Shown here: positions 1 through 64,000 of the stretch, piece after piece
Layout of the letters: every line of letters begins with the position of its first letter
Position numbering within the stretch: position 1 is the first letter of the stretch
Virus record (IMG/VR): IMGVR_UViG_3300035180_001680
DNA from: a virus
Lineage: Duplodnaviria; Caudoviricetes
Length of the DNA stretch: 64,000 bases
Reading direction: 5' to 3' (one strand)
Program-made: the position numbers and the translations under genes
Notes under the pieces: model-generated
Database searches by the model: none
The model's input: only the letters and a program-made list of their open reading frames with translations
Told to the model about the DNA's origin: nothing

Positions 1-248
1 ATCCCTGTTAAGGGAAGATACTTTGACAATAAGGGTCACGACTTCATTGCATTCACTATCCCCGAAGATGCCCCAAGTGTCAAACGAGAAGGTCCGTGTG
101 TGTGGTTAGATGAAATGTTAAAAACTATTGGACCCCCTGTTTGACTGTTGATTATTGATGCACTTGTGATGTATCACTCTTAAATTGGTTGACATTGACC
201 CTATTATGTGATATGATAGGGTCAATGAAATAAATAAAGAGCTCCCCG

Positions 249-821
249 ATGTCTCATGTTGATTTATACTGTGACGGATCATATTACAGCAGACACAAAA
301 AAGCTCAAACATTCTATTGTGGATATGCAGTCAGTGTAGTTGAGCAAGGAATTAGGACGTTTGCATTTGGGGCTGGTGATAGTACATCTAGTCCAAATAA
401 ATGGTCTAGCACCACAGCAGAACTACTCGCATTCAAAAGTGCATTGAATCACGCGTTATACATCAATGATCAACATACGACAATCAATATCTATAGTGAT
501 TGTGAGACAATTAACATAGTACTTAACAAAATTCTTCAACGCATCACTTATGGTGCATCTAATCCGTATGCAGATGTGGCACATCCAATAATATGGAAAC
601 AAATCATGTCAAGGTATGCTCTCTTAGATGCAAGAGTTGTTATTCGTCATATTGAGTCACATATGGTCGGCCCACGTATTCACCAACATCATGCAGAAGT
701 TGACAAATTGGCTAAAGTGTTTGCAACTAAGCGGTTGGTTGAACGATATGCAAAAATAGCGAAACTGTGGTATGATGGTACAACAAGAACCAACTTCTTG
801 TTGCCTTTTAGTTCGGCATAG
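249..821 (+). CDS. RNase H (RNase HI-like)
   Basis: Acidic tetrad in RNase H spacing: LYCDGS, TTAELLA, IYSDC, HIESH...EVDKLAK. Confidence 0.85.
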   Translation: MSHVDLYCDGSYYSRHKKAQTFYCGYAVSVVEQGIRTFAFGAGDSTSSPNKWSSTTAELLAFKSALNHALYINDQHTTINIYSDCETINIVLNKILQRITYGASNPYADVAHPIIWKQIMSRYALLDARVVIRHIESHMVGPRIHQHHAEVDKLAKVFATKRLVERYAKIAKLWYDGTTRTNFLLPFSSA

Positions 822-856
822 GGTAACATCGTAACATCTCTTTAATCGCACGAAAG

Positions 857-1258
857 TTGTTGATGAACATTCCGTTAGTTGGTTCAGTAGTACGCGTTGA
901 AGTTCCTAACTTCAGTGCTATGTTAACCAATCCAATCTTCAATGACTTACCTACCAGCAAGTTCTTTGAAGGAACTGTGATTCAAAATTCAGACTTCGAT
1001 GATCTGAAGTCGTTCTGTATTACAACACCAAATGAGAAATTTCCTATCCGGAATATCTTATTCAAGAATGTGATCAGTATCAATGGAGCGTCTGTTGATT
1101 ACAATGCTCAGACTACAGTCAAGACGGTTCAGGTTGCTGGATCCAATGGGAATGTGTATACTGTAGTGATTAATGGAGAGAAGTCAACCTGCACGTGTCC
1201 TCAGAATACATACAGACATCAAATGTGTAAACATATTAAACAAGTATTGGAGCTATAA
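857..1258 (+). CDS. SWIM zinc-finger protein
   Basis: C-terminal GSNGNVYTV...CTCP...CKHI matches SWIM CxCxnCxH. Confidence 0.75.
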   Translation: MLMNIPLVGSVVRVEVPNFSAMLTNPIFNDLPTSKFFEGTVIQNSDFDDLKSFCITTPNEKFPIRNILFKNVISINGASVDYNAQTTVKTVQVAGSNGNVYTVVINGEKSTCTCPQNTYRHQMCKHIKQVLEL

Positions 1259-1600
1259 TGTGTATTATTACGTGGTTGTTGATCTGGTTCCTTGTTGGAG
1301 TTGTTGTGGCTATAATCGTTGGTAATGTTATTCACTTCGCTGCTGGTGAAGATGAATCTGTTGACCTTTAACCCTAAATACTATACAATATCATTTCTGT
1401 CAATAAGGAGTTGTAAAAATGTCTAAGACCTTCACTTCCCGTCATCTCAACGAGACTCTGAAGCGTTGTAAGAATGGTGCACATGAACCAAAGTCTGGAC
1501 ATCACACCAAGCGTGCTATCCAAGCGGAAGAGTTCCGTAAAGAAGTCAGGAACAGTAGACGCATTCAAGACTATTGAAACTCTGTTGACTTACCCTATCA

Positions 1601-1822
1601 TTGGGGTATAATAGACTCATCTTACGTACAAGGAAGAATGAAATGGGTGTTACTACTCGCTTTAATGAATTTCTGGATTGGTTGGATGGTTGTTTTGAGA
1701 TTGGATTCGAGGTTGTTGACATCAAAGAAGACCACAAAGAGTACTTCTTTGAAACGGATGGTCACAAAATAGCATATTGGGATCGAGAACATGGGTTCGG
1801 TTATGTTGTCTTTGAATGTTAA
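1601..1822 (+). CDS. hypothetical protein
   Basis: ORF co-oriented with neighbours; probable start at internal ATG after AAGAA. Confidence 0.5.
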   Translation: MGYNRLILRTRKNEMGVTTRFNEFLDWLDGCFEIGFEVVDIKEDHKEYFFETDGHKIAYWDREHGFGYVVFEC

Positions 1823-1872
1823 TATTCAACCAACAGAAATTTGTATGAAACACTCTCATGAAGGAATGAACA

Positions 1873-2115
1873 ATGAAACGAATTCTCAAAACGAAGTGGT
1901 ATGTTGTAGATGTGAGTTCCTTTCAACAGAAGGATGTTGTAGTCAAAGGACCTTTTAACACAGCCAGTGATGCAGCAGTGGAAAAAGAACCTGATGATGG
2001 ACCATGTATCAGTCAAATTATCCTTCGTGGCAACACGTGTTTACATGAAGGTATTGATTGGTGGTTCAATCAAAAAGGGTTGGTTCCTCGTTCTGGTTTG
2101 ACTGTTGCCTCTTAA
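1873..2115 (+). CDS. hypothetical protein
   Basis: AAGGA RBS, ATG, co-oriented. Confidence 0.6.
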   Translation: MKRILKTKWYVVDVSSFQQKDVVVKGPFNTASDAAVEKEPDDGPCISQIILRGNTCLHEGIDWWFNQKGLVPRSGLTVAS

Positions 2116-2164
2116 CCCTAATTGTTGTACAATGGCTTCATTGAATAACTAAACAGGAACTGAG

Positions 2165-2512
2165 ATGACCTCAATTGTGACTCGTGAATCACTTCAGATG
2201 ATGTTAAACAACACCAATCCGGTGTATGTTCAGAAAGTTGTCGGTCGTGCATTAGTTGCTCTGCTTCAACGGCAAACTGAAGAAGAACGTGCTGAGAATA
2301 CGACAAAAGTTCACAACTCTATTGGTTTTACTGGCTCCGATGGTCATAGTGGTTGCTTAACTGCAAAGTATTTTATGAAACATGGCAAGTTGGAAGACTG
2401 GATGGTTCAAAATTGGACCAAAATTGGTAGTAAGGGAACATCTCGTTTAACCAAGTATCATGCTCAACTTAATCAAATCGCTGTTGAGAAACAAAGTAAG
2501 AGGAACAGTTAA
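2165..2512 (+). CDS. hypothetical phage protein
   Basis: Follows promoter 2105-2133, AGGA RBS. Confidence 0.75.
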   Translation: MTSIVTRESLQMMLNNTNPVYVQKVVGRALVALLQRQTEEERAENTTKVHNSIGFTGSDGHSGCLTAKYFMKHGKLEDWMVQNWTKIGSKGTSRLTKYHAQLNQIAVEKQSKRNS

Positions 2513-2707
2513 ATGACTGCTACTATCATCGAATTCATCCCCAAATCAACCCCTGTTGTTACGAATCATACACATGGTGTTGTTATCAATCTTCAGGTTA
2601 AGAGAGATACTTTACTAGTAAAGCAACGTAATGAAAAAATCCAACATGAGATTAGCAGTATAAGACAATACTTCCATGATTGGTTTGGTTATTACCCATT
2701 AGCATAA
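2513..2707 (+). CDS. hypothetical protein
   Basis: ATG abuts the upstream stop codon. Confidence 0.5.
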   Translation: MTATIIEFIPKSTPVVTNHTHGVVINLQVKRDTLLVKQRNEKIQHEISSIRQYFHDWFGYYPLA

Positions 2708-3246
2708 GTAAAAAGATGAACCCGACTAAGATTAACCGTAATTCATGGCACTATAAACTATTGGAAGAATTTCACGGAGCAAACTCTGTTGAATATGCTG
2801 AATCTTTGTGTGACTACACGAGGTTGTGTGTAATAGCATTTCTTGTAACATTTCTTGTATTAGGTCTCACGTTGGTGATCGCGGTGATCGCTCTCATTCT
2901 AGCATGGTTCATGTTAGTGGGGACAGGAAATCTCATCGGTTGGTTTATGGTTGTTATGTTATCACCTTACAGTTTTGGTTATTTCACTCAACATATTCCT
3001 CTTACGCCGTTGTATCAAGCTGTGGCAATAGTTGATGCTGGGTTACTGATATTATACCTTTGGAACATTTTTTCATTCGAAGAGATTCGTAATCACATGA
3101 AGTCAAAGAAAGAAGAACCATATCGAAAAAAATATTCCGAACCAGGAATTGTGTCATTAATGTGGGACAGTTGGAAGAACAAAATATGTGTTCCAATTGA
3201 GTTCGAAGGTGGTGATAAAGACAATTCAGAACACGAAGGTTACTGA
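2680..3246 (+). CDS. membrane protein
   Basis: Long hydrophobic segments (LCVIAFLVTFLV...LILAWFML; AIVDAGLLILYLW). Confidence 0.7.
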   Translation: MVWLLPISISKKMNPTKINRNSWHYKLLEEFHGANSVEYAESLCDYTRLCVIAFLVTFLVLGLTLVIAVIALILAWFMLVGTGNLIGWFMVVMLSPYSFGYFTQHIPLTPLYQAVAIVDAGLLILYLWNIFSFEEIRNHMKSKKEEPYRKKYSEPGIVSLMWDSWKNKICVPIEFEGGDKDNSEHEGY

Positions 3247-3327
3247 TTTCTCACAAAAAGTCAACAGTTGCCATTTTACCTTCATTGAGAGATAATGTCT
3301 CTATTGAATAACTAAACGGACACAGAA

Positions 3328-4056
3328 ATGAGCCTCTCTGCGGAACAAAAACAATTGGTAATTCGAACCGTTGCCCATTTCACAGAAATGGGCAACAAGA
3401 AATTCGGTATCAACATGGCTGTTCCTACAACTCTTTTTAATAAGAGAGGAACTACTGCTGGTGAAGCCTCTTATAGTACACACACAGTCAATTTCAATGC
3501 TGATATGTGTGCTCAAAACTTCGATGAGTTTATCAACCAGGTTGTTCCACATGAGGTTGCCCACCTCGTTACACATGAAAAGTACAGCAAAGGTACCAAA
3601 CGATTCAACAACGTAAAAGCTCATGGACATGAATGGCGTCATGTTATGGTTACATTTGGCTTGTCACCTGACCGTTGTCATAAAATGGACGTCAGTGAGT
3701 TCAAACAACAACGAACCAAATATGAATATGTGTGCCCATCGTGTGGTCGCAGCTACAAAGTTGGTGGAAAGATTCACAACAATATTCAGGGTGGTAAAGT
3801 TTACGTCTGTAAATGCAAAGGTCGTTTATCACCAAATAGTGTGGTAGGTGTCCAAGCACCTACTGCCAAAAAGAAAGTGGAAACTACTACTGTCACCACT
3901 TCACGTGAAGGTTCCAAAAAGGATCGTGCAGAACGATTATACGCTGATTTCTCAACCAAAAGCCGTGAATTCATCATTACACTATTCATGAGTGAGTTGG
4001 ACATGACCAAGGCAGGTGCGTCCACTTACTACGCAAATTGTAAGAAGAAGTTTTAA
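3328..4056 (+). CDS. SprT-like zinc metalloprotease with C-terminal repeated helical domain
   Basis: PHEVAH zinc motif, HGHEWRHVM, YxCxxC, plus C-terminal MTKAGASTYYANCKK. Confidence 0.85.
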   Translation: MSLSAEQKQLVIRTVAHFTEMGNKKFGINMAVPTTLFNKRGTTAGEASYSTHTVNFNADMCAQNFDEFINQVVPHEVAHLVTHEKYSKGTKRFNNVKAHGHEWRHVMVTFGLSPDRCHKMDVSEFKQQRTKYEYVCPSCGRSYKVGGKIHNNIQGGKVYVCKCKGRLSPNSVVGVQAPTAKKKVETTTVTTSREGSKKDRAERLYADFSTKSREFIITLFMSELDMTKAGASTYYANCKKKF

Positions 4057-4244
4057 AAAGGTTGACATTGTTCCCCTATTGTGGGATAATGACTTTGTTG
4101 AAACGATAACAGTGAAAAGAAATGAACACAACCTTCTCTTTGCGTGAAACTGCAACAATCCTAACGATCAGCCTGATGTAGGCTGCACTGTCGTTCAAGG
4201 GTATCGAAATCGTTTATCATCTGTTTGCTAATTAAGGAACTAAT

Positions 4245-4592
4245 ATGCTCTACATAATGGTGGCTCATCATTACAACGCGAAGCGGAATACTGTTGCCGA
4301 AATCATGAAGGAGGAGGGTGAGCGGAATGAATACTCCATCGTTGTCGGTCGTCGTGAAGTTGGATACGACTCATATACTCCTTGTTACGTAATCGGTGCA
4401 GGTAATGAATCGGGTCTGAGGTTGGGTGAAACCAAATACACTCAAGACACTGGAGTGGGTTACATGCACAACGGAAAACGTTTTGTCGTCGAAAACGTAA
4501 TCTACATCAAAAAAGGTATTATTTGTCTTAAACAAAATGATATTGGACTCAATAGTAACGACGCTCGTCGTAGCACTTGGGTGTTCAAGTAA
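4245..4592 (+). CDS. hypothetical protein
   Basis: AAGGA RBS, intact ORF. Confidence 0.65.
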   Translation: MLYIMVAHHYNAKRNTVAEIMKEEGERNEYSIVVGRREVGYDSYTPCYVIGAGNESGLRLGETKYTQDTGVGYMHNGKRFVVENVIYIKKGIICLKQNDIGLNSNDARRSTWVFK

Positions 4593-4721
4593 TCATTGAC
4601 ATTGCCACGGAGACATGAGATAATGTCTCCGTGGTTAGGGGTGGCAAACTCAAGGAATGACTTGTTGACTTCTTTACCCTGTTAATATACAATAACACAT
4701 CAGTTAAATAAAGAGGCAAAA

Positions 4722-5048
4722 ATGATTAATTTGAATGAAACTCCTGAAAAAGTTTTGACTCTTGTTGATGGAGAACATGTTACCGTTGATGGCATTGAAC
4801 TCGTGGTAACTGTTGATGATTTCGATTGGGTTCGTGATCCTATCAGTAACGCTCCAAAGATTTACTTGACCACAGTTGATAGTCGAATAGATGAATACAA
4901 CGAACTGAACAAACTATCTGAGGATGGTTACAACTATCCAGAATATTCAGAATATATTCGTCATCTTCGAGATGTACTAGGGCTAGCTTCAATGTCCAAA
5001 GAACATATGGTTGATACCATCAAAACAAAACAATACATGATCGGTTGA
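4722..5048 (+). CDS. hypothetical protein
   Basis: Follows promoter 4665-4693, GAGG RBS. Confidence 0.7.
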   Translation: MINLNETPEKVLTLVDGEHVTVDGIELVVTVDDFDWVRDPISNAPKIYLTTVDSRIDEYNELNKLSEDGYNYPEYSEYIRHLRDVLGLASMSKEHMVDTIKTKQYMIG

Positions 5049-5100
5049 CTTCCAACCAACATTAGGGGATAATGTCTTCATCAACTGAAGAAAGAACAAA

Positions 5101-5469
5101 ATGAAATATATCTCCTGTTTTGATGGTTTGTTCGAAGTCGAAGACGGTCGTGATTCCATCATTGTTACTCTTCGTGATGTGAAGAAAGGTGGACATTTCA
5201 CAATCCTTCGTGATGAGTACAACAGAATCCTTGCAGGTCAACATGGTATATTTAAACTTGTTAACACTCCTGAAACGTTTCCCACCAAAGAACGTCCTAT
5301 CATCACCAGTAAATCTGGTACAAAGGCTGAACGCGCTATTGACATCTACAAGTCACTTGGTGTCAACCCTGACAAACAACTGGTCATTTCTTCGTTCATC
5401 GAGCAGTTGAACATGACCAAACAAGGTGCAACAACGTACTACTATAACACAAAAAAATCTTGTCAATAA
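5101..5469 (+). CDS. hypothetical protein with C-terminal MTKQGATTYYYN domain
   Basis: Follows promoter 5045-5073; C-terminus resembles the SprT C-terminus. Confidence 0.75.
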   Translation: MKYISCFDGLFEVEDGRDSIIVTLRDVKKGGHFTILRDEYNRILAGQHGIFKLVNTPETFPTKERPIITSKSGTKAERAIDIYKSLGVNPDKQLVISSFIEQLNMTKQGATTYYYNTKKSCQ

Positions 5470-5714
5470 TGTTTGAACCAACTCAATGTAATTGGCCTGA
5501 ATTCAGAAAGATGGCAAAAGATTTACTTGATGCCATTCCTACTCTTGAAAACAACCAAATCAATGATGAACTCAAACGTCTACATCTTGCCTATCTTGGA
5601 ATGAAAGGTGATGACCACGAAGTGTATCAAGCAATAATTGTTCTTCGTGTTGTGAATGAACAAGCTTTCAAAAAGCAGTTGAACATTCAAGAAATCTACA
5701 GTAAAATACCTTAA
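5460..5714 (+). CDS. hypothetical protein
   Basis: Overlaps upstream stop; probable start 5469. Confidence 0.6.
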   Translation: MSIMFEPTQCNWPEFRKMAKDLLDAIPTLENNQINDELKRLHLAYLGMKGDDHEVYQAIIVLRVVNEQAFKKQLNIQEIYSKIP

Positions 5715-5960
5715 ACAAATAAGGAATGCAACGATTCAGTAACGAGGTAACATGTACACAATCACAACAGACTACCGAGAAGTAATAGAACTTCTCAAGA
5801 ATCCCAAAGCAAAGTTAGTGGGATGGCCTTCTACTCTTAAAATAGAAGACAATAAGTTTGTAGTATTTCTTCCAAAGGAACTACATTGATACCCCACGAT
5901 GAGATGGTTAACAAGTGGTGGTGTTGGGATATCAATAAAATGCTTGACCCTTAACTGATT

Positions 5961-6164
5961 ATGTGGGATAATGTTTTTACCGTAACAAACAAGAGAACTA
6001 CCATGTACGACAGTATTACTGAAGAAGAAATGTTTCAATCTATTAAGGACGGTCAAGTAAGCAAAGCAGATTTCATAGCGTGGGTGAAGGCAAAATGTAA
6101 ACTCGAGTTCCTCGAAGGTTTCGAAGATGGATACCAAGCAGGTATGGACAACGTAATCGACTAA
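5961..6164 (+). CDS. hypothetical protein
   Basis: Follows promoter 5944-5972; probable start is MYDSIT. Confidence 0.55.
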   Translation: MWDNVFTVTNKRTTMYDSITEEEMFQSIKDGQVSKADFIAWVKAKCKLEFLEGFEDGYQAGMDNVID

Positions 6165-6222
6165 CTGTTGATCTGCGAATGAATTCATGCTACTATATCA
6201 AAAATAATAAGGAGATAGTAGC

Positions 6223-6531
6223 ATGACACCAGTCGAAACCCGAGAACAATACAAAGTAACAAGTTTGTTTGACTGTGGAATAGACCTCGTAAGAAAGTAC
6301 ATTTGGATCAAGGATCTTGGACAGGTTGGATTTCGCAGTGTTACGAACGATGCCGAAAATGTCGTCCCTTATGTGCTGTGGTTGTTCAACGGAAACTATC
6401 CCATAATTTATCGCGATAGTCAAGGTGTATGGGATCAAATTCTTCACGATGGAAAGAAATTTACACGATTTCATAGTTTGGGTCAAGCGAAAAATCTTGA
6501 AGAAGTAATCAAAAGGTTAGTTGTATCGTAG
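6223..6531 (+). CDS. hypothetical protein
   Basis: AAGGAG RBS. Confidence 0.7.
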   Translation: MTPVETREQYKVTSLFDCGIDLVRKYIWIKDLGQVGFRSVTNDAENVVPYVLWLFNGNYPIIYRDSQGVWDQILHDGKKFTRFHSLGQAKNLEEVIKRLVVS

Positions 6532-6581
6532 TCTTATTCATAGTATTATGACTTTTCTAACTTAATATAAGGAATTAACTT

Positions 6582-6866
6582 ATGACTCCCTCTCCACAAA
6601 ACGTCATCGAACAAATCAACAATATGTTTGATGAGGAACGGAGTAACCTGTTCGTTCAACTATATTATCGTTGGCAAGATGAAAAACAGTATGAAGACAT
6701 CAAGGATTATCAAACTGTAATCCAACAAAACGTCCCTGTCAACTTCAAAGTTCAAAAGATGACAAAACGTCCATTCGGTTTTCATTTCAAAGTCAACGAA
6801 TTTCCTGAAGCAACATATTCAATTTCTGTTAATAGCAAAAGTATGGGTTGGGGTCGCGTGGAGTAA
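6582..6866 (+). CDS. hypothetical protein
   Basis: AAGGA RBS. Confidence 0.7.
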   Translation: MTPSPQNVIEQINNMFDEERSNLFVQLYYRWQDEKQYEDIKDYQTVIQQNVPVNFKVQKMTKRPFGFHFKVNEFPEATYSISVNSKSMGWGRVE

Positions 6867-6934
6867 TTTTGGTTGACATTTGGTCTTGATTGTGAGACAA
6901 TGACTTTATTGAAACAAACACAGAAAGAACACAA

Positions 6935-7435
6935 ATGACAAAGATCGAACAATTGATGACCCAAGTCAATGGTTCTACTTTCATCACAATCAACACTGAA
7001 ACTCCTATCAAGTTGACTGGTGGTCAAAAGAATCCTCTTCAAGGTCGTGTTACGAAACGAGTGGTCGGTTCGAATGTTATGGTGTTCCAAAATAAGACGA
7101 CCAATGCTTATGAAAATATGGTCAACAAACGTTTGGTCCAAGAAGGTTTCGAACCGAAATCGTTCTCTGTTGGACCCCGTACTTGGGGCACTCGTCGTAA
7201 AGACTCTCCTTTCATCGACCACGACGACAACGTTTATCTTGAAGTAATTTTCCTCAAACCAGGTGACGTTGAGTATTTGGTCGACGGTCAGAAGTTCGAA
7301 GGTCACATCGAAGGACTTCCTCAAAGTCGAAGTGAAGGTCAACAAGGTGGTCTTGAAAATAAAGTGATCATTCGAACCTACAACATCAACAGTATAAAGT
7401 CAATAACAATTAACAAACAACACTACATTCTGTGA
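6935..7435 (+). CDS. hypothetical phage protein
   Basis: Follows promoter 6873-6901; 166 aa; followed by hairpin 7444-7469. Confidence 0.75.
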   Translation: MTKIEQLMTQVNGSTFITINTETPIKLTGGQKNPLQGRVTKRVVGSNVMVFQNKTTNAYENMVNKRLVQEGFEPKSFSVGPRTWGTRRKDSPFIDHDDNVYLEVIFLKPGDVEYLVDGQKFEGHIEGLPQSRSEGQQGGLENKVIIRTYNINSIKSITINKQHYIL

Positions 7436-7525
7436 AATGTCAACAAGAGAGATCGAAAGATCTCTCTTGACTTTTGACCCGAATTGTTGGAAAATGATTT
7501 TGTTTGCTAATCAACCGAGACTATC

Positions 7526-7738
7526 ATGAGCACTGGTTATTCGTTACACTGTTCGGGTTTTGTTAGGTTGAATTGCAAGTGACGATTTCATGGAAGGACA
7601 AAGTGGGTAGGTAGAGGGTTACTAGTAATCAATTCCGACAGTGATGATCGGATGTTGATAGGACGATATGTCGTCTTTTCTGGTAACTCATCAAGAATCC
7701 AAACAGTTCTTGACGCACTAGATTTTGATGAAGAATAG
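7526..7738 (+). pseudogene. small ORF interrupted by in-frame TGA (7580-7582)
   Basis: MSTGYSLHCSGFVRLNCK*RFHGRTKW...DFDEE* reads on in frame; lies downstream of promoter 7467-7495. Confidence 0.35.
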
Positions 7739-7797
7739 TTGACATTGTTACCCTAATGTAGGACAATGTCTTTGTTGAAACGAACTAAATCAATGTC

Positions 7798-8199
7798 ATG
7801 TCCGATATGAAAAAAGTTTGGCGTGTTGAAAATTCCAAAGGTGTTGGAATGTACAACTGGGGAACCACAGCCCTAAATCACATGGGAGGGGGAAAACGAC
7901 ATCCTGGTCCATCTTCTGTAAATCAAAATACTGATTTTGGTATTAGTTATTTTTTTGACTATATTCTTTCAGCAAAAGAAGTCCGTAATTGGAAGTTTGG
8001 CTTTGCTTCTTTGGAACAAGCGAAACGTTGGATTTACAGTGCACAGATTCGTAGGCTACTTCGCAACGAGGGGCACTTACTGAACTGCTATGAAGTTCCA
8101 AAAGATTCATTTCACAAAAGTTATCACCAAGCCATATTCGATAGTTCCAAAGCAAAACTAATCGAGACAAGATGTGTTACGTTTTGGGATGAACGTTGA
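7798..8199 (+). CDS. hypothetical protein, possibly ADP-ribosyltransferase-like fold
   Basis: VWRVE...HPGP...FGFASLEQAKRW pattern; the ORF is secure, the fold call is weak. Confidence 0.6.
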   Translation: MSDMKKVWRVENSKGVGMYNWGTTALNHMGGGKRHPGPSSVNQNTDFGISYFFDYILSAKEVRNWKFGFASLEQAKRWIYSAQIRRLLRNEGHLLNCYEVPKDSFHKSYHQAIFDSSKAKLIETRCVTFWDER

Positions 8200-8250
8200 T
8201 GTAACAAGTGTGAAGAGGACTCGAGAAAAAGTCAATGGTATATTAGTACT

Positions 8251-8350
8251 GTTGACTTTTATTTTGTGTTCTAAAACTTGACTTGTATACCTCTCCCCTG
8301 AATCTTGATTTCATAAAGACATTATACCTCAAACTGTCCCAAAAGTCAAC
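8251..8350 (-). repeat. Element copy A (promoter plus short transcript-like core)
   Basis: 8285-8350 is identical to 9431-9496 (66 bp); minus strand reads TTGACT-17-TATAAT. Confidence 0.9.
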
Positions 8351-8413
8351 TGTTGACTCTTTACCTCAAATGTTGGACAATGTCCTCATTGAATAATTCA
8401 ACTGGAGATAGAA

Positions 8414-8665
8414 ATGTTCGCTACTAAACAAGACTTCACTGATGTACTCAAAAACAATGTGTGTCGTGTTGTCTTTCGTAAGAAGGATAGTTCCGAACGT
8501 GTGATGTACTGCACTCTTCAACACAACGTCATTGAAAGTAATGGGTTGACTCCTAATGGAACTGGTCCTATCGTTCCTGACAATCAGGTTCGTTGTATCG
8601 ATACTAACCTTATGGAGTGGAGAAGTTTCAACATCGATACTGTACTTCAGTTTGAGGTGGTGTAG
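8414..8665 (+). CDS. WYL_2/DUF2693-like Sm/SH3 beta-barrel protein
   Basis: VVFRKKDSSERVMYCTL...DTNLMEWRSF pattern; GGAG RBS. Confidence 0.7.
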   Translation: MFATKQDFTDVLKNNVCRVVFRKKDSSERVMYCTLQHNVIESNGLTPNGTGPIVPDNQVRCIDTNLMEWRSFNIDTVLQFEVV

Positions 8666-9378
8666 TAGACAGACACTACTGTTTACTAGTAAGCAACTTT
8701 CAAAAATAATCACTTTCAGAACCTATCTCATTTTATTTTTCACATATCTGAATCCTCTCTCTTCAGATAGCTCTTTAAGGGGAAGCATCATGCTTCCCCT
8801 CTTTTTTGAGCGTAGCACTCACTCCAAACACAAAGACACAAAGATGTACACATAACACAAATGGGAAGATAATTGACTACCCAGCAGCAAGGAATGCTAC
8901 CAATTATAGACATTCATACAACACACAGCAGTGTCTGAAACGTACAACAGTATTGTATTGGGTTGATGATTACTGAATGAGGGTAAGTGTACTCAATGTA
9001 TTGAACTGATTATTCAACCACACCAACAATTATGAAGTGTGTACCTTTATTCTGTCTACTTGGTAAAGGGAAACGTGATACCCGACACACATGGGTAAAC
9101 ATGGAAGGTTGGGTTGTTGGGTACAATGAGAGACGGTATGGTAAGACAGTGTTCACATACTGAATGTAATCACTGTGGTGAACAACCTACAAAGAGAGCA
9201 AAAATTTGGACCCTTTTCAGTTATAATCAAAGTTATATACCTATAACTTTTACTGATCAACACGAGTTCTTATCAAATTTGTGTATCTCCCGATCAGGTT
9301 TACTTATCACGACGGGGGGTTGAAAAATGTGGGGTGGGGTGAGTAAGTGAGGTGAGATTAGAGTGGTCTTGTTTGAAA

Positions 9379-9496
9379 GTCAACTGTTGATCTTTTTATT
9401 TTTCGTTAAAACTGACCTGTACTCGAGATCGTATACCTCTCCCCTGAATCTTGATTTCATAAAGACATTATACCTCAAACTGTCCCAAAAGTCAAC
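9379..9496 (-). repeat. Element copy B
   Basis: 9431-9496 equals copy A core; 9379-9424 is the exact reverse complement of 9862-9907. Confidence 0.9.
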
Positions 9497-9560
9497 AGTT
9501 GACTTTTTCTTAAAAGGGTAATACAATATCTTTTCTAAAACGTTATAAAGAGAGAAAGAA

Positions 9561-9755
9561 ATGACAGTACTACAACTGATCAAGTCTCTGATGTCTGTCG
9601 AAGACAAATCCATTAATGTAATTATTACGGTTGAGTCGGGGTTGAGTTGTTTATCTTCAAGTGATGTGTTCGGTCAAGAAACATACAGAGAAGATGAAAA
9701 TGGTGAGTCGTATAACGTTTTTGTTATCGAAGGTGAAGAGACAAGTTTCGAGTAA
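9561..9755 (+). CDS. hypothetical protein
   Basis: Follows promoter 9499-9527; lies between copies B and C. Confidence 0.6.
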   Translation: MTVLQLIKSLMSVEDKSINVIITVESGLSCLSSSDVFGQETYREDENGESYNVFVIEGEETSFE

Positions 9756-9791
9756 TTATCTTTAAAGAAAAAGTCAACGATGAAATGTTCG

Positions 9792-9907
9792 TTGACTTTT
9801 TCCCCTTTTAGAGAGATAATGTACTCGAAATCAGGAATTCAGGGGAGAGGTATGGAGTTTAGAGTACAGGTCAGTTTTAACGAAAAATAAAAAGATCAAC
9901 AGTTGAC
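9792..9907 (+). repeat. Element copy C (points toward the C-free cassette)
   Basis: TTGACT 9792-9797, 17 bp, GATAAT 9815-9820; 9811-9885 is an inverted repeat of 11769-11843 with 1 mismatch. Confidence 0.9.
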
Positions 9908-10026
9908 TTCTTTAAGTTCTTGGTGTTCGAATTTCAAAACATACTCTATACAAAAAGTCAACTGATTAATTCTGAAACATACTTTATACAAAAAGTCAAC
10001 TTTTATTAATTAAAATAGATGGGGTA

Positions 10027-10054
10027 TTGTGTTTTTGTGTGGGTGTGGTAGAAT
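10027..10054 (+). promoter_or_regulatory. C-free extended -10 promoter (TTGTGT...TGG TAGAAT)
   Basis: Near-identical copy at 11401-11429 with a 17-bp spacer; a third TAGAAT at 10129-10134. Confidence 0.65.
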
Positions 10055-10182
10055 GGGGGTGTGGTGTGTAGGGGGTGTAAAGTATTGTTTTTAGTGAGAA
10101 AGTTGTGGAGTTTTTTGAAAGTTTGTAGTAGAATGTTTGTGTTGTTGAGAGAGAAGTTAATTTGATTTTTAGGAGAGTGAAA

Positions 10183-10755
10183 ATGTTGAAAATGATTAAT
10201 AATGAAATGAATGTGGGTTTTGATGAATTAGTTAATGTGTTTGTTAGTAAGTTTGAAGAAAAGTTGTATGTAAAGAAAGAGAGTTTGAGTAAGAGTATTA
10301 AAGAAGTAAAGAGTAATGTTGAAAAGTTGAAAAAAGAAGTATTGGGTAAAGTTAATTTGAGTAAGTATGAAATTGTTATTGATGTATTAGGTTTGAAATG
10401 TAAAGTTAATAAAGATAGTATAAGTGTTTATTTTAGTGAAGATAGAAAGAAAAGTAGTTATATTGATTTTGTTGTTTATATGTATGATGTAAATGATAAG
10501 AGTTTGGGGTATTGTGTTAATAGTAAGAGAATTAATGTTGATATAGATGTTGATGATGTTGTTGAATATGAGAGTTATATTAGTGAATTAAATAAGTTGA
10601 ATGAAGAATTAATTGAAGTGGTAAATGAAATAAAGAGTATTAGTAGAAAGGAAAGGAGTATTAGGAGTAAGATTAGTGAAATGAAATTGAAAGAGTGTGG
10701 TTTAGAAGAATTGTTGGGAAATGATGAAATAATGAAATTGATTGAATTGAAATAA
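10183..10755 (+). CDS. C-free gene 1, coiled-coil protein (190 aa; no Ala/Pro/Thr/Gln/His)
   Basis: AGGAG RBS at 10171-10175, ATG at 10183, long open frame. Confidence 0.85.
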   Translation: MLKMINNEMNVGFDELVNVFVSKFEEKLYVKKESLSKSIKEVKSNVEKLKKEVLGKVNLSKYEIVIDVLGLKCKVNKDSISVYFSEDRKKSSYIDFVVYMYDVNDKSLGYCVNSKRINVDIDVDDVVEYESYISELNKLNEELIEVVNEIKSISRKERSIRSKISEMKLKECGLEELLGNDEIMKLIELK

Positions 10756-10806
10756 AATAGAATTGTGGTGGTTAGGGAGTTTTTTAATTATATAGAGGAT
10801 TAAAAA

Positions 10807-11388
10807 ATGAGTAATGAAATGGTTTATGTTATTAATGTGAATAATGAATTTGTTTTGGAATGTAAAAAAGTATTGATTGAAGATGTTGTTGATGTGTTTT
10901 ATAGTAGAGAAGAAATGAAAGAAATGGGATGGAGATATAGAGATGTGAGTTTAAAAAAAGGTAGAATTAAAGAGTATTTAAATGGTTTAGTAAAAGAAAT
11001 GAAAGATAGTGGAAAAAAGAGTATTAAATTGAGTAGTTTGTTTGTTGGTGTTTGTAAGAGTTATGGTTTAAAGATTAGTGAATATGTTGAAGGTGTGAGG
11101 AGATTAAATAATAAGTTGTTTTTGTATGAAAAGAAAAAGAATAGTTATAGTAAAAGAGATGTAATTAATTTTGTGGATATGGGAGTAATGTTAATAAGAA
11201 AGAAGTATGGGATTGAATTAGATATAAAGAATGTGAGTTATAGTTATGATGGTTGTGTGAAAGTTGTAAAAGATTTGATTAGTTTATATGAATTGTGTAG
11301 TTATAAAGGAAGTAGGTTTATAGTGGAAAAAGAATGGATTGAAATGATTTATAATAAAGAAGGGGAATTGTTTAAGAAGAAAGAATGA
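10807..11388 (+). CDS. C-free gene 2 (193 aa; no Ala/Pro/Thr/Gln/His)
   Basis: GAGGA RBS, ATG, long open frame. Confidence 0.85.
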   Translation: MSNEMVYVINVNNEFVLECKKVLIEDVVDVFYSREEMKEMGWRYRDVSLKKGRIKEYLNGLVKEMKDSGKKSIKLSSLFVGVCKSYGLKISEYVEGVRRLNNKLFLYEKKKNSYSKRDVINFVDMGVMLIRKKYGIELDIKNVSYSYDGCVKVVKDLISLYELCSYKGSRFIVEKEWIEMIYNKEGELFKKKE

Positions 11389-11400
11389 AATAAAAAGTTG

Positions 11401-11429
11401 TTGTGTTTTTTGTGTGGGTGTGGTAGAAT
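11401..11429 (+). promoter_or_regulatory. C-free promoter, second copy
   Basis: TTGTGT-17-TAGAAT with TG extension, preceded by AAAAAGTTG as in normal promoters of this region. Confidence 0.7.
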
Positions 11430-11448
11430 AGTGGTGTTGATAATATGA

Positions 11449-11691
11449 ATGGAAAAAGAAATGAAAGTTGAAATTATTAGTGTTATGTTTGAAGATAATA
11501 TTAGTAATTTTTGTGGTGGAGGTTTTTGTAAAGTTGAATGTAGTGGAGAGAATATTGAAGATTGTGTAGTGAATGATTATTATAAAGGAGATTGTGAATT
11601 TGATTTAGATATAGATTTAAGATATAAGGTAGAAGAAGATGTTTATTATTTGAGAAATAGAGAGAGATTGTTAATTATTAAAATAATTTAA
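11449..11691 (+). CDS. C-free gene 3 (80 aa, acidic, Cys-rich)
   Basis: Follows promoter 11401-11429; open frame. Confidence 0.7.
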   Translation: MEKEMKVEIISVMFEDNISNFCGGGFCKVECSGENIEDCVVNDYYKGDCEFDLDIDLRYKVEEDVYYLRNRERLLIIKII

Positions 11692-11708
11692 AAAGTTGTT
11701 GACTTTTT

Positions 11709-11740
11709 AAAAATGACCTGACCTAAGTCAAGTCATTTTT
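11709..11740. terminator. bidirectional intrinsic terminator closing the C-free cassette
   Basis: AAAAATGAC-C-TGAC ctaa GTCA-A-GTCATTTTT hairpin with A/T tails. Confidence 0.65.
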
Positions 11741-11754
11741 TATTTTTATAAAAG

Positions 11755-11862
11755 TTGACTTTTATTCATTTCGTTAAAACTGACCTGTTCTCTAAACTCC
11801 ATACCTCTCCCCTGAATTCCTGATTTCGAGTACATTATCTCTCTTTTTGACCCTAAAGTCAA
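11755..11862 (-). repeat. Element copy D (points toward the C-free cassette)
   Basis: Minus strand reads TTGACT-17-GATAAT; 75-bp inverted repeat with copy C. Confidence 0.9.
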
Positions 11863-12089
11863 CAGTTGACCAAATCCCCTAATTCAGATACAATGTCCTC
11901 ATTGAAATCAAAAATTATGTTTCATTTGGAGTAAATGGTATCATCTGTGTCGGTTCCGGCACCTGCCCTGAAATTGAGGGCACCGAAGAAGTTTTGGAAT
12001 ACATTGAAAGAATTTGTAACTAATTGTTGTCCTCAACCACAGTTTGTGTGACAATGGTCTCACTGAAACGTTAATTGAAAGGAAACAAA

Positions 12090-12518
12090 ATGACCAACAC
12101 CAAGACCTCCAAGAAATCGATTTTCATTTCCGCTTTCAACGCCCTGCCCGTTGACATGAAGCGCAAAGAAGCTCTTGCAATTCTCAGTGAACAATGTGGC
12201 CTTTCGATGGCAGGTGCAAGTACTTATTACGCCAACTGCAAGAGTGGTCTGTGGTCAACTGGAACTGTTCAAAAAGAATCGTATCTTGAAATGATCGCTT
12301 TGGTCACTGGTGAATATATTGCAAAGCATCGTGCAAAAGAACAGGCCAACAGGGCCGTTCAAAGTGTCACACAAAAATCTGAAAAGATCAACCTTGAAGT
12401 GATGACCGGTTCCGAACTGGTTGCTTTGTACAACAGTAAGGTCAGCGATGCCCAACAGATCGTCAAGTTCCGCAACAAGGCTGAAGGAATTAAACGAGTT
12501 GCCGCCCTTATCGGCTGA
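12090..12518 (+). CDS. two-domain hypothetical protein with N-terminal LSMAGASTYYANCK domain
   Basis: AAAGGA RBS; follows promoter 12027-12055. Confidence 0.75.
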   Translation: MTNTKTSKKSIFISAFNALPVDMKRKEALAILSEQCGLSMAGASTYYANCKSGLWSTGTVQKESYLEMIALVTGEYIAKHRAKEQANRAVQSVTQKSEKINLEVMTGSELVALYNSKVSDAQQIVKFRNKAEGIKRVAALIG

Positions 12519-12593
12519 AACTTTGAAATAAGTGTTGACATCTTATCTATAATAGGGTAAGATGTCTTCACTGTAACGAGAAAGAGATGAGCA

Positions 12594-12902
12594 ATGTCCA
12601 ATATAACTTTTCATAAAGAAGTTCGTACCATTTGTAGTAACTATGGTTGGGATGTTTACAGTACATACAACGACAAGGGTGTGACCCATCGAAGGGTATC
12701 GTATTCGAGGGTACCATATTTGAAGGTACCGTATTCGAAGTTCAATTGTAATGTTCCTGAAAAGATCAAGGCACATATCAAACAAGAAGTTGAACAACTG
12801 TTGTCCAATCATGGAGTGACTGGTCAAGTGTATTGGTTTGAGGCTCATTCGTATTATGGTAATGGACCCTACGACAAACTTTGTATCAAGATTCCTTTGT
12901 AG
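12594..12902 (+). CDS. hypothetical protein
   Basis: Follows promoter 12535-12563; hairpin at 12918-12945 downstream. Confidence 0.7.
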   Translation: MSNITFHKEVRTICSNYGWDVYSTYNDKGVTHRRVSYSRVPYLKVPYSKFNCNVPEKIKAHIKQEVEQLLSNHGVTGQVYWFEAHSYYGNGPYDKLCIKIPL

Positions 12903-13037
12903 ATAGTTACAATGGCGAAGGTGCTCTATGGTGATAGGGCACCTTTGAAATAAAATTAAACAGTTGACTTTGCTATGCGTATGATGTATAATATATGTGT
13001 ATTAGGGGAGGGATGATTTTTTCCAATTTAAGTTGGT

Positions 13038-13188
13038 CCAATCTATCATTAACTATCTTCCAATCTATCATTAATCATTCTCCAATCCAATCCAATCCAA
13101 TCCAATCTATCATTAACTATCTTCCAATCTATCATTAACTATCTTCCAATCTATCATTAATCATTCTCCAATCTATCATTAACTATCA
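13038..13188. repeat. Tandem 22-bp repeat array (six units plus a CCAAT x4 insert); candidate origin iterons
   Basis: Units CCAATCTATCATTAACTATCTT / CCAATCTATCATTAATCATTCT start at 13038, 13060, 13102, 13124, 13146, 13168; no G on the + strand from 13037 to 13210. Confidence 0.9.
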
Positions 13189-13340
13189 CCCCACAATTAT
13201 TTTCCAACCCGCGTCACGATTTTTTTGTCACCCTAAAATAAACACCGCACTGTTTTTCCCATATGTGCAAAAATTTTTTGGCAAATTTTTTTCCCAAAAT
13301 CCAAAATTGTTTATAATCAACAGTTGACATATTCCCCTCT

Positions 13341-13595
13341 ATGAGATATAATATGCTTCATCTCATGCGTTATAGGGAAAATGTAAATGTACACAATACG
13401 TGTATCACCTTTTTTCACATATTAGGTGCTCTCATGATGGGAACGATTTGGGGAGGTATAGTATCTCTATTTGTTCTGTTTGTTAGTGGAAACGAACAAC
13501 TCTTCTTTAAGAGGACTCTATACTTGATGGGAATTGGTGCAGTGGTATCACTCTTGGTATATTTAACCGCAAATGGTGTATTGGTTTGGACATAA
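13341..13595 (+). CDS. small membrane protein
   Basis: Two hydrophobic segments; true start probably internal. Confidence 0.55.
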   Translation: MRYNMLHLMRYRENVNVHNTCITFFHILGALMMGTIWGGIVSLFVLFVSGNEQLFFKRTLYLMGIGAVVSLLVYLTANGVLVWT

Positions 13596-13788
13596 GGAGA
13601 TATTAATATGTGGCTACCAAATTGGATTTATAATAAACTCCCAATGATTTATTTCATATTGGGATGTTGTTGTACATTGTTTACTCCAAATGTATTTGGA
13701 TACTTTTCAGGAGGTATATTCTTTTTGATTTGTTCATTGATTGTATACCTCCGTTTTAATAACAGATACGAAGAATAGGAGAAGTAGA

Positions 13789-14133
13789 ATGAAAACAGCT
13801 AAAGAGTTAAGAGAACTTGCCGATAATAGTGAAAGTAGGATAAAAAAAATTCTTGATGAACTTGAAGCAAAGATGGTTGAACGAGCTGAAAAGGGATTTG
13901 TGAATTTGGAATGTAACTTTTCGATTTTTGGAATTCCATTTTTTGAATCCGAATCAGTGCGTTATGTTCCTGAACCTAATCCAACCGCAGCATTGGTGAT
14001 GGATAGATTAAGAAAGTTGGGGTATGAAGTATCGTGGAGAAATATTCATGCTGATTATGTTCCTCGTGGACTTATGAATGATTTTGAAGAGGGTCCAAAA
14101 TTTCAAACGTGGATATGGGTAATTTCTTGGTAA
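13789..14133 (+). CDS. hypothetical protein
   Basis: AGGAG RBS, start MKTAKEL. Confidence 0.7.
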   Translation: MKTAKELRELADNSESRIKKILDELEAKMVERAEKGFVNLECNFSIFGIPFFESESVRYVPEPNPTAALVMDRLRKLGYEVSWRNIHADYVPRGLMNDFEEGPKFQTWIWVISW

Positions 14134-14428
14134 ACAATCAACAAATTGAATAACTTATGGAACTGGTGGTTGGAAGTCCGTTAAATAACGTCCAATCGAC
14201 GATGAACTATTGAATTCTATATTGCCCGGTTTGTCTACAACAGGTTCAAAACTAATAATCTACATTGGGAATACACAAAAAGATTTTATCACATGATAAA
14301 AAATCGGAATGAAACTTTCTTGATTTTTTAGAGTCTAACTTTATGCCACCCCGGCATATAGTAAAACCAATAAACATATCTTAACCTTTTAACATGTTAT
14401 TATAAATATTATTAATAGTTATGTTTAA

Positions 14429-14749
14429 TTGGGTAAAGAAATGTATATAATCGAACTTGTAAAAGATGGGGACGTAATTGGCCTTGGTATGATAGAGAAG
14501 GGGAACATTTATTCATGGACAGCCCCAACACAAAGTGGTTATCAATATTGTTCTAAATTCCACGATAAAGGACGTGCATTAAAGGCTGCTGCAAAGATTG
14601 AGGCGAAGTATCATGCTTCCAAAAAAACATCTTTCAAAGAATACGTAGCGGATCGTGTCAAAGCAGAAGTTGTTCCTGAATTCGGTGGACCAACGAGAGG
14701 TGAAAAGGGTTCCGTTGGTGAGAAGAAAAAAGATAAAATTCGGAGATAG
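14429..14749 (+). CDS. hypothetical protein (late promoter TATAAATA at 14401)
   Basis: Open frame after a late promoter motif. Confidence 0.6.
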   Translation: MGKEMYIIELVKDGDVIGLGMIEKGNIYSWTAPTQSGYQYCSKFHDKGRALKAAAKIEAKYHASKKTSFKEYVADRVKAEVVPEFGGPTRGEKGSVGEKKKDKIRR

Positions 14750-14805
14750 TAGTTGAACGTTTAATGTTTTTATGGTAATATGATTTTACCTTATAAGGAG
14801 TTTAC

Positions 14806-15660
14806 ATGTTTCGAATTTATCGTTCTCGTCGTTACTATTGGTCTTGTTCAAAGTTCGCTGACTGGTTCCGGAGAACTTTTTCTAATATTCCCAAATTACA
14901 TTCTGGAACTTCTACTCAATGGAAAGAATGGAAAAAAGCTGCTAAAGATGACAACCAATTCGTGTATTGGTTTACGGAAGAATTCCTCAATAAAGCACAA
15001 AACTTTTTTATGTTCCCGTATGATGTATGGGATGGTTTTCGTGTTTACGTTCGCAATCGCTATATTAGTAAAACTCACCTTGTTTCAACACATCTTAAAA
15101 AAGGTGAATGGCACGAGACCGAAGAGGTGTTACTTCACAGCATGTTTGAACTTCTTGTCGATTTCGTTGAAATTGAACAGGCAAGCATGGCTTTGTGGAA
15201 TGAAGAAAACCGAAAAGAATACAAGAGCAAGACTCCTTGGTGGAATAGGTCTTTAACATATAGGTTTGGTCAATGGCGCTCCAGGGAATTAGGAATTAAA
15301 TCACTTGAATGGGCAATGACTCTAAAACATGGTGATGGAGATTACTTACCAGAAACAGACTCAAGGTTCGGTACGCCAACGAATCATGCAAAAGCCGCAT
15401 GTGAAATTATGGATTTATATATTTGGTGGAAAGATGTTCGTCCCGTTCGTCCGACACCAGATGAGCTTTCTGGTAGAACGGAAGCGTTTAAAAATCGTTT
15501 TGACAACACAGAAGATTTATGGGATATCTTGGATAGAGTGCAAACTAAAGAAGAAAAGGATATGTATGAAGTTTCTAGTCGCATCGAAATTGCCCAACAC
15601 GAAGAAGATACAGATATGATGGTTCGTTTAATTAAAGTTCGTTCGGACATGTGGACATAA
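14806..15660 (+). CDS. hypothetical Trp-rich protein
   Basis: TAAGGAG RBS, 284 aa. Confidence 0.8.
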   Translation: MFRIYRSRRYYWSCSKFADWFRRTFSNIPKLHSGTSTQWKEWKKAAKDDNQFVYWFTEEFLNKAQNFFMFPYDVWDGFRVYVRNRYISKTHLVSTHLKKGEWHETEEVLLHSMFELLVDFVEIEQASMALWNEENRKEYKSKTPWWNRSLTYRFGQWRSRELGIKSLEWAMTLKHGDGDYLPETDSRFGTPTNHAKAACEIMDLYIWWKDVRPVRPTPDELSGRTEAFKNRFDNTEDLWDILDRVQTKEEKDMYEVSSRIEIAQHEEDTDMMVRLIKVRSDMWT

Positions 15661-15821
15661 TGGAAGTTGCTTCTCCTTGCACGAATACATGTAAACTAGA
15701 TAAAGAAGGTATTTGTGTTGGATGCTTTCGTACAATAGATGAAATCAAAAATTGGAGAACTTTTTCTGAACAACAAAAGATTGACGTTTGGACTAGATTG
15801 TTGTTAGAACACAAACGTTGA
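15660..15821 (+). CDS. DUF1289 family Cys-rich protein (53 aa)
   Basis: My translation: MEVASPCTNTCKLDKEGICVGCFRTIDEIKNW...; TAATG overlap with the upstream gene. Confidence 0.8.
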   Translation: MEVASPCTNTCKLDKEGICVGCFRTIDEIKNWRTFSEQQKIDVWTRLLLEHKR

Positions 15822-15872
15822 CCCTTTTGTTGATTAGGGTATAGTAATTAATCTCAACCACTATGAAAGAAA

Positions 15873-16103
15873 ATGATAAACTCACAAACACCAACCGTTT
15901 TTCTTGATTTGGAATAAACTGTAATTGTCAGTTGGGATAACCCTCGTCTAATCAATATCCAGGCAGTTAAATTTTTTATCTTGATTGATGACGTTGTTGA
16001 TGATATTACACTAAACCATTTTTCAAAAAACGTTATGATTCGGACAATAAATATTAAAACAATAATATCCGAGACAGCAAATGACAGATTACGTGGTAAG
16101 TGA
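15873..16103 (+). pseudogene. HAD-like gene remnant
   Basis: TVFLDLE*TVIVSWDNP resembles HAD motif I interrupted by TAA; truncated. Confidence 0.35.
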
Positions 16104-16374
16104 AGATTTTTTAGAAACACTTTATGATTTGATTGACACAGCAGTGTTAACATCAGAAGTAAATTTTGAAGACCCAACAGTTGATTATGAAATAGCAAAA
16201 CGGTTGGTTATTGAACAAACAATTCCATTAATAGTCGATATTTTTGATAGTAAGGTATTAAACCAGAATGAACAGTTGATGTCTTATATCGTAGCACTTT
16301 CCCAAGTGGTTCTTGAAAACTTTTATCTTAACGTTGAAAACATTCACCTTAAAAATAAGTTGACAACGAAGTAA
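16081..16374 (+). CDS. hypothetical protein
   Basis: Open frame of 97 aa. Confidence 0.6.
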   Translation: MTDYVVSEDFLETLYDLIDTAVLTSEVNFEDPTVDYEIAKRLVIEQTIPLIVDIFDSKVLNQNEQLMSYIVALSQVVLENFYLNVENIHLKNKLTTK

Positions 16375-16471
16375 ATTTAATATATAAATAAAGTTGTCTT
16401 TGCAATGAAGACAAACCAACAGACTTTAACAAAAGGCATTTAGTCTGTATGCCGTATAAAAGGAGAAACAA

Positions 16472-17209
16472 ATGATGTATTCAGAAAAATTCGTAGCAAC
16501 AATTAAAGCTGGTGGTAAAGTTCTTCGTGAACATGGAAATATAGTTTACGTTCCTTTTGGTTCAGAGTTTTCAATATTCCTTAAAAATTTGAACACAGTT
16601 CGTGCTAGTGTTTCAATTTCAATTGATGGCGAAGACGTATTGAATGGCAGTTCAATTATCGTTGATGCAAATAAAGATATTGAGTTGGAACGATATTTGA
16701 AAGATTTAGATAAAGGTAATCGTTTCAAGTTTATTGAACGAACTTCTTCTATTGAACAATATCGTGGTGTTGGAACAGAGGATGGGTTAGTTCGAATTGA
16801 GTATCAGTTTGAAAAACCACAAATACATTGGTATGGTTGTATCGATGCTCGACCAATGTATGTAACAAGTGCAATTTGCCGTGGCACTGTCGTTGGTTCT
16901 GTGCATGATTCAGAGTCATACAGTGCACAGTCAGTAAATGACGCAATGTCGTATGTTCCTCAAAATGATGTTGGTATTACTGTTCCCGGGTCGTTGTCAA
17001 CACAACAATTTACAACAGTTGCCCCATTAAACCTTGAAACGGAAAAACATGTAATCGTTCTCCAAATTAAGGGAGAAACAGAACAAAACAAACCTGTTGT
17101 TGTTCCCGTGACTGTCAAGGTGAAACCAAAATGTCAAACTTGTGGGAAAGTTAATAAAAGCGGTTCAAAATTCTGTAGTAATTGTGGAACTTCATTAGAC
17201 GTGATATAA
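16472..17209 (+). CDS. hypothetical protein with C-terminal zinc ribbon
   Basis: CQTCG...FCSNCG; AAGGAG RBS; TATAAATA at 16383. Confidence 0.8.
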   Translation: MMYSEKFVATIKAGGKVLREHGNIVYVPFGSEFSIFLKNLNTVRASVSISIDGEDVLNGSSIIVDANKDIELERYLKDLDKGNRFKFIERTSSIEQYRGVGTEDGLVRIEYQFEKPQIHWYGCIDARPMYVTSAICRGTVVGSVHDSESYSAQSVNDAMSYVPQNDVGITVPGSLSTQQFTTVAPLNLETEKHVIVLQIKGETEQNKPVVVPVTVKVKPKCQTCGKVNKSGSKFCSNCGTSLDVI

Positions 17210-17233
17210 AAAAGGGGACTTTAGTCCCCTTTT
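17208..17233. terminator. bidirectional terminator
   Basis: AAAAGGGGACT tt AGTCCCCTTTT between convergent genes. Confidence 0.8.
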
Positions 17234-17398
17234 CCTCGTGTGTATGTCTTACTTTCTTTCGTTTTTGTATTAACAACTTTATATTTTTTACCATCGGGAC
17301 AATTTTCTCTTCCTTCTCGTTTCGCGGTACTCTCGGAATAAAATGAACCTAATCTTTCAAATTTTCCATCTCCCTTGTAGTTAATTAAAGTATCAAAG

Positions 17399-17617
17399 TC
17401 AGAATCTGTTTTTTTCGTATTTTGCTTTTCCGTATGTTGCTTCTGTTAGTCTATTAACATACTTACCTGGAGACATAGCATGTAACCTTTCAAGTTGTTT
17501 GGCGTGTTCTACAGGTGTTCTATTGCGTTCTTTCGCTGCTTTTTTAATATAATCATTGAACTCTTCTTTATTCATCATAGAAATTCTTTGTTTGTGCTTG
17601 ATTACATTAGGTGGCAT
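17399..17617 (-). CDS. hypothetical protein
   Basis: Minus-strand ORF with GAGG RBS. Confidence 0.5.
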   Translation of the reverse strand: MPPNVIKHKQRISMMNKEEFNDYIKKAAKERNRTPVEHAKQLERLHAMSPGKYVNRLTEATYGKAKYEKNRF

Positions 17618-17656
17618 TCCACCCTCATAAAGTTCTCTTAATTTTATTCAGTCACC

Positions 17657-17914
17657 CTATAACCAATTACCTTCTTCGTCAGAAGGGATATCATCTATTG
17701 TATATTTGTCAAGTTCTTGACCATTTACATAAACTACACGAAAAGTGGTCAAATCAATTACGTTATTGTCAATAGTAACAATAGTATTATCAGATATAAT
17801 TTGTCCTACCATATACATTGGTGATTCCAACAACGCAAAGAAAGGATCAAGGGGTTGAACTTTAATAATATCACCAGTTCTTATCGTAGCTCCATTATTG
17901 AGTAACAAGACCAT
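17657..17914 (-). CDS. hypothetical protein
   Basis: Minus-strand ORF with GGAG RBS. Confidence 0.6.
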   Translation of the reverse strand: MVLLLNNGATIRTGDIIKVQPLDPFFALLESPMYMVGQIISDNTIVTIDNNVIDLTTFRVVYVNGQELDKYTIDDIPSDEEGNWL

Positions 17915-17962
17915 ATCTCCATCTTTTCAATATTTATGTATAACAGAAAAAATGCTTCTAGT

Positions 17963-17976
17963 TATAAATATAAATA
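17963..17976 (+). promoter_or_regulatory. T4-like late promoter (overlapping tandem TATAAATA)
   Basis: Upstream of the tail fibre gene; same motif at 14401, 16383, 47658, 63096 and on the minus strand at 27431. Confidence 0.7.
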
Positions 17977-17997
17977 ATAGGAACTAGGGAGCATATA

Positions 17998-20900
17998 ATG
18001 TTATTTGATGGTATTACACTCAACGAAGGTTCGCATATTCTAAACGCATCGATTGAAAGTGGAGCAAGTTTTCCGCTTGTTCCTAATGTAGGAGAATTGT
18101 TTTACAAAACTAGCGTGGGACTTCATGTGTTTGATGGTTCTACGTGGAATTTGGTGAACACGTCTGACACCACATCATTCATATTGAAATCTGGCGGAAC
18201 AATGACTGGTTATCTTGTGTTGAATGATGACCCAACAACGAATCTACAAGCAGCAACTAAACACTATGTTGATAACTCTGTTGCATCGTATGCACCATTG
18301 ACAGGAACAGGGACTTCAGGAACTTGGGGTATTAGTATTACAGGAAATGCAGCTACTGTCACTACTAACGCCAATTTAACAGGAGTAGTTACATCAGTAG
18401 GAAACGCAACGTCTATCGGTGCTGGTGCAATTTCAAATACAATGTTAGCAAATTCTGCGGTTGCAAATTTGAGTGGTACTAATACAGGTGACCAAACAAT
18501 TTCTATTTCAGGTGACGTTACAGCTTCTGGGAGTACTGGAGTCTTAACAGCAACAGTAACAAAAATAAATGGGACGGATTTATCTGGATTGACAACCGGA
18601 TTATTAAAAAATACTACAGGAACTGGTGTTCCGTCTATTGCAGTTGCTGGGACAGATTATTTATTACCAACGGGGAGTGCTGCATCATTAACAAACTTCC
18701 CAACATTAAACCAAAATACAACTGGAAATGCCGCCACAGCTTCTGCTGTTCCATTCAGTGGAATAACAAGCAAACCCACAACATTATCGGGTTACGGAAT
18801 AACGGATGGACAGCCTCTAGACGGAGACTTAACTTCAATTGCTGGACTTGCTGGAACAAGTGGTCTTTTAAAGAAAACTGCCGCAAATACATGGGCGCTT
18901 GACACAAACACATATTTAACTTCCTCAACGGGTGTAACGTCAGTTGCAGGAACGGCTGGTAATATTACAGCAAGTGCATCTACAGGAGCCGTTACACTCA
19001 ACCTTGCAACTATTACAGATTCTGGTCTTGGTTCTTTCAAGAAGATAAACACAGATGGGTTTGGACGAGTAACAGGAACAACAACAGTAACTTCTTCTGA
19101 TATAACAACAACTCTTGGATATACTCCTGCGAATAAAGTTGGAGATTCTATCACAGGTAATTTTGTTTTTGATGGAGTTCATACGGTAACAGGGCTTCCT
19201 TCTCCTACAGGTGGAACAGATGCTGCAAATAAAAATTACGTTGATGCGGCAACTAACGGTCTCACATGGAAATCTGCTGTTCGAGTAGCATCGACTACAA
19301 ATATAAACCTTACCACAGGAGGACTCATTGCGGTAGATGGTGTTACAACCGTTGCAGGTGACAGAGTTCTCGTTAAAGATCAAACATTACCAAAAGAAAA
19401 CGGAATTTATATCGCTGGAACGGGTGCATGGACACGTGCTTCAGATATGAATTTAGCCAGTGAATTTGATGGTTCTGCAGTCTTTGTAAAAGAAGGAACA
19501 TTATATCAAAGTTCTGGTTGGACAGAAACAGCAACTGTGGTAACTGTAGGAACTGATACAGTTACATTTTCAGAGTTTACTGGTGGGGCTTTGTATACTT
19601 GGGGAGTAGGTTTAGCAAATACAGGAAATACAGTTAATATTCAATTGGGTGCAGGTATTGCTGAACTCCCAACAGACGAGGTTGGTATTGACGTATATTC
19701 TGGTGGCGGATTAATGCTAACAGTTGATGGAACAACATCTTCTACATCAACAGCAGCCCAAGTTTCATTAACTAAAGTTGGAACTTCTGGCACATACACG
19801 AGTGTTTCGACAGATTCATACGGTCGTGTTACAAGTGGAAGTAATCCAGCTACTGTTAATTCATTTAATACGAGAACTGGTTCTGTAACATTAACGAGTG
19901 GTGATGTTACATCTGCTCTGGGATCTACAACGGCTAATTATTTCCTTGCAACACCAAACGGTTCGACAGGAACTCCATCATTACGTGCAATAGTTGCAGC
20001 AGATATTCCAACATTAAACCAAAACACAACTGGAAATGCGGGAACAGCAACAATATTGCAAACTGGAAGAACGATTGCTCTTTCAGGTGCAGCTACAGGA
20101 ACAGCTACTTCTTTTGATGGTAGTGCAAACATCACCATCCCAGTCACCTCACTGAATGCAGCAAACTTATCTGGGACTATTCCTTCCGCAGTATTGGGAG
20201 CAAGTACAACTTATGTTGGAACAACAGCTGTTGCATTAAACAGAGCAAGTGCAGCTTTGGCATTAACTGGCATCACTGGAGTTTCGAGTACAGGCGCTTT
20301 GACGTTAAGTTCTACCACCACAAACGCTGTTACATTGGATTCTGGAACAACAGGTGCTGTTAATATTGGTAATAACGCAAACGCCAAAACCATCACTGTT
20401 GGTAACGTGACTGGTGCAACTGGTGTTGTTGTGAATAGTGGTACAGCTGGTGTGCTGTTCAATCAAGTACCAACTGGAACATTCGCTATAACGGCCACTG
20501 CTGCACCAACTACAGACATGACGCAGGTTACTGCTGCGGGAGTGGTAACTGCAGGTGTAAATGCATTGTCAGTGACGTATTCGGGTGGTGCTGCAGCAGT
20601 TGAGGCAAGTGCTGCGCGGCTCAACCTGACACCAGGCACAACATCCGGTGGTACTTGGTCAGCAATGAGGGTAACACCCTCGAGTGCTGCTGCTGCTGCT
20701 GGTGTTACAATGAACGGCGTGAAGTTTGATTCAGTAACTGCCGGCGCAGGTACTGACAACATGATTTATGCGGGTACCGGGTGGGACAACATCATAAGTT
20801 ATAACGGTACAAGTGTTGTGAACGGGTCCGGACAGCTGAATGCGGCCCAATTAACAGGTACTGTTCCTAGTGCTACTATTAGTGGGGCATACTCTGGCAT

Positions 20901-21456
20901 TACTACTCTGGGTATTTCAGGACAATTAACAAGTACCTTAGCAACCGGTACAGCTCCGTTCGCCGTGAGTAGCACAACCCCTGTAGACAACCTAAGTATA
21001 GGTGGTAATGCGGCAACGGCCTCGACAGCGAATGCGCTCAACACCGGCAACAACTACCAAATGAATAGTTTGGGTGTTGGAACAGCAGGTTCAGGCACGG
21101 CTGGTGAGATTCGTGCTACTAATAATGTGACAGCTTATTATTCCTCGGATTCTCGTTTAAAGGAAAACATAAAACCAATCGAAAATGCTCTTGCTAAGGT
21201 CAAGTTAATTAACGGTGTTACGTATGATTGGACAGAAGATTTCATCGAGTCTCATGGAGGTGAAGACGGTTACTTTATTCGTAAACACGACGTTGGCGTA
21301 ATCGCACAGGAAGTTGAGGCTGTGATGCCAGAAATTGTGGTCGATCGGGATGATGGTTACAAAGCGGTTAAATACGAGCGTATGGTTGCACTTCTCATTG
21401 AAGCGGTTAAAGAATTATCTGCTGAAATTGAAGTGTTAAAAGCAAAAGTCAATTAG
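17998..21456 (+). CDS. long tail fibre with C-terminal intramolecular chaperone (peptidase S74-type)
   Basis: G/T/A/S-rich repeats, DAANKNYVD, AATKHYVD, YYSSDSRLKENIK...GVIAQEV...VKYERMVALLIEAVKEL. Confidence 0.9.
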   Translation: MLFDGITLNEGSHILNASIESGASFPLVPNVGELFYKTSVGLHVFDGSTWNLVNTSDTTSFILKSGGTMTGYLVLNDDPTTNLQAATKHYVDNSVASYAPLTGTGTSGTWGISITGNAATVTTNANLTGVVTSVGNATSIGAGAISNTMLANSAVANLSGTNTGDQTISISGDVTASGSTGVLTATVTKINGTDLSGLTTGLLKNTTGTGVPSIAVAGTDYLLPTGSAASLTNFPTLNQNTTGNAATASAVPFSGITSKPTTLSGYGITDGQPLDGDLTSIAGLAGTSGLLKKTAANTWALDTNTYLTSSTGVTSVAGTAGNITASASTGAVTLNLATITDSGLGSFKKINTDGFGRVTGTTTVTSSDITTTLGYTPANKVGDSITGNFVFDGVHTVTGLPSPTGGTDAANKNYVDAATNGLTWKSAVRVASTTNINLTTGGLIAVDGVTTVAGDRVLVKDQTLPKENGIYIAGTGAWTRASDMNLASEFDGSAVFVKEGTLYQSSGWTETATVVTVGTDTVTFSEFTGGALYTWGVGLANTGNTVNIQLGAGIAELPTDEVGIDVYSGGGLMLTVDGTTSSTSTAAQVSLTKVGTSGTYTSVSTDSYGRVTSGSNPATVNSFNTRTGSVTLTSGDVTSALGSTTANYFLATPNGSTGTPSLRAIVAADIPTLNQNTTGNAGTATILQTGRTIALSGAATGTATSFDGSANITIPVTSLNAANLSGTIPSAVLGASTTYVGTTAVALNRASAALALTGITGVSSTGALTLSSTTTNAVTLDSGTTGAVNIGNNANAKTITVGNVTGATGVVVNSGTAGVLFNQVPTGTFAITATAAPTTDMTQVTAAGVVTAGVNALSVTYSGGAAAVEASAARLNLTPGTTSGGTWSAMRVTPSSAAAAAGVTMNGVKFDSVTAGAGTDNMIYAGTGWDNIISYNGTSVVNGSGQLNAAQLTGTVPSATISGAYSGITTLGISGQLTSTLATGTAPFAVSSTTPVDNLSIGGNAATASTANALNTGNNYQMNSLGVGTAGSGTAGEIRATNNVTAYYSSDSRLKENIKPIENALAKVKLINGVTYDWTEDFIESHGGEDGYFIRKHDVGVIAQEVEAVMPEIVVDRDDGYKAVKYERMVALLIEAVKELSAEIEVLKAKVN

Positions 21457-21468
21457 GAGGATACAACG

Positions 21469-21987
21469 ATGGCAATTTATGCAAAGGTCGAAAATGGTGT
21501 AGCAACCGAATATCCCATATTTGAAGGACAACTTGAACCGTTATTTGTGGACTTAAAATTTCCTTTGGATGATCCAAAAAACATAACAATTAACAATGGG
21601 ACATTATGTCCTGCTGGTTATGTGGTTGTTCAGGTAAATCCTGTTGTAAATCCAGACCCGACAACGATCTATACGATGGGATTGCCTACTCTTGATCCAG
21701 TAGATGGAATATGGAAAGAGGCTTGGATTGCAACTCCCATGACAGCAGACCAAATCACTGCTGCCAAAACAGGAATTGCTTCACGGGTTCGTACAAAGCG
21801 TAACAAATTGTTAGCAGCTTCAGATGTATATGTTACATCTGACCGTTGGGCTATTATGTCATCTACCGACCAACAAATGTGGGCAACATTCCGACAAGCT
21901 TTACGTGACATACCAACACAAACCGATTTCCCTATTAGTGTAACATGGCCAATAGAACCTTCGGTATTCCAGGTCAACTCCTTCTAA
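21469..21987 (+). CDS. tail fibre assembly chaperone
   Basis: C-terminal VRTKRNKLLAASD...WATFRQALRDIPTQTDFP...WP motif; directly follows the fibre gene. Confidence 0.85.
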   Translation: MAIYAKVENGVATEYPIFEGQLEPLFVDLKFPLDDPKNITINNGTLCPAGYVVVQVNPVVNPDPTTIYTMGLPTLDPVDGIWKEAWIATPMTADQITAAKTGIASRVRTKRNKLLAASDVYVTSDRWAIMSSTDQQMWATFRQALRDIPTQTDFPISVTWPIEPSVFQVNSF

Positions 21988-22000
21988 TAAGAGAGATGCT

Positions 22001-23524
22001 ATGACACTACAAACATCAGGTGCAATATCACTAAGTGATATTCAAACAGAATTCGGGGGAGCTAATCCTATTGGACTGAATGAGTATTACGCTGGTGGTG
22101 GCTTAGTTCCATCGGGTACGACTGGAACTAATGGTGCAGTTCCTTCTAGTGGAGAAATTAACTTCTGGAACTTCTATGGGACGGCAGCAGCAGCAGCTGC
22201 TGCCACATATTGGATGTCTATGCTAACTATTAACTCTGTTCAAACGGAAGACAACTATGGACAATCTATTGCCGTTGATGGGCATGGAAATGTATACATA
22301 ACTGGATATGAAACAACACAGACTGCAGGTTATAACGATATCTTCATAGCTAAATACAATACAAGTGGGGTTATTCAGTGGCAAAGAAGATTAGGTGGAA
22401 CGGACTATGATTATGGACAAGCTATTGCTGTTGATGGGTCTGGAAATGTCTATATTGCTGGATATGAAGCTTCACAGACTGCAGGTAATTACGATATCTT
22501 CATAGCTAAATACAGTACAAGTGGGGTTATTCAGTGGCAAAGAAGATTAGGTGGAACGAGTACTGATGGTGGAGCTGGCATTGCTGTTGATGGGTCTGGA
22601 AATGTCTATATTGCTGGATATGAATATTCACAGACTGCAGGTAATTACGATGTGTTTATAGCTAAATACAATACAAGTGGGGTTATTCAGTGGCAAAGAA
22701 GCTTAGGTGGAACGAGTACTGATTATGGACAAGCTATTGCCGTTGATGGGTCTGGTAATGTCTATGTAACTGGATATGAAGTACAGACTGCAGGTAATTA
22801 CGATGTGTTTATAGCTAAATACAATACAAGTGGGGTTATTCAGTGGCAAAGAAGATTAGGTGGAACGGGTGCTGATTATGGCACGAGCATTGCTGTTGAT
22901 GGGTCTGGTAATGTCTATGTAACTGGATATGAAACAACACAGACTGCAGGTAGTAACGATGTGTTTATAGCTAAATACAATACAAGTGGGGTTATTCAGT
23001 GGCAAAGAAGATTAGGTGGAACGAATAATGACCGAGGATCGGGCATTGCCGTTGATGGATCTGGAAATGTCTATGTAACTGGATATGAATATTCACAGTC
23101 TGGTGGTGTTAATTACGATATCTTCGTAGCAAAGTATAACACAAGTGGGGTTATTCAGTGGCAAAGAAGAGTCTATAGTAGTACACATGACTTGTACGGT
23201 ACGTCAATCGTAGTTAATGGAACCACATTTAGTGTGTGCGGCTACTATCAAAGTTCTCCTACACATGCATATGTGGCTGTTGGTTCAAATTCATTCATTG
23301 CAAGTCTACCGATAGATGGAACAAAAACAGGATCTAGTGTTACGTTTTCACAAGTATATGCAACACCAGTATTACAATATGCAGCTACTACATTAACGGA
23401 TGCAGCTACTACATTAACGGATGCAGCTACTACCTTAACGGATGCAGCTACTACCTTAACGGATGCAGCTACTACCTTAACGGATGCAGCTACTACCTAC
23501 ACTGCAGAAACACATACGATTTAA
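22001..23524 (+). CDS. probable receptor-binding adhesin: gp38-like N-terminus plus seven-bladed (SBBP-type) beta-propeller
   Basis: SGAISLSDIQTEFGGANPIGLNEYY N-terminus; six near-identical 51-53 aa IAVDGSGNVY...DxFIAKY..SG..QW repeats plus one degenerate repeat. Confidence 0.8.
   Translation: MTLQTSGAISLSDIQTEFGGANPIGLNEYYAGGGLVPSGTTGTNGAVPSSGEINFWNFYGTAAAAAAATYWMSMLTINSVQTEDNYGQSIAVDGHGNVYITGYETTQTAGYNDIFIAKYNTSGVIQWQRRLGGTDYDYGQAIAVDGSGNVYIAGYEASQTAGNYDIFIAKYSTSGVIQWQRRLGGTSTDGGAGIAVDGSGNVYIAGYEYSQTAGNYDVFIAKYNTSGVIQWQRSLGGTSTDYGQAIAVDGSGNVYVTGYEVQTAGNYDVFIAKYNTSGVIQWQRRLGGTGADYGTSIAVDGSGNVYVTGYETTQTAGSNDVFIAKYNTSGVIQWQRRLGGTNNDRGSGIAVDGSGNVYVTGYEYSQSGGVNYDIFVAKYNTSGVIQWQRRVYSSTHDLYGTSIVVNGTTFSVCGYYQSSPTHAYVAVGSNSFIASLPIDGTKTGSSVTFSQVYATPVLQYAATTLTDAATTLTDAATTLTDAATTLTDAATTLTDAATTYTAETHTI
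23381..23497 (+). repeat. 21-bp coding tandem repeat (AATTLTD x5 plus a partial unit)
   Basis: GCAGCTACTAC(A/C)TTAACGGAT units from 23381. Confidence 0.9.
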
Positions 23525-23526
23525 TT

Positions 23527-24111
23527 ATGGAAACAGTTATACACGAAATACCTTGGAGGCATGCACTAACAGACAGCTTTTTAAGCAATAGTGAATATGA
23601 TGTTGTTGTGGATTACGTAAAAACACTGCTATCTTTTTTGCCGGTGACTGAAGGATATAAAGAATTTTTAGATGACAGTTGTAATACCGAAATTAGCAAT
23701 ATCCTGTGTCCGAAAGTATATCAACTTAGAGATACCTTATTTGATACACTAAATTTCGGCGGGAAAGTTCTCCCTCAAGTTCAATACTCTAATTGTGAGT
23801 TGGTAATATCACCAGCGGGATACCGGTATGGAACTATTCACGAAGAAGGGAAACGAAAATTGATGACTTCCGTATTGTATTTGTATCCTCAGGAAGGTGA
23901 TGGTACAGAGATTTATAAAACTAACAACAAGGATTCATATTTTACAACAATTCCATGGAAACCAGACAGACTGTTGTCTTTTGTTGGTCAAAGGAATCCA
24001 GTGTACCAACGGACATGGCACGACTACGGTAATTCTAAATCATTTCATAGAGTTACTATCAATATGATATTGAGTGAAAATAATCATGGGAATAAAAGGA
24101 CAAGGCAATGA
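23527..24111 (+). CDS. 2OG-Fe(II) oxygenase superfamily protein
   Basis: IHEE...KLMTSVLYL...GT...PWKPDRLLSF...TWHDY...RVTINM pattern. Confidence 0.65.
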   Translation: METVIHEIPWRHALTDSFLSNSEYDVVVDYVKTLLSFLPVTEGYKEFLDDSCNTEISNILCPKVYQLRDTLFDTLNFGGKVLPQVQYSNCELVISPAGYRYGTIHEEGKRKLMTSVLYLYPQEGDGTEIYKTNNKDSYFTTIPWKPDRLLSFVGQRNPVYQRTWHDYGNSKSFHRVTINMILSENNHGNKRTRQ

Positions 24112-24706
24112 CACTGCAGGCACCAAGTGCAGAAACCAACATGATTCTATGATGGAAGGTAACGTTCTAGGGTCAGGACCCTCCCGTAAATCATATATCC
24201 CAAACGATCTACCCTCTATTGGTTGTAATTTTCCCTGGACACGCGTAAACTGGACAATAATATTTGATGAGCCGGTTATTGATAAGTTAGTGGAACAACC
24301 TAACTTGATTTCAATAGAAACAAAACTAATTCTTCATTCGAGACTTGTTCCTCATCTAACAGTCAACCATTACACAAGTATGCTTCGACCAAGAATTGAC
24401 TCTATATTCAGTTTTACAAGAATTGAAGAGAAACAGTATTACATTAGTTCTGGTCATTACGCAGCATTATGGATGATTAACAAAGGATTTAACAAACTTA
24501 ATCTATATGGAATGGATAATTACTTCGGTGATTTAGTGTGTGGAGATAACTATACACACATTCAAGGAACACAACACTACCTACCTAATACGGTTAAGGA
24601 TAAATACTCCGAACAACAGATATTAGCAAGAGGTCATCATTGGAAAGACGGATGGGACTTGATCCAAAAACAACATTCACACGTAGAGTTTAATTTTGTT
24701 AGATAA
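24074..24706 (+). CDS. GT29/MAF-like (sialyltransferase-like fold) protein
   Basis: VLGSGPS...IGCN...SSGHYAALW...LNLYGMD; probable start 24149. Confidence 0.55.
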   Translation: MKIIMGIKGQGNDTAGTKCRNQHDSMMEGNVLGSGPSRKSYIPNDLPSIGCNFPWTRVNWTIIFDEPVIDKLVEQPNLISIETKLILHSRLVPHLTVNHYTSMLRPRIDSIFSFTRIEEKQYYISSGHYAALWMINKGFNKLNLYGMDNYFGDLVCGDNYTHIQGTQHYLPNTVKDKYSEQQILARGHHWKDGWDLIQKQHSHVEFNFVR

Positions 24707-25400
24707 TCCTAAAACAATTATCGTGTCATATCCAAATGCAGGAAGAACTTGGCTCAAGCAAATGACGGATATGCTAGATACGGGTATTATGTATTCTCAC
24801 CAAGGATCCCAACACCGTAACCAACTAACTGCCAGCGAAATTATTCAGTTTCTTCAACAATACCCCGATCGATTTGTAGATAGCAAAATCATACTTCTAC
24901 ACCGTGATATTAAAGACCATCTGGTATCAAATTATTTTCAAACAATATATCGTGTTGGTATCAAACTTGCTTTGTCCGAATTTCTCCGTCATCCTTCTCA
25001 CGGCGTTGAGAAATTAGTCCGTTTTAATTTGTTTTGGAAACAGTTTTCAGGAGCCGAAAAGATTGGAACGGTAAAGTATGATACAATGCGGTTGAATCCT
25101 TCAGAATACTTAGTTCAACTTATCCACTTTTTTGATATACCTATTGATGAAACTAGGATTCCTGAGGTAGTTGACTATTGTTCGTTTGAAAGAATGAAAG
25201 ATAGAGAAACAAAGAGAGAAGGTTGGCAGTACTACTATCAGTACACTACACTTGATAATCCGGAATCATTCAAGTGTCGCAGGGGTAAAGTTGGAGGATA
25301 CGTCGATTATTTATCACCAGAAGATATACAATACTGTGATGCTATCACAGAACAATACAATTATACTGGACTGATGAATGACGATACCATTGGTAATTGA
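24696..25400 (+). CDS. sulfotransferase family protein
   Basis: PAPS-binding loop SYPNAGRTWL, ILLHRDIKD, C-terminal RRGKVGGY. Confidence 0.85.
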   Translation: MLDNPKTIIVSYPNAGRTWLKQMTDMLDTGIMYSHQGSQHRNQLTASEIIQFLQQYPDRFVDSKIILLHRDIKDHLVSNYFQTIYRVGIKLALSEFLRHPSHGVEKLVRFNLFWKQFSGAEKIGTVKYDTMRLNPSEYLVQLIHFFDIPIDETRIPEVVDYCSFERMKDRETKREGWQYYYQYTTLDNPESFKCRRGKVGGYVDYLSPEDIQYCDAITEQYNYTGLMNDDTIGN

Positions 25401-26325
25401 AAGGGCAGTTGTTGAAATTAATGGCGGATGTAACTATAAATGTCAGATGTGTCCTCAATCAATCGGACGAGAAAAACAATTCCTCAAAACGATCCCACTT
25501 ACTGAGTTTGAGAGGGTCGTTGCAGAGTTGTCACAATATGGTCTCAAACTTGTCAATCTTGAAGGCTCAGGTGAACCAACACTACAAAATAACCTTGATG
25601 AATATATCAAGGTAGTTACAAAATACGGGGCTAAACCATTTATATACACTAATGGGTTCCGGATGAAAGGTGATTTGATGAAACGGTGTGTTGATGCCGG
25701 ACTCGCATTTTGTCGGTTCTCTGTTATTGGATACAGTAGAGAGAAATACCGTGAATGGATGAAGGCAGATAACTTTGAAATAATCGTTGAGAACGCTGGG
25801 GCAATGAATGAATATGCTCAGGGTTCTACAACAGTCGCTTCATATCATCTCATCCTAGGGTCCGATACCGATTATGAAATTGACCAATATGTAACAAACT
25901 TCATAACTCCTGCACGGACCCAGGCAGAGATATGGAAAATGCACAATTGGTCTGGAGTCTATGACAATCCAACTAAGCGTATGGGCAACAGAAAAACTTG
26001 TGGCAGGCCCTTTGCTCCTGAAATAACAATCCGTGCCGGCGGCCCTAATAAACTATCAGTTGCACCATGTTGCCAGACACTCGGTCAAGACACCATCGCG
26101 GTTCTTGGAAATCTAACAACTCAAACTGTTGAACAAATATGGAATGGTCAACCATACGAACAACTTAGACAAGCACATAGTGAAAAAATGTTTGATAGTA
26201 TTCCCTATTGCAGTAAGTGTGACTTTCTGTATGATGACCAATCTGTTCTCGTTTATTCAAACACAAATACTAAATTATTCACTATGAACGGAACCACATT
26301 CTCTCTTGATGACTTCAGAAACTAA
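25378..26325 (+). CDS. radical SAM/SPASM protein
   Basis: CNYKCQMC motif, GSGEPTL, C-terminal C...CC...LGNL...IWN...CSKC. Confidence 0.9.
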   Translation: MTIPLVIERAVVEINGGCNYKCQMCPQSIGREKQFLKTIPLTEFERVVAELSQYGLKLVNLEGSGEPTLQNNLDEYIKVVTKYGAKPFIYTNGFRMKGDLMKRCVDAGLAFCRFSVIGYSREKYREWMKADNFEIIVENAGAMNEYAQGSTTVASYHLILGSDTDYEIDQYVTNFITPARTQAEIWKMHNWSGVYDNPTKRMGNRKTCGRPFAPEITIRAGGPNKLSVAPCCQTLGQDTIAVLGNLTTQTVEQIWNGQPYEQLRQAHSEKMFDSIPYCSKCDFLYDDQSVLVYSNTNTKLFTMNGTTFSLDDFRN

Positions 26326-26357
26326 AAGATTTGGTGTATTCCTTAAACTCTTCTTGT

Positions 26358-27380
26358 TCACCCAACAAAGTGTTCGACGATAAACCAATGGTCTTCAAAC
26401 ATGTTTTCACCCTGCAATGCTCCCAAGGGAACCCACATTGCTTTTTCAGCGTCATCATCACCCTTAACCTTTGGTAGTGGACCTGGTGGTAATTCTATGA
26501 AAAAAGCATGAGAAATAGTTCTACCTCGCAAACTTCGGTTAGGGTCATCAAACACTTTCATACCTTTAATGTTTCCCCGAAGTACAGGTATTGGAACTTT
26601 AATTTTTGTTTCTTCACGTAGTTCTCTCAACATTGCATCTTCTAAACGTTCGTTTTGGTTAATGAACCCACCCGGAAGTGCCAACAAACCTTTTCCTGGA
26701 GATGAACGACGTTTAATCAACAAAACGTGTCCTGACTGAACAACGACAGCATCTGTGGTAACGAATGTCGGAGGATATGGAGCTGGTAACCAAGCTTTGT
26801 GATATTTTTTGATATATTCGTAGTCTTCCGAAAGTATAGTAAATTCAGGTGTTGACTTAAATAATTCAAGTTTTGCATAAACTGGCTCGGGAACGAGTGC
26901 TTGAAGGAATTTAAGATTTTTGCCCTCAAAGTAAAGTTCACGAAGATCAGTTGCATTAACATCTTCGTTTAATTCATGTTCCACTGGACTCCACTGTGGG
27001 AACATCTTAAGGTAATACGAACTTTCGTCTTTATCATATCCGATGATTGCAATCTTTGGACGGTCTAACCAAAACTCTCCAAGCATAGCCTCACTAACAG
27101 CTTCTTGGACTGCAGTAGTCCACTTTTGGTCGCTTGGTTGGTCGTTGACTTTGGTAATTTTGATTCGGTCTAAATTTCCACCAAAATCCTGACTTATAAT
27201 CATTGCTGCACGCTCTGAAGCAGTCCAAGGATTTTTTGGAGTTCGAGACGAATTTGCGCTACCAATAATAACAATTAGTTTGGTAGCAATTGACAAAGCT
27301 GTTTCAAATACTTGTTTGTGTCCAATGTGGAATGGTTGAAACCGTCCAATAAACACAGCATAATCGTACTGTTTTTGCAT
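26358..27380 (-). CDS. nadM: bifunctional NMN adenylyltransferase / NUDIX ADP-ribose pyrophosphatase
   Basis: FIGRFQPFHIGH and NUDIX box GGFINQNERLEDAMLRELREET; start MQKQY after GGAG. Confidence 0.92.
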   Translation of the reverse strand: MQKQYDYAVFIGRFQPFHIGHKQVFETALSIATKLIVIIGSANSSRTPKNPWTASERAAMIISQDFGGNLDRIKITKVNDQPSDQKWTTAVQEAVSEAMLGEFWLDRPKIAIIGYDKDESSYYLKMFPQWSPVEHELNEDVNATDLRELYFEGKNLKFLQALVPEPVYAKLELFKSTPEFTILSEDYEYIKKYHKAWLPAPYPPTFVTTDAVVVQSGHVLLIKRRSSPGKGLLALPGGFINQNERLEDAMLRELREETKIKVPIPVLRGNIKGMKVFDDPNRSLRGRTISHAFFIELPPGPLPKVKGDDDAEKAMWVPLGALQGENMFEDHWFIVEHFVG

Positions 27381-27503
27381 AGAAAACTCCTTTCTATATG
27401 TTGAGCATCTCTGTCTTTCAGAGATGTTTATATTTATACAACAGTTTACTGTTGACGTCAACTAATTTTACTATATACTAAAGATTAATTTAAAGAAGAC
27501 GAT

Positions 27504-28040
27504 ATGTTATCGTATAAAGAGAATAAAAAACTTACTGTTATAAATTTGTTTGGGGGTCCTTGTACAGGGAAGAGTGCAACTGCAATGTCTCTTTCAGCAA
27601 AGATGAAAATTGAAGGTTATTTGGTTGATTATGTCCCGGAAGTCGCAAAAGACATGACTTGGGAACGAAGACATCATATGTTAACAGAGCAAGATTACAT
27701 TTTTGCAAAACAACACACACGAATTCGTCGGTTGGTTGGACAGGTGGACTACGCTGTGTGTGATAGTCCTATTATACTTGGCTTAATGTATGCTCCAGAT
27801 GATTTTCCAGCATCATTCAAACCATTTGTGTTAGATACATTTAGTTCATATAATAATATTAATATCTTATTACGTAGAACAGTTCAATATGATCCAGTTG
27901 GAAGGAATCAAACTTTAGAAGAAGCAGTTGAGATAGATAGAGATGTTGAGCATTTTTTACTCATTAATAACATACCTTTTTCTGTTTTGGATGTAGACGA
28001 ACAGATAATTAATAACATTGAATCACTTTTGTTTGAATAA
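27504..28040 (+). CDS. NadR-like P-loop kinase/ATPase (AAA_28)
   Basis: GGPCTGKS, VPEVAK, VCDSPI. Confidence 0.75.
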   Translation: MLSYKENKKLTVINLFGGPCTGKSATAMSLSAKMKIEGYLVDYVPEVAKDMTWERRHHMLTEQDYIFAKQHTRIRRLVGQVDYAVCDSPIILGLMYAPDDFPASFKPFVLDTFSSYNNINILLRRTVQYDPVGRNQTLEEAVEIDRDVEHFLLINNIPFSVLDVDEQIINNIESLLFE

Positions 28041-28065
28041 ATACTCCATAACCTGGAGAATAAAA

Positions 28066-28470
28066 ATGACATTTACCAAAGAAAACTTTTCTGCACAACA
28101 TATATATCACCCTGGAAATAATCCTTTGTGGTGGCCGATATGGGCGATATTTGGAAATGATAATGATGGGTGGTATGGTGATTCAGATTGGAATCCAACA
28201 AGAAATACATCTTTTATGACAGCAGTTAAATGGTGGTTTAGAAATCCTTTTCATAACTTGGTGTTTGCAGTTGTCGGCTGGTGTTGGGTTGATAGAACGT
28301 GGTATAAATGGACAGTTGGAAATTGGACCTTTGCATTAACTAAGTATGGAAAGTTGCCTCCTATCTTTCCATTCGTTGGTTATGAAAAATTGGGATTTAT
28401 TAAGGGATATATTGGTTGGCGGGGTGGAGCCTTTGGGTTAAAGCTTCGAAAGAATTCCGGACAGACGTAA
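28066..28470 (+). CDS. Trp-rich hypothetical phage protein
   Basis: WWFRNPFHN; GGAG RBS. Confidence 0.7.
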   Translation: MTFTKENFSAQHIYHPGNNPLWWPIWAIFGNDNDGWYGDSDWNPTRNTSFMTAVKWWFRNPFHNLVFAVVGWCWVDRTWYKWTVGNWTFALTKYGKLPPIFPFVGYEKLGFIKGYIGWRGGAFGLKLRKNSGQT

Positions 28471-28495
28471 AATAAGGGCTCGAAAGCCCTTATTT
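28470..28495. terminator. bidirectional terminator
   Basis: AAATAAGGGCT cgaa AGCCCTTATTT. Confidence 0.8.
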
Positions 28496-28501
28496 AACTA
28501 A

Positions 28502-28687
28502 TTACAATATTTCAACAGTTGCTCCTGAAAGTTTTCCAATTGATTGTGGTTCTGCAGAATCTGTCATATTAGTTTCAACATCAAAGGTTACCCTAAGGGC
28601 GGTATGTCCTTGGTGAACTCTAATATAATCCGCAATTGCTCTACTAATTTGTTGAGTTGATAATTTTATTAATTTGTCTTCATTCAT
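28502..28687 (-). CDS. hypothetical protein
   Basis: Overlaps the stop of the Tad2-like gene. Confidence 0.55.
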   Translation of the reverse strand: MNEDKLIKLSTQQISRAIADYIRVHQGHTALRVTFDVETNMTDSAEPQSIGKLSGATVEIL

Positions 28688-28954
28688 TTATGTTCTCCAT
28701 GATTTCCCAATTAGTTGCTAATATATCAATTTGAGTTATCGTCCAAGTACTAATAGTTCCAGATGGTGTCCGTACGTCAATGTGCGGAAGATAATCAATT
28801 GTTGTTCCTTCTGGGTAAATTCCTAACAAAGGTGGGCGGTTTACTTGAAAAGTGCTTCCATACACCAAGAATATAAACATTCCAGTTCCCCTCCAAACCT
28901 CTCTTCTTGCTTTTTTCCATCTTTAATTTCTAAAAGTATCTGACTAAAATCCAC
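28680..28954 (-). CDS. DUF2829/Tad2-like protein, joined only by a -1 frameshift
   Basis: GAGGAG RBS, GTG at 28954 gives MDFSQILLEIKDGKK; after A_AAA_AAG the -1 frame gives ARREVWRGTGMFIFLV...STWTITQIDILATNWEI. Confidence 0.75.
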
Positions 28955-29031
28955 ATTTCACTCCTCAATTGTTTATTTAATACAGAAGATTATATTGTAT
29001 AATATAATTAAACATAGTTCAAGAGGAATAG

Positions 29032-29265
29032 ATGAAATATTATGCGGGGATAGGGTCAAGAGAAACACCAACTCAAATGCTTAAAGATATGACAACGTTT
29101 GCTACATTACTCCGTTTAGGGGGATACACATTAAGGAGTGGTGCCGCACCAGGTGCAGATGCAGCAACAGGTGTAGCACCAAACGAATACCGTTCGGGTA
29201 TAGAGGGAACGCATTGTGTTTTGGATATTACTCGAGAAGGTGAAGAGTATATTGTCCATTTTTAG
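29032..29265 (+). pseudogene. truncated SLOG/DprA-like Rossmann protein
   Basis: YAGIGSRETP...LRSGAAPGADAA, then unrelated sequence and TAG. Confidence 0.6.
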
Positions 29266-29498
29266 TTCAAAGTATGGAATGCAAACCGACGTGTTTGGGC
29301 GCCCAGGTTCGAAGTTCAAACTTGGACCTCAAAATATTACCAGAGGTCACGCAGTTATGGTATTTGATTGGCAGAAGAGGCCGGGGGTTGTTTAAAATTA
29401 TTTAACCTTCTGTTGACTTTAGACTAAATAATAGTATGATAAATTATCAAGTGAAGCGACAGACGTTTCATTATCAATAACCAGATAAGGAGCTTATC

Positions 29499-29756
29499 AT
29501 GGAAAAACAAAATAAAGTTACACCTCAGTTTGTTGAATTTCTTAGACGCACAGTAGAACAAAAGCGTTTAGACGCTGGTTATAGTGGTTCATGGGGTGAC
29601 AATGGAGCTAGTGATTTAGAAGTTCAAATCGAAATCTATTTTCATGGAATGGTAAATAGTTTCCCGCATCAATGGGACGACTACTATAAAGCATACATGA
29701 AAGAAACAGACCCAGAATATGAGAAATATTTGGAATTGAAAGAAAGATTTGAGTAG
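29499..29756 (+). CDS. hypothetical protein
   Basis: TAAGGAG RBS. Confidence 0.7.
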   Translation: MEKQNKVTPQFVEFLRRTVEQKRLDAGYSGSWGDNGASDLEVQIEIYFHGMVNSFPHQWDDYYKAYMKETDPEYEKYLELKERFE

Positions 29757-29838
29757 TTGATTTTTTGAAGTAACTGCAGTAACGTAATAAAAATTGATTC
29801 GATAGACGAATCAATCAATCTTTGATAAGGAGTTTATC

Positions 29839-31299
29839 ATGTTGGAACTTGTAAAACCATTTAATTTCATTCTTGCTGTCGATTCGTATAAAGCTGGTCA
29901 CTATCTTGAACTTCCTCCGGAAACTGAATACACTTATTCAGCAATTGTTCCACGTAAATCAAGTAGTTACGCTACAGAAATTGTTGCGATGGGTCAAACA
30001 TTCGTAGCTAACATTCTGGCTAAGGTTCGCATTACGATGGATATGATCGATGAAGCAGAAATTGAAATCACTGAACAGGGGTATCGTTTTAACCGTCGGG
30101 ATTGGGAGATGATTGTTCAAGAGTTTGACGGTCGCCTTCCAATTGCAATGTATGCAGTTGAGGAAGGGCGAGTAGTTAAACCTCAAACTCCTGTAATGGG
30201 GTTGGTTAACACCCATCCACGGTTTGCTTGGCTTCCTGCTTATGTTGAAAGTTGGGTTCAAGGAACCGTGTGGAAGATGTCCACTGTTGCATCGATCTGC
30301 CGCCGTGCACGACAAATTTTTAAAGATCGTATGGAACGAACAGGTTCCAATATGGCGATGTTAGATTACAAACTTCACAATTTCGGTGACCGAGCAGCTG
30401 GTTCTCCAGAAGAAGCTGTGGTTATTGCTGGTATTGCACATGCTACATCTTTTAGTGGTAGTGACAGTCTACGAACCAATAGTTATATTAAAAAACTATA
30501 TCGTACATCAAAGGCGTATTTGTCTTCTGTTGAAGCGTTTGAACACAGTACAATTTGTGCAAACTCTAATGCAGAAACAAAAGATGACTTCGGGGCTGCA
30601 GTTGTAGCTGTGGAACGCTTGAAAGATGTGGTCAATACTGCCAAAAACGGAATTGGTATTCCTGTGGTAAGTGTGGTCATTGACACATACGATGATGAAC
30701 GGTTTGTTGGTGAGTACCTTGGAACAATTCTCAAAGACGAGATTGTCAATAGTGGTGGAATGATGGTTGTGCGTCCTGACAGTGGAGATCCAACCGTCCA
30801 ACCCGGAATCATCGGAAATATATTGGCAGAAAAATTTGGTTATACTGTAAACGAGGCTGGATACAAAGTTCTTTCTCCGACAGTTGGTGTTCTTCAAGGT
30901 GATGGTATTCGAATCAGTACTCTAGAGAGTGTGATCGACGGATGGATCGCCGCTGGTTTCAGTGTTGATAACTTTCTCACTGGAATGGGAAGTGGAACCA
31001 CGAACGACTGCCAACGCGATGACTTCAGTTGGAGTATGAAGGCTATTGCAAATCAGGTGAATGGAACTTGGCATCGATTACTCAAAGATCCGAAAACTGA
31101 CTCTGGTAAAAAATCTCTTTCGGGTTTGATTCGTTGTCGTGAAAACGAGAAGGGTGAATTGGAAGTGTTTGATGCTCTAATCGAAGGTATTCACAGGTTT
31201 GAACATTCAGAGCCAGGTTGGAGACTTTGGTCGAGGGACGGATATCAGACGTTCAGTCAAAGTTTTGATGAGGTCCGAGCACGTGCTCAGGTTGATTAA
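29839..31299 (+). CDS. nadV: nicotinamide phosphoribosyltransferase (NAMPT)
   Basis: DSYKAGH, LHNFGDR, FSGSDS, FEHS, VRPDSGDP, QGDGI, KDPKTDSGKKS. Confidence 0.9.
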   Translation: MLELVKPFNFILAVDSYKAGHYLELPPETEYTYSAIVPRKSSSYATEIVAMGQTFVANILAKVRITMDMIDEAEIEITEQGYRFNRRDWEMIVQEFDGRLPIAMYAVEEGRVVKPQTPVMGLVNTHPRFAWLPAYVESWVQGTVWKMSTVASICRRARQIFKDRMERTGSNMAMLDYKLHNFGDRAAGSPEEAVVIAGIAHATSFSGSDSLRTNSYIKKLYRTSKAYLSSVEAFEHSTICANSNAETKDDFGAAVVAVERLKDVVNTAKNGIGIPVVSVVIDTYDDERFVGEYLGTILKDEIVNSGGMMVVRPDSGDPTVQPGIIGNILAEKFGYTVNEAGYKVLSPTVGVLQGDGIRISTLESVIDGWIAAGFSVDNFLTGMGSGTTNDCQRDDFSWSMKAIANQVNGTWHRLLKDPKTDSGKKSLSGLIRCRENEKGELEVFDALIEGIHRFEHSEPGWRLWSRDGYQTFSQSFDEVRARAQVD

Positions 31300-31324
31300 A
31301 CAAAAGTAATTTTAACATTTAGGA

Positions 31325-32011
31325 GTGAAAATCATGATGAAAAATATGTTCAATAGCAATAAGTTGATGGATCGTTTCTTTAAGAGAGTTGATAATGTAG
31401 TTTGGGATTTGATGTCCGGAAAAGTGGGCATTCAAACTGCTGACGGTATCGTCACTGTTGACGGCGAAGGTGATGATGCGCAACCGGTACTGAATTTGTT
31501 TGATCAGTTCGGTGTGCCAGTTCCCGCATTTGCACAAAACACACCGATTGACTCGGTTAATGTTGGGGACCTGATTTATAGTGCAAAAGGAACCACAGGT
31601 TGGGTCGTTGAAAAGCTGCCAAAAGGTTTCAAAATTCTCAAGGCTGATGGCACTCGTACGTCGTTTATCCCGCCGAAGGTTGCAATGTTGGGATTCGATT
31701 CAGGTGTGATGGTTCTTCGTAGTCTGATGAATATGCTGCCTGGTGGTAACACTGGACTGCAAGGTATGCAAAGCATGTTGCTTCCCATGATGATGATGGG
31801 TGGGGATGGTATGGACATGGAAAGCATGATGCCGATGATCTTGATGTCGCAAATGGGCGCTGGTGTGACGGCTGCTGATGGAACTACCGCTCCTGCAATG
31901 GGTGGAATGGGACAAATGTTGCCAATGATGATGATGATGGGTATGATGAGCAAGAACAAGGATGGAAGTGGGAAAAACCCGATGAGCAACTTTTTTGACC
32001 GTGACAAGTAA
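31325..32011 (+). CDS. protein with Met/Gly-rich low-complexity C-terminus
   Basis: PMMMMGGDGMDMESMMPMILM...MMMMMGMM; AGGAG RBS. Confidence 0.8.
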   Translation: MKIMMKNMFNSNKLMDRFFKRVDNVVWDLMSGKVGIQTADGIVTVDGEGDDAQPVLNLFDQFGVPVPAFAQNTPIDSVNVGDLIYSAKGTTGWVVEKLPKGFKILKADGTRTSFIPPKVAMLGFDSGVMVLRSLMNMLPGGNTGLQGMQSMLLPMMMMGGDGMDMESMMPMILMSQMGAGVTAADGTTAPAMGGMGQMLPMMMMMGMMSKNKDGSGKNPMSNFFDRDK

Positions 32012-32022
32012 GGAGAACGACT

Positions 32023-32910
32023 ATGGGACGCGGACGATGGGATGAAGATAGTAGGACCGCATACAGGTCTTTTGCAGATACTGCATCTGCAACAAAAAAT
32101 GTGAGGGATGTATACACGAGCCGATCAATCAACAAAGATCTTGATCCTAAGGGTGTGTTGGTTCGCGAAAGTTGTGATAGTGAAGAAAACCCGAAATCCA
32201 GGCCAATCATCATCGGTTTGGATGTGACCGGATCGATGGGTGTAATTGCTCACGAGATGGCGAAAGAGGGTCTTGGAACTTTGATTGAAGGGATCATTGA
32301 CACGAAACCTGTTGAAGATCCACACATCATGTTTATGGCAATTGGTGACGAAATCTATGACTCGTCTCCTCTTCAAGTATCACAGTTTGAGCCCGATATT
32401 CGTATCGTGCAGCAACTGAAGGACATCTTCGTTGAAGGTGGCGGTGGTGGAAATGATGTCGAAGGTTACCACCTCCCTTGGTACTTCGCGGCAACCCGCA
32501 CGAAGATCGACAGCTTTGACAAGCGTGGTGAGAAGGGGTACCTGTTCACGATCGGTGATGAGAATCCTCCGAAGCAACTGGAAAAGCGAAACATTGAACG
32601 AATCTTCGGTATGACTGAACAAGCCGACATCAGTTCGGAAGATCTGTTGGCTCGTGCTGAAGAAAAGTACTTCGTGTTTCACATCATTGTGGAACAAGGA
32701 AACTTTGCCAAGCGTGCCCTGCCTGCAGTGAAGGCTGCTTGGGGTAAGTTGCTCGGAAAGCGCGCCATTTGTCTTTCTGATTACAACCACCTTTCCCAAG
32801 TGATTCTGTCTGCAATGCAAGTATCCGAGGGGGCAGATCCTGAAGAAGTTGTGGCGTCGTGGCAAGATGCTGGTGTTCGTAAAACTGTGAAACACGCGTT
32901 GTTTGATTGA
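32023..32910 (+). CDS. vWA domain protein
   Basis: MIDAS-like LDVTGSMG, GGGGGND.E.Y, FTIGDE. Confidence 0.85.
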   Translation: MGRGRWDEDSRTAYRSFADTASATKNVRDVYTSRSINKDLDPKGVLVRESCDSEENPKSRPIIIGLDVTGSMGVIAHEMAKEGLGTLIEGIIDTKPVEDPHIMFMAIGDEIYDSSPLQVSQFEPDIRIVQQLKDIFVEGGGGGNDVEGYHLPWYFAATRTKIDSFDKRGEKGYLFTIGDENPPKQLEKRNIERIFGMTEQADISSEDLLARAEEKYFVFHIIVEQGNFAKRALPAVKAAWGKLLGKRAICLSDYNHLSQVILSAMQVSEGADPEEVVASWQDAGVRKTVKHALFD

Positions 32911-32933
32911 TTGTTTCATTTATGGTAGTGATC

Positions 32934-32958
32934 AAGAAAGCCGCTTAGCGGCTTTCTT
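32934..32958 (+). terminator. intrinsic terminator
   Basis: AAGAAAGCCGC tta GCGGCTTTCTT. Confidence 0.75.
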
Positions 32959-33025
32959 GTTGACTCTATGTATAGTTCACTGTAGGATTCCCACATCTGT
33001 AACAAATCCAAAGAGAGTTTAACAC

Positions 33026-35548
33026 ATGAAAGCACAGATAGTAATTGGGGCAAATTTCGGAGACGAAGGGAAAGGTGGCACAGTTGATTATCTTGCTTCC
33101 CAAGTTGATAATACGATTGTTGTTCGGTTTAATGGAGGCTCTCAGGCAGGACATTGTCAAACTGGAGATACTTTAATCACAACTCAGTTTGGACTTAAAT
33201 ATATTAAAGATGTTGTGGGAAATATTACTAACAGCGATGTAAGTTTTCCGCTAATTAATATGAACGGAGATATTGAACACACGAGTTGGCTGTTCACCGA
33301 ACACTCAAAACAAGTAAACCGAATAACCCTTCAAAATGGAGTAGTACTTAAAGGGACTCATGCACACAAATACTATGTTTGGAATGGGAATACTGCTCAA
33401 CTTGAGTGGGTTAAAATAGGAGATTTAAACCCAAATGTCCACCAATTTATAGTTCCAAGATATTTCGACCAATATTTGGGTGTTATTCCTAACATTCAGT
33501 ACGTTCAATCAGAAACTGATCATGTTCACAATAAACGAAAGATTGATGTTGATATTATCGATCTTGAATTTTTAGCTTTTTTAACTGGAATTATTAATGG
33601 AGATGGACATTATGCTTCTCATGGAAGCCGAATTTCGATCCAATGTCACATTTCTCAACAGGACACAATTGATTATGTTGTTTCTGCGTTGACACTCATG
33701 AACATTCCTGTAAAAACACAGTCCCATCATTCGAGTGACCAATGTATTACTATTGCGTTTGAGAGTAGTGACCTTATTAACATTTTACGAGACCAATTGG
33801 GGGTTGCAATTACAACTGGTGTTAACAAGTGTACCCCAAAGTTTGTATTACAGGGTACCAGAGGTATAATTCGTAGTTATATACGAGGTTTGTTTGACGC
33901 AGACGGAACTATTAAATTTCATAAACAAAAAACAACCACATATGGTCAAATTGGGTTTTCTAACATATCTTGGGAACTGGTGTCAGAGGTCCAACAATTG
34001 CTGTATTTATTTGGAATTCACTCAAAAGTTATAACAAATAAATTAAATAAAAAGCGGTCAAATTGTCAACGATCGTATGATTTAATTATTGCATCATATG
34101 ATGCTATTGAATTGTTTGCACAAAACATAGGATTCCAGTCTGATATTAAAAACAATAAAGTGGTTGAGTTGTTGGCGTATAAACAAAACGCAAATAGTAA
34201 TTGTAACACCAAAGGATATGTACTTAAAGTCCCCCCAAATATCAAAAAGGCAATATATAAACAACTAAATTGTGTATGTCATGATAGTGAAGGAATCCGA
34301 ACTGGGTTTGTGGTCAACGAAAAGATTGAAAATTTTGAAAATATTGTAAACGTAGCAACGAACTATCATATAATCAATATTGAATCTGTTGACATGAATT
34401 TTAGTATCGAACAGGTATATGATGTTACGATGCCTATAACACATAGTTATATTGCCAATGGATGTATATCTCATAACACAGTAGAAACTCCCGAAGGCCT
34501 TCGTCATGTGTTCCATCATTTTGGATCAGGGACATTAATTGGAAAACCGACATATCTGTCAAGGTTTTTTGTCGTGGACCCAGTTGCTTTCTATTCTGAG
34601 CATAATTCTTTTAATCATAAGGGAATCAAGCCAAAAGTATTTGTTGATGTGAATGCCTATCTTGTAACTCCATTTGATGTAGCAATCAATCAAACTGTTG
34701 AACGCGCTCGTGGAGAACGTAAACATGGAAGTTGTGGGTTTGGAATCAATGAAACTGTTGAGCGCAATACGACTCGAGCATTTCCTGGGTTTGGTACAAC
34801 TGTTGCTGATATTCTTAATCCAGACGAACTTCGTAAGAAATTAAAACAAATTCGAGATGATTATACACAAAGCCGCCTTGAACAACTTGGGGTTGCATGT
34901 GGTGCTCTTGATGAGTTTTATATGTTTGTTGAAGCAATCGAATGGTTCATTGATCGGTGTATGTATATGCTGGAAAACATAACCACAGTTACCAACCCGG
35001 AGTTCCTACACAACTACGATACGGTTGTTTTTGAAGGTGCGCAGGGATTGTTGCTTGATGAATTTCACCACTGGTTTCCTCATGTAACTCGGTCAAGGAC
35101 AGGTGTGTTCAACGCTTGTGAAATTTTGAAAGAGATTGGAGTTCATGAAGCCGAAGTGTTCTATATCACTCGGTCGTACCTGACAAGACACGGAGCAGGG
35201 CCCTTGCCGTTTGAAGTAGATGGACCAATCTATGAAGGAATTATTGATAATACGAACGTTCCCAATGAACACCAAGGAACGTTGCGGTATGCACCACTGA
35301 ACTTTGATTTGTTGGAAGAAAGTATCATCAATGATTTGGAAACAGTGGCAGGTGTTAGATTGAGTCCGAAACTTGTTGTTACGTGCATGAACCAACTTCC
35401 TGAAAAAGTTAAGTATGTAGAAGACGGTGAAGTGGTCACTGGATGTAAATTTGATTTGATTTACAACCTTTCGTCTTTTGGTAAAAAATTTGATTCGGTG
35501 CTGTTGTCGTATAGTCCAACCAGGAATTTAATGTCCAGATTGGTGTAA
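33026..35548 (+). CDS. purA: divergent adenylosuccinate synthetase-family protein, intein-containing
   Basis: GDEGKG, GGSQAGH|T, EGAQG, TRHGAGPL; spliced product about 399 aa. Confidence 0.85.
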   Translation: MKAQIVIGANFGDEGKGGTVDYLASQVDNTIVVRFNGGSQAGHCQTGDTLITTQFGLKYIKDVVGNITNSDVSFPLINMNGDIEHTSWLFTEHSKQVNRITLQNGVVLKGTHAHKYYVWNGNTAQLEWVKIGDLNPNVHQFIVPRYFDQYLGVIPNIQYVQSETDHVHNKRKIDVDIIDLEFLAFLTGIINGDGHYASHGSRISIQCHISQQDTIDYVVSALTLMNIPVKTQSHHSSDQCITIAFESSDLINILRDQLGVAITTGVNKCTPKFVLQGTRGIIRSYIRGLFDADGTIKFHKQKTTTYGQIGFSNISWELVSEVQQLLYLFGIHSKVITNKLNKKRSNCQRSYDLIIASYDAIELFAQNIGFQSDIKNNKVVELLAYKQNANSNCNTKGYVLKVPPNIKKAIYKQLNCVCHDSEGIRTGFVVNEKIENFENIVNVATNYHIINIESVDMNFSIEQVYDVTMPITHSYIANGCISHNTVETPEGLRHVFHHFGSGTLIGKPTYLSRFFVVDPVAFYSEHNSFNHKGIKPKVFVDVNAYLVTPFDVAINQTVERARGERKHGSCGFGINETVERNTTRAFPGFGTTVADILNPDELRKKLKQIRDDYTQSRLEQLGVACGALDEFYMFVEAIEWFIDRCMYMLENITTVTNPEFLHNYDTVVFEGAQGLLLDEFHHWFPHVTRSRTGVFNACEILKEIGVHEAEVFYITRSYLTRHGAGPLPFEVDGPIYEGIIDNTNVPNEHQGTLRYAPLNFDLLEESIINDLETVAGVRLSPKLVVTCMNQLPEKVKYVEDGEVVTGCKFDLIYNLSSFGKKFDSVLLSYSPTRNLMSRLV
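33155..34477 (+). mobile_element. intein with LAGLIDADG homing endonuclease (441 aa)
   Basis: Starts CQTGDT, ends ANGCISHN followed by Thr; internal FLTGIINGDG and YIRGLFDADG. Confidence 0.92.
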
Positions 35549-35550
35549 TC

Positions 35551-35871
35551 ATGAGCAACGTATTGAAATTTCCAACACCAGCGGATATTGTGACCCAACG
35601 TCGGGAAGATGTAAAGACGTTATGTGGATACATTGAGCAATATGCATCCACAATTGACTCCAGTGAAGCCTTCAGAATTTCTACTACTGTAGTAGATGAA
35701 CTGGAAGATCGATATAACAAAATAAGGGGTTGGGAGAACATGACTCTTAGTGAGTCAATTGAGTTGCTTCTTGAATTTCATAAAGAGCTGAAGACAAAAA
35801 TGCTAATCGATTTGCTGACGTTGGAAGTATTGAAGAGCAATGTTCAACGCGTCGTTGCTTCTAAAGAATAG
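35551..35871 (+). CDS. hypothetical protein
   Basis: Abuts the purA stop. Confidence 0.65.
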   Translation: MSNVLKFPTPADIVTQRREDVKTLCGYIEQYASTIDSSEAFRISTTVVDELEDRYNKIRGWENMTLSESIELLLEFHKELKTKMLIDLLTLEVLKSNVQRVVASKE

Positions 35872-35931
35872 TGTAAAAATACTACATCATCTTCTGAGCT
35901 TAAATACCCTTTTACCCACTAAAATTGCATG

Positions 35932-35960
35932 TTGACATAGATATTTTAATAATATATACT
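35932..35960 (+). promoter_or_regulatory. sigma70 promoter of the riboswitch operon
   Basis: TTGACA-17-TATACT. Confidence 0.75.
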
Positions 35961-36012
35961 TGTGTCAGATGTTAGAAATTTAGTTCTGACATTGAACTAA
36001 AAAGAAAAAGAA

Positions 36013-36104
36013 AGTTCTTGTAAAGGGCAAACCAATTCGAAAGATTGGGACGCAAAGTAACCCGGCCTAAAGAGAAATCCATGGCAGCGGAACTACCTGG
36101 AATC
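36013..36104 (+). ncRNA. c-di-GMP-I (GEMM) riboswitch
   Basis: AGGGCAAACCAATTCGAAAGATTGGGACGCAAAG...CCGGCCTAA...GGCAGCGG...TACC matches the GEMM-I consensus with GAAA tetraloop; G at the Vc2 G20 position. Confidence 0.9.
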
Positions 36105-36143
36105 TTCTTAGATGTAACACTAATCTAATTGGAGATCCAAAAA

Positions 36144-36902
36144 ATGAAAAAAACCCTTATTGCTCTTGCTCTTGCTTCAATCTCTACTGCTGCCTTTGCT
36201 ACTGGTTCCGACGCTACTGTTTATGCAAATAGTCAAACGTCTACCTATGCCCAAGCTGGTAATGGTGGTACTTCCCATTCAACTGCTGGCAACTTTGCAG
36301 TTGGCGCTGGCGACACCGATTCTAATGTTCGTCGTGGGATGTTGTCCGTTACCGTTCCCAACTGTAACGTTCCAACCACAGCTACTGTGTTTGGTGATGT
36401 CACTACAGTAACTGGTGAAGCATCCACTATGGGTGGCTCGTTTGCTAAGAACGTTTCTACAGGAAACGGTACTGGTGAAGCCCACGCACTTGGTGTAGCT
36501 GTTTCCGACGTAGCTAAAACACGTAATGGTGTTGGTGGAACTGCAAGCGCGTTGACCAAAACTTGGGCAAATGCCGGAACTGATCAAAGTCACTCGTCTT
36601 TTGCTTCACAAAGCGCCAACTTCGAAGCACAGGGTGCAACTGGTTTGTTGATTGTTACCCACGACGAGACCGCCAGCATCCATCACCACACCGTCACTAT
36701 TCCTCACGTTGACTACGTTGGAGTTGGTGCTGCATCCACTGGTACCTCTGACGTTCCTGCTGCACATCAGGTGTATAGCTTGAGCAACGGTGGTTGCCAC
36801 GGTGGTTGCCAAACTGGTCCAGGTAATGATGATGCTGGTAGCTACACCAATGCGAACGCAACTACACTGACTAACGTTACCTACGGCAACATTCCTCAGT
36901 AA
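36144..36902 (+). CDS. secreted G/A/S/T-rich protein
   Basis: Signal peptide MKKTLIALALASISTAAFA; GGAG RBS directly after the riboswitch. Confidence 0.85.
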   Translation: MKKTLIALALASISTAAFATGSDATVYANSQTSTYAQAGNGGTSHSTAGNFAVGAGDTDSNVRRGMLSVTVPNCNVPTTATVFGDVTTVTGEASTMGGSFAKNVSTGNGTGEAHALGVAVSDVAKTRNGVGGTASALTKTWANAGTDQSHSSFASQSANFEAQGATGLLIVTHDETASIHHHTVTIPHVDYVGVGAASTGTSDVPAAHQVYSLSNGGCHGGCQTGPGNDDAGSYTNANATTLTNVTYGNIPQ

Positions 36903-36976
36903 TAGTTAAGTTGACTGAATTACTATGCGTGGTAACCACGCATAGTACAACAATTCCATCAAAAAGGAAAAAGTAA

Positions 36977-37534
36977 ATGAAAAAAATTGCTCTTATTATC
37001 GTGTTGACAATGTCGATGCCGGTGTTTGCTGCTGGTACAAGTTCGAGTTCTACGTCTGATTCGTATGCGTCGAGTGATGGTAACTCCCAAACCATTATCT
37101 ACAACAACCCGGCCATTCCAACTACAACCACACAGAATGTTAACTACTCTGGTGGAACAACATCTGATGTGAACACAACAGTCAACGGTACCACGACTCA
37201 GAACATTGTCCAGTCAGGAACAACCGGTCAAAACGTGAACTACAGTGGAACACAGACCATTAAAAACGTGCCTTCTGTTGGCGGTCCTGCTCTAACAAGC
37301 TCGAACGACACTTGTATGGGTTCTACTTCTGGTGGTATCGGTGTTGCTGGCTTCGGTTTCAGTCTCGGTTCTACGTGGACTGACAAGAACTGCAAAATGT
37401 TGAAGAACTCTCGTGAACTTTGGAACATGGGTATGCGTGCTGCTTCTATGGCTCGCATGTGCATGGACAGTGAGAATCGCGAGGCGTTGGAACTGACTGG
37501 TTTTACTTGCCCTACCAAAAAAGAAGACAAGTAA
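36977..37534 (+). CDS. secreted protein with T/N-rich repeats and Cys-containing C-terminal domain
   Basis: Signal peptide; QNVNYSG x2; DTCMGS...DKNC...RMC. Confidence 0.85.
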   Translation: MKKIALIIVLTMSMPVFAAGTSSSSTSDSYASSDGNSQTIIYNNPAIPTTTTQNVNYSGGTTSDVNTTVNGTTTQNIVQSGTTGQNVNYSGTQTIKNVPSVGGPALTSSNDTCMGSTSGGIGVAGFGFSLGSTWTDKNCKMLKNSRELWNMGMRAASMARMCMDSENREALELTGFTCPTKKEDK

Positions 37535-37561
37535 TCCATAACCCAACGAAAGGAGAGTAAC

Positions 37562-38002
37562 ATGAAAGTTTTAATTACGACACTACTTGCAGCGGCTTCG
37601 TTCTCTGCCCTGGCAGGAGATTTGGTAATAGAACGTACGCCTCTTGGTTCCGGAACTCCAGGTCTTGAAGGTAGAGAAGCAACATATCTCATGCCAGATG
37701 GAATGCTGTTTGCTCCTCAATATCTTCCTAGCTTTCCAACAGCTGCGGTCATCTGGCCGAGGGTTGTTGAAGTTCAGTGTGAGTTGAAAGATAAAGTCAC
37801 AGTTTGTGACGGATACCAATGGACGCCTAAATTGGGACGTGGTGAATATATTTTCATCGTTCCAGTTAACAAACCAGTTCCTCCTGCTCCGATTATCGTA
37901 ACAAACACGATAGAACGAGTGGTGACAGTTCCGCTACCTGCTCAACCAGTAGTGGCACCTGAGACGCTGCCTCCAGCGCCCGACAAGAAAATTGGTGGTT
38001 AA
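37562..38002 (+). CDS. secreted protein with Pro-rich tail
   Basis: Signal peptide MKVLITTLLAAASFSALA; AAGGAG RBS. Confidence 0.8.
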   Translation: MKVLITTLLAAASFSALAGDLVIERTPLGSGTPGLEGREATYLMPDGMLFAPQYLPSFPTAAVIWPRVVEVQCELKDKVTVCDGYQWTPKLGRGEYIFIVPVNKPVPPAPIIVTNTIERVVTVPLPAQPVVAPETLPPAPDKKIGG

Positions 38003-38004
38003 TG

Positions 38005-38030
38005 AAAATGGGGACTTCGGTCCCCATTTT
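38005..38030 (+). terminator. terminator of the riboswitch operon
   Basis: AAAATGGGGAC ttcg GTCCCCATTTT. Confidence 0.85.
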
Positions 38031-38058
38031 TTATTCTAATACTATAAACTATACACAT

Positions 38059-38415
38059 ATGATTACTGTAAGCATTTTAGTGGCAACAATTTGTTTCTCT
38101 GTTAACAACATAGAGGAATGCCACCCTATATTAATTGGTAAAAATACTCCAATCGGAACGTTTCCAATCACACATATGACTACAAAGAAACCAGGGTATG
38201 GTGGAGATATTTTAGTATTCAAAGAAACATCAACCACCCTTTATGCTATTCATCGTCTCTGGAAATTTAACCCTAAGCAAAAACGTGAGCAACGTTTAGC
38301 AACAGCTACCCCAAAAGATAATATAATCACAAGTGGTTGTATTAACGTTGAGTCTAAAGTGTACGAACGATTAACAGCGTGTTGTTCAAAAGAACCACTT
38401 GAAATCAAGAAGTAA
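38059..38415 (+). CDS. YkuD/L,D-transpeptidase-like protein, copy 1
   Basis: YAIHR...ITSGCINV. Confidence 0.65.
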   Translation: MITVSILVATICFSVNNIEECHPILIGKNTPIGTFPITHMTTKKPGYGGDILVFKETSTTLYAIHRLWKFNPKQKREQRLATATPKDNIITSGCINVESKVYERLTACCSKEPLEIKK

Positions 38416-38445
38416 ATCGTGTATAATATCCCCATGGAGGACTTT

Positions 38446-38838
38446 ATGAAATCGATTTTGTTTGCTTTACCCCTGTTTGTTTTTGGTTGTAGCTCGTCGC
38501 CCCCACCAAAACCTGAAAATACTGAATGTATCCAAGTTGCAAAGTACGCTCGAACAGTTGCTACACTTCGTGATATGAATGTTTCTGAATCAGACATTGA
38601 TTCATTTTCGCAAGTTCCTATTGCACTCACATTTCCGTATCGAAAGGTGAGAAGTGAAGTATATGCTACAAAAACTGAAACCCCTGCGGATGCGTTTACT
38701 AAGTTTTATCACAGATGTGATGAGGCTGGATATTCAACACTTTTACAAGCACTCCAAGAAGATGAACGAAGAAGAATTGCAGAAGAGAAGAAAAAAAGCA
38801 GCGGAGGAAGAAGCAACACGTCAACAACGAATTATTAA
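38446..38838 (+). CDS. lipoprotein, copy 1
   Basis: Lipobox VFGC; paralogous to 40726-41184. Confidence 0.7.
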   Translation: MKSILFALPLFVFGCSSSPPPKPENTECIQVAKYARTVATLRDMNVSESDIDSFSQVPIALTFPYRKVRSEVYATKTETPADAFTKFYHRCDEAGYSTLLQALQEDERRRIAEEKKKSSGGRSNTSTTNY

Positions 38839-38905
38839 TGAGATGGTTGAAAAAATGAATAAGGCCAACCCATATATTACTCAACGATGAAATTAGCCGC
38901 TGCCT

Positions 38906-39544
38906 ATGGGGCACACAATCGGAATTAACACCGGCAGGTTAGGGTTTTTGAATGATTTCTCTTCTGTTCGTGAATTTTTAGTGAACAGTTTAGAAAAACT
39001 ATTCACTAAACCACTTGTTGATGTGGATGAACGATTGCTTCTTTCTGTTTCTATCGAGACCAAGACTGAAATTGACTATAATATTGCCGTATCTGTCAAT
39101 GAGTTTTCGATCGCTCATCTCGAGTCAGATACAATTCTGAGTTTTGATATGTTCATTGATGATCGTTTTGCCGGAAGTCACCGAGCGAACAGTGTGATCG
39201 TAGCGACCCCAACTGGATCTACGGCATACTCTTTGTCTGCTGGAGGGGCGATACTACATCCGTATATGGATGCAATCGAAATCGTTCCTGTTGCTTCTCT
39301 GCGAATGGCTTCTCGGCCGATTGCCGTTAGTGGAAAATCTGTTGTCAGAATCGTTGCTAATAGTAACGAACGGCAAGGTCCCATCATCATTCGATCTGAT
39401 GGACAAAAAGTGCTGACCTGGAATAATAGTCGTGAAGCAATCGAAATTGTTGTAAAATGTACTGAAAATAAAGCGAAAATGCTTCACTCGAACGATTGGA
39501 ACTTTTTCGATGTTCTGTCTACAAAAATGGGTTGGTTGACTTAG
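38906..39544 (+). pseudogene. NAD kinase copy 1, N-terminally truncated and frameshifted
   Basis: GINTGRLGFL, VNEFSI, ATPTGSTAYSLSAGG present; GGDGT motif absent; frameshift near 38913. Confidence 0.75.
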
Positions 39545-39703
39545 GAGGTCATGTGAGAATCGTTGGACGTATGATATTGGGTTCATTAATAACAATGGGG
39601 GTTTCCTTTTTCTTTTGGTCCCAGTTTGGTATATTGATCACTATTCTGTGGTCAGGGTCAGCATTCTACCTTGGTGAACTTTAGATGGCAGTATGGATAA
39701 GGA

Positions 39704-40126
39704 GTGGTGTTTATGAAGTTCCATAAAGAAGTGGTTGAGTTGGGGTTTGAGTTTTCACATCCTTCATCTCTTATGGTAATTCTTCACGTTGAAAAAGATG
39801 TACCAAAGTTCAACGTGTTTGAATGTTTGTACAATAAATTGAAATCACTATTTGTCAAACGGTCGCGTGTTGCATTGTTTGCACGATGCACTCCAAGTAT
39901 TTTTCGTGCTTCGTTGTCAGAAAGAATTGGTTTTCAACCAATTGCTTTGGCAGATAGGGTTTGGGATCTGACACACAAATATAAGATAAAAGATAGATAC
40001 TCTCCTGAGTCTAAATTGACTCAAGATGAAATGGTACTGTTTGACAATTGTCCAGTTTGGACAAAAGATCAACTAAAAAAGTGGATGAAAATAGACACCG
40101 GAATCGGTGACGATGTTGTAATATAA
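39704..40126 (+). CDS. hypothetical protein
   Basis: AAGGAG RBS. Confidence 0.65.
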   Translation: MVFMKFHKEVVELGFEFSHPSSLMVILHVEKDVPKFNVFECLYNKLKSLFVKRSRVALFARCTPSIFRASLSERIGFQPIALADRVWDLTHKYKIKDRYSPESKLTQDEMVLFDNCPVWTKDQLKKWMKIDTGIGDDVVI

Positions 40127-40137
40127 AAGGAAAAATA

Positions 40138-40308
40138 ATGATAGCTCAATTTGCAGAACTCACAAGGGCATACCTTGAACCTCACCGACATTACCATACC
40201 CTTGATCACATTATTCGTATGTTGAATACAATTCGTGATCATAAGCTGGATGCAACCAAGGGATTGTTTGGACATCTTCTGAGCACGCATATCAAGCTGC
40301 GAAGCTGA
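40138..40308 (+). pseudogene. HD-type phosphohydrolase N-terminal fragment
   Basis: AYLEPHRHYHTLDHI, then truncation. Confidence 0.65.
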
Positions 40309-40583
40309 AAGATAAAGACAAGATGTTGAAGTTTTCGAAACTTTCAACACCAAAAGATCCGGGTTACGGTGGAGACGTTTTGCAGTTTTACGAGGATTCA
40401 AAAAAAGTATACGCAATTCATCGACTTTGGCTTTTGAGACCATCTGAACATCGTGCTGCTCGTATATTATCAGAGAATCCCAAACAACACATGATAACAC
40501 ATGGTTGTATTAATGTGGAACCTGAAGTTTATGATAAGTTGGTAAATTGTTGTTTAACTGATAAATTGGAAATAAGAAAATGA
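40245..40583 (+). pseudogene. chimera of NADAR N-terminal fragment and YkuD-like C-terminus
   Basis: In frame: GIVWTSSEHAYQAAK (NADAR motif)...LSTPK|DPGYGGD...ITHGCINV. Confidence 0.7.
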
Positions 40584-40725
40584 AGATTCTAGTATTTTTT
40601 GGGGAATTTGTAACTGTGGCACTAGTTGGTATAGTAATTGGTATAGCAATTGGTATAGCAATTGGTATAGTAATCGGGACCGGTTTAATCCATTATGCTA
40701 AACAGATATATAAGTTCATTTTCTA

Positions 40726-41184
40726 ATGAAGAAATTTATAGCAGTATGTTTTGTATTAACTCTTTCAGCTTGTAGTGAAATCCCAACACAGCAACCGGTA
40801 GTTGATACACAGTGCCAAGTTGTAGCTTCATATGCAAGAACAGTTGATACGTTAAAAAGAATGAATGTGGGAATAGAAGACTTAGACCAATATTCTGTTA
40901 AATCGAGTGTGTTAACTTTTCCTTATAAAGCAGTAAGACTTAATGTTTATTCTAATAATTACAAAACACCAACGGAAGCGTTTACTGTATTATATACTAA
41001 GTGTTTGGATGGGGGATACAACAATCTATTAGTTACTTTAAGAGAGGTCAGCAAACAACAAATTATCGTTGAACAAACAAACAGTGAGAAACTTGAAGAT
41101 TTAGCACCCAGTTGGAACCAACAGTTGTCTCCTTTTGCTGGTCAACTTAAAATGTCAACCAAATTAAGATACGCCCCTCAATAA
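40726..41184 (+). CDS. lipoprotein, copy 2
   Basis: Lipobox LSAC; CQVVASYARTV...LTFPY parallels copy 1. Confidence 0.7.
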   Translation: MKKFIAVCFVLTLSACSEIPTQQPVVDTQCQVVASYARTVDTLKRMNVGIEDLDQYSVKSSVLTFPYKAVRLNVYSNNYKTPTEAFTVLYTKCLDGGYNNLLVTLREVSKQQIIVEQTNSEKLEDLAPSWNQQLSPFAGQLKMSTKLRYAPQ

Positions 41185-41313
41185 AATAAAACCCCTTTTC
41201 GGGGTTTTATTTTTGGGGCGTTCCGTTCCCCGAACTACACAACGGTCCTAAGTGTTGTGTTTATTAAATATTTATAGTATTATGTCAAATATTAAAATCG
41301 GTTGGAGATTTAC

Positions 41314-42144
41314 ATGAAGTTTGATCGAGTGGTTATTATCCAAAAACTGGATAATAAAGAAGATGTTATTGTAAAACACATTGTATCGTCTATGATTCAT
41401 TTAGTTGAAAAATACAATATTCCTGTTGTGTTAGATTCAAATTCTACTTATAATTCAAACACATTGTTTATAGCAGTAGGTGGGGATGGAACAATGCTAT
41501 ACACCCTAAAAAAAGCAGCTGCTGTTGGGGCTCTTGCTATTGGTGTAAATGCTGGGAAAGTTGGTTTTTTGACAGATGTTTTTCGTGAACAATTATTTAC
41601 AACACTGGCTCCATTATTGTCTGATCAATCATACGTTCCACCAATTCTTCTACGAATGATGTTAAAAACTTCTGTTTGTGGGTCTGAATTTATTTCGATG
41701 AATGAATTAACAATTGCCCATTCAGAGTCAGATACTATTTTAAACTTTGGGTTATTTATAGATGGTGAATTTGCTGGAAGTCACCGTGCAAACAGTGTGG
41801 TAATATCTACACCAACGGGTTCAACAGCATATGCATTATCAGCAGGTGGCGCAATTTTACATCCTTCTATGGAAGCTATTGAAATTGTCCCAGTTGCCTC
41901 TTTGAAAATGGCTTCCCGACCTATTGTTGTGAGTGGACACTCCACGATTCGAATTGAAGCAAAATACTCACAAGGGTTACCGGTTGTGATTCGTTCCGAC
42001 GGACAAAAAGCCTTTGTCCAATCGAGTGATACAAAAGAAGTAGAGATTACAGTTAAACAATCAGATCAAAAGGCTAAAGCTATTTTAAGTAAAGATTGGA
42101 ACTTTTTTGATGTGTTGTCGACGAAAATGGGTTGGTTATCTTAA
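41314..42144 (+). CDS. nadK: NAD kinase, full length
   Basis: GGDGT, NAGKVGFL, MNELTI, STPTGSTAYALSAGG, DG motif. Confidence 0.9.
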   Translation: MKFDRVVIIQKLDNKEDVIVKHIVSSMIHLVEKYNIPVVLDSNSTYNSNTLFIAVGGDGTMLYTLKKAAAVGALAIGVNAGKVGFLTDVFREQLFTTLAPLLSDQSYVPPILLRMMLKTSVCGSEFISMNELTIAHSESDTILNFGLFIDGEFAGSHRANSVVISTPTGSTAYALSAGGAILHPSMEAIEIVPVASLKMASRPIVVSGHSTIRIEAKYSQGLPVVIRSDGQKAFVQSSDTKEVEITVKQSDQKAKAILSKDWNFFDVLSTKMGWLS

Positions 42145-42156
42145 AAAGGGAATTTC

Positions 42157-42501
42157 ATGAATATTAATATTGCTAAAATAACAAAGGCTTATATGGAGCC
42201 ACATCGTTACTACCACACATTACCATATTATAGATATGTTTGATGCTGCTTGACGATTCCATTTGCAGTTAAATTTGATATTATGTTTGAGATTGTAAAA
42301 GCAAAATTTTTTCAGAATAAAGATTTAGCTGAACGATTAATAGCTACTGGTGATGCTTATCTGGAAGAAACAAATACTTGGCATGATACAGTTTGGGGAG
42401 TGTGTAATGGTATTGGAACAAACTGGCTTGGACAAATATTATCTCTAGTTCGACTAGATTTAATACATAAAAAGTTTATTGAGGAGACTATAGATGGATA
42501 A
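42157..42501 (+). pseudogene. frameshifted HD fragment joined to a NADAR (YbiA-like) C-terminal fragment
   Basis: AYMEPHRYYHTL; KFFQNKDLAERLIATGDAYLEETNTWHDTVWG...NWLGQIL. Confidence 0.7.
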
Positions 42502-42700
42502 ATTTGATTTAGAGCAAGCAATATTAATGGCGTGGCACACCAGTGATGACCTTCGGTTGGTGATCGAATATATTACTGAACAGAACCTTTCAACAGATCA
42601 AATTTTAAATATGTTGATAGGATTAGCGGGACTTCATGACCTTCGTTGTGAAAAAACGGTTAATGTATTTGAACGACTGATTAATGAAAGAAAAATTTAA
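42494..42700 (+). CDS. hypothetical protein
   Basis: GAGGAG RBS. Confidence 0.65.
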   Translation: MDKFDLEQAILMAWHTSDDLRLVIEYITEQNLSTDQILNMLIGLAGLHDLRCEKTVNVFERLINERKI

Positions 42701-43443
42701 TGATATCCCATCCAACGTTTAATAGAGGTAACATCTATTTATCTGGTGCTATGGAGTTTGCTAGCGATGGACAATTTGGGAAACTGTGGAGGGAACAGTG
42801 TTCCGTTGAACTAAAAAAGATGGGATACTATCCTTTGGATATCACAGCGCTTGATGTTGCGTATTCTGAACAACATGGTGATATTTTTCGAGTCATCGAT
42901 AAAACTGATCCGTTGCAACGAAAAATGCATATTAGAAAACACTTTGTCTACACCGACTTACAGTTAATCGAAAAGGATTCAGATGCATTAATTGTTCTTC
43001 TCGATGAAGGGGTTCAAAAAGGAGCAGGGACAATTTCAGAGTGTCAATTTGCATACACAAAAGATATTCCCATCTTTGTCGTTAATGCTCTCCCACAAAG
43101 TGAACGGGTTAGTGGGTGGTTGTTTGCGCTATCAACCAAAATATTTGATTCATTTGATGAACTGTATGTTTATTTGAATGCTCTTCCAAGAGAAATTTTA
43201 AAACGAGACATTTTTGGCAATCATCATGGAAGTGATCATTATTTGTGTTCTTTGTGTGGTGACTCATTTAAGAAAAATAAAACACACTATGTATCAAAGG
43301 TTTCCCCTCTTTATTGTAAGAGCTGTGTCGATCTGGTGAAAGAAACACACGAGATGCATAAAGATCGTTATGAATTCATGGTTGAGTGTTTGAGTTCCGA
43401 AGCCACCACAGACGACCCTCCACTCAGAACGAGTGCTGTTTGA
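42700..43443 (+). CDS. nucleoside 2-deoxyribosyltransferase-like protein with C-terminal zinc finger
   Basis: IYLSGAM, DLQLIE..SDALI, GTISECQFA; CSLC...CKSC. Confidence 0.7.
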   Translation: MISHPTFNRGNIYLSGAMEFASDGQFGKLWREQCSVELKKMGYYPLDITALDVAYSEQHGDIFRVIDKTDPLQRKMHIRKHFVYTDLQLIEKDSDALIVLLDEGVQKGAGTISECQFAYTKDIPIFVVNALPQSERVSGWLFALSTKIFDSFDELYVYLNALPREILKRDIFGNHHGSDHYLCSLCGDSFKKNKTHYVSKVSPLYCKSCVDLVKETHEMHKDRYEFMVECLSSEATTDDPPLRTSAV

Positions 43444-43583
43444 TTGCAAAATATAGTGAAAAAGTTTCCTTTGGTGGAAATAGATATACCACCTTGTCCC
43501 AGGTGTGGAAGATGTATTGGTAGTGGAGTAAGTAAGTTGTGTAGTGATAAAAGTTGTCCCAACAAACATTAAAAGGAAATAAA

Positions 43584-43868
43584 ATGCCATATGTGAAACA
43601 AGTCATTCGTGAAGAATTGGATGAACCAATTTCTGAATTGTCAGAAGCTATTCTTCGTTTATACAAAAACGAAGGTCGAGATCGTGACGGAATGTTGAAC
43701 TATACCATCACCAAAATGTTGTTACAAACATATCCAAGTGTTTCATATAAAATTTACAATGAAATCATAGGGTTATTGGAGTGCTGTAAACTTGAGTTCT
43801 ATCGTAAGCAAGTAGCTGATTATGAAGATGAAAAAGAAGCTGAAAACGGAAAAGTAACAAAGGATTGA
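43584..43868 (+). CDS. conserved hypothetical phage protein
   Basis: MPYVKQ...LNYTIT...LECCKLEFYR...YEDEK. Confidence 0.75.
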   Translation: MPYVKQVIREELDEPISELSEAILRLYKNEGRDRDGMLNYTITKMLLQTYPSVSYKIYNEIIGLLECCKLEFYRKQVADYEDEKEAENGKVTKD

Positions 43869-43869
43869 T

Positions 43870-44178
43870 ATGAACTATTGGGAAGACCGAATCTCCAATC
43901 AAACGTTCGATGGTGATCAAAAATATAGAGTGTTTGTAGTTCATAATTTTTATAATGGGCACTGTTATGACTACTCTGGACGCACGTGTGTAGTTTATGG
44001 TCGTAGTCCGGAAGACGCTCTTGCGCGTGCCCGGTGGGATAAAGAACTGATTGAGGGAGATTTCAGAAAACGGAGAGTTTGCTCTACCCCTTTTAGTAAA
44101 GGTCGATTGTTGATTAAAAAATCAGACAAATATCATTTAAAGGATCGTGATATACATTCTCCACTTTTGATAGGATAA
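43870..44178 (+). CDS. hypothetical protein
   Basis: AAGGA RBS. Confidence 0.6.
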   Translation: MNYWEDRISNQTFDGDQKYRVFVVHNFYNGHCYDYSGRTCVVYGRSPEDALARARWDKELIEGDFRKRRVCSTPFSKGRLLIKKSDKYHLKDRDIHSPLLIG

Positions 44179-44181
44179 CAA

Positions 44182-44646
44182 ATGAAACATTTAAAGAAAG
44201 ATTTAACCACCGTTGAATGTGGGTTAATTATACATGGGGTAAATTGTAGGGGATCATTTGGGTCAGGAATTGCAGGTGCAATCCGTCGTAAGTGGCCTTC
44301 TGTATACCAATCATATATGAATGCATACCACAATTCCAGAGAGAATAACACACAGTTACTTGGTGATGTTGATTTTGCTCTTGTTCACGACGAACCTCTA
44401 TTATATGTTGCAAATTTGTTTAGTCAAGAATATTATGGAAATGACGGGAAGACATACGCGAATCCAATGGCAATTAAACTTGGTCTAACGAAATGTTTTA
44501 TGTTCGCTGACAAAAACGACCTTACAATATACTCTGGAAAGGTTGGATGTGGATTGGGCGGGTTACGTTGGGCAAATGACGTTGAACCGATTTTTGAACA
44601 ATTGGAAACCCAGTTTTCTAAATCAGTATATATTTGTGATATCTAA
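44182..44646 (+). CDS. macro domain protein (T4 Tk.4-like)
   Basis: IIHGVNCRGSFGSGIAGAIRRKWP, VANLFSQ, GCGLGGL.W. Confidence 0.88.
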   Translation: MKHLKKDLTTVECGLIIHGVNCRGSFGSGIAGAIRRKWPSVYQSYMNAYHNSRENNTQLLGDVDFALVHDEPLLYVANLFSQEYYGNDGKTYANPMAIKLGLTKCFMFADKNDLTIYSGKVGCGLGGLRWANDVEPIFEQLETQFSKSVYICDI

Positions 44647-44653
44647 GAAAATT

Positions 44654-45085
44654 ATGAATACCGAACTTAATATTGAAAGATTGCATCATGTAACTGAATG
44701 TCTTCAGATGGGAATTAGATTACCAAGACAGAGTGGAAAAACACTATCGATGATATATCAACTTATTGGTTCTGTTGAAGTCGCACAACCAAATTCTACA
44801 TTCGTAGTTATCGCTCATAATTCCCACTGGCGAAAACAATTAATTCTTCAAGTACTAGATGAAATTGAACACAATTCATCTATTGGAATGCAGCTTGTGA
44901 AACAAACTGAATTTCTAACAGTAAACGGAATTCACGTTATGTTTATATTACCAGAAGATGTTAAGTATCGTGGGTTATGTGGAATTAATGTCACAAATTA
45001 TTTTATTGACGACGAAGAACAGTTTTATGAGATTTACAAATACGACGCAGATGAGATAATCAGTCATTTACAAACAAGATTATAA
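44654..45085 (+). CDS. short P-loop protein
   Basis: LPRQSGKT and YFIDD; only about 143 aa. Confidence 0.6.
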   Translation: MNTELNIERLHHVTECLQMGIRLPRQSGKTLSMIYQLIGSVEVAQPNSTFVVIAHNSHWRKQLILQVLDEIEHNSSIGMQLVKQTEFLTVNGIHVMFILPEDVKYRGLCGINVTNYFIDDEEQFYEIYKYDADEIISHLQTRL

Positions 45086-45094
45086 GGAGAAAAC

Positions 45095-45283
45095 ATGCTT
45101 ACAGATTCAACCCCAACTAAGACAATCATTTTTGTTAAATCATCTAAAGGAACATTTGGTCCCTACCCATCACGAATGTTTGCTGAACAAATGGTTATGA
45201 ATGGACAAATTCCAAAAAACCCAAATGAACTTCCACAGATTGTGGAGAGATATGAAGACGGAAAAGAACTTCTCCTTGGATAA
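45095..45283 (+). CDS. hypothetical protein
   Basis: AAGGAG RBS. Confidence 0.6.
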   Translation: MLTDSTPTKTIIFVKSSKGTFGPYPSRMFAEQMVMNGQIPKNPNELPQIVERYEDGKELLLG

Positions 45284-45541
45284 TTTTAAAATAATTGGTG
45301 AATGTAGTAAATATCTTTTATCGTTGGTTGGGGTTAAAATATGGATAAAACAGAACTGTTAATTTCAGTGATTGATAAAGCAAGCGAATTATATGATATT
45401 CTTACAGATTCCGATTTATTGGACCCTGTTGAAACTGAAGGTGCATTGGAGCTCCTTCAACAATTCCGAGAAGAATTAGAAATATTAGTTGATTAAAAAA
45501 TGATGTTCAGTTATACTTTCTGGTAATAATCTGGGAACAAG

Positions 45542-46639
45542 ATGTCACTGAACAAAAAAGTTAAACCCGAAAAGACGTTTCGGGTTTTAGTTGAACACGG
45601 CCCAACTCAATCCGAATCAACGATTTATATAGTCAAAGCAAGGAGCGTTCAAGAAGCTAGTGCTCATGCTTTGGAAATACATATAAACGATAATCCCTCT
45701 CATCACCCTGTAGCACCACTTTCCACTATAACTGTCTTCAAAGAAGGTGGTAACGCTTTACGTAATTCTAAAGTCACCAGAATTCCAAAAGAAGAAGTTT
45801 CTTCAACGGTAAAATATGTCAGTACCCTCTCTGGTGTTCCACTCGAAGATTTACATATTCTTGGTTCAACAGGGAAAAATAAAACAAGTGGAGACATGGA
45901 TTTGGGTATTGATGTAAACAAATATGATCCGGAACAGCTTCACCAACTAATGGTTGATAAGCTTGGGACAGACTACGCTACCTACAATAAAGGGAACAAA
46001 ATAGGGAGTTATGCAGTTCCTATTGGAGGGAATATTCAGAAAGGTCTTGTTCAAGTTGATTTTATGTATGTTCAAAACACCGAATGGGCGAAGTTTTCAT
46101 ATTTTTCTGCCGGGGAACAAAAATCAAAATTTAAAGGTGTTGTGAGAACTATATTACTTCGTTCTATCGCTTCTGCTTTATACGAAGAAGGTGTCGATAT
46201 GCTCATATATGATGCTCAAACAAATGACCTTATAATCCGTATCGGTCGTTCAATGGATATGACTTGTGGTCTCCGTAGAATTTTTCAACTTCGGCCAAAG
46301 AAGAAACGTGGTGAAGGTTATTTGGTTTCAATGAAAACAGTAACACTTGAAGAATTAGAAGCAACATACCCAGGTTTAAATTTTGATAAAATTAAAAAAT
46401 TTGAAACTGTTGATACACCTGATGATGCGTTAAAGATAATGTTTGGTTTTCCTGTAAAAACGTCTCAAGTTGAAACTGCTGAACAGATTATTCAATTGAT
46501 TGAACAAATGCCCATAAATAAACAAATGATTATAAAGCAAAAATCAAAAGAACATCTAATGGATTCTGGTAAATTTACAGAAGATCAAGTGAGTGATTTG
46601 TTTAAAGGAAGACAAGATGAAAATAAAGGACTTGTTTGA
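45542..46639 (+). CDS. Pol-beta superfamily nucleotidyltransferase-like protein
   Basis: LGSTGK..SGDMDL and VQVDFM give the three-acid signature. Confidence 0.7.
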   Translation: MSLNKKVKPEKTFRVLVEHGPTQSESTIYIVKARSVQEASAHALEIHINDNPSHHPVAPLSTITVFKEGGNALRNSKVTRIPKEEVSSTVKYVSTLSGVPLEDLHILGSTGKNKTSGDMDLGIDVNKYDPEQLHQLMVDKLGTDYATYNKGNKIGSYAVPIGGNIQKGLVQVDFMYVQNTEWAKFSYFSAGEQKSKFKGVVRTILLRSIASALYEEGVDMLIYDAQTNDLIIRIGRSMDMTCGLRRIFQLRPKKKRGEGYLVSMKTVTLEELEATYPGLNFDKIKKFETVDTPDDALKIMFGFPVKTSQVETAEQIIQLIEQMPINKQMIIKQKSKEHLMDSGKFTEDQVSDLFKGRQDENKGLV

Positions 46640-47225
46640 ATTAACTGGAGCAGATTCATATCGTAGAGTTGTTTCTATAGAAAAGTCACATTCAGGTAAA
46701 GATACCAAAGAAACAAAAGTGTTAGGCAAAGGTTCTCAAGGTATTGCCGTTGAACGAACCAAAAAAACCAATATGGTAACAAAAGTTTTTGGAATAAATT
46801 CTGAATACGATGGGTTCTTGAGTTTTGTTAGATTGGCTCAAAGAAGGCGCAATATTCATTTTCCTCGGTTCGAAAATCTACGAATATATGATAAGCCTTT
46901 TATAAGTAGTGATGTAACCTTTAAAAAAACAGCTGCTGTTGATATGGAAAAGCTTGTTCCATTAGATAATGAAAAAGTCAAAGATGCTGTTGAAGCAAAA
47001 TTGAAAAGTTATGGTGTATTACTTAAAGATGACAAGTTGGGGCGTGGGTTTAGTTTAGATAGAATAAATGCTGATGCAATTAAAGATGCGCACTTCAAAC
47101 ACGCAGTTCAACTAGTTAGAGAACTTTCAAATTTTACTGATATGGGTTCACGGAATATAATGGTGAGAGTTACTTCAACAGGACCACAGATAGTATTAAT
47201 GGACCCAATATATAATCCACTGTAA
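46617..47225 (+). CDS. protein-kinase-like protein
   Basis: LGKGSQGIA, VTKVF, DMGSRNIM, VLMDP. Confidence 0.7.
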   Translation: MKIKDLFELTGADSYRRVVSIEKSHSGKDTKETKVLGKGSQGIAVERTKKTNMVTKVFGINSEYDGFLSFVRLAQRRRNIHFPRFENLRIYDKPFISSDVTFKKTAAVDMEKLVPLDNEKVKDAVEAKLKSYGVLLKDDKLGRGFSLDRINADAIKDAHFKHAVQLVRELSNFTDMGSRNIMVRVTSTGPQIVLMDPIYNPL

Positions 47226-47234
47226 GGAACAATT

Positions 47235-47651
47235 ATGAAACTTCGTGACTTAACAGAGATGGCTGCTGTATCTTTTACCAAGGTTCGTTCAATTTTTAAA
47301 AGTAACTTTGCAAAACGAAAATTAGAACTTGGACTTCCAACTCACTCACATGAGAGGGCGGTTGATGGTGAACGTGGAGATAGTATAGCAGAAGAAGATT
47401 TGATTCAAGCTCTCCAAAAATTCTTAAAAAAATTTGATGCACATTCTGGAGACGTTGAGAAAGTGTTTAAGCAAGCTGAACAAGACGAATCGGTCGAAGT
47501 GACGTTTCGATATGCGATTGATGATACATTTGTTAATTTTCCCACTGTAATCAAGCATTTAGGGAACGGTCGTTATAAATTTATAATCAAAACACTTATG
47601 GTTAAAAAGAATTTTAAAACACATGAAAATGATATTGTAATAAATCTTTGA
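47235..47651 (+). CDS. hypothetical, probable virion-internal protein
   Basis: N-terminus MKLRDLTE. Confidence 0.7.
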   Translation: MKLRDLTEMAAVSFTKVRSIFKSNFAKRKLELGLPTHSHERAVDGERGDSIAEEDLIQALQKFLKKFDAHSGDVEKVFKQAEQDESVEVTFRYAIDDTFVNFPTVIKHLGNGRYKFIIKTLMVKKNFKTHENDIVINL

Positions 47652-47690
47652 TATTAGTATAAATACTTCTAAATTCAGCGGAGTATTATT

Positions 47691-48059
47691 GTGCCTCAAG
47701 CATATGTAAACAAATTAGCTAAAAAACATGGGATGGGTGTATCTACAGCAGAACGTAGATGGAATCGCGCAAAAGATGCAGCTAAAAGTGAAGGTCGTGG
47801 TGAAGACTATGCTTATATTACAGGGATATTTAAAAAAATGATGAATGAAGGATATAACAGTAAGCGGGAACACGAATATAATATGGATGCAGATCAACGT
47901 GAAATGGATAGTCGAGATGCACAAGAAGAAGATATGAGTGACGCATATATTGACCCAAAGACTTACGAAATCAAGTCTAAGAAAAAAGTTAAAAAACCAG
48001 TCGTTGGAGAAAAATTTACCTTTAAAGATTTTCTTATGTTAGAACAAGGAGTTAAATGA
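47691..48059 (+). CDS. hypothetical basic/acidic late protein
   Basis: TATAAATA at 47658; GGAG RBS with GTG start. Confidence 0.7.
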   Translation: MPQAYVNKLAKKHGMGVSTAERRWNRAKDAAKSEGRGEDYAYITGIFKKMMNEGYNSKREHEYNMDADQREMDSRDAQEEDMSDAYIDPKTYEIKSKKKVKKPVVGEKFTFKDFLMLEQGVK

Positions 48060-48328
48060 TGTCTACAGTAACATATAAATATGATCCTGGAACAACTGTT
48101 AGTGTGTTAATTCCTGGAAGTTGTCCATCAACTTATACTGCTGAAATGGCAGTTGTTAATCGTGTTGATATCGTCGTTTCTCCTGTGGCACCAACGTTAT
48201 CAATTAGTTATGTTGTTACACTATCATCCACAAATGTTGTTAAGACTATTAATGAAGTGGATACGTTTGTAGATAAACCAACTGCTGTCCTTGAAGCTGT
48301 TTCTCGTTATCAATCTACATTTAATTAA
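48056..48328 (+). CDS. hypothetical protein
   Basis: Overlaps upstream stop. Confidence 0.65.
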   Translation: MMSTVTYKYDPGTTVSVLIPGSCPSTYTAEMAVVNRVDIVVSPVAPTLSISYVVTLSSTNVVKTINEVDTFVDKPTAVLEAVSRYQSTFN

Positions 48329-48339
48329 GGAATTGGGAA

Positions 48340-48489
48340 ATGAAATTATTAAAAGAACTTTCTAACTTGTATGAAAAAAGCGAAAAAGCCAGTGTGAACA
48401 AAAATGTGGCAGCTAAAGTATATCATAGAGATTATGTGAAAACCAAAACACGAAAGTATCGTAAATATAAACCCGAAGAAAACAAATAG
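48340..48489 (+). CDS. small basic protein (49 aa)
   Basis: My translation MKLLKELSNLYEKSEK...KYRKYKPEENK; hairpin follows at about 48509. Confidence 0.6.
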   Translation: MKLLKELSNLYEKSEKASVNKNVAAKVYHRDYVKTKTRKYRKYKPEENK

Positions 48490-48571
48490 ATCGAAATAAC
48501 GAAAATAAAAAGGGCACTCTGTTGCCCTTTTTGTGTTTATGATGTATATTCTTTAAAAGAGTAAGAAATAT

Positions 48572-48793
48572 ATGTGGAAGATACTTCGAGGGACATTTGA
48601 GTATGATTTGTTTTTGAAACATATTCAACAAACAGAACAAATAGCATCATGTTGTATTTTTAATTCACCCAAGGATTATCCCTGTCTCGTAAAACAGACA
48701 TATATAGAAGAAGCAGTTGTAGGAATAACGTTTGTGTACGTAACAGACGCGAAAGCGTTTATCAATATAGTTAACAATGGAGGTGTATTATGA
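48572..48793 (+). CDS. hypothetical protein
   Basis: Co-oriented ORF. Confidence 0.5.
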   Translation: MWKILRGTFEYDLFLKHIQQTEQIASCCIFNSPKDYPCLVKQTYIEEAVVGITFVYVTDAKAFINIVNNGGVL

Positions 48794-48825
48794 TGTAGAT
48801 TTGCAAAACTGGGCCACCATAAGAG

Positions 48826-49290
48826 TTGGTTGTAATTTATTGTACAATACAAAAACAACTTTTAACCTTATGGAGAATTATGATGAAATCAATTTTTGAA
48901 ACAAAAGAGCAGTACCTTCAATTTAAAGCTGTTTGGAAACAGGCAGCAAACACAAAAAAATTAACAGCTTTTCACTTCGCATTTTATTGTGCAGTTATGG
49001 GGAAAGATCCGTTTAAAGCATTCACTCCCGTTACAAACTTAAACAAATTAAAAAACAATTGTGGTAATTTTTCTTATTTTAATGTTGCAGATGTCTATTA
49101 TTCCGTAGTATCTATGGCAAAAATTGCAACACAAGAAAAAGTGTCTCACACTTTTACGCGTAATATTCAACCACTTTTTGGTGATATAATTACAGTAGAA
49201 ATGGTAGCTTCTTTATTACCTCGTTTGGAAGAAACGTTTAATGATATGATGAAACTTCACCCATACTATAATAAAGGACTTGTAATATGA
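48826..49290 (+). CDS. hypothetical protein
   Basis: Probable start MMKSIF after GGAG. Confidence 0.65.
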   Translation: MVVIYCTIQKQLLTLWRIMMKSIFETKEQYLQFKAVWKQAANTKKLTAFHFAFYCAVMGKDPFKAFTPVTNLNKLKNNCGNFSYFNVADVYYSVVSMAKIATQEKVSHTFTRNIQPLFGDIITVEMVASLLPRLEETFNDMMKLHPYYNKGLVI

Positions 49291-49625
49291 TAGAACCAAA
49301 AATTACAGAACAACAGATTCATCGCGCCGTTCGTAATATTTTGTTTAATGAACTTGGACTATCTCGTGAAGGAATTGAACAGATAGTTCGTGATGAAGTT
49401 GAAAAAATAACTGAACGAACATTAGAACACCACCTCCTTGGAGGTGGGTGGTTCTCTCAAAGAGTGTTATATTTCGTTACAAATATACTCAAAAATGGAT
49501 ATAGAAAATCTGAGTATCACCAAAGTAATATTTCATTTGAAGATTATATTATGCAAGAGGTTAAAGCTCAAGTTAAAGAACGAGTATTAAACAATTTTAA
49601 ATTTAAAATTGTATTGGAGGATTAA
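49287..49625 (+). CDS. hypothetical protein
   Basis: ATGA overlap with upstream stop. Confidence 0.65.
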   Translation: MIEPKITEQQIHRAVRNILFNELGLSREGIEQIVRDEVEKITERTLEHHLLGGGWFSQRVLYFVTNILKNGYRKSEYHQSNISFEDYIMQEVKAQVKERVLNNFKFKIVLED

Positions 49626-50085
49626 AATGATTAATTATACTTTAATTGGATATTTACCCAGTGCAGAAGGAAGTTGGTCTCGGTGTGGTTATTATGAACA
49701 AGATGAACAAGAATCCAATCTTGAAATTTATTATTTTCAAGATTCACATGAGGTCGTAAAGAAGTGGGGTGAAATGATGTATGCTTGGGAAAGTGCAAGA
49801 AGTTATCCTGAATTTACTCTTCTGTGTAATGGTTTGGATATGTCTGAAGCTGAATATGGTTCAACAGTGGAAAAAGAGTGGGATAAGATTTCGGCTGATG
49901 CACAAGAAGAGTGTTCGCGACTTCGTAAAGAAAAATTGGATAAAGATTCAAAAGTTCTTGAAGAGAAACGTTTAAAAGAAGAAGCAGAACAAGCAGTTCG
50001 AGATGAACAAAACCGGTTGGCAAAAGAAAAAAGAGAACGCGCAGAATTTGAAAGATTACAACAAAAATATGGATATGGGATATAA
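49609..50085 (+). CDS. hypothetical protein with coiled-coil C-terminus
   Basis: GGAGG RBS before MINY. Confidence 0.7.
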   Translation: MYWRIKMINYTLIGYLPSAEGSWSRCGYYEQDEQESNLEIYYFQDSHEVVKKWGEMMYAWESARSYPEFTLLCNGLDMSEAEYGSTVEKEWDKISADAQEECSRLRKEKLDKDSKVLEEKRLKEEAEQAVRDEQNRLAKEKRERAEFERLQQKYGYGI

Positions 50086-50087
50086 TA

Positions 50088-50365
50088 ATGAAAACAGAAT
50101 ATACACAAAATCAACACCCAATTGAGTTATTAAAGAACTCAATCTGTGCTTTGTTTGGGTAAATTCTGTACTTAAACGAAATCATAAATAGTTTATTATA
50201 TCACTTGTATTCATATATATGTATGTTAATTCATTCGAAGCATTTGGATATTTTGCTTGTTAAGTTGGAGACGCAAGCAGAGAAACAATTCAGCGTTATA
50301 TTGAAACTCAAGGTGGTCGTCCACAACTAATTCATCCCAGATGTTGAAGCATCTGGGGTTTTCTT
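50088..50365 (+). mobile_element. decayed IS200/IS605-family tnpA remnant with end hairpin
   Basis: GYFAC*VGDASRETIQRYIETQ matches the Y1 transposase C-terminus; TTCATCCCAGATG ttgaag CATCTGGGGTTTTCTT end. Confidence 0.75.
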
Positions 50366-50558
50366 AGTTGAGAGATTGATAAATACATAAAATACTCGGT
50401 GTATTATATGGAAATAAAAGAAAAAAAGTTAACACAGATAGTCATTACACAACAAAAATATATAAAAGACTTGGAAAGAAGACTTCGTATTGAACGTAGG
50501 AAGTCTTCTTCTCTTGAATTAAAAGTATCACAAATAACTAGAAAAAAGGAGTCCTAAC

Positions 50559-51014
50559 ATGAGTGGAACGTTAATAATGAAAATGGTGTTTAAATTTGTT
50601 GCTGATTATTGGCAAATAATTGTATTGGCTTTACTTGTTATATTCCTCTTTTTCTATTGGCATAACAGAACAAAGTTAATCGAGGACCAACAATCACAAA
50701 TTTCAACTTTAACAACGGATCTTGCTACGGAAAAAACAAACTGTAAAAGAGACAAACAGTTATTAGTTGAACAAATAACACAACAAAATGTTGCTATTCA
50801 GGCATTCCAAAATCAGGTAAACAATAACCAACATAAACTTGATCAAGTAAACAGTGATATCATTAGAATGCGTAAGGCGTATGGTAAAGAAATGGATAGC
50901 ATATTCGCTGAAACTACTCCAAAAGATTGTTCTGCAGCAATTAAATATTTGATTGACGCAGCAGGAAGTTTCGATGAAAGTAAATCATATAAACCTGTGG
51001 GAGAGAAAAAATGA
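50559..51014 (+). CDS. inner-membrane spanin (Rz-like)
   Basis: N-terminal TM helix followed by coiled coil; overlaps the lipoprotein gene. Confidence 0.75.
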   Translation: MSGTLIMKMVFKFVADYWQIIVLALLVIFLFFYWHNRTKLIEDQQSQISTLTTDLATEKTNCKRDKQLLVEQITQQNVAIQAFQNQVNNNQHKLDQVNSDIIRMRKAYGKEMDSIFAETTPKDCSAAIKYLIDAAGSFDESKSYKPVGEKK

Positions 51015-51397
51015 GATATTTTTTATTTGTTTTTACATTATTTATTTTGGTGGGATGTGGTAACAATCCTCAAAAACCCGATCCAACAATTCAAAACGTT
51101 TCAGTAGATAAGCCCATTTTATATTGTCCAAATCCACCAGATGTTTCTTTGGGTCGGTTAGTGACGTCTGATTTAAGTCCAGCAGATATAAGTGAACCAG
51201 GTAAAGTTGCTAAATATTATAAAGCTGTTGTGATTCAATTGCTCGGTGAAATTCATTCGAGAGATGTAATAATTCAAGCTTATAAGGATTTACAACATGT
51301 ACAAAATGTAAATCCAGCATTAAAACCAACAGACATAAATGCTTTATTTAATGAAAGTATAAAAAACGAAATTGATAGTACCAAGAAAAGTAATTAG
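51011..51397 (+). CDS. outer-membrane spanin lipoprotein (Rz1-like)
   Basis: Lipobox LVGC, Pro-rich. Confidence 0.75.
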   Translation: MRYFLFVFTLFILVGCGNNPQKPDPTIQNVSVDKPILYCPNPPDVSLGRLVTSDLSPADISEPGKVAKYYKAVVIQLLGEIHSRDVIIQAYKDLQHVQNVNPALKPTDINALFNESIKNEIDSTKKSN

Positions 51398-51420
51398 TTT
51401 TATATGAGGAACGGTTTAAT

Positions 51421-51966
51421 ATGAATTTTATTGATTTTATTTCAGAAGGTGTGGCAAAAACATTCGATGATTTTGACACATGGTCGAAAGCTGTTCGGTC
51501 ACTTGGAGCCAAGAGTTTGGTTTTGTCTGCTAATAAACGAAAACGTATCGCAATAAGCGATATTACTATTCCATTATTGAAAAAGTTCGGAGAGTGGGAT
51601 GAAAAACATGAAGAAGGTGTTACGTTTTCAATCCGTTTACCTGTGAGACGAGAAGAACTTTCAGTTAGTTCTGTTGTTCCTTTAAAAGAAAGTGATGACG
51701 TTGAAGATCAAATTCCATATGGGAAAAATGAAGAAATTCGAAAACTAATTAAGAAGGGAGCTATGGACCCTGATCATGAATGGAAAGATGCACTCGATTT
51801 GGTCCACAGAGCATATGAAGTTGCTGATGTTGAACGTCCTGTCCCCTCTATGAGAGATGCTTGGGAGCAGTATGAAGCCAATTTACTATATTCAGTTCAG
51901 ATGTTACAGAAAGCAACTGATAAAGGAATTCGAAGCGATAGTTGGAAATCAATATTCGACTCATAA
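51421..51966 (+). CDS. probable virion-internal protein
   Basis: N-terminus MNFIDFISE resembles the T4 capsid targeting sequence. Confidence 0.7.
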   Translation: MNFIDFISEGVAKTFDDFDTWSKAVRSLGAKSLVLSANKRKRIAISDITIPLLKKFGEWDEKHEEGVTFSIRLPVRREELSVSSVVPLKESDDVEDQIPYGKNEEIRKLIKKGAMDPDHEWKDALDLVHRAYEVADVERPVPSMRDAWEQYEANLLYSVQMLQKATDKGIRSDSWKSIFDS

Positions 51967-51992
51967 ATAAATTAACAAACTCGGAGTAAAAT

Positions 51993-53525
51993 ATGTCTCT
52001 TATTAATGACCTTTCAAAATTGGCTGGTGTTCAAATCAAAAAAACAACAAAATTAAAAACGGAATCTGTGGAACCTGATAAAGATTTCTCTCCAGAAGAG
52101 ATGAAGTTTGTCCGTCACGCTGTTGTTCAAACGTTAAAATATCTTGAGAGAGAAGCTCGAAATGCACAACGACCTTCTTTAACAAAACTATACAAACAAG
52201 ATGCTGATGACTATGATCATATTCTTGAATTGGTTATGCAAGGCCACAGGGATGCTGCAAAAAGAGCATGGGCTAATTTAGATACAGGCTCGAAAGATCA
52301 TATATTTGATGTAGTAAAAGATTCTGAAGCTCGAACTGTTGTTGCAAAATACCTTGGTGCGAAGTTGTTACACGAGAGTGAACAATTTTTGAAAGAATCA
52401 GAAAACAAAGAATTTTGTGTTGTTCTTGATGCTACAGAAAATTCTACGTTCGGGGACGTATATGCTGAAGTTACGGCATCCCAACTTAAAAATATTATTA
52501 TTGGTACACCTAAAGATAAGTTGGGGGAGATTTCTATTTTTCCAATATCCCAGAAAAAACAAGCCCAGGATTTAGCACAAAATCGTCTTCATGATTCAAA
52601 ACTTGCTCCTGAAGATGAAGAAGAATATGATAATGCCCAACACACTAAAAAGGAATCGTTAGATTTGGAAACGTTAAATCAGCTTAATGAGATATCCAAA
52701 AAGACGTTAAGTTCATATATCAAAAAAGCTGTTGATGATGTTTCGTATAATTCATTTACAGCAGGTGAAATGAGTCCCAGAAACCCTGCTAGACCAAAGG
52801 TTGATAAAAAAGCGTTTAAACGTCAAGCAGGAATTGAAAAGGCTGTCGATAAGTTAACCAAGGAATCTGTGAATCCAACGAATCATATGGGAGAAAGAAC
52901 TTTTCAAACATTTGCTGGATGGAAAAAAGCTTGTAAACAAGTTAATTCGGAAGTTTGGTTTGACGGTGACGCAGACATAGCTCAAGCTATGGTTGGACCA
53001 AAACCATACAAGAGAGGTGAAACAAAATCGATTGGAGAGTGGGATGGAGCAGAAGGTTCAATTTACAATTTAAACGAAAATGATGAACCAAAAGTTTCTC
53101 AACTTGATGATGAACAAGGGGACTTGGAAAAACAAGCCGAAACAAAACCAGAAACCGAAAAAGTGCCTTCTGAAGTCACAAAAGATTTAGGTGAAAAGAT
53201 TAAAGAAATTAAATTTAAAATTGAACACCTTTCACATATAGACCCAACATATCAGTCACAGGGATATTGGGTTCAGTTTGTTATTGAACTTGAAAAAATT
53301 ATGGACATGTTAAAGTTAGGAACAGATGAAGCATTTAAAGAGGTAGCGACAAAACTTCAGTCCTATGAAAATGTTGCTCTTGCAGAAATACCTGATAGTT
53401 TGTGGAAGTTCTTGTCTGTTGATATGTATAAATCTCCTGAACAGAGAAAATCTGTTCCACTTACAAAGATATTCCGTGAAGTTAAGTATGGTAAGGATAA
53501 CAATTATGTTAAAACAAGCACTTAA
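51993..53525 (+). CDS. probable head/internal protein, multi-module
   Basis: CATAAATA upstream; repeated xxE|S sites and LNEISKKTLSSYIKKA. Confidence 0.75.
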   Translation: MSLINDLSKLAGVQIKKTTKLKTESVEPDKDFSPEEMKFVRHAVVQTLKYLEREARNAQRPSLTKLYKQDADDYDHILELVMQGHRDAAKRAWANLDTGSKDHIFDVVKDSEARTVVAKYLGAKLLHESEQFLKESENKEFCVVLDATENSTFGDVYAEVTASQLKNIIIGTPKDKLGEISIFPISQKKQAQDLAQNRLHDSKLAPEDEEEYDNAQHTKKESLDLETLNQLNEISKKTLSSYIKKAVDDVSYNSFTAGEMSPRNPARPKVDKKAFKRQAGIEKAVDKLTKESVNPTNHMGERTFQTFAGWKKACKQVNSEVWFDGDADIAQAMVGPKPYKRGETKSIGEWDGAEGSIYNLNENDEPKVSQLDDEQGDLEKQAETKPETEKVPSEVTKDLGEKIKEIKFKIEHLSHIDPTYQSQGYWVQFVIELEKIMDMLKLGTDEAFKEVATKLQSYENVALAEIPDSLWKFLSVDMYKSPEQRKSVPLTKIFREVKYGKDNNYVKTST

Positions 53526-53805
53526 AATTGTAGAAGGTAAATATCTTGTTGAGACAGAAGAAGAAGAAAAATACGAAGAACAGAAAAAAGTTTATGGAAA
53601 AACCTTTGTTTTGGAAGGCTTTAAAGTTGATGATATCGTTATTCCAAATGTTGGACCTCATAAAGGAATTAAACATAATGTTGTGGACGTCTTCGAAGAT
53701 GGTTCATTAACAATTGAACCTGTTGGACTTTTGAAGAAAAATGTTCGGTATGTAAATGGTATTGTGGTAGCTGCACCAGAACAAGTTAGAAAAATTGATG
53801 AATAA
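53506..53805 (+). CDS. hypothetical protein
   Basis: AAGGA RBS, MLKQALKIVE; frame stays open after the TAA. Confidence 0.65.
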   Translation: MLKQALKIVEGKYLVETEEEEKYEEQKKVYGKTFVLEGFKVDDIVIPNVGPHKGIKHNVVDVFEDGSLTIEPVGLLKKNVRYVNGIVVAAPEQVRKIDE

Positions 53806-54045
53806 TCTAAAGATGCGTTTGTTTTTACAGTAAAAGATGGTAGTAAAGTAGTTGGAACATTAACTCTTTCAGGAATAGAAGCATCATATTACAACATCGA
53901 TGGAAACCTTGGTGCTCGAGGGTGGGAAGTTCAACTCAAATCTCTTCCAGCTAAACTGAAAAAATCTATAAAATAAATACGTTGACATTTTGTGCTTTGT
54001 TGGGGTATTGTGAAAATAACACTTACAAACTACCTCCTTAAAGAA

Positions 54046-54417
54046 ATGTATATAGCACTCGTGTTGGATGAACGATCCAGGAAAATGTTGAAGGTTGACT
54101 TTCCGCCAAAATATGGTGACTTTATAGGTCATCACATAACACTTGATTTTGGTGTTCCAAAAAACACTCCTTTGCCAAAACATCAACATAAGACAGAAGT
54201 TGTTGGATATGCTGATGATGACAAAGGCATAGAAGCGTTGGTGGTTTCTGTTAATGGGAAAGTACAAAGACCAGATGGTAGTTTATATCATATTACTTGG
54301 TCGTTAGATCGTTCCAAGGGGTATAAACCTGTGGATTCAAATAAATTGTTGACAAATGGGTACAGAACACTGGATAATCCCGTATTGTTGAAATCAAAAG
54401 TTGAATTACTTAGGTAA
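54046..54417 (+). CDS. 2H phosphoesterase-family protein
   Basis: Two HxT motifs: GHHITL and YHITWS. Confidence 0.8.
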   Translation: MYIALVLDERSRKMLKVDFPPKYGDFIGHHITLDFGVPKNTPLPKHQHKTEVVGYADDDKGIEALVVSVNGKVQRPDGSLYHITWSLDRSKGYKPVDSNKLLTNGYRTLDNPVLLKSKVELLR

Positions 54418-54583
54418 GTAGACCTTTCTCCACCTGTACCCAGCATACGGTTTTTCTGCTTTTGTTATAAAAATAATGTTTCATCTTCTGTGTTGATTTT
54501 TTGCTTTGTTCGGTTAGAATAAACATTCATTAAATCCTTTACAATTTTAAGTATTTGCAAATCAAATAGAAAGGCGTCCATAT

Positions 54584-55075
54584 ATGTTACTAAAAGAATT
54601 TTCACAACAAAAACGACAAGTTAAAATCTGGTGTGATTTGGATGGTTGCCTTTGCGCTTTTGACGCAGGTGTAAAGAAACTCACCGGAAAACTGCCCTCT
54701 GAACTTGCAAAGAAAGATATGTGGGAAGCGATTTACAGCATTCCTGACTTCTTTTCTACGCTTGATTGGGAACCTGATGGTAAAGCACTTTGGAATGCAA
54801 TCAAGACGTATCATCCGACTATTCTTACTGGCCTACCAACAAGCAGGAACGGGAAAATGCAAAAAGAAGAATGGTGTAAAATCCATCTCGGTGAAAACGT
54901 TCCTGTAATCGTGTGTCCATCAAAAGATAAACACCTCTATGCAAAAGATGGATTTATTTTAATAGACGACCGGAATGATAATATAGAAGCTTGGAAACAT
55001 GCTGGTGGTATTGGAATTCTTCATCGAACCACCAAACACACTTTGGATGAGTTGGAGGATATTTTAAACAAATAG
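54584..55075 (+). CDS. HAD-family 5'(3')-nucleotidase-like protein
   Basis: WCDLDGCL, ILTG, K, LIDDR. Confidence 0.85.
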   Translation: MLLKEFSQQKRQVKIWCDLDGCLCAFDAGVKKLTGKLPSELAKKDMWEAIYSIPDFFSTLDWEPDGKALWNAIKTYHPTILTGLPTSRNGKMQKEEWCKIHLGENVPVIVCPSKDKHLYAKDGFILIDDRNDNIEAWKHAGGIGILHRTTKHTLDELEDILNK

Positions 55076-55167
55076 TGTTTTCTTTTTGATCATAAATAAA
55101 TGAAACTGATATTATAATACCGGAATTATCAGTTTCATTTTTTGTGAACCGGCACAGAGGAAAAACA

Positions 55168-56580
55168 ATGTCAACATATACACTTTATTGGGCAGATAGT
55201 TCCAAACCCCCCATCGTCATTCCTGATCAAACAATCGATTTGTCTTCCACCAGTTTTAAATTATATGGTCGTGGTGCGAGAAGTTATGGTGAAGGAACTC
55301 AAGAAAATTTACTTCGATTACTAGAAAATTTTGCTTATAATATACCTCCTTTACATCCAACAGCCGGACAAATGTGGTTTAACACTGTTGATGGAACATA
55401 CACAAGAGGTCTAAAAGTTTGGGATGACCAAATTGGTCCAACGGGTGATTGGACTACTCCTTCAAATTTAGACATGTCAGCCATTCAATCTCTAATAAAT
55501 GCGAAAGTGTCTAAAGCTGGCGATACAATGACTGGTTTTTTGACATTAAATGCAGATCCTGTTTCAAACCTTCAAGCAGCAACAAAACAATATGTTGATA
55601 CAAAACAACCAGCTTTGGGGTTTACTCCTGTAAATAAAGCTGGCGATACAATGACTGGTTTGCTTACATTGTCGGGTGATCCAACAACGAATCTTCAAGC
55701 TGCTACGAAACAATATGTAGATTCATCAAATTATGTTTTACCAATATCAACCGGTTCTGTGTTGGGGGGAGTTAAAGTTGGTTCTAATATTACGGAATCT
55801 GGTGATGGGACAATTTCGTTAACTCCGACTAATGTTATTTCAGCTTTAGGATTTACTCCTGGACCTGTATATACATACACTCTACCGATCGCTTCTAGTT
55901 CTGTATTAGGCGGAATTAAGGTTGGAACGGGTTTATCGATTGACCCTTCAGGAATTTTAAGCATAACACCACCAACAACAACAACACAAGATTTCCTAGA
56001 TACCTATACACTGATTTATAATTTTAACACAGCTAACCCTGCAATTGTTGCTCCCGTTCCCATTATCTTACCAAATACCCCACGTGCAAATGGTATATAT
56101 ACAACAGTTACCTTATACGGAACCACATACACGTATTATTTGTTATTCTACGATTCTTTTATCTCTAGAGGGAACTATGGTGCTAATCTAATGTATGGCG
56201 TGACACAGACCACGACTGGGTCTTTTGATATTCAGACTATTTCAACCACTTGGTATAATGCAGGACCTGCTCAAATAGTTTTAGTAAATTATAGCAGTAG
56301 TAAAACGTTAACGATCCAATTAGATGTTACGTTTATAACTAATACTGATGATACAGCAATAATGGATGTATATGCTGGTTCAACATTAATTGATCAGATT
56401 GTATCAGGTGGAGCGGGCCAAACTTGGAGAGTATTCTCAAGAACATACACCCAAACACTTCCACCAAGTTCGAAACAAACATTCAGTGTGTCAGCTACCG
56501 TTAGTGGTGGTAGTGACTATAGCGGAGCAGACCTCGTAGGTATTCCACTTTTAAAAGCATCCTACGTTTCGTTAATATAA
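55168..56580 (+). CDS. tail/baseplate-associated fibre-like structural protein
   Basis: ENLLRLLENFA; two GDTMTG.LTL..DP..NLQAATKQYVD repeats shared with the long fibre; LGGVKVG x2. Confidence 0.75.
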   Translation: MSTYTLYWADSSKPPIVIPDQTIDLSSTSFKLYGRGARSYGEGTQENLLRLLENFAYNIPPLHPTAGQMWFNTVDGTYTRGLKVWDDQIGPTGDWTTPSNLDMSAIQSLINAKVSKAGDTMTGFLTLNADPVSNLQAATKQYVDTKQPALGFTPVNKAGDTMTGLLTLSGDPTTNLQAATKQYVDSSNYVLPISTGSVLGGVKVGSNITESGDGTISLTPTNVISALGFTPGPVYTYTLPIASSSVLGGIKVGTGLSIDPSGILSITPPTTTTQDFLDTYTLIYNFNTANPAIVAPVPIILPNTPRANGIYTTVTLYGTTYTYYLLFYDSFISRGNYGANLMYGVTQTTTGSFDIQTISTTWYNAGPAQIVLVNYSSSKTLTIQLDVTFITNTDDTAIMDVYAGSTLIDQIVSGGAGQTWRVFSRTYTQTLPPSSKQTFSVSATVSGGSDYSGADLVGIPLLKASYVSLI

Positions 56581-56590
56581 GGGAGATAAA

Positions 56591-56923
56591 ATGAATTTAT
56601 TTGCAAACATTAGAGATTCAGTGGTAGTTGGATTAATAAAGACCAACGATGATACTTGGTATGACGCTATTTTGGTAACCGAAGGAACAGATGTGAAAGA
56701 GGGATATTTGTATCAAAATGGAACGTTCATAGCACCCCTTAAAACACAAGCGTCTAATGCACTCGCTGCATCAGACCTCGTGGTTATTAGGTGTTATTCA
56801 TCATCTATTCCCGTACCTTCTGAATGGAATACATATAGAAATAGTTTACGAGGAATAGTAAACGGAACAGATACAACGAGTACAGTTCTTCCAACTCGAC
56901 CTTCTTATCCACCAGGAACATAA
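56591..56923 (+). CDS. tail fibre assembly-like protein
   Basis: EWNTYRNSLRGI...LPTRPSYP. Confidence 0.65.
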   Translation: MNLFANIRDSVVVGLIKTNDDTWYDAILVTEGTDVKEGYLYQNGTFIAPLKTQASNALAASDLVVIRCYSSSIPVPSEWNTYRNSLRGIVNGTDTTSTVLPTRPSYPPGT

Positions 56924-56926
56924 TAT

Positions 56927-57256
56927 ATGAATTATAAACTTTATATTGATGATATTCGAACACCTAACGACAAAAATGATTGGGTAATCGCTCGTTCGTC
57001 TGAAAAAGCTATAAGTTTAATAAAGAACTTGGGGTTCCCATCAATAATAAGTTTTGATCATGATTTGGGTGAAGATGATACTGCGATGAAAGTAGCAAAG
57101 TGGATTGTAAACACAGATTTAGATAAAGAAGAACAAGGGAAACGAGACTGGATTCCTTCTAATTTTAAATTTTTTGTCCACTCAGCAAACCCAACCGGAA
57201 AAGCAAACATCGAGGGGTTATTAAATTCATATTTAAAACACAAGAGAGGTAATTGA
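56927..57256 (+). CDS. cyclic-phosphate-processing receiver-domain protein
   Basis: LYIDDIR, ISFDHDLG, HSANPTG. Confidence 0.8.
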   Translation: MNYKLYIDDIRTPNDKNDWVIARSSEKAISLIKNLGFPSIISFDHDLGEDDTAMKVAKWIVNTDLDKEEQGKRDWIPSNFKFFVHSANPTGKANIEGLLNSYLKHKRGN

Positions 57257-57374
57257 AATAATATAAAAAGGGGAAATAAATAATCCCCTTTTTATTTTGT
57301 TTACTTTAACACAATTATCTAATATAATCGTAATCAGAAATACAAAATAACACATCACGCAGGAGATCGTTCGA

Positions 57375-59297
57375 ATGGAAAATATCTTTGACTTGTATCG
57401 CTCACAATATAAAGAACACTCAACTGAAACTATGAGTATTCAAGAGTATCTTGAATTATGCAAAAAAGAGCCGTTAACATATGCTACAGCTGGAGAGCGT
57501 ATGTTACAAGCAATAGGGGAACCAAAAATGGTAAACACGAAAGACGATCCCCGCCTTAGCCGTATTTTTATGAATCGTGTCATTAAAGTTTATCCTGCTT
57601 TTGAAGATTTTTATGGTATTGAAGATTCTGTTGAGCAGATAGTTTCATTTTTTACACACGCTGCTCAAGGTCTAGAAGAGAAGAAACAAATCCTCTATCT
57701 GCTTGGTCCTGTCGGAAGTTCCAAGTCTAGTATTGCAGAACGTTTGAAAGAATTAATGGAAAAAATTCCATTTTATGCGATTGAAGGTTCTCCAATCTTT
57801 GAATCACCTCTTGGATTATTCAACGTTACAGAACACGGAAAGTTTTTAGAAGATAATTATGGTATTGATCGCCGTTATCTTGGACACATTATGTCTCCTT
57901 GGGCCGCAAAACGCTTACGTGAATTTGATGGAGATATTTCCAAATTCCGAGTTGTTAAACGTTGGCCTTCTCGTCTTAACCAAGTTGCAATTACAAAAAC
58001 AGAACCTGGTGATGAAAACAACCAAGATATTTCGTCTCTCGTTGGTAAAGTAGATATTCGAAAATTGGAAGAATACTCTCAAGATGATCCAGATGCATAC
58101 AGTTATAGTGGTGGTCTGTGTTTAGCCAATCAGGGGATTCTTGAATTCGTTGAAATGTTCAAAGCACCAATCAAAATTTTACATCCTCTGTTAACAGCGA
58201 CACAAGAAGGCAATTATAATGGTGTTGAGGGTGCAGCTATTCCATTTAGTGGTGTAATTCTTGCACATAGTAACGAAAGTGAATGGACTGCTTTCCGAAA
58301 CAATAAAACGAATGAAGCATTTTTGGATCGTGTTTATATTGTTAAAGTTCCATATTGCTTGCGTGTATCAGATGAAACCCAAATTTACCGCAAGCTTCTT
58401 CGAGGTAGTGCTTTGTATGCATCACCATGTGCGCCTGGAACACTGGAAATGATGGCTCGTTTCGCTGTATTGACACGATTGAAAGAACCTGGTAATTCTG
58501 CTTTGTATTCAAAGATGCGTGTATATGATGGAGAAAATCTGAAAGATAGTGATCCTAAGGCGAAACCCATTCAAGAGTATCACGACGAAGCAGGTGTAGA
58601 TGAGGGCATGAGTGGATTATCAACTCGATTTGCATATAAGATCCTTTCGAGGGTGTTCAATTATGATTCTCAAGAAGTTGCTGCGAATCCAGTTCATTTA
58701 ATGTATGTTCTCGAAAAACAGATCGAACAAGAACAATTTCCACCAGACACAGAAGAAAGATATATTGATTTCATTAAAAGTGTTCTGGCTCCAAAATATG
58801 CAGAATATTTGGACAAAGAAATACGGACTGCATACTTTGAAAATGCAGATGAATATGGTCAAAATCTATTCGAGCGGTACTTGACATATGCGGATGCTTG
58901 GATTCAAGATGTTGATTTTCGAGATCCTGATACAGGTGAAATGTACGAACGGAGTGCTTTGAATTCAGAATTGGAAAAAGTTGAGAAACCAAGCGGAATC
59001 GCCAATCCAAAAGATTTTCGCAGTGAAGTTGTCAGTTACGTTCTTCGTCAACGAGCTGCTAATGGTGGAAAGACTCCTGACTGGAAATCATATGAGAAGA
59101 TTAAAGATGTAATCGAAAAACGAATCTTCGCTTCAACAGAAGAATTATTGCCCGTAATAACCTTTACTTCAAAGGGAAGTTCTGAAGATCAGAAAAAACA
59201 TAATGGGTTTGTTCAGCGTATGGTTGAAAAAGGATACACTGAAAAACAAGTAAGATTATTGGTGGAGTGGTTCCTTAGATGGCGCAAAAATAATTAA
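57375..59297 (+). CDS. prkA: PrkA/YeaG family AAA+ serine kinase-like protein
   Basis: LLGPVGSSKSS, EPGDENNQDIS.LVG, LEFVEMFKAP, NEAFLDR. Confidence 0.93.
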   Translation: MENIFDLYRSQYKEHSTETMSIQEYLELCKKEPLTYATAGERMLQAIGEPKMVNTKDDPRLSRIFMNRVIKVYPAFEDFYGIEDSVEQIVSFFTHAAQGLEEKKQILYLLGPVGSSKSSIAERLKELMEKIPFYAIEGSPIFESPLGLFNVTEHGKFLEDNYGIDRRYLGHIMSPWAAKRLREFDGDISKFRVVKRWPSRLNQVAITKTEPGDENNQDISSLVGKVDIRKLEEYSQDDPDAYSYSGGLCLANQGILEFVEMFKAPIKILHPLLTATQEGNYNGVEGAAIPFSGVILAHSNESEWTAFRNNKTNEAFLDRVYIVKVPYCLRVSDETQIYRKLLRGSALYASPCAPGTLEMMARFAVLTRLKEPGNSALYSKMRVYDGENLKDSDPKAKPIQEYHDEAGVDEGMSGLSTRFAYKILSRVFNYDSQEVAANPVHLMYVLEKQIEQEQFPPDTEERYIDFIKSVLAPKYAEYLDKEIRTAYFENADEYGQNLFERYLTYADAWIQDVDFRDPDTGEMYERSALNSELEKVEKPSGIANPKDFRSEVVSYVLRQRAANGGKTPDWKSYEKIKDVIEKRIFASTEELLPVITFTSKGSSEDQKKHNGFVQRMVEKGYTEKQVRLLVEWFLRWRKNN

Positions 59298-59519
59298 TCT
59301 TTATAATCGAGGAGTTAGAGAGGAACCATTGGTTCCTCTCTATTGTTCATACTTACACTTCTTTTTGTTATTTTCTGTCGCTGTTAATATTTGCAGATTC
59401 GATAAACAACGTAAACCACACACAGTATCACTGTTCACACTTCATACTTCAAAAGTAACATCTGTTGTAAGGGGGCAATTTTTGATATATAATAGAAACT
59501 ATTATTCACGGAGTACAGA

Positions 59520-60839
59520 ATGAGTTTTCAAATTTTGGACCGAAGAAAGAATGGTAAAAATAAAAGCTCTGCAAATCGTCAGCGTTTTATCCGGCGAGTA
59601 AAAAGTAGAGTTCGGGAAGCTGTTAAGAAATCTATCACATCGGGAAACATTCGTGATATTATTTCACCTGGCGACCAGAATGTTAATATCCCAACAAAAG
59701 ATATTAATGAACCTCATTTTACTCATTCGTCTGATTCAGGTGAACTTGAACGTATCTTACCTGGAAATAAAAAATATGTTCCAGGAGACAGAATCCCAAA
59801 ACCACCTCCTCAAGATGGTAAGGGTGGGAATGGTTCCGGTGGAGGTGGTGAACAGAACGATGACTTTGAGTTCGCTATTACTCACGACGAATACATGGAT
59901 GTGTTCTTTGAAGATTTGGAGCTTCCCGATTTAGTTAAAAAGGGGCTTGCTCAAACAGAAGAAATAAAGGTAAAACGAGCTGGGTTTGCTGTTGATGGTA
60001 ATCCAAGTAAATTAAACTACGTACGTTCTCTTCGACAGTCAGTTGGACGGCGGGCTGCTTTACGTACTCCAAAAAAACGAAAACTACGAGAGCTAGAAAC
60101 AGAACTTTCGGAACTTTATGAATTCATTGAAAATAATAAAGATGAAAATGGAAATCTAATAACGGAGTGTGAAGAACAACAACTTCGGATTATTCAACTT
60201 GAACATGAAATAGCTGTTCTTAAAAAGAAAATTAAGGCTGTTCCATTTATTGATTCAATTGATTTGCGTTATAACAGATTTGAGATAGTTCGAACCCCAA
60301 TTACTCAAGCTGTGATGTTTTGTGTCATGGACGTATCTGGTAGTATGGGTGAATATGAAAAAGATTTAGCAAAACGATTTTTCATGTTATTGTATTTATT
60401 TCTACACCGAAATTACAAATATGTGGATGTCGTATTTGTTAAACATCACACAGCAGCTTTTGAAGTAGACGAAGAAAACTTCTTTTATTCTCGTGAATCA
60501 GGCGGAACCATGGTTTCTTCCGCAACAACTCTCGTGAAAAACATAATTGAAGAACGATATGATCCATCGAAATGGAACATTTATGTGTGCCAAGCAAGTG
60601 ATGGAGATAACGATGTGGATGATTGTCAACAGGTTGTCGAAACGCTTATTAAAGATATTCTTCCTATGTCACAATATTATGCTTACGTCCAAGTTAATAA
60701 TCCTGATAACATCATGTCGCAGGTATACCAACATTACTTATTGGGGAAACATGAGAATTTTGCAATGGCTATAATTGAAGAACCAAGTGATATATATCCT
60801 GTTTTCCACAACCTATTCGAAAAGGACACATCCAAATGA
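59520..60839 (+). CDS. yeaH: YeaH/YhbH (DUF444) vWA-like protein
   Basis: KSSANRQRF, MDVSGSM, RESGGT, QASDGDN. Confidence 0.92.
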   Translation: MSFQILDRRKNGKNKSSANRQRFIRRVKSRVREAVKKSITSGNIRDIISPGDQNVNIPTKDINEPHFTHSSDSGELERILPGNKKYVPGDRIPKPPPQDGKGGNGSGGGGEQNDDFEFAITHDEYMDVFFEDLELPDLVKKGLAQTEEIKVKRAGFAVDGNPSKLNYVRSLRQSVGRRAALRTPKKRKLRELETELSELYEFIENNKDENGNLITECEEQQLRIIQLEHEIAVLKKKIKAVPFIDSIDLRYNRFEIVRTPITQAVMFCVMDVSGSMGEYEKDLAKRFFMLLYLFLHRNYKYVDVVFVKHHTAAFEVDEENFFYSRESGGTMVSSATTLVKNIIEERYDPSKWNIYVCQASDGDNDVDDCQQVVETLIKDILPMSQYYAYVQVNNPDNIMSQVYQHYLLGKHENFAMAIIEEPSDIYPVFHNLFEKDTSK

Positions 60840-63094
60840 GTGAACCAATTACCACGTCAAGTGATTGGAATTTTGAATTAATTGAAAAGTTTTATAAAGA
60901 AATAGAAACCATTGCTGTAGAAGAACTGGGTTTGGACGTATATCCAAACCAAATTGAAGTGATTTCTGCAGAGCAGATGTTGGACGCATATTGTATAACT
61001 CCTGACCACAAATTGTTAAAACAAGATTTGAGTTGGATTGAGGCAGGTAATATTAAGGTTGGTGATGTGGTGTTAGGATTTGACGAACATGGACCTCATC
61101 GTAGATATCGTTCTGCGATCGTTCAAGGTGCAGAACGAGTTACAAAACCGGTATATTGTGTTACTTTATCATCTGGAAAGCAATTTAAAGTAACAGGTAA
61201 TCACTTGTGGCTTGTTCGACAGCAAAAGGGAGCAACATCTGTGCTTCAGTGGAGAGCAACAACACAACTACGAACAACAAAAGATACAAGATTTTCCGCA
61301 TCTCGTATACCTAAATTAATGGATGTGTGGTCTGAAATAAACACCAAAGACGCTGGCTGGCTGGCTGGTATGTATGACGGTGAAGGAAATATTATTCGTG
61401 GATCAGTACAGGCGTTGTGTATTTCCCAGAATGAAGGTCCGACCTTAAACAAAATCAAACAAATAATTGGCGAATTGGGATATACGTTCTATCAAGCTGA
61501 TAAAAAGTCAGGACGGGGGATTTGTAAGACAATTGGATTAACTGGTTCTTCCAGTGCAGATCAACTTCGTTTCTTAGGAGAAATTCGTCCTGAACGAATT
61601 ATTTCAAAGATATCTTTTGACCAACTAGGTTTAATGAAGACGTCCAATTACGAAGAGGTGGAATCAGTACAATTAATTGGTGACCTTGAAATTGTAAAGA
61701 TTACAACATCAACCGGCACCTTCGTTTGTGATGGTTATCCAATGCACAATTCAAGTGTTGGGATGCCAATTATGTACAACCACTGGTCGTTTGGTAAAGA
61801 CTTCATCACAAACAATAATGGCTACAAACAAGGTCAAATGGGTCTTGCATATGAAATTGTATTGAATACTAATCCATGCCTTGTGTATTTAATGGAAGAG
61901 AATACCATGATGATGCAAGCATTGGTTATAGCTCATGCTGCTTTTGGACACAATGCTTTTTTTAAGAATAACTATTTGTTTAAAGAATGGACGCAAGCCG
62001 ACACAATCGTTGATTATCTGGTATTCGCGAAGCATTATATTTCCGAGTGTGAGGAGAAATATGGTGTTCAACAAGTTGAGAGTTTGTTGGATGCTTGCCA
62101 CGCTCTCCAAAATTATGGTGTGGACAAATACCACCGTTCTGGAAAATTGTCTGTTGAAAAAGAACGAGCAAAACAGAATGAACGAGCGATTTATGTTCAA
62201 AGTCAACTAAACGATTTGTGGAGAACAATTTCAGGTTCCCAAGATGTTGTTGTGGACAAGGGAACGAATGATGTGTTCCCTGCTGAACCACAGGAAAATA
62301 TATTATATTTCTTGGAGAAACATTCCCCGAACCTTGAAACATGGCAACGAGAGATTATTCGTATTGTTCGTAAGATCGCTCAATATTTCCACCCTCAGAG
62401 AGCCACAAAAGTAATGAATGAGGGTTTTGCGACCTTTATCCATTACACAATCATGCAACGGTTGAGAGAAAAAGGATTAATTACGGATGGGTTTATGATG
62501 GAATTTCTTCGGGATCATACTAACGTTGTAATGCAACCATCATTTGAGTCAAAATATTTTAGTGGACTAAATCCATATGCACTCGGATTTGCAATGTTTC
62601 AGGACATTCGACGTATTTGTGAGAATCCTACTGAAGAAGACAAACGTTGGTTCCCTGAATGGGCTGGGGATCCTGACTGGATAAGCGTTGTCAAGCATGC
62701 CGTTGTGAATTTTAAAGATGACGGTTTCATTTTACAGTTCTTGTCTCCGACAGTAATGCGCAACATGAAGATGTTTTCTTTGAAAGATTCTCGCAATGAA
62801 CATAACTATGAAGTAACAGCAATTCATAATGATGAAGGATTTAAACATATTCGTAGAGTTCTTTCCGAACAACACAACCCATCTTTGTTAATCCCAGATA
62901 TTCAAGTTGTAAGGGTTGACAAGTGGGGAACACGAAAATTATTACTTCAACACAATATCGTTGATGGGAAGTTATTGGATGCGAAACAAGCTGATAGAGT
63001 AGTATCATTAATACATACTCTTTGGAAATACGATGTGGTATTATGCTCTGTTGATGATAGAGGACAGGTAAAAGCTACACATTATTCCTTATAA
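60836..63094 (+). CDS. spoVR: SpoVR/YcgB family protein, intein-containing
   Basis: QMLDAY|SSVGMP..Y.HWSFGK, AYEIV, AHAAFGHN.FF, TKVMNEGFA. Confidence 0.92.
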   Translation: MSEPITTSSDWNFELIEKFYKEIETIAVEELGLDVYPNQIEVISAEQMLDAYCITPDHKLLKQDLSWIEAGNIKVGDVVLGFDEHGPHRRYRSAIVQGAERVTKPVYCVTLSSGKQFKVTGNHLWLVRQQKGATSVLQWRATTQLRTTKDTRFSASRIPKLMDVWSEINTKDAGWLAGMYDGEGNIIRGSVQALCISQNEGPTLNKIKQIIGELGYTFYQADKKSGRGICKTIGLTGSSSADQLRFLGEIRPERIISKISFDQLGLMKTSNYEEVESVQLIGDLEIVKITTSTGTFVCDGYPMHNSSVGMPIMYNHWSFGKDFITNNNGYKQGQMGLAYEIVLNTNPCLVYLMEENTMMMQALVIAHAAFGHNAFFKNNYLFKEWTQADTIVDYLVFAKHYISECEEKYGVQQVESLLDACHALQNYGVDKYHRSGKLSVEKERAKQNERAIYVQSQLNDLWRTISGSQDVVVDKGTNDVFPAEPQENILYFLEKHSPNLETWQREIIRIVRKIAQYFHPQRATKVMNEGFATFIHYTIMQRLREKGLITDGFMMEFLRDHTNVVMQPSFESKYFSGLNPYALGFAMFQDIRRICENPTEEDKRWFPEWAGDPDWISVVKHAVVNFKDDGFILQFLSPTVMRNMKMFSLKDSRNEHNYEVTAIHNDEGFKHIRRVLSEQHNPSLLIPDIQVVRVDKWGTRKLLLQHNIVDGKLLDAKQADRVVSLIHTLWKYDVVLCSVDDRGQVKATHYSL
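60992..61750 (+). mobile_element. intein (253 aa) with probably degenerate LAGLIDADG domain
   Basis: Starts CITPDH, ends FVCDGYPMHN followed by Ser; WLAGMYDGEG. Confidence 0.9.
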
Positions 63095-63135
63095 GTATAA
63101 ATATCTATTATACTTGGTCATGAAGGAGATTTTAA

Positions 63136-63729
63136 ATGGGATTAATTAGAGAAATCAATACTGCGTTGGAAGATCACATTAAAGCTGAAGAAGAATTCTT
63201 TGGTGCTTTATATGAAAAAATAGAAACAGTTTTAGAAAAGGAATATCATTCTGAATTGTTTGAGAGTGCAGAACAATTTTTGAATCAAATGGCTGACATT
63301 ATTAAAACAGGAAAGGATTTAGACCCTGATCAAGCTGGCGCGATGGGTGCAAAACTTGCTGCTCTTCAGTTGTTGGCAAATCCTGGAACTCGAAGTTCAG
63401 CGTTATCTGTTATTGCTGGTGCAGATGCAGCTAAAAAGTTATCCATAATCATGAAACAAGCTTCTGGATCAGATCAACCCGTGGGTCAAGTGGATAAGGT
63501 TTTGATTGCATTAGCAAATAAAGTTGGAAAATCTGGTGTAACCCAGAATACCCAAATGCTGACGGGATTGGGTAATATGGACGAGAAAGCAAGAGCGACA
63601 AAGGCCAATCAATTGATAGGCCTTGCAAATACGTTCAAACAACTGGATGCACAAATTCAACAAGCTCCTGCTCAACCATCTCGAGCTCCAACCGGAAACA
63701 CACCACCAGCCGCCCAGGCTGGAGTTTAA
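63136..63729 (+). CDS. hypothetical late protein
   Basis: TATAAATA at 63096; AAGGAG RBS. Confidence 0.75.
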   Translation: MGLIREINTALEDHIKAEEEFFGALYEKIETVLEKEYHSELFESAEQFLNQMADIIKTGKDLDPDQAGAMGAKLAALQLLANPGTRSSALSVIAGADAAKKLSIIMKQASGSDQPVGQVDKVLIALANKVGKSGVTQNTQMLTGLGNMDEKARATKANQLIGLANTFKQLDAQIQQAPAQPSRAPTGNTPPAAQAGV

Positions 63730-64000
63730 TGTTGACTTTTCTCCCCTTTTAGTGTATAGTGCAGTTTGCTATCACTTCAAGGGAAGAAAAATGAAATTAT
63801 TTGAACTGTTTTGTGTTATTCAGTCTTTTAAAGATAAGTTAAATGCTTGGAACCTGTATGTGTGTTATTATATTGGAGTTGCGTTGAGTAGTATTCGACA
63901 CGATCCTCCAGTCGATTTATTTACGGAACTGTAACTCCATAAATTTACACATCTAATTTTTTTGAAAAAAGACAATAAATACATTTAACAGGAGACACAT

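Follow-up and report, generated by a model that had tools for sequence, protein, structure and literature searches.

The early region of a giant uncultured phage contains four copies of a promoter-plus-leader unit of approximately 100 bases. These copies are probably recombination modules of the type known as promoter-early stem-loops (PeSLs), described for the T4-type phages RB49/phi1, T4/PST, and KVP40/nt-1 (Arbiol et al. 2010, PMC2839356; Comeau et al. 2014, PMC4122927), in a variant that is gene-less and mostly inverted. What is shown here is the existence of the repeats, their architecture, the mosaic relations among the copies, and the polymorphism between strains at the copy ends. All positions refer to the window, that is, the whole 64-kb stretch of DNA that was analyzed.

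Four copies with one promoter design

All four copies are intergenic, measure 100 to 119 bp and lie within 3.6 kb, and the coordinates and strands given for them in the initial annotation hold in each case. Copy A (8251..8350, minus strand; −35 box 8344-8349, −10 box 8321-8326, core 8287-8303) joins a type I 5′ half to a tail type of its own. Copy B (9379..9496, minus) is a chimera in which the 5′ half equals that of A (66 bp) and the 3′ half that of copy C (48 bp). Copies C (9791..9909, plus; promoter 9792-9820, core 9837-9853) and D (11754..11863, minus; promoter 11862-11834, core 11801-11817) are both of type II, and copy C is the only one that is co-directional with the genes. An ATG at 9852 (plus), 31 nt after the −10 box, starts a 12-codon ORF in copy C, which then reads toward a C-free cassette (see below). 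In D, an ATG on the minus strand at the same distance starts an 18-codon ORF, and this copy faces the terminator at 11709-11741.

Each copy begins with the TTGACT-17-(T/G)ATAAT arrangement already noted, namely TTGACT-17-TATAAT in A and B and TTGACT-17-GATAAT in C and D. With 11/12 (A, B) and 10/12 (C, D) consensus positions matched, these are the best consensus promoters of the region, and apart from those of A, B, and D no strong promoter occurs on the minus strand within the first 13.4 kb; promoter activity and its timing are predicted from these features. The conserved core that had been described spans 17 nt, TTCAGGGGAGAGGTAT, and is identical in all four copies although their spacers and leaders differ. 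It has four exact matches in the 64-kb window, and no further occurrence was found there with up to three mismatches allowed; in shuffled sequences the mean count was 0.35, and four matches were reached in 0 of 100 shuffles. Types I and II have otherwise diverged (~75% mean column identity), and the core is as conserved as the promoter hexamers. As had been claimed, no ORF is common to the copies: between A/B and C/D, an indel of 1 nt inside the core shifts the frame, and the ORFs that cross the copies use different frames and run through the promoters. In other phage or metagenome collections, no homologue was found outside this phage lineage.

The copies use the design of the approximately 20 forward early promoters, consisting of −35 and −10 boxes, a common leader and a strong Shine-Dalgarno. 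Within the first 13.4 kb, 20 forward sites fit a strict promoter pattern, and many of them are followed by the leader "gtcytyattgaa", which the copies have in common with them (compare 11866 and 54349). Of the forward promoters, 12 have an assigned downstream gene, and their assigned ATG lies 27 to 33 nt after the −10 box [copy C is excluded from this count, and 12964, where the start is unclear, and 5944, 7467, and 11866, with no gene assigned, are left out]. The ATG of C and D is at the usual, modal distance; the corresponding triplet of A and B is ATA. A Shine-Dalgarno is present in 4/4 copies, the SD-like core being placed where the Shine-Dalgarno of the phage's early genes sits. No cargo gene follows any copy (0, 12, or 18 codons); copy C may feed the cassette. 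An obvious upstream stem-loop is seen at only 4-5 of the 20 forward promoters. The early region is rich in orphans, as 25 of its 32 early ORFs lack a PHROG family. A weak match to a transposase-labelled PHROG (E 0.00095) occurs in ORF 3328-4056, where stronger families, of unknown function, are also matched. A few genes in the window (RNase H-like, long-tail-fibre-distal-subunit-like, KVP40-style NAD/PrkA) suggest a T4-type affinity.

The copies form a mosaic, with A and B identical in their 5′ halves, B and C identical in their 3′ halves, and D nearly the same as C. The reported 66-bp identity of A and B is exact (8285-8350 = 9431-9496). The perfect inverted repeat of B and C is real but measures 48 bp (9377-9424 / 9862-9909) instead of 46 bp. 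That of C and D has the single mismatch described, over 76 bp (55+1+20) and not 75 bp, and their likeness extends to 91 bp at 84/91.

End motifs, junctions, and strain differences

Every copy is bounded by a 10-bp terminal inverted repeat, GTTGACTTTT / AAAAGTCAAC, and the GTCAAC-containing tail recognized earlier is one arm of it. The TTGACT −35 box of local early promoters is part of these end motifs, and where modules abut, the motifs form palindromic junctions with the neighboring −35 box, each a direct and at the same time an inverted repeat of the others. The end motif AAAGTCAAC occurs 10 times in the window, seven of these between 8342 and 11855. On the left, a stem-loop at 8225..8264 (terminator-like on both strands; −17.7 kcal/mol, z −6.3, 14-nt loop) is made of the two end motifs, its right arm being the tail end of A. 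The junction at 8341..8362 places the −35 box of A (minus) back to back with that of the forward promoter 8353-8381, which serves gene 8414-8665 (plus; WYL_2/Sm-like). The tail end of B lies in an imperfect palindromic junction (9375..9396), while at 9487..9508 the −35 box of B (minus) stands against that of the forward promoter 9499-9527 (gene 9561-9755). The stem-loop 3′ of this gene (9767..9802, plus; −19.4 kcal/mol, z −7.8) has the −35 box of copy C as its 3′ arm and would constitute a complete PeSL-type terminator-promoter unit. Further junctions lie at the tail end of copy C (9891..9912) and at 11854..11875, where the −35 box of D (minus) meets that of the forward promoter 11866-11894. 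The hairpin at 11709..11741, with U-runs on both strands (−12.3 kcal/mol, z −4.25), is the predicted end of the cassette transcripts and of the D transcript. Folding energies are −4.0, −6.6, and −2.7 kcal/mol for the junction palindromes of A, B, and D, and the palindromes ending B and C are weak (−3.1 and −2.5 kcal/mol). In PeSLs, a stable stem-loop close to or at the promoter serves as terminator or attenuator. The tight palindromes here make weak hairpins of −2.5 to −6.6 kcal/mol, so that only 8225-8264 and 9767-9802 show a clear terminator half.

Copies C (plus) and D (minus) face the C-free block, as had been stated. This block is an uninterrupted run of 1702 nt (10001-11702) with a GC skew of 1.0 over 1.7 kb. 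It contains three C-free ORFs (10183-10755, 10807-11388, and 11449-11691, plus) and three copies of a C-free extended −10 promoter (10032-10062, 10112-10142, and 11407-11437, plus). The run starts and ends at an end motif, with AAAAAGTCAAC at its left edge and GTTGAC at its right. Two tandem 38-bp repeats (9930..10005, plus), each ending in AAAAAGTCAAC, look like −35-only remnants at this left edge. A 161-bp module (11890..12050, plus) lies between the promoter 11866-11894 and a second promoter at 12027-12055 (TTGTCC-17-GACAAT).

Contigs of three other samples (X2, X3, and X4) were compared with the window. The joints come from short de Bruijn contigs placed at 85% likeness; their sides measure 30-77 letters, and contigs are broken at repeats. 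The module order in X4 is therefore not uniquely determined. The joints fall on end motifs with 0-12 shared letters. One of them, 9790->11754, skips 1963 positions with 10 shared letters of microhomology; the cassette and copy C are missing, and the joint is at the element ends. It is carried by one contig each in X2 and X3 (depth 352.9 and side 77 in X3), and the X3 depth is 320-355 in the flanks versus ~30-43 over the cassette, a difference of about 10-fold. In X2 and X3, a D-type promoter end adjoins the left side of the gene-9561 module (11863->9501, 15 letters between). One X3 contig has D-type sequence at both ends of this module, which reads as a chromosomal arrangement because its depth equals that of the chromosome. 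In X4, a minus-oriented D-type end precedes the cassette (11858->9896, 12 shared letters), the breakpoint being the palindromic junction at the tail end of copy C. The joint 9385->11754 is also among those in the X2/X3/X4 contigs. Moreover, X2 and X4 are without the 161-bp module: the letters of 11866-11889 directly precede 12051, as if a crossover had occurred inside the two −10 boxes.

The initial annotation had proposed that the repeats are recombination arms that invert or mobilize the cassette. Mobilization is supported by the mosaic copies and the cassette-less strains. No inversion of the 9.8-11.85 kb segment as a whole was observed: among the six listed joints there is none with a strand-change label, and the opposite orientation appeared only for the small left-hand element in run X4 (11858->9896). 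The X3 and X4 strains appear to keep a minus-oriented copy at each junction; this persistence, together with the identical core, hints that the copies may have a function of their own.

Every module combines a near-consensus sigma-70-type promoter, whose −35 box is overlapped by a palindrome or stem-loop, with the leader standard in this phage and a strong Shine-Dalgarno. We infer a mechanism in which recombination between modules and junctions, either homologous or guided by microhomology, would insert, delete, convert, or flip their neighbors, possibly assisted by DNA breaks at the palindromes. Such recombination would explain why three of the four copies run against the gene direction and why copies are chimeric, and it would make the C-free three-gene cassette a movable cargo, present or absent depending on the strain. 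Related strains differ in gene modules that have been gained, lost, or, it seems, flipped, and they do so exactly at the unit ends. Transcription from the copies would probably be a by-product, with the exception of copy C, which could feed the cassette.

Alternative roles of the copies

Could the copies instead be genes for trans-acting short early RNAs, with recombination as a secondary use? In this scenario, a very strong SD-like stretch in the unstructured 5′ part of the RNA could titrate ribosomes, a GGAG-cutting RegB-like nuclease, or a CsrA/RsmA-type protein. The predicted transcripts are ~85-125 nt long; those of A and D end at flanking hairpins with U-runs, and the strength of these hairpins suggests that discrete short RNAs would result. 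The quality of the promoters, which include the sole strong ones on the minus strand of the first 13.4 kb, the invariance of the core despite differing spacers and leaders, and the apparent retention of minus-oriented copies at junctions in other strains all argue in the same direction. However, the proposal of the initial annotation that the copies are paralogous small RNAs acting as a CsrA/RsmA or ribosome decoy is not borne out by the RNA analyses. For A, B, and C, the predicted transcripts have folds no more stable than those of shuffled sequences (z −0.06, +1.05, and +0.93), and the fold score of D stems only from the terminator outside the repeat. RNAalifold gives zero consensus pairs, a comparison of the core with Rfam yields no family, whether at gathering score or with E up to 5, and the 1-3 GGA per copy include none in a hairpin loop. 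The weak palindromes that end B and C, the position of the core exactly at the early-gene ribosome site, followed by an ATG in C and D, and the lack of matches outside this phage lineage in the collections compared also speak against it. We regard a function of the copies as short, unstructured RNAs, and with it their reading as RNA genes, as possible but doubtful. A combined reading, in which the palindromic −35/−35 junction is a dedicated orientation-blind exchange site and the units are adaptors with two jobs, on DNA and as a trans-acting early RNA, seems still harder to credit. Here cargo such as the C-free operon would be installed, flipped, and then locked between inverted copies, and the unstructured RNA of 85-125 nt, with its super-strong ribosome-binding stretch, could act, for instance, as a decoy for ribosomes or an SD-cutting nuclease. 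If true, the units would be a family of mobile small-RNA genes serving at the same time as the cassette-exchange system of the phage.

Other readings are less probable again. That the copies are mRNAs for micro-proteins is improbable, even though the strong Shine-Dalgarno and the modally spaced ATG of C and D (peptides of 12 and 18 residues) and the ATG of A and B at the expected transcription start (leaderless AUG 6 nt after the −10 box; 23 and 26 residues) could be taken that way, and the ORFs of C and D differ in one codon of the first 11. The frames of A/B and C/D differ and give unrelated products, A and B lack the start used in C and D, and the ORF ends are scattered within the AT-rich tail. 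There is slightly less to be said for a service to forward promoters, either as a divergent partner, boosting a weaker forward promoter through increased local negative supercoiling, or as an insulator with hairpins between transcription units. The layout of hairpin, reverse unit, and forward promoter does occur three times, A, B, and D being back to back with forward promoters that have weaker −10 boxes (GACAAT, TACAAT, and TACAAT), but 17 of the 20 forward early promoters have no such partner, and copy C has no back-to-back forward promoter. Just as improbable are MITE-like non-autonomous elements, or junctions that serve as integron-like sites of a dedicated site-specific recombinase or nuclease, in which case passive homologous recombination would not be the driver. 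The 10-bp terminal inverted repeats, the size of 100-119 bp, joints on end motifs with 0-12 shared letters, and a junction core, GTTGACT, one position off the integron core GTTRRRY are consistent with this. The PeSL authors themselves left site-specific recombination open (PMC4122927). No copy has a target-site duplication, however, all lie inside 3.6 kb, the 32 early ORFs include no integrase or transposase, and the cassettes have their own promoters. Least probable of all are R-loop-type replication origins, in which a G-rich transcript hybridized over a downstream AT-rich unwinding element primes DNA synthesis. A strong promoter, a G-run in the RNA followed by an AT-rich tail, and the adjoining 1.7-kb block with a GC skew of 1.0 fit such origins, of which T4 oriF and oriG are examples. 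T4 origins fire from middle-mode promoters, however, and here the G-run is short and the four copies occur in both orientations.

Relation to known systems

CsrB, RsmY, and RsmZ sponges carry many GGA, mostly in hairpin loops, within a stable multi-hairpin fold. The present units resemble them in their short transcripts, here predicted, from strong promoters and in containing GGA; with so few GGA, none of them looped, no stable fold, and no Rfam match, they do not show the hallmarks of this class. Integron attC cassettes are promoterless and have an IntI integrase beside them, and their core, GTTRRRY, lies in an imperfect palindrome. Here too, cassettes are bounded by imperfect palindromes with a core starting in GTT and are present or absent between strains. 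Their core, GTTGACT, has C at the sixth position, though, the early ORFs of the window include no integrase, the cassettes carry promoters, and, unlike attC, the site is itself a promoter −35 box. MITE-like transposons combine terminal inverted repeats with target-site duplications and dispersed copies; the copies have 10-bp inverted ends but no duplicated flanks, and are confined to 3.6 kb of the window.

The PeSL-type reading is the one to which we return. Gene-less or gene-opposed copies were not met in the portions of the PeSL descriptions considered (PMC2839356, PMC4122927), and in this the phage differs: its four copies are without a cargo gene and three run against the genes. Pairing with forward promoters through perfect −35/−35 palindromes, sites usable in either orientation, an element seemingly flipped between strains, and palindromes that are mostly weak hairpins likewise set it apart from what those portions describe. 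Mini-circle formation through recombination of adjacent copies is a further trait associated with PeSLs. The likenesses concern both setting and structure. In both cases, as far as the cited accounts extend, intergenic repeats occupy the orphan-gene-rich early region of a large myovirus, with a near-consensus sigma-70-type promoter of N17 spacing (here by its motifs), a stem-loop or palindrome that can overlap the −35 box, and a Shine-Dalgarno plus ATG at the 3′ end (here the ATG in C and D only, and not followed by a cargo gene). PeSL subclasses whose stem-loop overlaps the −35 box have been described, as have degraded PeSLs, close to indels, of which just a −35 box is left (PMC2839356, PMC4122927), and −35-only copies beside indels are seen here as well. 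Finally, chimeric PeSLs have been reported as leftovers of PeSL recombination (PMC2839356), and this phage shares with the PeSL-bearing phages both chimeric copies and close relatives that differ by an indel of the DNA between two copies.

Gene-less promoter units in the early region

The early region of this phage carries promoter-type repeat modules with inverted ends, palindromic junctions and mosaic copies, and whole modules vary naturally at those ends. The phage is uncultured and very large, one protein of the window being found on a 338,129-nt contig. Nearly all ORFs of at least 100 amino acids in the window lie on the plus strand. The first ~17 kb hold small, mostly orphan genes (25 of 32 have no PHROG family) and an RNase H-like ORF (249-821). 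Beyond this region are genes like those for long tail fibres and tail-fibre assembly, NAMPT and NMNAT-Nudix genes, PrkA, DUF444 and SpoVR genes, and a c-di-GMP-I riboswitch (RF01051, 64.2 bits; 36016-36100) upstream of the ORF at 36129-36902. Judged by these gene matches alone, the phage may have a T4-like affinity. An adenylosuccinate-synthetase-like ORF (33026-35548) carries intein splicing and LAGLIDADG domains, and the SpoVR-like ORF (60836-63094) has a weak intein-splicing match.

A strict pattern identifies 20 forward early promoter sites in the first 13.4 kb, which precede most of the small genes and many of which share the leader gtcytyattgaa.... The ATG lies 27-33 nt past the -10 box in all 12 forward promoters with an assigned downstream gene, a count that leaves aside unit C (see below), promoter 12964 (start unclear) and promoters 5944, 7467 and 11866 (no gene assigned). 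Between promoters 12964 and 13324, short tandem repeats (ATTGGA-type, ~22-nt units) occupy 12995-13210, and within this block the plus strand is G-free for 174 nt (13037-13210).

Four units, A (8251-8350, minus strand), B (9379-9496, minus), C (9791-9909, plus) and D (11754-11863, minus), share the plan of the forward early promoters. The initial annotation had counted four copies with a promoter each, and both points hold: the 16-mer core occurs exactly four times in the window, with no further site at up to three mismatches and none of 100 shuffles reaching four, and TTGACT, a 17-nt spacer and TATAAT or GATAAT are present in every copy. The core opens with the common early leader (GAAATCA...; compare promoters 11866 and 54349), and its G-rich stretch is a strong Shine-Dalgarno where early genes normally carry theirs. 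C and D have an ATG at 31 nt, which heads 12 and 18 codons only; A and B have ATA in its place. That the copies share no ORF is borne out by a 1-nt indel within the core between A/B and C/D, which leaves them no common reading frame. Since the early-promoter plan and Shine-Dalgarno are followed by no gene, each unit appears to be a standard early expression signal that lacks a gene.

The repeat finder pairs A with B over 78 nt (97%) and B with D over 64 nt (80%), and, in inverted orientation, C with D over 91 nt (92%) and B with C over 73 nt (92%). Of the shared lengths proposed earlier, the 66 bp of A/B and the single mismatch in the C/D inverted repeat were recovered (exact runs of 55 and 20 bp surround the mismatch), but the exact B/C run is 48 bp and not 46. 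The copies are mosaic: B combines the 5′ half of A with the 3′ half of C, C and D are almost identical over their whole length, and the tail of A is its own.

Each copy starts with GTTGACTTTT, which contains the -35 box, or a one-off variant of it, and ends with the reverse complement AAAAGTCAAC. If a forward promoter lies directly next to a copy, its -35 box and that of the copy form a near-perfect palindrome of 20-22 bp (8341-8362, 9487-9508 and 11854-11875). Similar palindromes lie at tail ends (9375-9396 and 9891-9912). The tight junction palindromes give weak RNA hairpins (-2.5 to -6.6 kcal/mol), and the same arms with a longer spacer give strong stem-loops at 8225-8264 (-17.7 kcal/mol) and 9767-9802 (-19.4 kcal/mol), the 3′ arm of the latter being the -35 box of C. 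Upstream of forward promoter 7467 (7467-7495) lies a stem-loop of -22.2 kcal/mol whose 3′ arm runs into the -35 box; it is a second clear terminator-promoter unit of the type known from the promoter-early stem-loop (PeSL) cassettes of T4-type phages, with a different stem sequence. The motif AAAGTCAAC is present at 10 sites in the 64 kb, seven of them within 8342-11855. It also ends each of two tandem 38-bp repeats (9930-10005), which look like promoter remnants that have retained only the -35 box.

Short RNAs and the search for relatives

The copies might instead be genes for short early RNAs, as the initial annotation proposed. In favor of this are the quality of their promoters, a 17-nt core without a mismatch in two types that have diverged, and the finding that other strains apparently retain copies in minus orientation. 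In addition, good hairpins with U-runs would stop the predicted transcripts of A and D after ~90 and ~120 nt. For A, B and C, however, the predicted transcripts fold no better than shuffles (z of -0.06, +1.05 and +0.93), and D reaches a z of -2.99 only via the hairpin at 11709-11741, outside the repeat. The covariation check likewise failed to reveal a conserved fold, as RNAalifold returned no pairs for the four predicted transcripts, and nothing in the element region matches Rfam at gathering score, with only sub-threshold hairpin or terminator matches at E up to 5. A role as CsrA/RsmA decoy is disfavored by the one to three GGA per copy, none of which is in a hairpin loop. We therefore consider genes for short RNAs unlikely and favor gene-less early expression signals. 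Two further ideas were set aside: a sigma-dependent pause at the -10-like GGTATAC of the core, ~26-30 nt into the transcript, and a 5′-3′ panhandle of a C-to-D read-through mRNA, which needs read-through of the 11709-11741 terminator.

Relatives of the element were sought at several levels. The region 7500-12500 has no match among GenBank phage records by megablast or blastn, and the nearest record does not cover the element region (no match to 8200-12000; only two ~87-nt matches near 18.2 kb). In viral contigs, the core 16-mer was found at 11 loci, none sharing flanks with the element, which points to chance matches, and the tail 20-mer was not found. Metagenome contigs gave no match to a 26-base degenerate core, and protein-guided locus searches with genes 7798-8199, 12087-12518 and 10807-11388 gave no relative. 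The junction palindrome is present at five loci in viral contigs. Three of these records (L014, L016 and L017), searched against 8200-9950, match over 20-29 nt only, at the palindromes or other short stretches, and none of the three holds the element. In L017, an unrelated 137-kb viral contig (IMGVR_UViG_3300037851_000359, 19076-19894), the same 19-bp -35/-35 palindrome precedes a -10 box, a Shine-Dalgarno and an ATG, so palindromic -35 junctions may recur in other phages.

The C-free cassette and strain variation at the element ends

Between C and D lies a 1702-nt operon without cytosine on the coding (plus) strand (10001-11702), with three ORFs (10183-10755, 10807-11388 and 11449-11691) and three C-free copies of an extended -10 promoter. 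The C-free run starts directly after one copy of the AAAGTCAAC motif (9990-10000) and ends inside GTTGAC (11698-11703). All three proteins are devoid of P, T, A, H and Q. The second has a homologue (P0002, 86% identical, on another contig, of 8.7 kb) that avoids the same residues, which speaks for selection on the C-free trait. One candidate idea is that the transcripts would be independent of CTP, or would escape a C-directed nuclease or chain terminator. The cassette proteins have no Pfam match at the curated cut-off (weak matches only, E 0.0002 to 0.04), no PHROG family and nothing usable in the Atlas, where the best score, 0.85 to Nmad5, serves as a lead only; "cytosine-free" was not found in a literature search on phage and coding strand. 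This cargo is a more striking object than the gene-less units themselves.

Contigs of four public sequencing runs (X1-X4) were compared with the window over 7800-12600. Joints, i.e., two window positions adjacent in a contig, may stem from repeats where the likeness is less than 95% or a side is shorter than 30; sides in this set range from 30 to 77. X1, which may be the source sample, matches the window and has no joint in the region except a 50-nt tandem variant (9249-9298), found in three runs. This variant falls within ~700 nt 3′ of gene 8414-8665 (8666-9374) that are seemingly non-coding and include a strong terminator (8778-8800); the right end (~9315-9378) is G-rich and C-poor, like the start of the cassette. 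Small ORFs at 9032-9163 and 9126-9323 were rejected as genes because X3 contigs carry 1-nt indels inside both.

In X3, one contig of depth 352.9 has the joint 9790->11754 (1963 nt skipped, 10 letters common to both sides, side 77), and the flanks have depths of 320-355 versus ~30-43 in the cassette bins. Together, these data indicate that the main X3 strain lacks copy C and the cassette and has a single minus-oriented D copy. The same joint is present in X2 (depth 10.4). In both runs the gene-9561 module is joined leftward to a D-type promoter end (11863->9501, 15 other letters between) and not to the A-type end carried by B in the window. In X4 the cassette has diverged, with 60 other letters and 47 gap letters over 1821, and it follows a D-type promoter end in minus orientation (11858->9896, 12 shared letters), so that the left element is apparently flipped relative to copy C of the window. 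In further X4 joints, 9385 meets a D-type tail (9385->11754) and 9487 meets another D-type promoter end. Moreover, where contigs of X2 and X4 start at 12051, the 24 letters before this position match 11866-11889. The -35 box of one promoter, with its spacer, is thereby fused to the -10 box of the next (TTGTCC-17-GACAAT, 12027-12055), and a 161-bp module is lost.

These joints suggest an order of modules, which is not unique because repeats break the contigs. X4 would have minus-oriented copies flanking both gene 9561 and the cassette, X3 would be the X4 arrangement minus the cassette, and in the window's strain the left copy would have turned around and B would have acquired an A-type 5′ half by conversion. 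Depths in X4 of 16 at the joint, 15-17 on the flanks and 16.5 over the cassette fit this order better than a deletion variant. Hence, the earlier suggestion that the copies act as recombination arms stands in part: module loss at the element ends is seen in the contigs, but inversion of the whole cassette is not, and none of the six listed joints is labelled with a change of strand.

The promoters would fire early, from the host polymerase, and exchange may proceed via homologous or microhomology-guided recombination. The same palindromic sites would permit deletion, insertion and flipping, since two copies of a palindrome are direct and inverted repeats at once, and the palindromes might be break-prone (cruciform or hairpin cutting), which would promote exchange there. 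Because inverted copies flank the cassette in the window's strain, crossover between them would lead to inversion, not excision. The natural strain variants of four samples provide a sequence-level worked example of the gain, loss and rearrangement of early genes at repeated promoter modules in an uncultured phage of ~338 kb. Such exchange would leave gene-less reversed promoter units that resemble small-RNA genes, which calls for caution in predicting small RNAs in phage early regions. The C-free three-gene operon is identified as a movable cargo present in only part of the population, a handle on the operon's purpose.

Comparison with PeSL cassettes

As described in two reports (PMC2839356, PMC4122927), PeSLs were first found in RB49/phi1 and later in T4/PST and KVP40/nt-1. 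They lie between genes in hyperplastic regions, and each combines an AT-rich stretch and a stem-loop with a sigma-70-like promoter, followed by a Shine-Dalgarno and the start codon (ATG) of the gene that comes next. Recombination between PeSLs leads to loss or gain of the intervening genes, chimeric PeSLs and mini-circles (PMC2839356; PMC4122927). Subclasses with a stem-loop overlapping the -35 box (PMC2839356) and degraded PeSLs that have only a -35 box, near indels (PMC4122927), are also described.

The units discussed here agree with PeSLs in position, in promoter (by sequence) and in polymorphism, but only in part in the stem-loop; they differ in that they lack the start of a downstream gene. 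Reversed gene-less units and palindromic back-to-back -35 junctions were not found in the accessible text of the two papers, and "bidirectional", "palindrom" and "antisense" do not occur in that of PMC2839356. On this basis, the units probably represent a PeSL variant and not typical PeSLs. Arrays like those of PeSLs are already in print. Units that lack genes, are mostly reversed and meet at palindromic junctions extend the concept modestly, in that palindromes of -35 boxes would serve as one site for deletion, insertion and inversion.

Follow-up and report, generated by a model that had tools for sequence, protein, structure and literature searches.

Avoidance of particular words or letters in nucleic acids has several precedents. 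Messenger RNAs that lack the word ACA, whether natural or engineered as in the single-protein-production system, resist MazF. Phages avoid restriction sites and palindromes, both genome-wide and in the regions that enter the cell first, such as the T7 ocr region and the first-step-transfer DNA of T5. G-less and C-less cassettes are synthetic constructs for in-vitro transcription. In the hyperplastic regions of T4-type phages, Arbiol, Comeau and Krisch are said to have described in 2010 a modular shuffling by promoter-early-stem-loop (PeSL) elements, and genetic repeats of intense nucleotide skew (GRINS) in Actinobacteria reportedly involve repeats and gene conversion and are ascribed to mutation. 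Finally, Rho reads CC and UC dinucleotides, and its avoidance shapes gene composition, including a purine bias in bacteria with runaway transcription (PMC13323073). Our literature searches found no published description of an operon equivalent to the C-free one reported here, in agreement with a preliminary description of this DNA, which knew of none either.

The window, i.e., the whole stretch of phage DNA that was analyzed, comprises 64,000 nt (64 kb) and belongs to a genome of at least 338 kb. From 10001 to 11702 its + strand contains A 645, T 611, G 446 and C 0 by base count, with C on both sides (10000 and 11703). A recount thereby confirmed what the preliminary description had stated about the missing base and its sharp, not graded, borders: the runner-up C-free run in the window measures 60 nt, and C reaches at least 10.7% in all other genes tested within the window. 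At the C frequency of the window (16.7%) the chance of a C-free run of 1,702 nt is ~1e-135, and at an assumed 10% C we obtained 1.3e-78, compared with the ~1e-78 given before. C is the sole missing base, T shows no excess (35.9%), and the absence of C extends beyond the three ORFs to the promoters, the UTRs and the gaps between genes. Guanine is missing from the template strand, and the antisense RNA is C-rich and unstructured. Because C is missing from one strand, G:C-containing palindromes are impossible in this tract, as they are in the C-free tract of a distant relative (L006); the sense-strand ACA count of 0 and the impossibility of UACAU, GCU and ACY are likewise trivial consequences. 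The remainder of the window outside the tract is not site-free. The tract and its features are as follows:

10001..11702, + strand: C-free tract (base count), conserved as 1,707 nt in relatives L001/L002.
10027..10054, + strand: promoter P1, C-free, TTGTGT, 16-nt spacer, TGG-TAGAAT (read from sequence).
10103..10134, + strand: promoter P2, C-free, -10 TAGAAT at 10129-10134 (repeat).
10183..10755, + strand: ORF1, 190 aa, coiled-coil-like, AGGAG at 10171-10175 (ORF list).
10807..11388, + strand: ORF2, 193 aa, alpha/beta plus helical predicted fold (ORF list, model).
11401..11429, + strand: promoter P3, C-free, TTGTGT-17-TAGAAT with TGG preceding the -10 (sequence and repeat).
11449..11691, + strand: ORF3, 80 aa (76 aa from ATG 11461), acidic, five Cys (ORF list).
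11709..11740, unstranded: bidirectional intrinsic terminator hairpin (folding energy).

Like a C-less cassette, the tract could be fully transcribed with three NTPs, but such cassettes are man-made, non-coding and a few hundred bases long, whereas the tract is natural, spans 1.7 kb and encodes three proteins. With GRINS it shares intense strand skew inside genes, and it differs in having no repeat basis, in the totality of the exclusion and in its signatures of selection. The likeness to ACA-less mRNAs is that a message would evade an endoribonuclease by missing its word, at a cost in codon choice; here, however, a whole letter is absent instead of a word of 3-5 nt, five amino acids are lost, and non-coding sequence is included.

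An artefact of assembly, bisulfite-type conversion or synthesis is suggested by the start of the tract at exactly position 10001 of the window, which itself falls on a grid of 32,000-nt steps, and from which a planted or synthetic insert was suspected. The tract is, however, present in Logan contigs from four runs of four separate metagenome studies, with contigs spanning both borders, as well as in one JGI contig, and a diverged form occurs in two further data sets; the independent runs exclude a planted insert. In the likely source run, cassette depth equals flank depth. Conversion by bisulfite or a deaminase was rejected on the lack of a T excess, the intact frames and an amino-acid make-up that is not of the C-to-T type. 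As far as contigs can show, an artefact is already refuted, and we assign it a negligible probability. Close DNA relatives were not found among cultured phages, a tblastn search of phage records with a normal-composition family member gave no match, and the cassette region is missing from the closest virus record (36 kb).

The tract lies within a larger module, delimited by these elements:

9791..11753, + strand: accessory module, absent from the dominant strain of one microbial-mat metagenome (skipping joint).
9792..9820, + strand: sigma-70-type promoter TTGACT-17-GATAAT, toward the cassette (sequence motif).
9810..9900, unstranded: left arm of a 91-nt inverted repeat, 92% complementary.
9930..10001, + strand: two direct repeats of 34 nt each, terminating in AAAAAGTCAAC (repeat search).
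11754..11844, unstranded: right arm of the 91-nt inverted repeat (repeat search).
11834..11862, - strand: convergent sigma-70-type promoter TTGACT-17-GATAAT, directed at the cassette (sequence motif).

The skipping joint (9790->11754) omits 1,963 nt with a 10-nt overlap, GTTGACTTTT, and has a depth of 352.9 in run X3 and 10.4 in run X2; in run X3 the cassette itself stands at ~34 and its flanks at ~353. The two arms of the inverted repeat have a perfect 28-mer in common, a third copy of the element lies at 9377-9449, and related phages bear the same element beside their own cassettes. The promoter at 9792..9820 is missing in L001, though the cassette is kept. The cassette is an accessory unit that comes and goes as a block; it is situated between repeated elements that bear promoters, in a hyperplastic region of early genes. 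This arrangement recalls PeSL shuffling in its small early ORFan genes between repeated promoter elements, its presence/absence variation among strains and its recombination at a repeated -35 word. PeSL accounts for movement of the module but not for the missing C, and the repeat element here differs in having no significant stem-loop, its folding being no more stable than that of shuffled sequence (z +1.2). An early-type, presence/absence-polymorphic module with fast-evolving proteins fits a role in host interaction.

The left border of the tract is the final C (10000) of the direct repeats. On the right, C returns 6 nt upstream of the terminator hairpin, after the last stop codon; the hairpin folds with -13.4 kcal/mol on the + strand (z -3.6), where a U run follows, and with -18.2 kcal/mol on the - strand (z -6.2). 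In the L005/L006 lineage the first C falls within the 3' arm of the equivalent hairpin, and the tract end thus coincides with a terminator in two lineages. Among the promoters, P1 and P3 are related by a 31-nt repeat with 94% identity; L001 has lost the P1 -10 through a 20-nt deletion and carries a perfect TATAAT as the P2 -10, and L006 has a P2-like element upstream of its first gene. The motifs TAGTATAAT and TTAGGGTGA showed no enrichment as a promoter class across the window, and Rfam searches of 8000-15000 returned chance hits below threshold only. One RNA-library contig spans 11414-11630, over ORF3, and is a weak sign of transcription; it includes promoter P3 and may reflect read-through or DNA carry-over. 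Taken together, these features make the tract a self-contained transcription unit that occurs naturally in a jumbo phage.

Ala, His, Pro, Gln and Thr (A, H, P, Q and T) are absent from all three ORF products, Ser, Arg and Leu come close to proportional representation, and the content of Phe and Trp is low. Residues conserved in the family are replaced in the tract (T by S, A by V or C, H by Y, K or N, P by E, S or N), and in a fragment of a C-using homologue, TCA, CGT and CAA stand at codons that read AGT, AGR and AGT in the window. These comparisons indicate recoding, not decay. The three intact ORFs of the preliminary description withstood closer inspection: at tract composition stop codons have a frequency of 12.3% per codon, which puts the probability of either long open frame (190 and 193 codons) at ~1e-11. 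Since UTRs, gaps and promoters are C-free, as had been claimed, and conserved residues are overridden, the constraint acts on the nucleic acid and not on the protein.

The same data bear on a mutational origin, in which C would be lost faster than it is gained, either because the displaced sense strand undergoes transcription-coupled deamination or through a cytosine deaminase that acts on single strands. Such an origin would suit a strand-specific effect bounded by a transcription unit, and the extreme G skew would presumably promote R-loops. However, there is no surplus of T, Phe and Trp are scarce, the codons that retain Ser, Arg and Leu (AGT, AGR and TTR) cannot result from C-to-T change, and both long frames are intact despite 12% stop codons. 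Promoter DNA upstream of the start is C-free as well, and the context rule and alanine ban of the relatives, described below, are no deamination signature. We therefore regard a mutational origin as very improbable.

Comparison with the close relative L001 (~3.4% diverged), which like L002 retains the tract at 1,707 nt, reveals 57 substitutions within the tract, 0/57 of which involve C, compared with 67/155 (43%) in the flank. The chance of this outcome is ~1e-8 if half of the C-bearing differences in the flank are taken as C gains. The pattern indicates purifying selection on the nucleic acid that removes every sense-strand cytosine.

Searches with the proteins gave no lead, by family, by fold or in the defense libraries covered, for the earlier proposal that they are antidotes. 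Pfam and PHROGs returned nothing significant for ORF1-3 and family members, profile searches against PDB sequences gave no match, and an ESM Atlas feature search gave no usable match. The alignment-based model of ORF2, whose family has 40 cluster representatives, reached a pLDDT of 92.6, and the single-sequence fold was poor (pLDDT 38). Against PDB, AFDB, BFVD and Atlas with Foldseek and with VIA-align, the model had no match above Z 4.7, and its best structural match (Z 4.7) was a small winged-helix/R3H-like subdomain covering residues 49-108. In complex prediction of ORF2 with ORF1, the control scored higher than the pair. When viral contigs were scanned with ORF1 and with ORF2 singly, no relatives emerged, word-index protein searches recovered near-identical copies and an 86-97% relative only, and a degenerate pattern for a C-containing ORF1 homologue (run X6) matched nothing in metagenome or viral contigs.

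ORF1 and ORF2 form a conserved neighboring pair in large uncultured phages, with ORF1 homologues adjoining ORF2 homologues in all lineages examined. A comparison of C content among homologues, proposed in the preliminary description, had a divided outcome: the majority use C normally, but depleted lineages exist at 0, 2, 5-7 and 9-10% C. The C-free tract of L006 (1,536 nt) encodes proteins only 32-43% identical to those of the window; family member P0042 is without A, H, P, Q and T, and in P0032 those residues make up 2.9%. The C-free state has probably been maintained over the long term or evolved repeatedly. Where the pair has 5-7% C, its own flank has 25%, with a sharp step between them, and in several lineages the depletion is evidently confined to the ORF1/ORF2 pair.

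In the clade with 5-10% C, GC and CG together number 0 and 1, compared with 9.8 and 18.7 expected from codon shuffling (0/2,000 shuffles as low), and the proteins have no alanine (GCN) but do contain H, P, Q and T. In C-tolerant relatives, G and C are depleted up to ~5 nt apart. Judging by these relatives, G and C are kept apart in the ORF1/ORF2 pair. The lineage L025/L034 (~2% C) has no significant GC/CG avoidance, which counts against the explanation preferred below. Among relatives with residual C, TAC is near expectation and ACA reaches 13 compared with 8.3 expected and 25 compared with 10.8. Escape from MazF, which cuts ACA and had been put forward earlier, loses ground accordingly, and a further difference from ACA-less mRNAs emerges: the C-tolerant relatives keep ACA at or above expectation, and the avoidance is letter-wide.

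Our preferred, though still tentative, explanation is that the operon has a message shaped to offer no site to a C-reading factor, most likely one that reads C with a neighboring G. The ban on GC/CG and alanine where C remains, in the clade with 5-10% C, supports it. We would expect this factor to be an endoribonuclease that reads sequence, of the kind seen in toxins or abortive infection; the alternative is a nuclease that attacks the sense strand of the DNA while it is exposed. We know of no RNase that reads both GC and CG. A fully C-free mRNA would be the limiting solution, with no C-containing word left, almost no secondary structure and no need for CTP. The operon could then be expressed while other messages undergo destruction, and its fast-evolving products would probably act on the host.

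Several observations at the borders touch on where such a factor would read. The transcript-shaped borders, with the tract ending at the terminator in two lineages, and the C-free internal promoters support reading at the level of the message. The C within the terminator itself counts against the preferred explanation, as does the finding that the pair is not always under pressure, because most homologues use C normally. Upstream of the start of the first promoter, C-free DNA extends for ~60 nt in the window and for at most ~115 nt in L006, lengths that depend on the promoter chosen and on start sites that are predicted only. A constraint on RNA alone fits this upstream DNA only if P1 copies P3 and L006 has a further upstream promoter.

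That untranscribed promoter DNA obeys the rule too would agree with concealment of the DNA itself, in which an island free of words with both G and C on one strand defeats DNA-cutting or -modifying enzymes; every palindrome with a G:C pair would thereby be excluded, along with the majority of restriction, type I and type IIS sites. The tract resembles palindrome-avoiding phages in that it cannot hold G:C palindromes, and its relatives deplete the same words: their G:C-containing 4-mer palindromes number 2 and 4 compared with 12.4 and 16.2 expected, with depletion at z -3.2 and -3.4 in L016 and L008. Moreover, the words that the relatives exclude most strictly are the self-complementary dinucleotides GC and CG, the separation of G and C to ~5 nt corresponds to the span of 4-6-bp sites, and C is back 6 nt before a hairpin whose stem requires both letters. 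Yet A/T-only palindromes are depleted no more than in neighboring or ordinary genes, and the rule is limited to one gene pair across phages. The island, furthermore, is internal and covers 1.7 kb of a genome of at least 338 kb, and not the whole genome or a known leading end, so that a cut elsewhere should be fatal; we saw no sign that it enters first or acts alone. The restriction escape proposed in the preliminary description therefore lacks a rationale unless the island acts alone, and we judge concealment of the DNA to be rather unlikely.

Three lineages at exactly zero C, at a cost of five amino acids, are what would be expected of transcription that is independent of CTP and proof against chain terminators, in which ATP, GTP and UTP suffice and expression survives CTP depletion or viperin-made ddhCTP. 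A constant cost per C would lead to zero rather than merely to a low level, and no C occurs until past the last stop codon. There is a precedent in print, as CTP availability has been proposed to shape the cytosine content of SARS-CoV-2 (10.1101/2020.10.26.354787). Nucleotide supply, however, does not predict the context rule at 5-10% C (no GC/CG, no Ala), and the claim of ddhCTP or CTP independence is weakened accordingly. C content is ordinary in the remaining early genes of the phage, and the window showed neither a viperin nor an enzyme that consumes CTP. If RNA polymerase stalled at 11703, ribosomes would, in addition, probably be kept from the stop codon of ORF3. Altogether we consider this explanation quite doubtful.

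Rho avoidance in an extreme form would leave no YC at which Rho could load onto the nascent early transcript, whereas the antisense RNA, being G-free, would be an ideal target. Avoidance of Rho is known to shape gene composition, and both the published bias and the tract would involve selection on nascent RNA and a Rho-read base that is low in sense and high in antisense (PMC13323073). The graded depletion of C over lineages, the C-rich, unstructured antisense RNA and the convergent promoter directed at the cassette would all be accommodated. The residual C of the relatives, however, prefers the position after T, with YC accounting for 100/193 C's compared with 38% expected (p = 1.5e-4); this favors the Rho-bound UC context and is the reverse of avoidance. 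Unlike the published bias, the tract has no purine bias (T 36%), and its exclusion is absolute and sharply bounded rather than graded. A single isolated C makes no loading site, and still none is tolerated. Rho avoidance thus appears improbable.

Returning to the preferred reading of a message that escapes a C-reading factor, the broader proposal of a counter-defense cassette stands in part: the module is accessory, early-type, fast-evolving and under selection, but the relatives weaken the case for the particular C-targeting agents that had been named. A related idea, which we rate as rather unlikely, is a three-letter 'emergency' operon, whose mRNA would be immune to a cytosine-acting host weapon and whose products, ORF1/ORF2, would be its antidote. 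If true, its message could not be cut, chain-terminated or starved via cytosine, and the graded C content and GC/CG avoidance would trace the use of the weapon in each host lineage.

The locus demonstrates that selection on nucleic acid can override the protein alphabet, with three genes and their promoters written in three letters, using 15 amino acids, over deep divergence. The natural series of C contents (0, 2, 6, 10 and 15-30%), with its intermediate GC/CG ban, makes letter avoidance testable, and cassettes that lack a letter could serve to detect such forces and to construct expression units resistant to nucleases or nucleotide depletion. A reader of C beside G, in message or DNA, would be a strong force in the conflict between phage and host and may represent a new type of immunity or host shut-off.

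The plus strand of the window carries no cytosine from 10001 to 11702 (A 645, T 611, G 446, C 0), with C at both 10000 and 11703, and the second-longest C-free run within the 64-kb window is 60 nt. Base counts and ORF calls agree with the preliminary description, which had reported a C-free stretch with sharp borders, three intact ORFs and flanking genes of normal C usage; the remaining window genes tested contain 10.7–25.7% C. None of the three stop codons requires C, and the tract composition predicts a stop at 12.3% of codons. Given that composition, frames staying open for 190 and 193 codons would each arise by chance with a probability of ~1e-11, and the ORFs of the tract are therefore real genes. 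Ala, His, Pro, Gln and Thr are absent from all three products. The features of the cassette and its surroundings are as follows.

Features of the C-free cassette and its borders (window positions)
10183–10755, +: ORF1, inside the tract
10807–11388, +: ORF2, inside the tract
11449–11691, +: ORF3, inside the tract; product small, acidic and Cys-rich
10027–10054, +: P1, C-free promoter-like site, TTGTGT-16-TGG-TAGAAT
−10 at 10129–10134, +: P2, C-free promoter-like site
11401–11429, +: P3, C-free promoter-like site, TTGTGT-17-TGG-TAGAAT
11709–11740: bidirectional terminator hairpin followed by a U run; first C 6 nt upstream of the hairpin
11862–11834, −: strong convergent promoter facing the cassette from the right
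9810–9900 and 11754–11844: 91-nt inverted repeat bracketing the module; third copy at 9377–9449

As the tract starts at exactly 10001 of a window cut on a 32,000-step grid, a planted insert was considered. A public-run index placed the stretch in six sequencing runs, four of which, from four studies, carry 31–99% of its words, and contigs of those runs, placed on the window, span the cassette and both borders. Contigs of one run (X1), probably the source of the window DNA, match exactly, with a depth of 106 over the cassette, similar to that of the flanks (88). Two microbial mat runs (X2, X3) differ by few bases, and a sediment run (X4) holds a diverged cassette copy, the same as in the metagenomic loci L001 and L002. 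At the level of contigs, the independent presence of the tract in runs of four studies, with both borders bridged, rejects a planted insert and answers the earlier concern about an artefact in favor of natural DNA. Chemical or enzymatic C-to-T conversion is likewise rejected, since it would produce the opposite of the observed pattern: T is not over-represented, and within the 15 usable amino acids the three products resemble the remaining proteins of the phage in composition (relative to proportional levels, Ser 0.88, Arg 0.74, Leu 0.90; low Phe and Trp). We regard the chance of an assembly, conversion or synthetic artefact as practically negligible.

The phage from which the window comes is very large: ORF1 and ORF2 occur on contigs of up to 338 kb. 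It has T4-like baseplate and fibre genes. An NAD-related set, made up of salvage genes (NAMPT, NMNAT-Nudix on the minus strand and two NAD kinases) and an AAA_28 (NadR-like) kinase (26358–31299 and 38906–42144), resembles phage NAD-reconstitution counter-defence gene sets. An adenylosuccinate-synthetase-like gene of a PurZ-type PHROG family (33026–35548) is split by an intein that carries a LAGLIDADG endonuclease domain. Among the overlapping genes immediately after the tail-fibre genes (23527–26325) are those for a sulfotransferase and for a radical SAM-SPASM enzyme. A cluster of PrkA/YeaG-like kinase, YeaH-like protein and SpoVR-like protein (57375–63094), the last of which has a metallophosphoesterase-like domain fused at its N-terminus, also occurs in huge uncultured phages and in Ralstonia phage RsoM2USA.

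The module containing the tract is accessory and lies in a plastic early region whose neighboring genes are small ORFans. In mat run X3, depth is ~353 in the flanks vs. ~34 in the cassette, and a contig of depth 353 fuses 9790 to 11754 at a 10-nt word common to both sides (GTTGACTTTT, a promoter −35 with flank), so that the dominant strain lacks 9791–11753. In L001 the right-hand bracketing element is tandemly duplicated (L001 2300–2520) and window positions 9501–9895 are missing; thus, the flanks are rearranged between strains and the borders are fixed. The region is rich in strong sigma-70-type promoters (TTGACT-17-TAnAAT), many of them divergent around the palindrome AAAGTCAACnGTTGACTTT, which occurs seven times, with zero expected by chance (window 3257, 8342, 9376, 9488 and 11855, both strands). 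It mostly forms the −35 common to two divergent promoters and might serve as the operator of a dimeric regulator; its half-sites (GTCAAC, GTTGAC) form both tract borders. A 31-nt repeat is common to P1 and P3 (94% identical), and in L001 a 20-nt deletion has removed the −10 of P1 and the −10 of P2 is a perfect TATAAT. The predicted sense RNA is weakly structured (−16.9 kcal/mol per 200 nt vs. −40.4 elsewhere in the window), and the antisense RNA has no predicted structure. A wetland metatranscriptome library yielded a 234-nt contig over 11414–11630, with C-free sequence upstream of it; because it includes P3, it is at best read-through or DNA carry-over. It is a weak sign of cassette expression. 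A 174-nt G-free tract (13037–13210), 1.3 kb from the cassette and with a skew mirroring that of the cassette, lies directly behind a near-consensus promoter (12964–12992); it consists of 22-nt tandem units (TCCAATCTATCATTAACTATCT-like) and CCAAT repeats and has grown to 253 nt in L001 (3915–4167).

An exhaustive HMMER search with ORF2 retrieved 40 cluster representatives of ~200 aa. Ala, His, Pro, Gln and Thr together make up 13–22% of most of these, 5.7% of P0028, 2.9% of P0032 and none of P0013 and P0042. The DNA encoding P0013 (L005–L007, from a different sample series) forms a sharply bordered C-free tract of 1,536 nt, in which an ORF2 homologue (32% identity) precedes an ORF1 homologue (43%), an order swapped relative to the window. 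Its C-free promoters resemble those of the window (TTGATT or TTGTGT, 17 nt, TAGAAT), the repeat element that brackets the window module is present here too, and the first C falls in the 3' arm of a terminator hairpin. Scans with the ORF1 alignment added 29 loci, and homologues of the two genes adjoin wherever both are visible.

Sense-strand C of the ORF1–ORF2 pair
window, L001, L006: 0%
L025, L034: about 2%
L016, L026: 5–7% (flank 25%; abrupt change at the first promoter)
L008: 9–10%
remaining loci, including contigs of 128–450 kb: 13–30%

Comparing C content among homologues, as the preliminary description had proposed, revealed other depleted lineages (0–10%), with most loci at 13–30%. Depleted lineages sit on deep branches of the protein trees. 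C-free members cluster together in the ORF2 tree (support 94/65), a grouping that their common odd composition could cause, and the ORF1 tree, with an unresolved backbone, requires at least two changes of C state. From the deep branching and these changes, the depleted state must be ancient or have evolved more than once. Sites conserved as T, A, H or P in normal members become S, V/C/L/I, Y/K/N or E/S/N in C-free members, indicating that the nucleotide rule overrides protein conservation. The 2%-C lineage has a third small, acidic, Cys-containing and C-poor gene after its ORF1 homologue (L025 797–1078), with its own TAGTATAAT promoter; it parallels ORF3 of the window. With the family alignment supplied, the ORF2 model is confident (pLDDT 92.6) and has no significant structural neighbor, the best match (Z 4.7) being a 56-residue winged-helix/R3H-like subdomain; ORF1 appears coiled-coil-like. 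From context, we infer that the cassette proteins may act as antidotes.

Between the window and L001, whose 1,707-nt tract has identical borders, none of the 57 aligned cassette differences involves C (A/G 41, G/T 12, A/T 4), compared with 67 of 155 in the right flank. By our own arithmetic the probability of this is ~1e-8, if roughly half of the differences with C in the flank are taken to have arisen by gaining C. ORF1 has a pN/pS of 0.44, ORF2 shows 22 non-synonymous vs. 1 synonymous difference, and an in-frame 21-nt insertion was also found. As judged from these alignments, the proteins evolve fast and selection maintains the tract C-free.

A clade that retains 5–10% C follows a context rule.

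Partly depleted regions
L016 537–1743
L026 1345–2443
L008 211–1250

Among the residual C of L016/L026 and L008 (63 and 93 bases), G never precedes C and follows it once. The GC plus CG counts (0 and 1) compare with 9.8±2.6 and 18.7±3.4 under codon shuffling, where 0 of 2,000 shuffles were as low, and same-strand G–C depletion extends to a separation of ~5 nt. C is rarest at the third codon position. Alanine (GCN) is missing in every depleted member; His, Pro, Gln and Thr are present. The rule in this clade is dinucleotide-level, not letter-level; codon shuffling detected no significant GC/CG avoidance in the 2%-C lineage. Taken together, the comparisons show that selection targets the nucleic acid, is confined to the operon or gene pair and is strand-specific, with no G beside C as its strictest form in relatives and no C as its limiting form in the window. 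Mutational erosion of C, at odds with the codon choices, intact frames and context rule, is highly improbable.

Of two readings left, the one that we tentatively favor is a factor that would read short C-containing words in the operon message, above all C beside G; since it would act on the message, the borders would track the transcription unit and protection would be limited to one must-be-expressed operon. The same rule could act on DNA, where a C-free strand excludes all G:C-containing palindromes and most restriction-type words. In the partly depleted clade, 2 and 4 G:C-containing 4-mer palindromes are present vs. 12.4 and 16.2 expected; for A/T-only palindromes the depletion does not exceed that of ordinary genes. 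Action on DNA accounts for the C-free promoters but not for how an island of just 1.7 kb would benefit when the genome measures 338 kb or more, and we consider it unlikely. Independence from CTP supply or from ddhCTP, a lead of the preliminary description, is quite unlikely as a whole, as it predicts neither the context rule nor the special ban on alanine, although it could still account for the last step to zero C. Another early lead, avoidance of the MazF word ACA, is disfavored because relatives with residual C have ACA at or above expectation. Residual C is mostly preceded by T or A (YC 100 of 193 C's vs. 38% expected), and this preference for a UC context, the lack of purine bias in the tract and the intolerance of even a single isolated C make Rho avoidance (PMC13323073) very unlikely.

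As the preliminary description had supposed, natural genes or operons that lack a letter were not described in the literature searched; the concepts that come closest are site-free mRNAs, composition that avoids Rho, avoidance of restriction sites and, in RNA viruses, CTP-driven loss of cytosine. New here are a whole unit of three genes that has C-free promoters, its independent environmental copies, a direct test for selection on the C-free state, the presence/absence polymorphism of the module, and a family-wide C series that exposes the GC/CG rule.

What the first reader, a model, noticed from the sequence alone, without database searches (positions are those of the whole stretch)
10183..11691. 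Natural proteins on a 15-letter alphabet, with signs of adaptive recoding
Seen: 463 codons with no Ala, Pro, Thr, Gln or His and no internal stops. Passive C-to-T conversion would turn CAA/CAG/CGA into stops and TCN/CCY into Phe/Leu. Instead gene 1 has 20 Ser in 190 aa (all AGT) and only 5 Phe, and Cys is frequent in genes 2 and 3. Inference: Ser, Cys and Val replaced Ala and Thr under selection for function; these would be rare natural reduced-alphabet folds.
Basis: partly seen in the sequence, partly recalled or inferred. Interest (0 to 1): 0.8.

Follow-up and report, generated by a model that had tools for sequence, protein, structure and literature searches.

The report
Phage genes written without cytosine
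An uncultured giant phage carries a three-gene unit whose coding strand has no cytosine, so its proteins use only 15 amino acids. Relatives show that ordinary 20-letter proteins were rewritten this way and kept so by selection, which I could not find described in print.

Summary
Window 10001-11702 (1,702 nt) has no C on the + strand. It holds three intact ORFs (190, 193 and 80 codons) with no Ala, Pro, Thr, Gln or His.

- **Not passive C-to-T decay.** That would give about 21 stops and a Phe/Ile excess, and neither is seen.
- **Kept C-free in a relative.** A 96%-identical relative has the same C-free cassette. None of its 57 substitutions involves C, against 42% in the flanks (P about 2e-14).
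- **Recoded from ordinary proteins.** Genes 1 and 2 belong to two uncharacterised jumbo-phage families (106 and 40 clusters). Most members use all 20 amino acids; a deeply diverged minority is C-free.
  - Conserved Thr becomes Ser, Gln becomes Lys/Glu, His becomes Tyr/Asn, Pro becomes Asp/Glu/Gly and Ala becomes Val and others.
  - Conserved Arg, Ser and Leu survive on AGR, AGT and TTR codons.
- **Predicted to fold.** Gene 2 models at pLDDT 93 with the family alignment.
- **A unit-level rule.** Related phages carry several C-free units with unrelated genes. In most the first C falls in the terminator hairpin; in one relative the terminator is C-free too.

The reason for excluding C is inferred, not shown. 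The scan has noted C-free genes on other DNA.

The parts
10001..11702 (+). Cytosine-free tract covering promoters, 5' leaders, three genes and their spacers
   Evidence: Zero C in 1,702 nt. GC skew is +1.0 and TA skew -0.03.
10026..10062 (+). First C-free promoter-like site: TTGTGT, then an extended -10, TGG-TAGAAT
   Evidence: Direct-repeat family D5, with copies at 10032, 10112 and 11407. Sequence read. The same type of site stands in related cassettes. The function is inferred.
10112..10142 (+). Second promoter-like copy: TTGAAA, then TAGTAGAAT
   Evidence: D5 copy, 71% identical to the reference copy. Inferred.
10183..10755 (+). Gene 1, 190 aa, 15-letter alphabet; member of an uncharacterised, largely helical jumbo-phage family
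   Evidence: ORF with a ribosome-binding site (AGGAGAG). The profile search found 106 relatives. It keeps 38 of 47 positions that are at least 80% conserved.
10807..11388 (+). Gene 2, 193 aa, 15-letter alphabet; member of a second uncharacterised family that sits next to the gene 1 family
   Evidence: phmmer found 40 clusters. Alignment A1. AlphaFold2 with A1 gives pLDDT 93.1.
11407..11437 (+). Third promoter-like copy, in front of gene 3
   Evidence: D5 copy, 94% identical to the first.
11449..11691 (+). Gene 3, 80 aa, acidic (net -9), 5 Cys; an orphan
   Evidence: ORF. Kept in the relative L001 with 2 amino-acid changes and a start 4 codons later. No other relatives.
11709..11751 (+). Intrinsic terminator-like hairpin plus T-run; a C at 11703 and then this stem hold the first C's after the cassette
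   Evidence: Inverted repeat I24, 11709-11722 and 11727-11740. The same layout holds in five related cassettes.
9810..9900 (.). Left arm of a 91-nt inverted repeat, with an inward-facing sigma-70-like promoter
   Evidence: I1, 92% complementary. Promoter 9792-9820. A related strain joins 9790 directly to 11754, so it lacks this arm and the cassette.
11754..11844 (.). Right arm of the inverted repeat, with its promoter on the - strand
   Evidence: I1. Promoter 11862-11834 on the - strand.

Best explanation
**What it is.** The three ORFs are real genes of an accessory, early-type transcription unit in an uncultured phage of about 338 kb with T4-type tail-fibre genes. The unit has host sigma-70-like promoters with an extended -10.

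**Shown.**
- Selection keeps the sense strand of the whole unit free of cytosine, from the promoters to the last stop codon.
- The proteins descend from ordinary 20-letter proteins and were rewritten with function-preserving C-free codons.
- The 15-letter alphabet is therefore a by-product of a rule on the nucleic acid.

**Inferred.** The target of selection is the message. An RNA with no C can be made by host RNA polymerase without CTP, cannot be ended by chain-terminating CTP analogues such as viperin-made ddhCTP, and offers no site to C-dependent endoribonucleases or to Rho. The C-free units would then form a 'safe-mode' expression compartment for early accessory or counter-defence genes. 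Of these, I favour independence from CTP or CTP analogues during transcription.
For: **Real genes**
- 463 open codons where 12.3% of random codons would be stops.
- The ORFs are kept in a 96%-identical relative with only an in-frame 21-nt insertion.
- Gene 1 keeps 38 of 47 and gene 2 keeps 14 of 23 family-conserved positions.
- Gene 2 models at pLDDT 93.1 with the family alignment.

**C is actively excluded**
- None of 57 substitutions against L001 involves C, versus 42% in the flanks; P = 2e-14.
- C-free homologues only 31-45% identical are still C-free over 1.0-1.5 kb.

**Recoding rather than decay**
- A Gln that is 95% conserved becomes Lys or Ser, where the passive product would be a stop.
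- Conserved Arg is kept in 14 of 15 cases, on AGR codons.

**The rule applies to the unit, not the gene family**
- L009 has three separate C-free cassettes with six genes, separated by ordinary C-containing genes.
- In L029 the gene 1 homologue is ordinary, but other small genes 5 kb away are C-free.
- At every 3' end visible in the window, L001, L004 and L009, C returns at or just before the terminator hairpin.
- Promoters inside cassettes lack the usual TTGAC and use TGn plus a -10.
- Neighbouring early units with strong promoters have normal C content.

**Accessory status**
- A strain about 96% identical and ten times deeper in run X3 lacks the cassette.

**Background**
- ddh-nucleotides terminate RNA chains (10.1101/2023.09.13.557418).
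- Transcripts lacking a toxin's site escape MazF (PMC9102682).
Against: - There are no expression data: no RNA run holds the stretch, so start sites, timing and protein production are all unobserved.
- No C-directed enzyme or defence was identified in the window, and the host is unknown.
- The C-free zone starts 45-60 nt upstream of the likely start sites, which a purely RNA-level rule does not require. A/T-only UP elements or further upstream promoters could explain it.
- Some relatives tolerate 1-3 C per kb, so a single C is not an absolute block.
- The phage's other early genes contain C and would not share the benefit.
- dN/dS shows weak constraint on gene 2.
- The AlphaFold confidence rests on an alignment made mostly of 20-letter relatives. 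Without the alignment, pLDDT is 38.
Confidence: 0.55

Rival explanations
1. The cause is mutation, not selection on C. A strand-specific cytosine deaminase, or deamination of the exposed non-template strand during heavy transcription, erases every C in these units. Selection acts only to keep the proteins working within what remains.
For: - The exclusion is on one strand only and follows transcription units.
- Ala to Val and His to Tyr are one-step C-to-T products.
- Overall Cys (2.6%) equals the passive expectation of 2.7%.
- No T-to-C change survives in 57 substitutions. Fast re-conversion would also produce that result.
Against: - Adjacent early units with strong promoters keep normal C content.
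- Terminator stems keep their C's.
- The zone includes promoter DNA upstream of the likely start sites.
- No deaminase gene was seen in the window.
- Near-C-free relatives hold stable C's.
Confidence: 0.13
2. The rule acts on double-stranded DNA. With all G on one strand, no palindromic site containing G or C can exist. The cassette would then be immune to most type II restriction and to methylation, as would suit an early anti-restriction module.
For: - By construction there are no G/C-containing palindromes.
- The module is accessory and early-type, with small acidic proteins in related cassettes.
Against: - AT-only palindromes are at their expected frequency in the cassette.
- The rest of the window shows only mild palindrome depletion, and cutting elsewhere would still kill the phage.
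- Removing palindromes does not need every C removed, and it does not predict boundaries at the promoter and terminator.
Confidence: 0.08
3. The cassette has a DNA-structure role. A G-only sense strand favours stable R-loops, so it might serve as a replication origin or recombination hotspot, with the coding capacity secondary.
For: - GC skew is +1, with G clusters just after the first promoter.
- A tandem 22-bp repeat array lies 1.3 kb away.
- The region is rich in rearrangements.
Against: - R-loop formation does not need zero C.
- Several cassettes occur per genome, each with different well-kept ORFs.
- GC content is only 26%.
Confidence: 0.05

Closest known systems
[quoted passage not shown] 2021, PMC8256042)
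   Same: A strongly skewed strand composition recodes working proteins. Gly, Val, Cys and Trp rise while Pro, Thr, His and Gln fall.
   Different: GRINS are by definition duplicated regions (over 80% identity, over 500 bp) with correlated GC and TA skews above 0.15, mostly at third codon positions. Here there is no duplicate in the window, TA skew is -0.03, GC skew is exactly +1, and the unit is a promoter-to-terminator cassette in a phage.
Engineered reduced-alphabet proteins, e.g. the 13-letter nucleoside kinase of Shibue et al. 2018 (PMC5775292)
   Same: Whole proteins built from 13-15 amino-acid types that still fold, derived from 20-letter parents.
   Different: Those were made in the laboratory with letters chosen by the experimenter. 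Here the missing letters (A, P, T, Q, H) are dictated by a missing nucleotide, the recoding is natural and old, and folding is predicted but not measured.
Toxin-site-free messages (ACA-less genes expressed under MazF; PMC9102682) and restriction-site avoidance in phages
   Same: Sequence is purged of a target so that the gene survives a nucleic-acid-directed attack.
   Different: Known cases remove a 3- to 6-nt word by synonymous change. Here a whole base is removed, which forces changes in the protein, and the attacker is unknown.
G-less or C-less cassettes of in vitro transcription assays (from my own knowledge)
   Same: A template that can be transcribed with three NTPs and stalls at the first missing base.
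   Different: Those are synthetic, non-coding and short. This one is natural, 1.7 kb long and encodes three proteins.

Membership tests
Gene 2 family (unnamed jumbo-phage protein, about 200 aa) | Significant full-length sequence similarity | tested here: met
   phmmer against 1.84 billion representatives gave 40 clusters with E from 3e-16 to 7e-4, aligned over residues about 4-185.
Gene 2 family (unnamed jumbo-phage protein, about 200 aa) | Conserved motif positions (acidic N-terminal motif, G-K-K-S, G-x-R-R-x-G-N-R-L) | tested here: met
   14 of 23 columns that are at least 80% conserved are identical in the window protein, and most of the rest are conservative changes. The invariant Arg is kept.
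Gene 2 family (unnamed jumbo-phage protein, about 200 aa) | Adjacent to a gene 1 family member | tested here: met
   The pair is seen in L004, L006, L008 and L009. The order is gene 2 then gene 1 there, and reversed in the window.
Gene 1 family (unnamed, about 190 aa, helical) | Profile similarity and conserved N- and C-terminal motifs | tested here: met
   The profile search gave 106 proteins with E down to 1e-95. 38 of 47 conserved columns are identical. There is no Pfam family; only chance coiled-coil hits.
GRINS | Region duplicated elsewhere in the locus (over 80% identity, over 500 bp) | tested here: not met
   blastn of the cassette against the rest of the window found nothing at E <= 1e-3. 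Only this 64-kb window was searched.
GRINS | Intense and correlated GC and TA skews | tested here: not met
   GC skew is 1.0 but TA skew is -0.03.
Passive C-to-T hypermutation (deaminase or bisulfite-like relic) | Stops at former CAR/CGA codons, a Phe/Leu/Ile excess, and homologues that differ by C-to-T only | tested here: not met
   0 stops against 21 expected, and Phe 3.5% against 10.8%. 22 of 451 informative comparisons equal the passive product. Phe, Leu and Ile are flat against 20-letter relatives.
Restriction-site avoidance | Depletion of palindromic sites beyond what composition forces | tested here: not met
   AT-only 4- and 6-mer palindromes in the cassette are at Markov expectation.
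Acidic DNA-mimic anti-restriction proteins (Ocr/ArdA type) | Strong negative charge and a DNA-like fold | tested here: inconclusive
   Net charges are gene 1 -3, gene 2 +9 and gene 3 -9. The gene 2 model has no clear structural match. Gene 3 was not modelled.

The most novel reading that the evidence does not exclude
A lineage of giant phages keeps a separate class of transcription units written with A, G and T only. These messages can still be made and used when cytosine nucleotides or C in RNA are under attack, for example by CTP depletion, ddhCTP-type chain terminators or C-dependent RNases. Genes move between the ordinary 20-letter form and this 15-letter form, giving repeated natural experiments in shrinking the protein alphabet.
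Probability: 0.3. Interest if true: 0.95.

Novelty: categorically new. Interest (0 to 1): 0.85.

Why it matters
1. **Protein alphabets.** These are natural, evolutionarily maintained proteins that lack five amino acids, with 20-letter homologues to hand. They give direct matched pairs for asking which residues a fold really needs, a question so far addressed only with engineered proteins (PMC5775292).
2. **Strength of the rule.** A rule that bans one base from whole transcription units, strongly enough to override protein sequence, points to a strong and so far unnamed pressure on C in DNA or RNA during phage infection. Finding it could reveal a new defence or counter-defence axis.
3. **A practical template.** C-free coding cassettes with C-free promoters are ready-made models for three-nucleotide expression systems.

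Tried and rejected
**Searches that found nothing**
- No whole genome is held for the window.
- megablast and tblastn of the cassette, genes 1 and 2 and two 20-letter homologues against GenBank phages gave no match.
- Single-protein scans of IMG/VR for genes 1 and 2 found no relative. Alignment A1 was too variable for pattern scanning.
- Pfam and PHROGs give nothing meaningful for the three proteins or their relatives.
- Rfam found nothing above threshold in 8000-14000.
- The ESM Atlas gave no usable hit for gene 3.
- Full-text searches for natural cytosine-free genes found only bisulfite and in vitro uses.

**Structure and binding**
- AlphaFold2 on gene 2 without an alignment gave pLDDT 38, which is uninformative.
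- Fold searches with the good gene 2 model (PDB Foldseek, BFVD, VIA-align wide, ESM Atlas) gave no clear match; the best Z was 4.7, on a 56-residue stretch.
- Complex prediction for gene 2 with gene 1 returned no verdict.

**Expression**
- No RNA holder is listed among public runs.

**Analyses that could not decide**
- The trees could not settle whether C-freeness arose once or several times, because the unusual composition may pull C-free rows together.
- AT-only palindrome depletion was looked for and not found.

Full report
**Observation.** Window 10001-11702 is the only long stretch lacking a base: 1,702 nt without C on the + strand, the next longest C-free run being 60 nt. C is 17.1% elsewhere, so log10 P is about -139. 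The tract holds three + strand ORFs with ribosome-binding sites: 10183-10755 (190 aa), 10807-11388 (193 aa) and 11449-11691 (80 aa). There is no Ala, Pro, Thr, Gln or His in 463 codons. Gene 1 has 20 Ser and 5 Phe, and Cys is 3, 4 and 5 in the three genes. All 39 Ser codons are AGT. Because TAA, TAG and TGA are all C-free, 12.3% of random codons in such sequence are stops. 463 open codons therefore have P about 4e-27. The frames are maintained.

**Not passive decay.** I converted every C to T in the window's other genes (16,132 codons). That would give 21 stops per 463 codons, Phe 10.8%, Ile 13.0%, Ser 2.3% and Arg 1.4%. The cassette has 0 stops, Phe 3.5%, Ile 8.2%, Ser 8.4% and Arg 3.9%, and Lys and Glu are doubled.

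**A close relative shows ongoing exclusion of C.** A homologue search with gene 2 found an 86%-identical protein on a JGI contig (L001) and a Logan contig (L002). Both contigs carry a 1,707-nt C-free run. The DNA is about 96% identical across the region.
- Inside the cassette there are 57 substitutions: 41 A/G, 12 G/T and 4 A/T. None involves C.
- In the flanks, 73 of 172 differences (42%) involve a + strand C. This gives P = 2e-14.
- Codon by codon, gene 1 has 5 synonymous and 13 nonsynonymous differences (ratio about 0.44 on C-free mutational paths).
- Gene 2 has 1 synonymous and 22 nonsynonymous, mostly in its first half, plus an in-frame 21-nt insertion. Gene 3 has 2 nonsynonymous.
- Constraint on the proteins is therefore weak to moderate. 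The gene 2 excess is not significant with these counts. The frames stay intact.

**C-containing homologues exist.** An exhaustive phmmer search of 1.84 billion representatives with gene 2 gave 40 clusters.
- 35 of them have ordinary amounts of A, P, T, Q and H (about 15-22%).
- P0011 and P0040 have none, at only 30-31% identity to the window protein. P0030 and P0026 have 6 and 10.
- A profile search seeded with gene 1 and two relatives gave 106 proteins. Four have none of the five residues, two have one, two have 5-7, and the median is 31.
- Neither family matches Pfam, PHROGs or any GenBank phage.
- The two families are neighbours wherever DNA is available. This holds in C-free form in L004 and L009, and in ordinary form in L006 (20% C) and in the 135-kb and 257-kb IMG/VR contigs L007 and L008. 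The order there is gene 2 then gene 1, the reverse of the window.

**How the recoding went.**
- In the gene 2 alignment (A1), the two best-conserved Thr columns (82% and 68% Thr) hold Ser in C-free members and never Ile or Met. Ala columns hold Val, Cys, Ser, Leu or Ile. The conserved Pro holds Glu, Ser or Asn.
- In the gene 1 alignment (A4), a 95%-conserved Gln is Lys in four C-free members and Ser in the window, where the passive product would be a stop. His becomes Tyr or Asn, and Pro becomes Asp, Glu, Gly or Lys. Conserved Arg is kept in 14 of 15 cases, Leu in 42 of 50 and Ser in 18 of 30.
- At codon level I took positions where 20-letter homologues use a C-containing codon and compared two C-free members. 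105 comparisons keep the residue on a C-free codon, 22 equal the passive product (mostly Ala to Val) and 324 differ otherwise. The passive product would have been a stop at 30 positions. These sequences are only 30-45% identical, so many differences are ordinary divergence.
- Family-wide, C-free members lose about 17% of their residues (A, P, T, Q, H). They gain Lys (+3.4 and +5.4 points in the two families), Val (+3.2 and +2.4), Glu (+1.5 and +3.3), Asn, Tyr, Gly and Cys (+1.2 and +1.0). Phe, Leu and Ile are unchanged.

**Do they fold?** The window gene 2 protein with alignment A1 gives an AlphaFold2 model of pLDDT 93.1 and pTM 0.69. Without the alignment, pLDDT is 38. The confidence therefore reflects the family, and I take it as 'compatible with the family fold'. 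Gene 1 keeps 38 of 47 and gene 2 keeps 14 of 23 family-conserved positions. Structure searches found no clear relative, so the function is unknown. Gene 3 is an orphan.

**The rule belongs to transcription units.**
- Contig L009 (6.4 kb) has three separate C-free runs of 1,276, 1,444 and over 1,006 nt. They hold six genes with none of the five residues, and only two of the six belong to the gene 1 and gene 2 families.
- These runs are separated by ordinary C-containing small genes with ordinary TTGAC promoters.
- On the 450-kb contig L029 the gene 1 homologue is ordinary (71 C), but 5 kb away lies a row of small C-free units.
- In the window, L001, L004 and L009 the C-free zone ends at an intrinsic-terminator hairpin, whose stem holds the first C's. 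In the window one C at 11703 precedes the hairpin.
- In L029 the terminators are themselves C-free, and the only C's sit in a short TGACCTG motif before the next promoter.
- Inside the cassettes the promoter-like sites avoid the TTGAC used elsewhere in the same phages. They rely on TGn plus a -10.
- Some relatives are nearly rather than fully C-free (L010, L024, L034, L036), with 1-3 C per kb or somewhat more.
- As expected, the message is weakly structured: -12.3 against -27.9 kcal/mol per 150 nt.

**The cassette is accessory.** Four metagenome runs from sediment and microbial mats hold the stretch. In run X3 the cassette has depth about 34, while a strain about 96% identical has depth about 353. 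That strain's contig joins 9790 directly to 11754, skipping the left repeat arm and the cassette. The 91-nt inverted repeat arms carry inward-facing promoters.

**Interpretation.** Three things are shown: the genes are real, C is excluded by a continuing force, and the proteins were recoded from 20-letter ancestors in a function-preserving way.
- I infer that the force is selection on the message or sense strand of a special class of early units.
- A C-free RNA needs no CTP and cannot be ended by ddhCTP-type chain terminators.
- It has no site for C-dependent RNases, as with ACA-less messages under MazF.
- From textbook knowledge, it gives Rho no C-rich loading site.
- I favour the transcription-level version but cannot separate these.
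- Against this reading: there are no expression data, no C-directed enzyme was found in the window, the C-free zone reaches upstream of the likely start sites, and a few C's are tolerated in some lineages.
- A mutational cause (targeted deamination) is the main rival. Its weakness is that neighbouring strongly promoted units keep their C.
- Restriction avoidance is weakened by normal AT-only palindrome counts.

**Comparison with what is known.**
- GRINS (PMC8256042) also recode proteins through nucleotide skew. They are defined as duplicated regions with correlated GC and TA skews, and neither feature holds here.
- Engineered 13-letter enzymes (PMC5775292) are the nearest protein analogue.
- One methods paper states that long natural stretches lacking one nucleotide are rare (PMC6526412).
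- I found no paper describing natural C-free genes.
- Earlier notes of this scan report C-free genes in an archaeal provirus and in a marine T4-like phage. So the scan has seen the phenomenon on other DNA. I did not test those notes.

Noticed in passing
window 13037-13210: A 174-nt G-free tract made of 22-bp tandem repeats plus (TCCAA)n, behind a consensus promoter (12964-12992) with no ORF. The relative L001 has a 253-nt G-free run. Copy number varies between metagenome strains (22 nt left out, TCCAA put in).
   Followed up: partly
window 33026-35548: An adenylosuccinate synthetase-like gene whose best PHROG hit is the PurZ-type family of 2-aminoadenine genomes. It is interrupted by an intein with a LAGLIDADG homing endonuclease. 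Whether it is PurZ or PurA was not tested.
   Followed up: no
window 57375-63094: A PrkA kinase, DUF444 and SpoVR triad in a phage. The SpoVR-like gene (60836-63094) also appears to carry an intein/LAGLIDADG insert.
   Followed up: no
window 26358-31299 and 38906-42144: An NAD salvage set: NMN adenylyltransferase-Nudix fusion (- strand), nicotinamide phosphoribosyltransferase and two NAD kinase-like genes. This is a possible counter to NAD-depleting defences.
   Followed up: no
window 9377-9449, 9810-9900, 11754-11844: Three copies of a promoter-bearing element of about 75-90 nt, two of them forming the inverted repeat around the cassette. Also six palindromic GTCAACAGTTGAC sites that look like back-to-back -35 boxes. 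Contig joints in other strains fall at these repeats.
   Followed up: partly
L029 14070-14090, 14430-14445; window 11715-11722, 11781-11787: A short TGACCTG motif recurs beside C-free units. In L029 it holds the only C's between an A/T-only terminator and the next promoter. It may be a regulator site.
   Followed up: no
L009 1116-1619: A C-free gene whose 167-aa product ends in a Cys/Lys tail (about 12 Cys in the last 15 residues). Several other C-free cassette proteins are strongly acidic.
   Followed up: no
window 17998-26325: A 1,152-aa tail fibre with an endosialidase-chaperone domain and a tail-fibre assembly chaperone. These are followed by a beta-propeller protein, a sulfotransferase and a radical SAM/SPASM gene.
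   Followed up: no

Follow-up and report, generated by a model that had tools for sequence, protein, structure and literature searches.

A c-di-GMP-I aptamer and putative translational ON switch in the leader of an exported-protein operon of a jumbo phage

Introduction

The closest described counterparts of the RNA analyzed here are Vc1 and Vc2 of Vibrio cholerae, in the gbpA and VC1722/tfoY leaders, which consist of two hairpins with a GAAA tetraloop and its receptor, sit in the 5' leader, and lack a terminator. In Vc2, c-di-GMP is contacted by G20, A47, and C92, and a universally conserved C-G pair joins the helices; Vc1 precedes the gene for GbpA, a secreted protein (PMC4744006). According to McCown et al. 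(2017, PMC5473149), phage genomes seldom contain riboswitches, and the phage examples of the c-di-GMP-I class given in that account are two, both in prophages of Clostridioides difficile (Sudarsan et al. 2008, cited therein). We found no publication that reports a riboswitch from jumbo or huge phages, and the word riboswitch is absent from the two jumbo-phage reviews that we searched.

Here, we describe a c-di-GMP-I (GEMM-I) aptamer in a 64-kb stretch of phage DNA (hereafter, the window). The locus shares with Vc1 and Vc2 the two hairpins, the GAAA tetraloop and receptor, contacts of the G20/A47/C92 type, the 5' leader position, and the absence of a terminator, and it shares with Vc1 a downstream gene for a secreted protein (PMC4744006). 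It differs from both in being encoded by a giant phage rather than a bacterial chromosome, in preceding proteins without a known family, and in its platform—a predicted compact overlap of P1 and anti-Shine-Dalgarno (anti-SD) strands that ends 5 nt before the ATG. With the C. difficile prophage switches, as given in the cited account, it has in common a c-di-GMP-I aptamer on phage DNA; those phages are temperate and have a Firmicute host, whereas the window comes from a ~338-kb phage with T4-like features found in sediment or microbial mat. Because the RNA class is well known, what is new here concerns distribution and biology rather than mechanism. Our best explanation, to which we assign a probability of roughly 0.6, is that the leader of a three-gene operon for Sec-exported proteins in this phage contains a functional c-di-GMP-I ON riboswitch.

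Results and Discussion

The Phage and Its Surroundings

What kind of virus carries this leader? The first-pass annotation had called it a jumbo phage, and the label holds: the protein of the first operon gene (gene 1) is on record on a 338,129-bp contig, and the window, with its genes packed on one strand, encodes a gp7-like baseplate/tail-fibre protein, virion proteins, and an NAD salvage set. T4-type TATAAATA motifs are enriched in the window (10 found versus 4.4 expected), and one lies just upstream of the tail-fibre gene. DNA runs containing the stretch are from sediment and microbial-mat metagenomes, and no RNA runs containing it are listed among the sequencing runs. Searches of 50,697 GenBank phage records with megablast and blastn returned no near relatives of the region; the nearest record compared is an IMG/VR fragment, G001 (36 kb, estimated 11% completeness).

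A complete stress-kinase triad—PrkA (YeaG), DUF444 (YeaH), and SpoVR (YcgB)—occupies 57375-63094 (+). The nearest phage relatives of its genes are in ~635-kb uncultured phages and Ralstonia phage RsoM2USA, and its PrkA is 70-74% identical to homologues of Burkholderiales and other beta- and gammaproteobacteria, a weak hint of a beta- or gammaproteobacterial host. The SpoVR-like gene has weak, below-cut-off matches to an intein (Hint) and to LAGLIDADG near its N terminus. The NAD set comprises an NMN adenylyltransferase-NUDIX fusion, NAMPT, two NAD kinase genes (the first without an N-terminal domain), and a macro-domain protein, with its genes at 26358-27461 (-), 29839-31299, 38906-39544, 41302-42144, and 44182-44646. 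Among the virion genes, 25378-26325 (+) encodes a radical SAM/SPASM-domain enzyme. A gene at 33026-35548 (+) encodes an 840-aa adenylosuccinate-synthetase-like protein (Pfam Adenylsucc_synt) that contains an intein with a LAGLIDADG homing endonuclease; its best PHROG is the PurZ-type phrog_1211, and PurZ-like activity, if the enzyme has it, might let the phage make 2-aminoadenine DNA. In G001, a counterpart of the gene is missing from the interval that separates NAMPT from the riboswitch.

Promoter, Leader, and Operon

The features of the locus are listed in Table 1. A sigma-70 promoter had been proposed upstream of the aptamer, and the TTGACA-17-TATACT element is indeed there, matching the consensus at 11 of 12 positions and scoring highest in the region. 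Because the pattern TTGACA-N16-18-TANNNT is not enriched in the window (8 found versus 5.25 expected), we regard this promoter as plausible but unproven. The site is kept in G001 as TTGCCA. It is not a T4-type late TATAAATA motif, which suggests that it may be read by the unmodified host polymerase. Transcription is expected to start near 35967, so placed that the transcript would open with a predicted stem-loop that may stabilize the mRNA; the aptamer begins 56 nt downstream of the promoter and ends 44 nt upstream of the ATG of the signal-peptide gene.

Table 1. Feature coordinates at the riboswitch locus, with identity to the nearest record (G001) by segment
Feature	Position	Strand	Details
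Sigma-70-type promoter (plausible)	35932-35960	+	TTGACA (35932-35937), 17 nt, TATACT (35955-35960)
10-bp stem-loop at predicted transcript 5' end	35968-35993	+	MFE fold; identical in G001
A-rich spacer			Between 5' stem-loop and aptamer
P1, 5' strand	36008-36020	+	Inner 36014-36020, outer 36008-36012
Aptamer motif GGGCAAACC	36025-36033
First aptamer hairpin	36027-36053	+	GAAA tetraloop 36039-36042
Aptamer motif GACGCAAAG	36049-36057
Second aptamer hairpin	36056-36094	+	Receptor-like CCUAA (36066-36070) and CAUGG (36080-36084) either side of the distal stem
Aptamer motif CCGGCCTAA	36062-36070
Shared strand: P1 3' strand and anti-SD strand	36097-36109	+	Anti-SD strand UGGAAUCUUC, 36098-36107
SD-sequestering hairpin, 15 bp (predicted)	36098-36139	+	-12.5 kcal/mol; present in unconstrained MFE folds
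Shine-Dalgarno GGAG and start codon	36131-36146	+	GGAG 36131-36134, 9-nt spacer, ATG 36144-36146
Gene 1 (P0001, 252 aa)	36144-36902	+	Sec signal peptide, predicted cleavage after AFA
Stem-loop of 11 bp lacking a U-tract	36922-36946	+	Between genes 1 and 2
Gene 2 (185 aa)	36977-37534	+	Signal peptide, Ser/Thr/Asn-rich linker, Cys-containing C-terminal domain
Gene 3 (146 aa)	37562-38002	+	Signal peptide, Cys pair, Pro-rich tail
Intrinsic terminator, operon end	38005-38033	+	G+C-rich stem 38009-38015/38020-38026, UUCG loop, U-tract
Variable segment	36186-37220	+	Mature gene 1, intergenic hairpin, N-terminal half of gene 2
Upstream gene versus G001			About 65% identity
Promoter, leader, signal peptide versus G001	35897-36190		About 98% identity
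Mature gene 1 and first half of gene 2 versus G001	36190-37220		Unalignable
Downstream segment versus G001	37220 onward		99% identity

The secreted-protein operon that had been described downstream of the aptamer is confirmed as three genes, each beginning with a classical Sec-type signal peptide (predicted export), followed by a strong terminator; the terminator was found by direct reading and had not been listed by a simple terminator scanner. The stem-loop that separates genes 1 and 2 may serve in processing or stability. Genes 1 and 3 match nothing in Pfam, PHROGs, or NCBIfam; gene 2 has no Pfam or NCBIfam family, and the sole match of its conserved C-terminal domain is the unnamed phrog_20531. 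Protein atlas look-ups gave no usable functional lead for any of the three. The mature part of the gene-1 product is rich in Gly, Ser, Thr, and Ala, all-beta, and marked by a conserved Cys-x3-Cys, and a profile search of 1.84 billion representative proteins places it in a small, phage-only family of seven representative clusters. In its AF2 model (pLDDT 73), very long beta-hairpins follow one another in a meander, and structural searches found no convincing fold match. Likeness to pore-formers was limited to generic long beta-hairpins (TM 0.1-0.25) and likeness to outer-membrane barrels to fragments (best Z 5.1), and we assign no fold on either basis.

Directly after the operon lies a tandem duplication of a three-gene block (38059-39544 and 40323-42144) encoding a small exported protein (phrog_38499), a lipoprotein, and an NAD kinase. 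The block's first two genes also follow the gene 1-3 module in a related metagenome contig, L036, and the first does so in the related phage contig L033. A reading of genes 38059-38415 and 40323-40583 as L,D-transpeptidases, from their GC(I/V)N motif, was dropped for want of Pfam support.

A Full-Length GEMM-I Aptamer with G at the Selectivity Position

Is the RNA a true member of its class? The first-pass annotation had called it a near-textbook GEMM-I aptamer and had named Infernal as the check. In a cmscan run (Rfam 15), RF01051 (c-di-GMP-I) matched 36016-36100 (+) with 64.2 bits (E 2.9e-10) against a gathering cut-off of 35 bits, covering model positions 1-87 of 87; it was the sole Rfam family above its gathering score in the whole 64-kb window. 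By the Rfam model, this is a bona fide GEMM-I aptamer. Standard base pairs are present for 19 of the 20 model pairs, the exception being A36059/A36091. The two hairpins adjoin each other; the first bears a GNRA tetraloop, the second contains a receptor-like internal loop, and the GAAA tetraloop and sequence motifs quoted in the annotation are in place (Table 1).

To locate the ligand site, we carried the Vc2 residues listed in PMC4744006 onto the window through the Rfam alignment, a mapping of our own. It proposes G36026 (G20), A36054 (A47), and C36096 (C92) as ligand contacts and C36051-G36087 as the interhelical pair. G occupies both positions (36025 and 36026) that immediately precede the opening GC of the first hairpin; thus, the G20 equivalent is G whichever numbering register is used, as had been claimed. 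We consider the RNA very probably a working sensor of c-di-GMP, which it would bind at this site.

Could the aptamer instead sense another cyclic dinucleotide during infection, such as 3',3'-cGAMP from a host CBASS? Geobacter GEMM-I variants bind 3',3'-cGAMP, CBASS produces signals such as 3',3'-cGAMP upon infection, and a phage would benefit from sensing them. However, cGAMP-selective GEMM-I RNAs have A at position 20, and this A-for-G substitution, the mark of GEMM-Ib, is absent: the position is G in the window, in G001, and in L036. The best-scoring clan model for the window aptamer is likewise c-di-GMP-I rather than one of its variants. The G at the G20 position favors c-di-GMP over 3',3'-cGAMP as the ligand, and we regard a cGAMP sensor as highly improbable.

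A Shared Strand Links P1 to the Ribosome-Binding Site

How might ligand binding be passed on to gene 1? The annotation had noted a hairpin, TTAGAT...ATCTAA, abutting GGAG. That hairpin exists (36108-36113 with 36123-36128, 2 nt before GGAG) but is merely the tip of a predicted 15-bp helix that sequesters the SD by pairing GGAG with CUUC (36104-36107). In folds without P1, the predicted probability that GGAG is unpaired is 0.00-0.03.

A P1 helix closing the three-way junction is also possible in the window, with 36014-36020 facing 36097-36103 and an outer part, 36008-36012, facing 36105-36109; all 11 proposed pairs (six inner, five outer) are standard. The 3' strand of P1 doubles as the 5' strand of the sequestering helix, so that the two pairings are mutually exclusive. 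The predicted fold with aptamer and sequestering helix has -26.3 kcal/mol, whereas enforcing the aptamer and inner P1 gives a best fold of -22.6 kcal/mol, in which outer P1 also forms; the ligand-free RNA would thus prefer the masked state by about 4 kcal/mol, a cost that tight c-di-GMP binding could readily cover. In this constrained fold, the anti-SD strand sits in P1 and the SD is left in a 4-bp mini-hairpin in which both G's of GGAG remain predicted paired, so that SD release is only partial in the model. It also counts against the switch reading that the outer P1 strand varies among population variants (G36010T and small insertions).

Inspection of the sequence and a terminator scan found no terminator-like U-tract 3' of the aptamer, and a transcription-terminator platform was rejected on that ground. 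Since the sole structured element 3' of the aptamer masks the SD, control at the level of translation, which the annotation had proposed, is the natural reading. Given that the switch works at all, the platform, at 36097-36139, is probably a translational ON switch: in the window and in L036 alike, the predicted overlap of P1 and anti-SD strands has the classic ON layout.

The opposite sign has to be weighed. A genuine c-di-GMP riboswitch could act as an OFF switch, with ligand stabilizing a fold in which an SD hairpin persists, or lowering mRNA stability, so that synthesis of the exported proteins would be confined to motile hosts, in which c-di-GMP is low. Published GEMM-I switches include both signs, with Cd1 as an OFF example (PMC4744006). 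In our folds, a state that combines inner P1 with an 11-bp hairpin covering GGAG is energetically near (-20.1 versus -22.6, about 2.5 kcal/mol worse), and the pairing of the SD G's in the mini-hairpin of the P1 state points the same way. Against this, the minimum-energy fold without ligand already hides the SD, no alternative "anti-sequestor" exists for the ligand to remove, and P1 and the base of the sequestering helix use identical nucleotides in both the window and L036. We therefore judge an OFF switch unlikely.

Under the preferred ON reading, the operon (36144-38002) would probably be transcribed early by host sigma-70 polymerase. In the absence of ligand, 36098-36107 would pair with the SD region in the 15-bp hairpin and block translation of gene 1. 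Upon binding of c-di-GMP, P1 (36008-36020 with 36097-36109) would form and take this strand from the sequestering helix, leaving the ribosome-binding site in the weak 4-bp mini-hairpin only, and translation could begin. The envelope or secreted proteins would thus be made mainly in high-c-di-GMP (sessile, biofilm) hosts.

Relatives With and Without the Riboswitch

How widely does the riboswitch accompany this gene module? Gene-1 homologues used to find further loci were 47-57% identical, and in related phage contigs we found the module three times with the riboswitch and four times without. G001 has the same leader in the same place, with an aptamer of 58.2 bits; one change, G36064A, creates an A-C mismatch in its second hairpin, and the G001-type allele that carries it is abundant. 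Its switch logic resembles that of the window, with the outer P1 pairs in a shifted register. In L036, a diverged relative, a GEMM-I aptamer (59.2 bits) lies directly before a 47%-identical gene-1 homologue.

In the L036 aptamer, two changes relative to the window are compensatory, C-G to U-A (36028/36052) and A-U to G-C (36035/36045), the A-A mismatch at 36059/36091 becomes U-A, the distal stem retains a GNRA loop (GUAA), and several one-sided changes are compatible and none disruptive; covariation was assessed on three sequences only (window, G001, and L036). The unconstrained MFE of the L036 core gives the same aptamer shape. AAGGAA lies within an AU-rich hairpin whose anti-SD strand overlaps the L036 P1 (GAAGAA with UUCUUC), and, when P1 is enforced, the predicted probability that the SD is unpaired rises from 0.01-0.2 to 0.3-0.8. 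By these predictions, L036 keeps the same switch logic in different letters, and a P1 analogous to that of the window and a mutually exclusive P1/SD-sequestering layout are predicted in all three sequences.

The other four loci (L033, L034, L119, and L120) have no riboswitch despite enough upstream sequence; their modules are preceded by plain promoters or by a terminator before the ribosome-binding site. In L033, an intrinsic terminator (3940-3985) stands directly against the ribosome-binding site of the gene-1 homologue, an arrangement suggesting that control of the module differs at this locus and depends on read-through. The order of genes 1, 2, and 3, then a homologue of 38059-38415, is kept in L033 and L036. 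The riboswitch was also absent at 13 of 13 other IMG/VR loci with gene-2 homologues. Present at some module loci and absent at others, the riboswitch is an optional regulatory element placed ahead of a conserved module of envelope proteins. Further searches were negative: metagenome contigs contained neither an exact copy of the 32-nt aptamer core nor a match to a gene-1 profile confined to the signal-peptide pattern, and IMG/VR had no match to a profile of the mature part of gene 1 and no relatives of the gene upstream of the riboswitch.

The four riboswitch-free loci of seven count against our best explanation, and they bear on a passenger reading, in which the aptamer and its leader were taken over from a host and no longer regulate anything, so that the operon is expressed constitutively. 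The module evidently works without a riboswitch at those loci, the second hairpin of G001 carries a mismatch, and mosaic recombination could explain the conserved leader. However, the contact and tertiary-motif positions are all intact, scores are far above the family cut-off in three lineages, and the compensatory changes of L036, with its re-invented P1/anti-SD overlap, argue for selection on both fold and switch. We give the passenger reading a slim chance.

GEMM-I aptamers also occur on other phage contigs. A strict GEMM-I core pattern retrieved 15 IMG/VR contigs, and Rfam confirmed 15 of 15. These differ from the window in gene cargo, and two (L015 and L016) score best as c-di-GMP-I-GGC. 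On several of them—for example, L016 (234-kb contig), L010, L011, L012, and L006—the aptamers precede genes with signal-peptide or lipoprotein starts. L016 (234,228 bp), likewise a jumbo-phage contig, also carries a Pistol ribozyme (160-229, 65 bits), with its c-di-GMP-I-GGC aptamer (1589-1667, 66 bits) ~1.4 kb downstream, before the signal-peptide gene. L007, L014, L004, L005, and L009 combine GEMM-I aptamers with pemK RNA or dinG RNA motifs, a combination suggestive of Firmicute prophages.

A Polymorphic Segment behind a Common Leader

Identity to G001 changes abruptly along the operon (Table 1): the variable segment exists as two unalignable alleles behind one common leader. The window and G001 gene-1 proteins are only 30% identical, below the identity of the window protein to homologues from unrelated samples. 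Both alleles circulate. In run X1, the window allele has a depth of ~48 and the G001 type ~6-10, and a contig from this run joins 36185 to 37156 via 985 other letters; in run X2, G001-type flanks reach a depth of ~155-200 and the window allele ~6. JGI sample 3300037010 contains both. This pattern suggests that cargo alleles are exchanged or that selection diversifies them, and the 98% identity of the leaders may stem from recent recombination rather than from selection alone.

A broader and more speculative proposal, to which we would give only a small chance, is that the riboswitch is one arm of a c-di-GMP circuit run by the phage. The host level would be read at entry, the fast-evolving exported envelope proteins would be deployed only in sessile or biofilm cells, and a later drop in c-di-GMP would shut the operon, while the leader and signal-peptide block would serve as a recombination handle for swaps of gene-1 alleles between co-circulating phages. 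The exported proteins might, for example, exclude rival phages or alter the envelope or matrix. Scanning the window with crude motifs, which could miss such genes, turned up neither GGDEF nor HD...GYP.

Implications

What would a c-di-GMP-I ON riboswitch mean for this phage? A riboswitch fronting a polymorphic segment points to an arms-race function of the cargo. The compact leader could be tested as a natural sensor part, and the locus offers a clean, testable case of a giant phage that would read a host lifestyle signal, with variable, predicted exported proteins as its cargo. If the ON reading is true, phages would read bacterial lifestyle—motile versus biofilm—directly via RNA.
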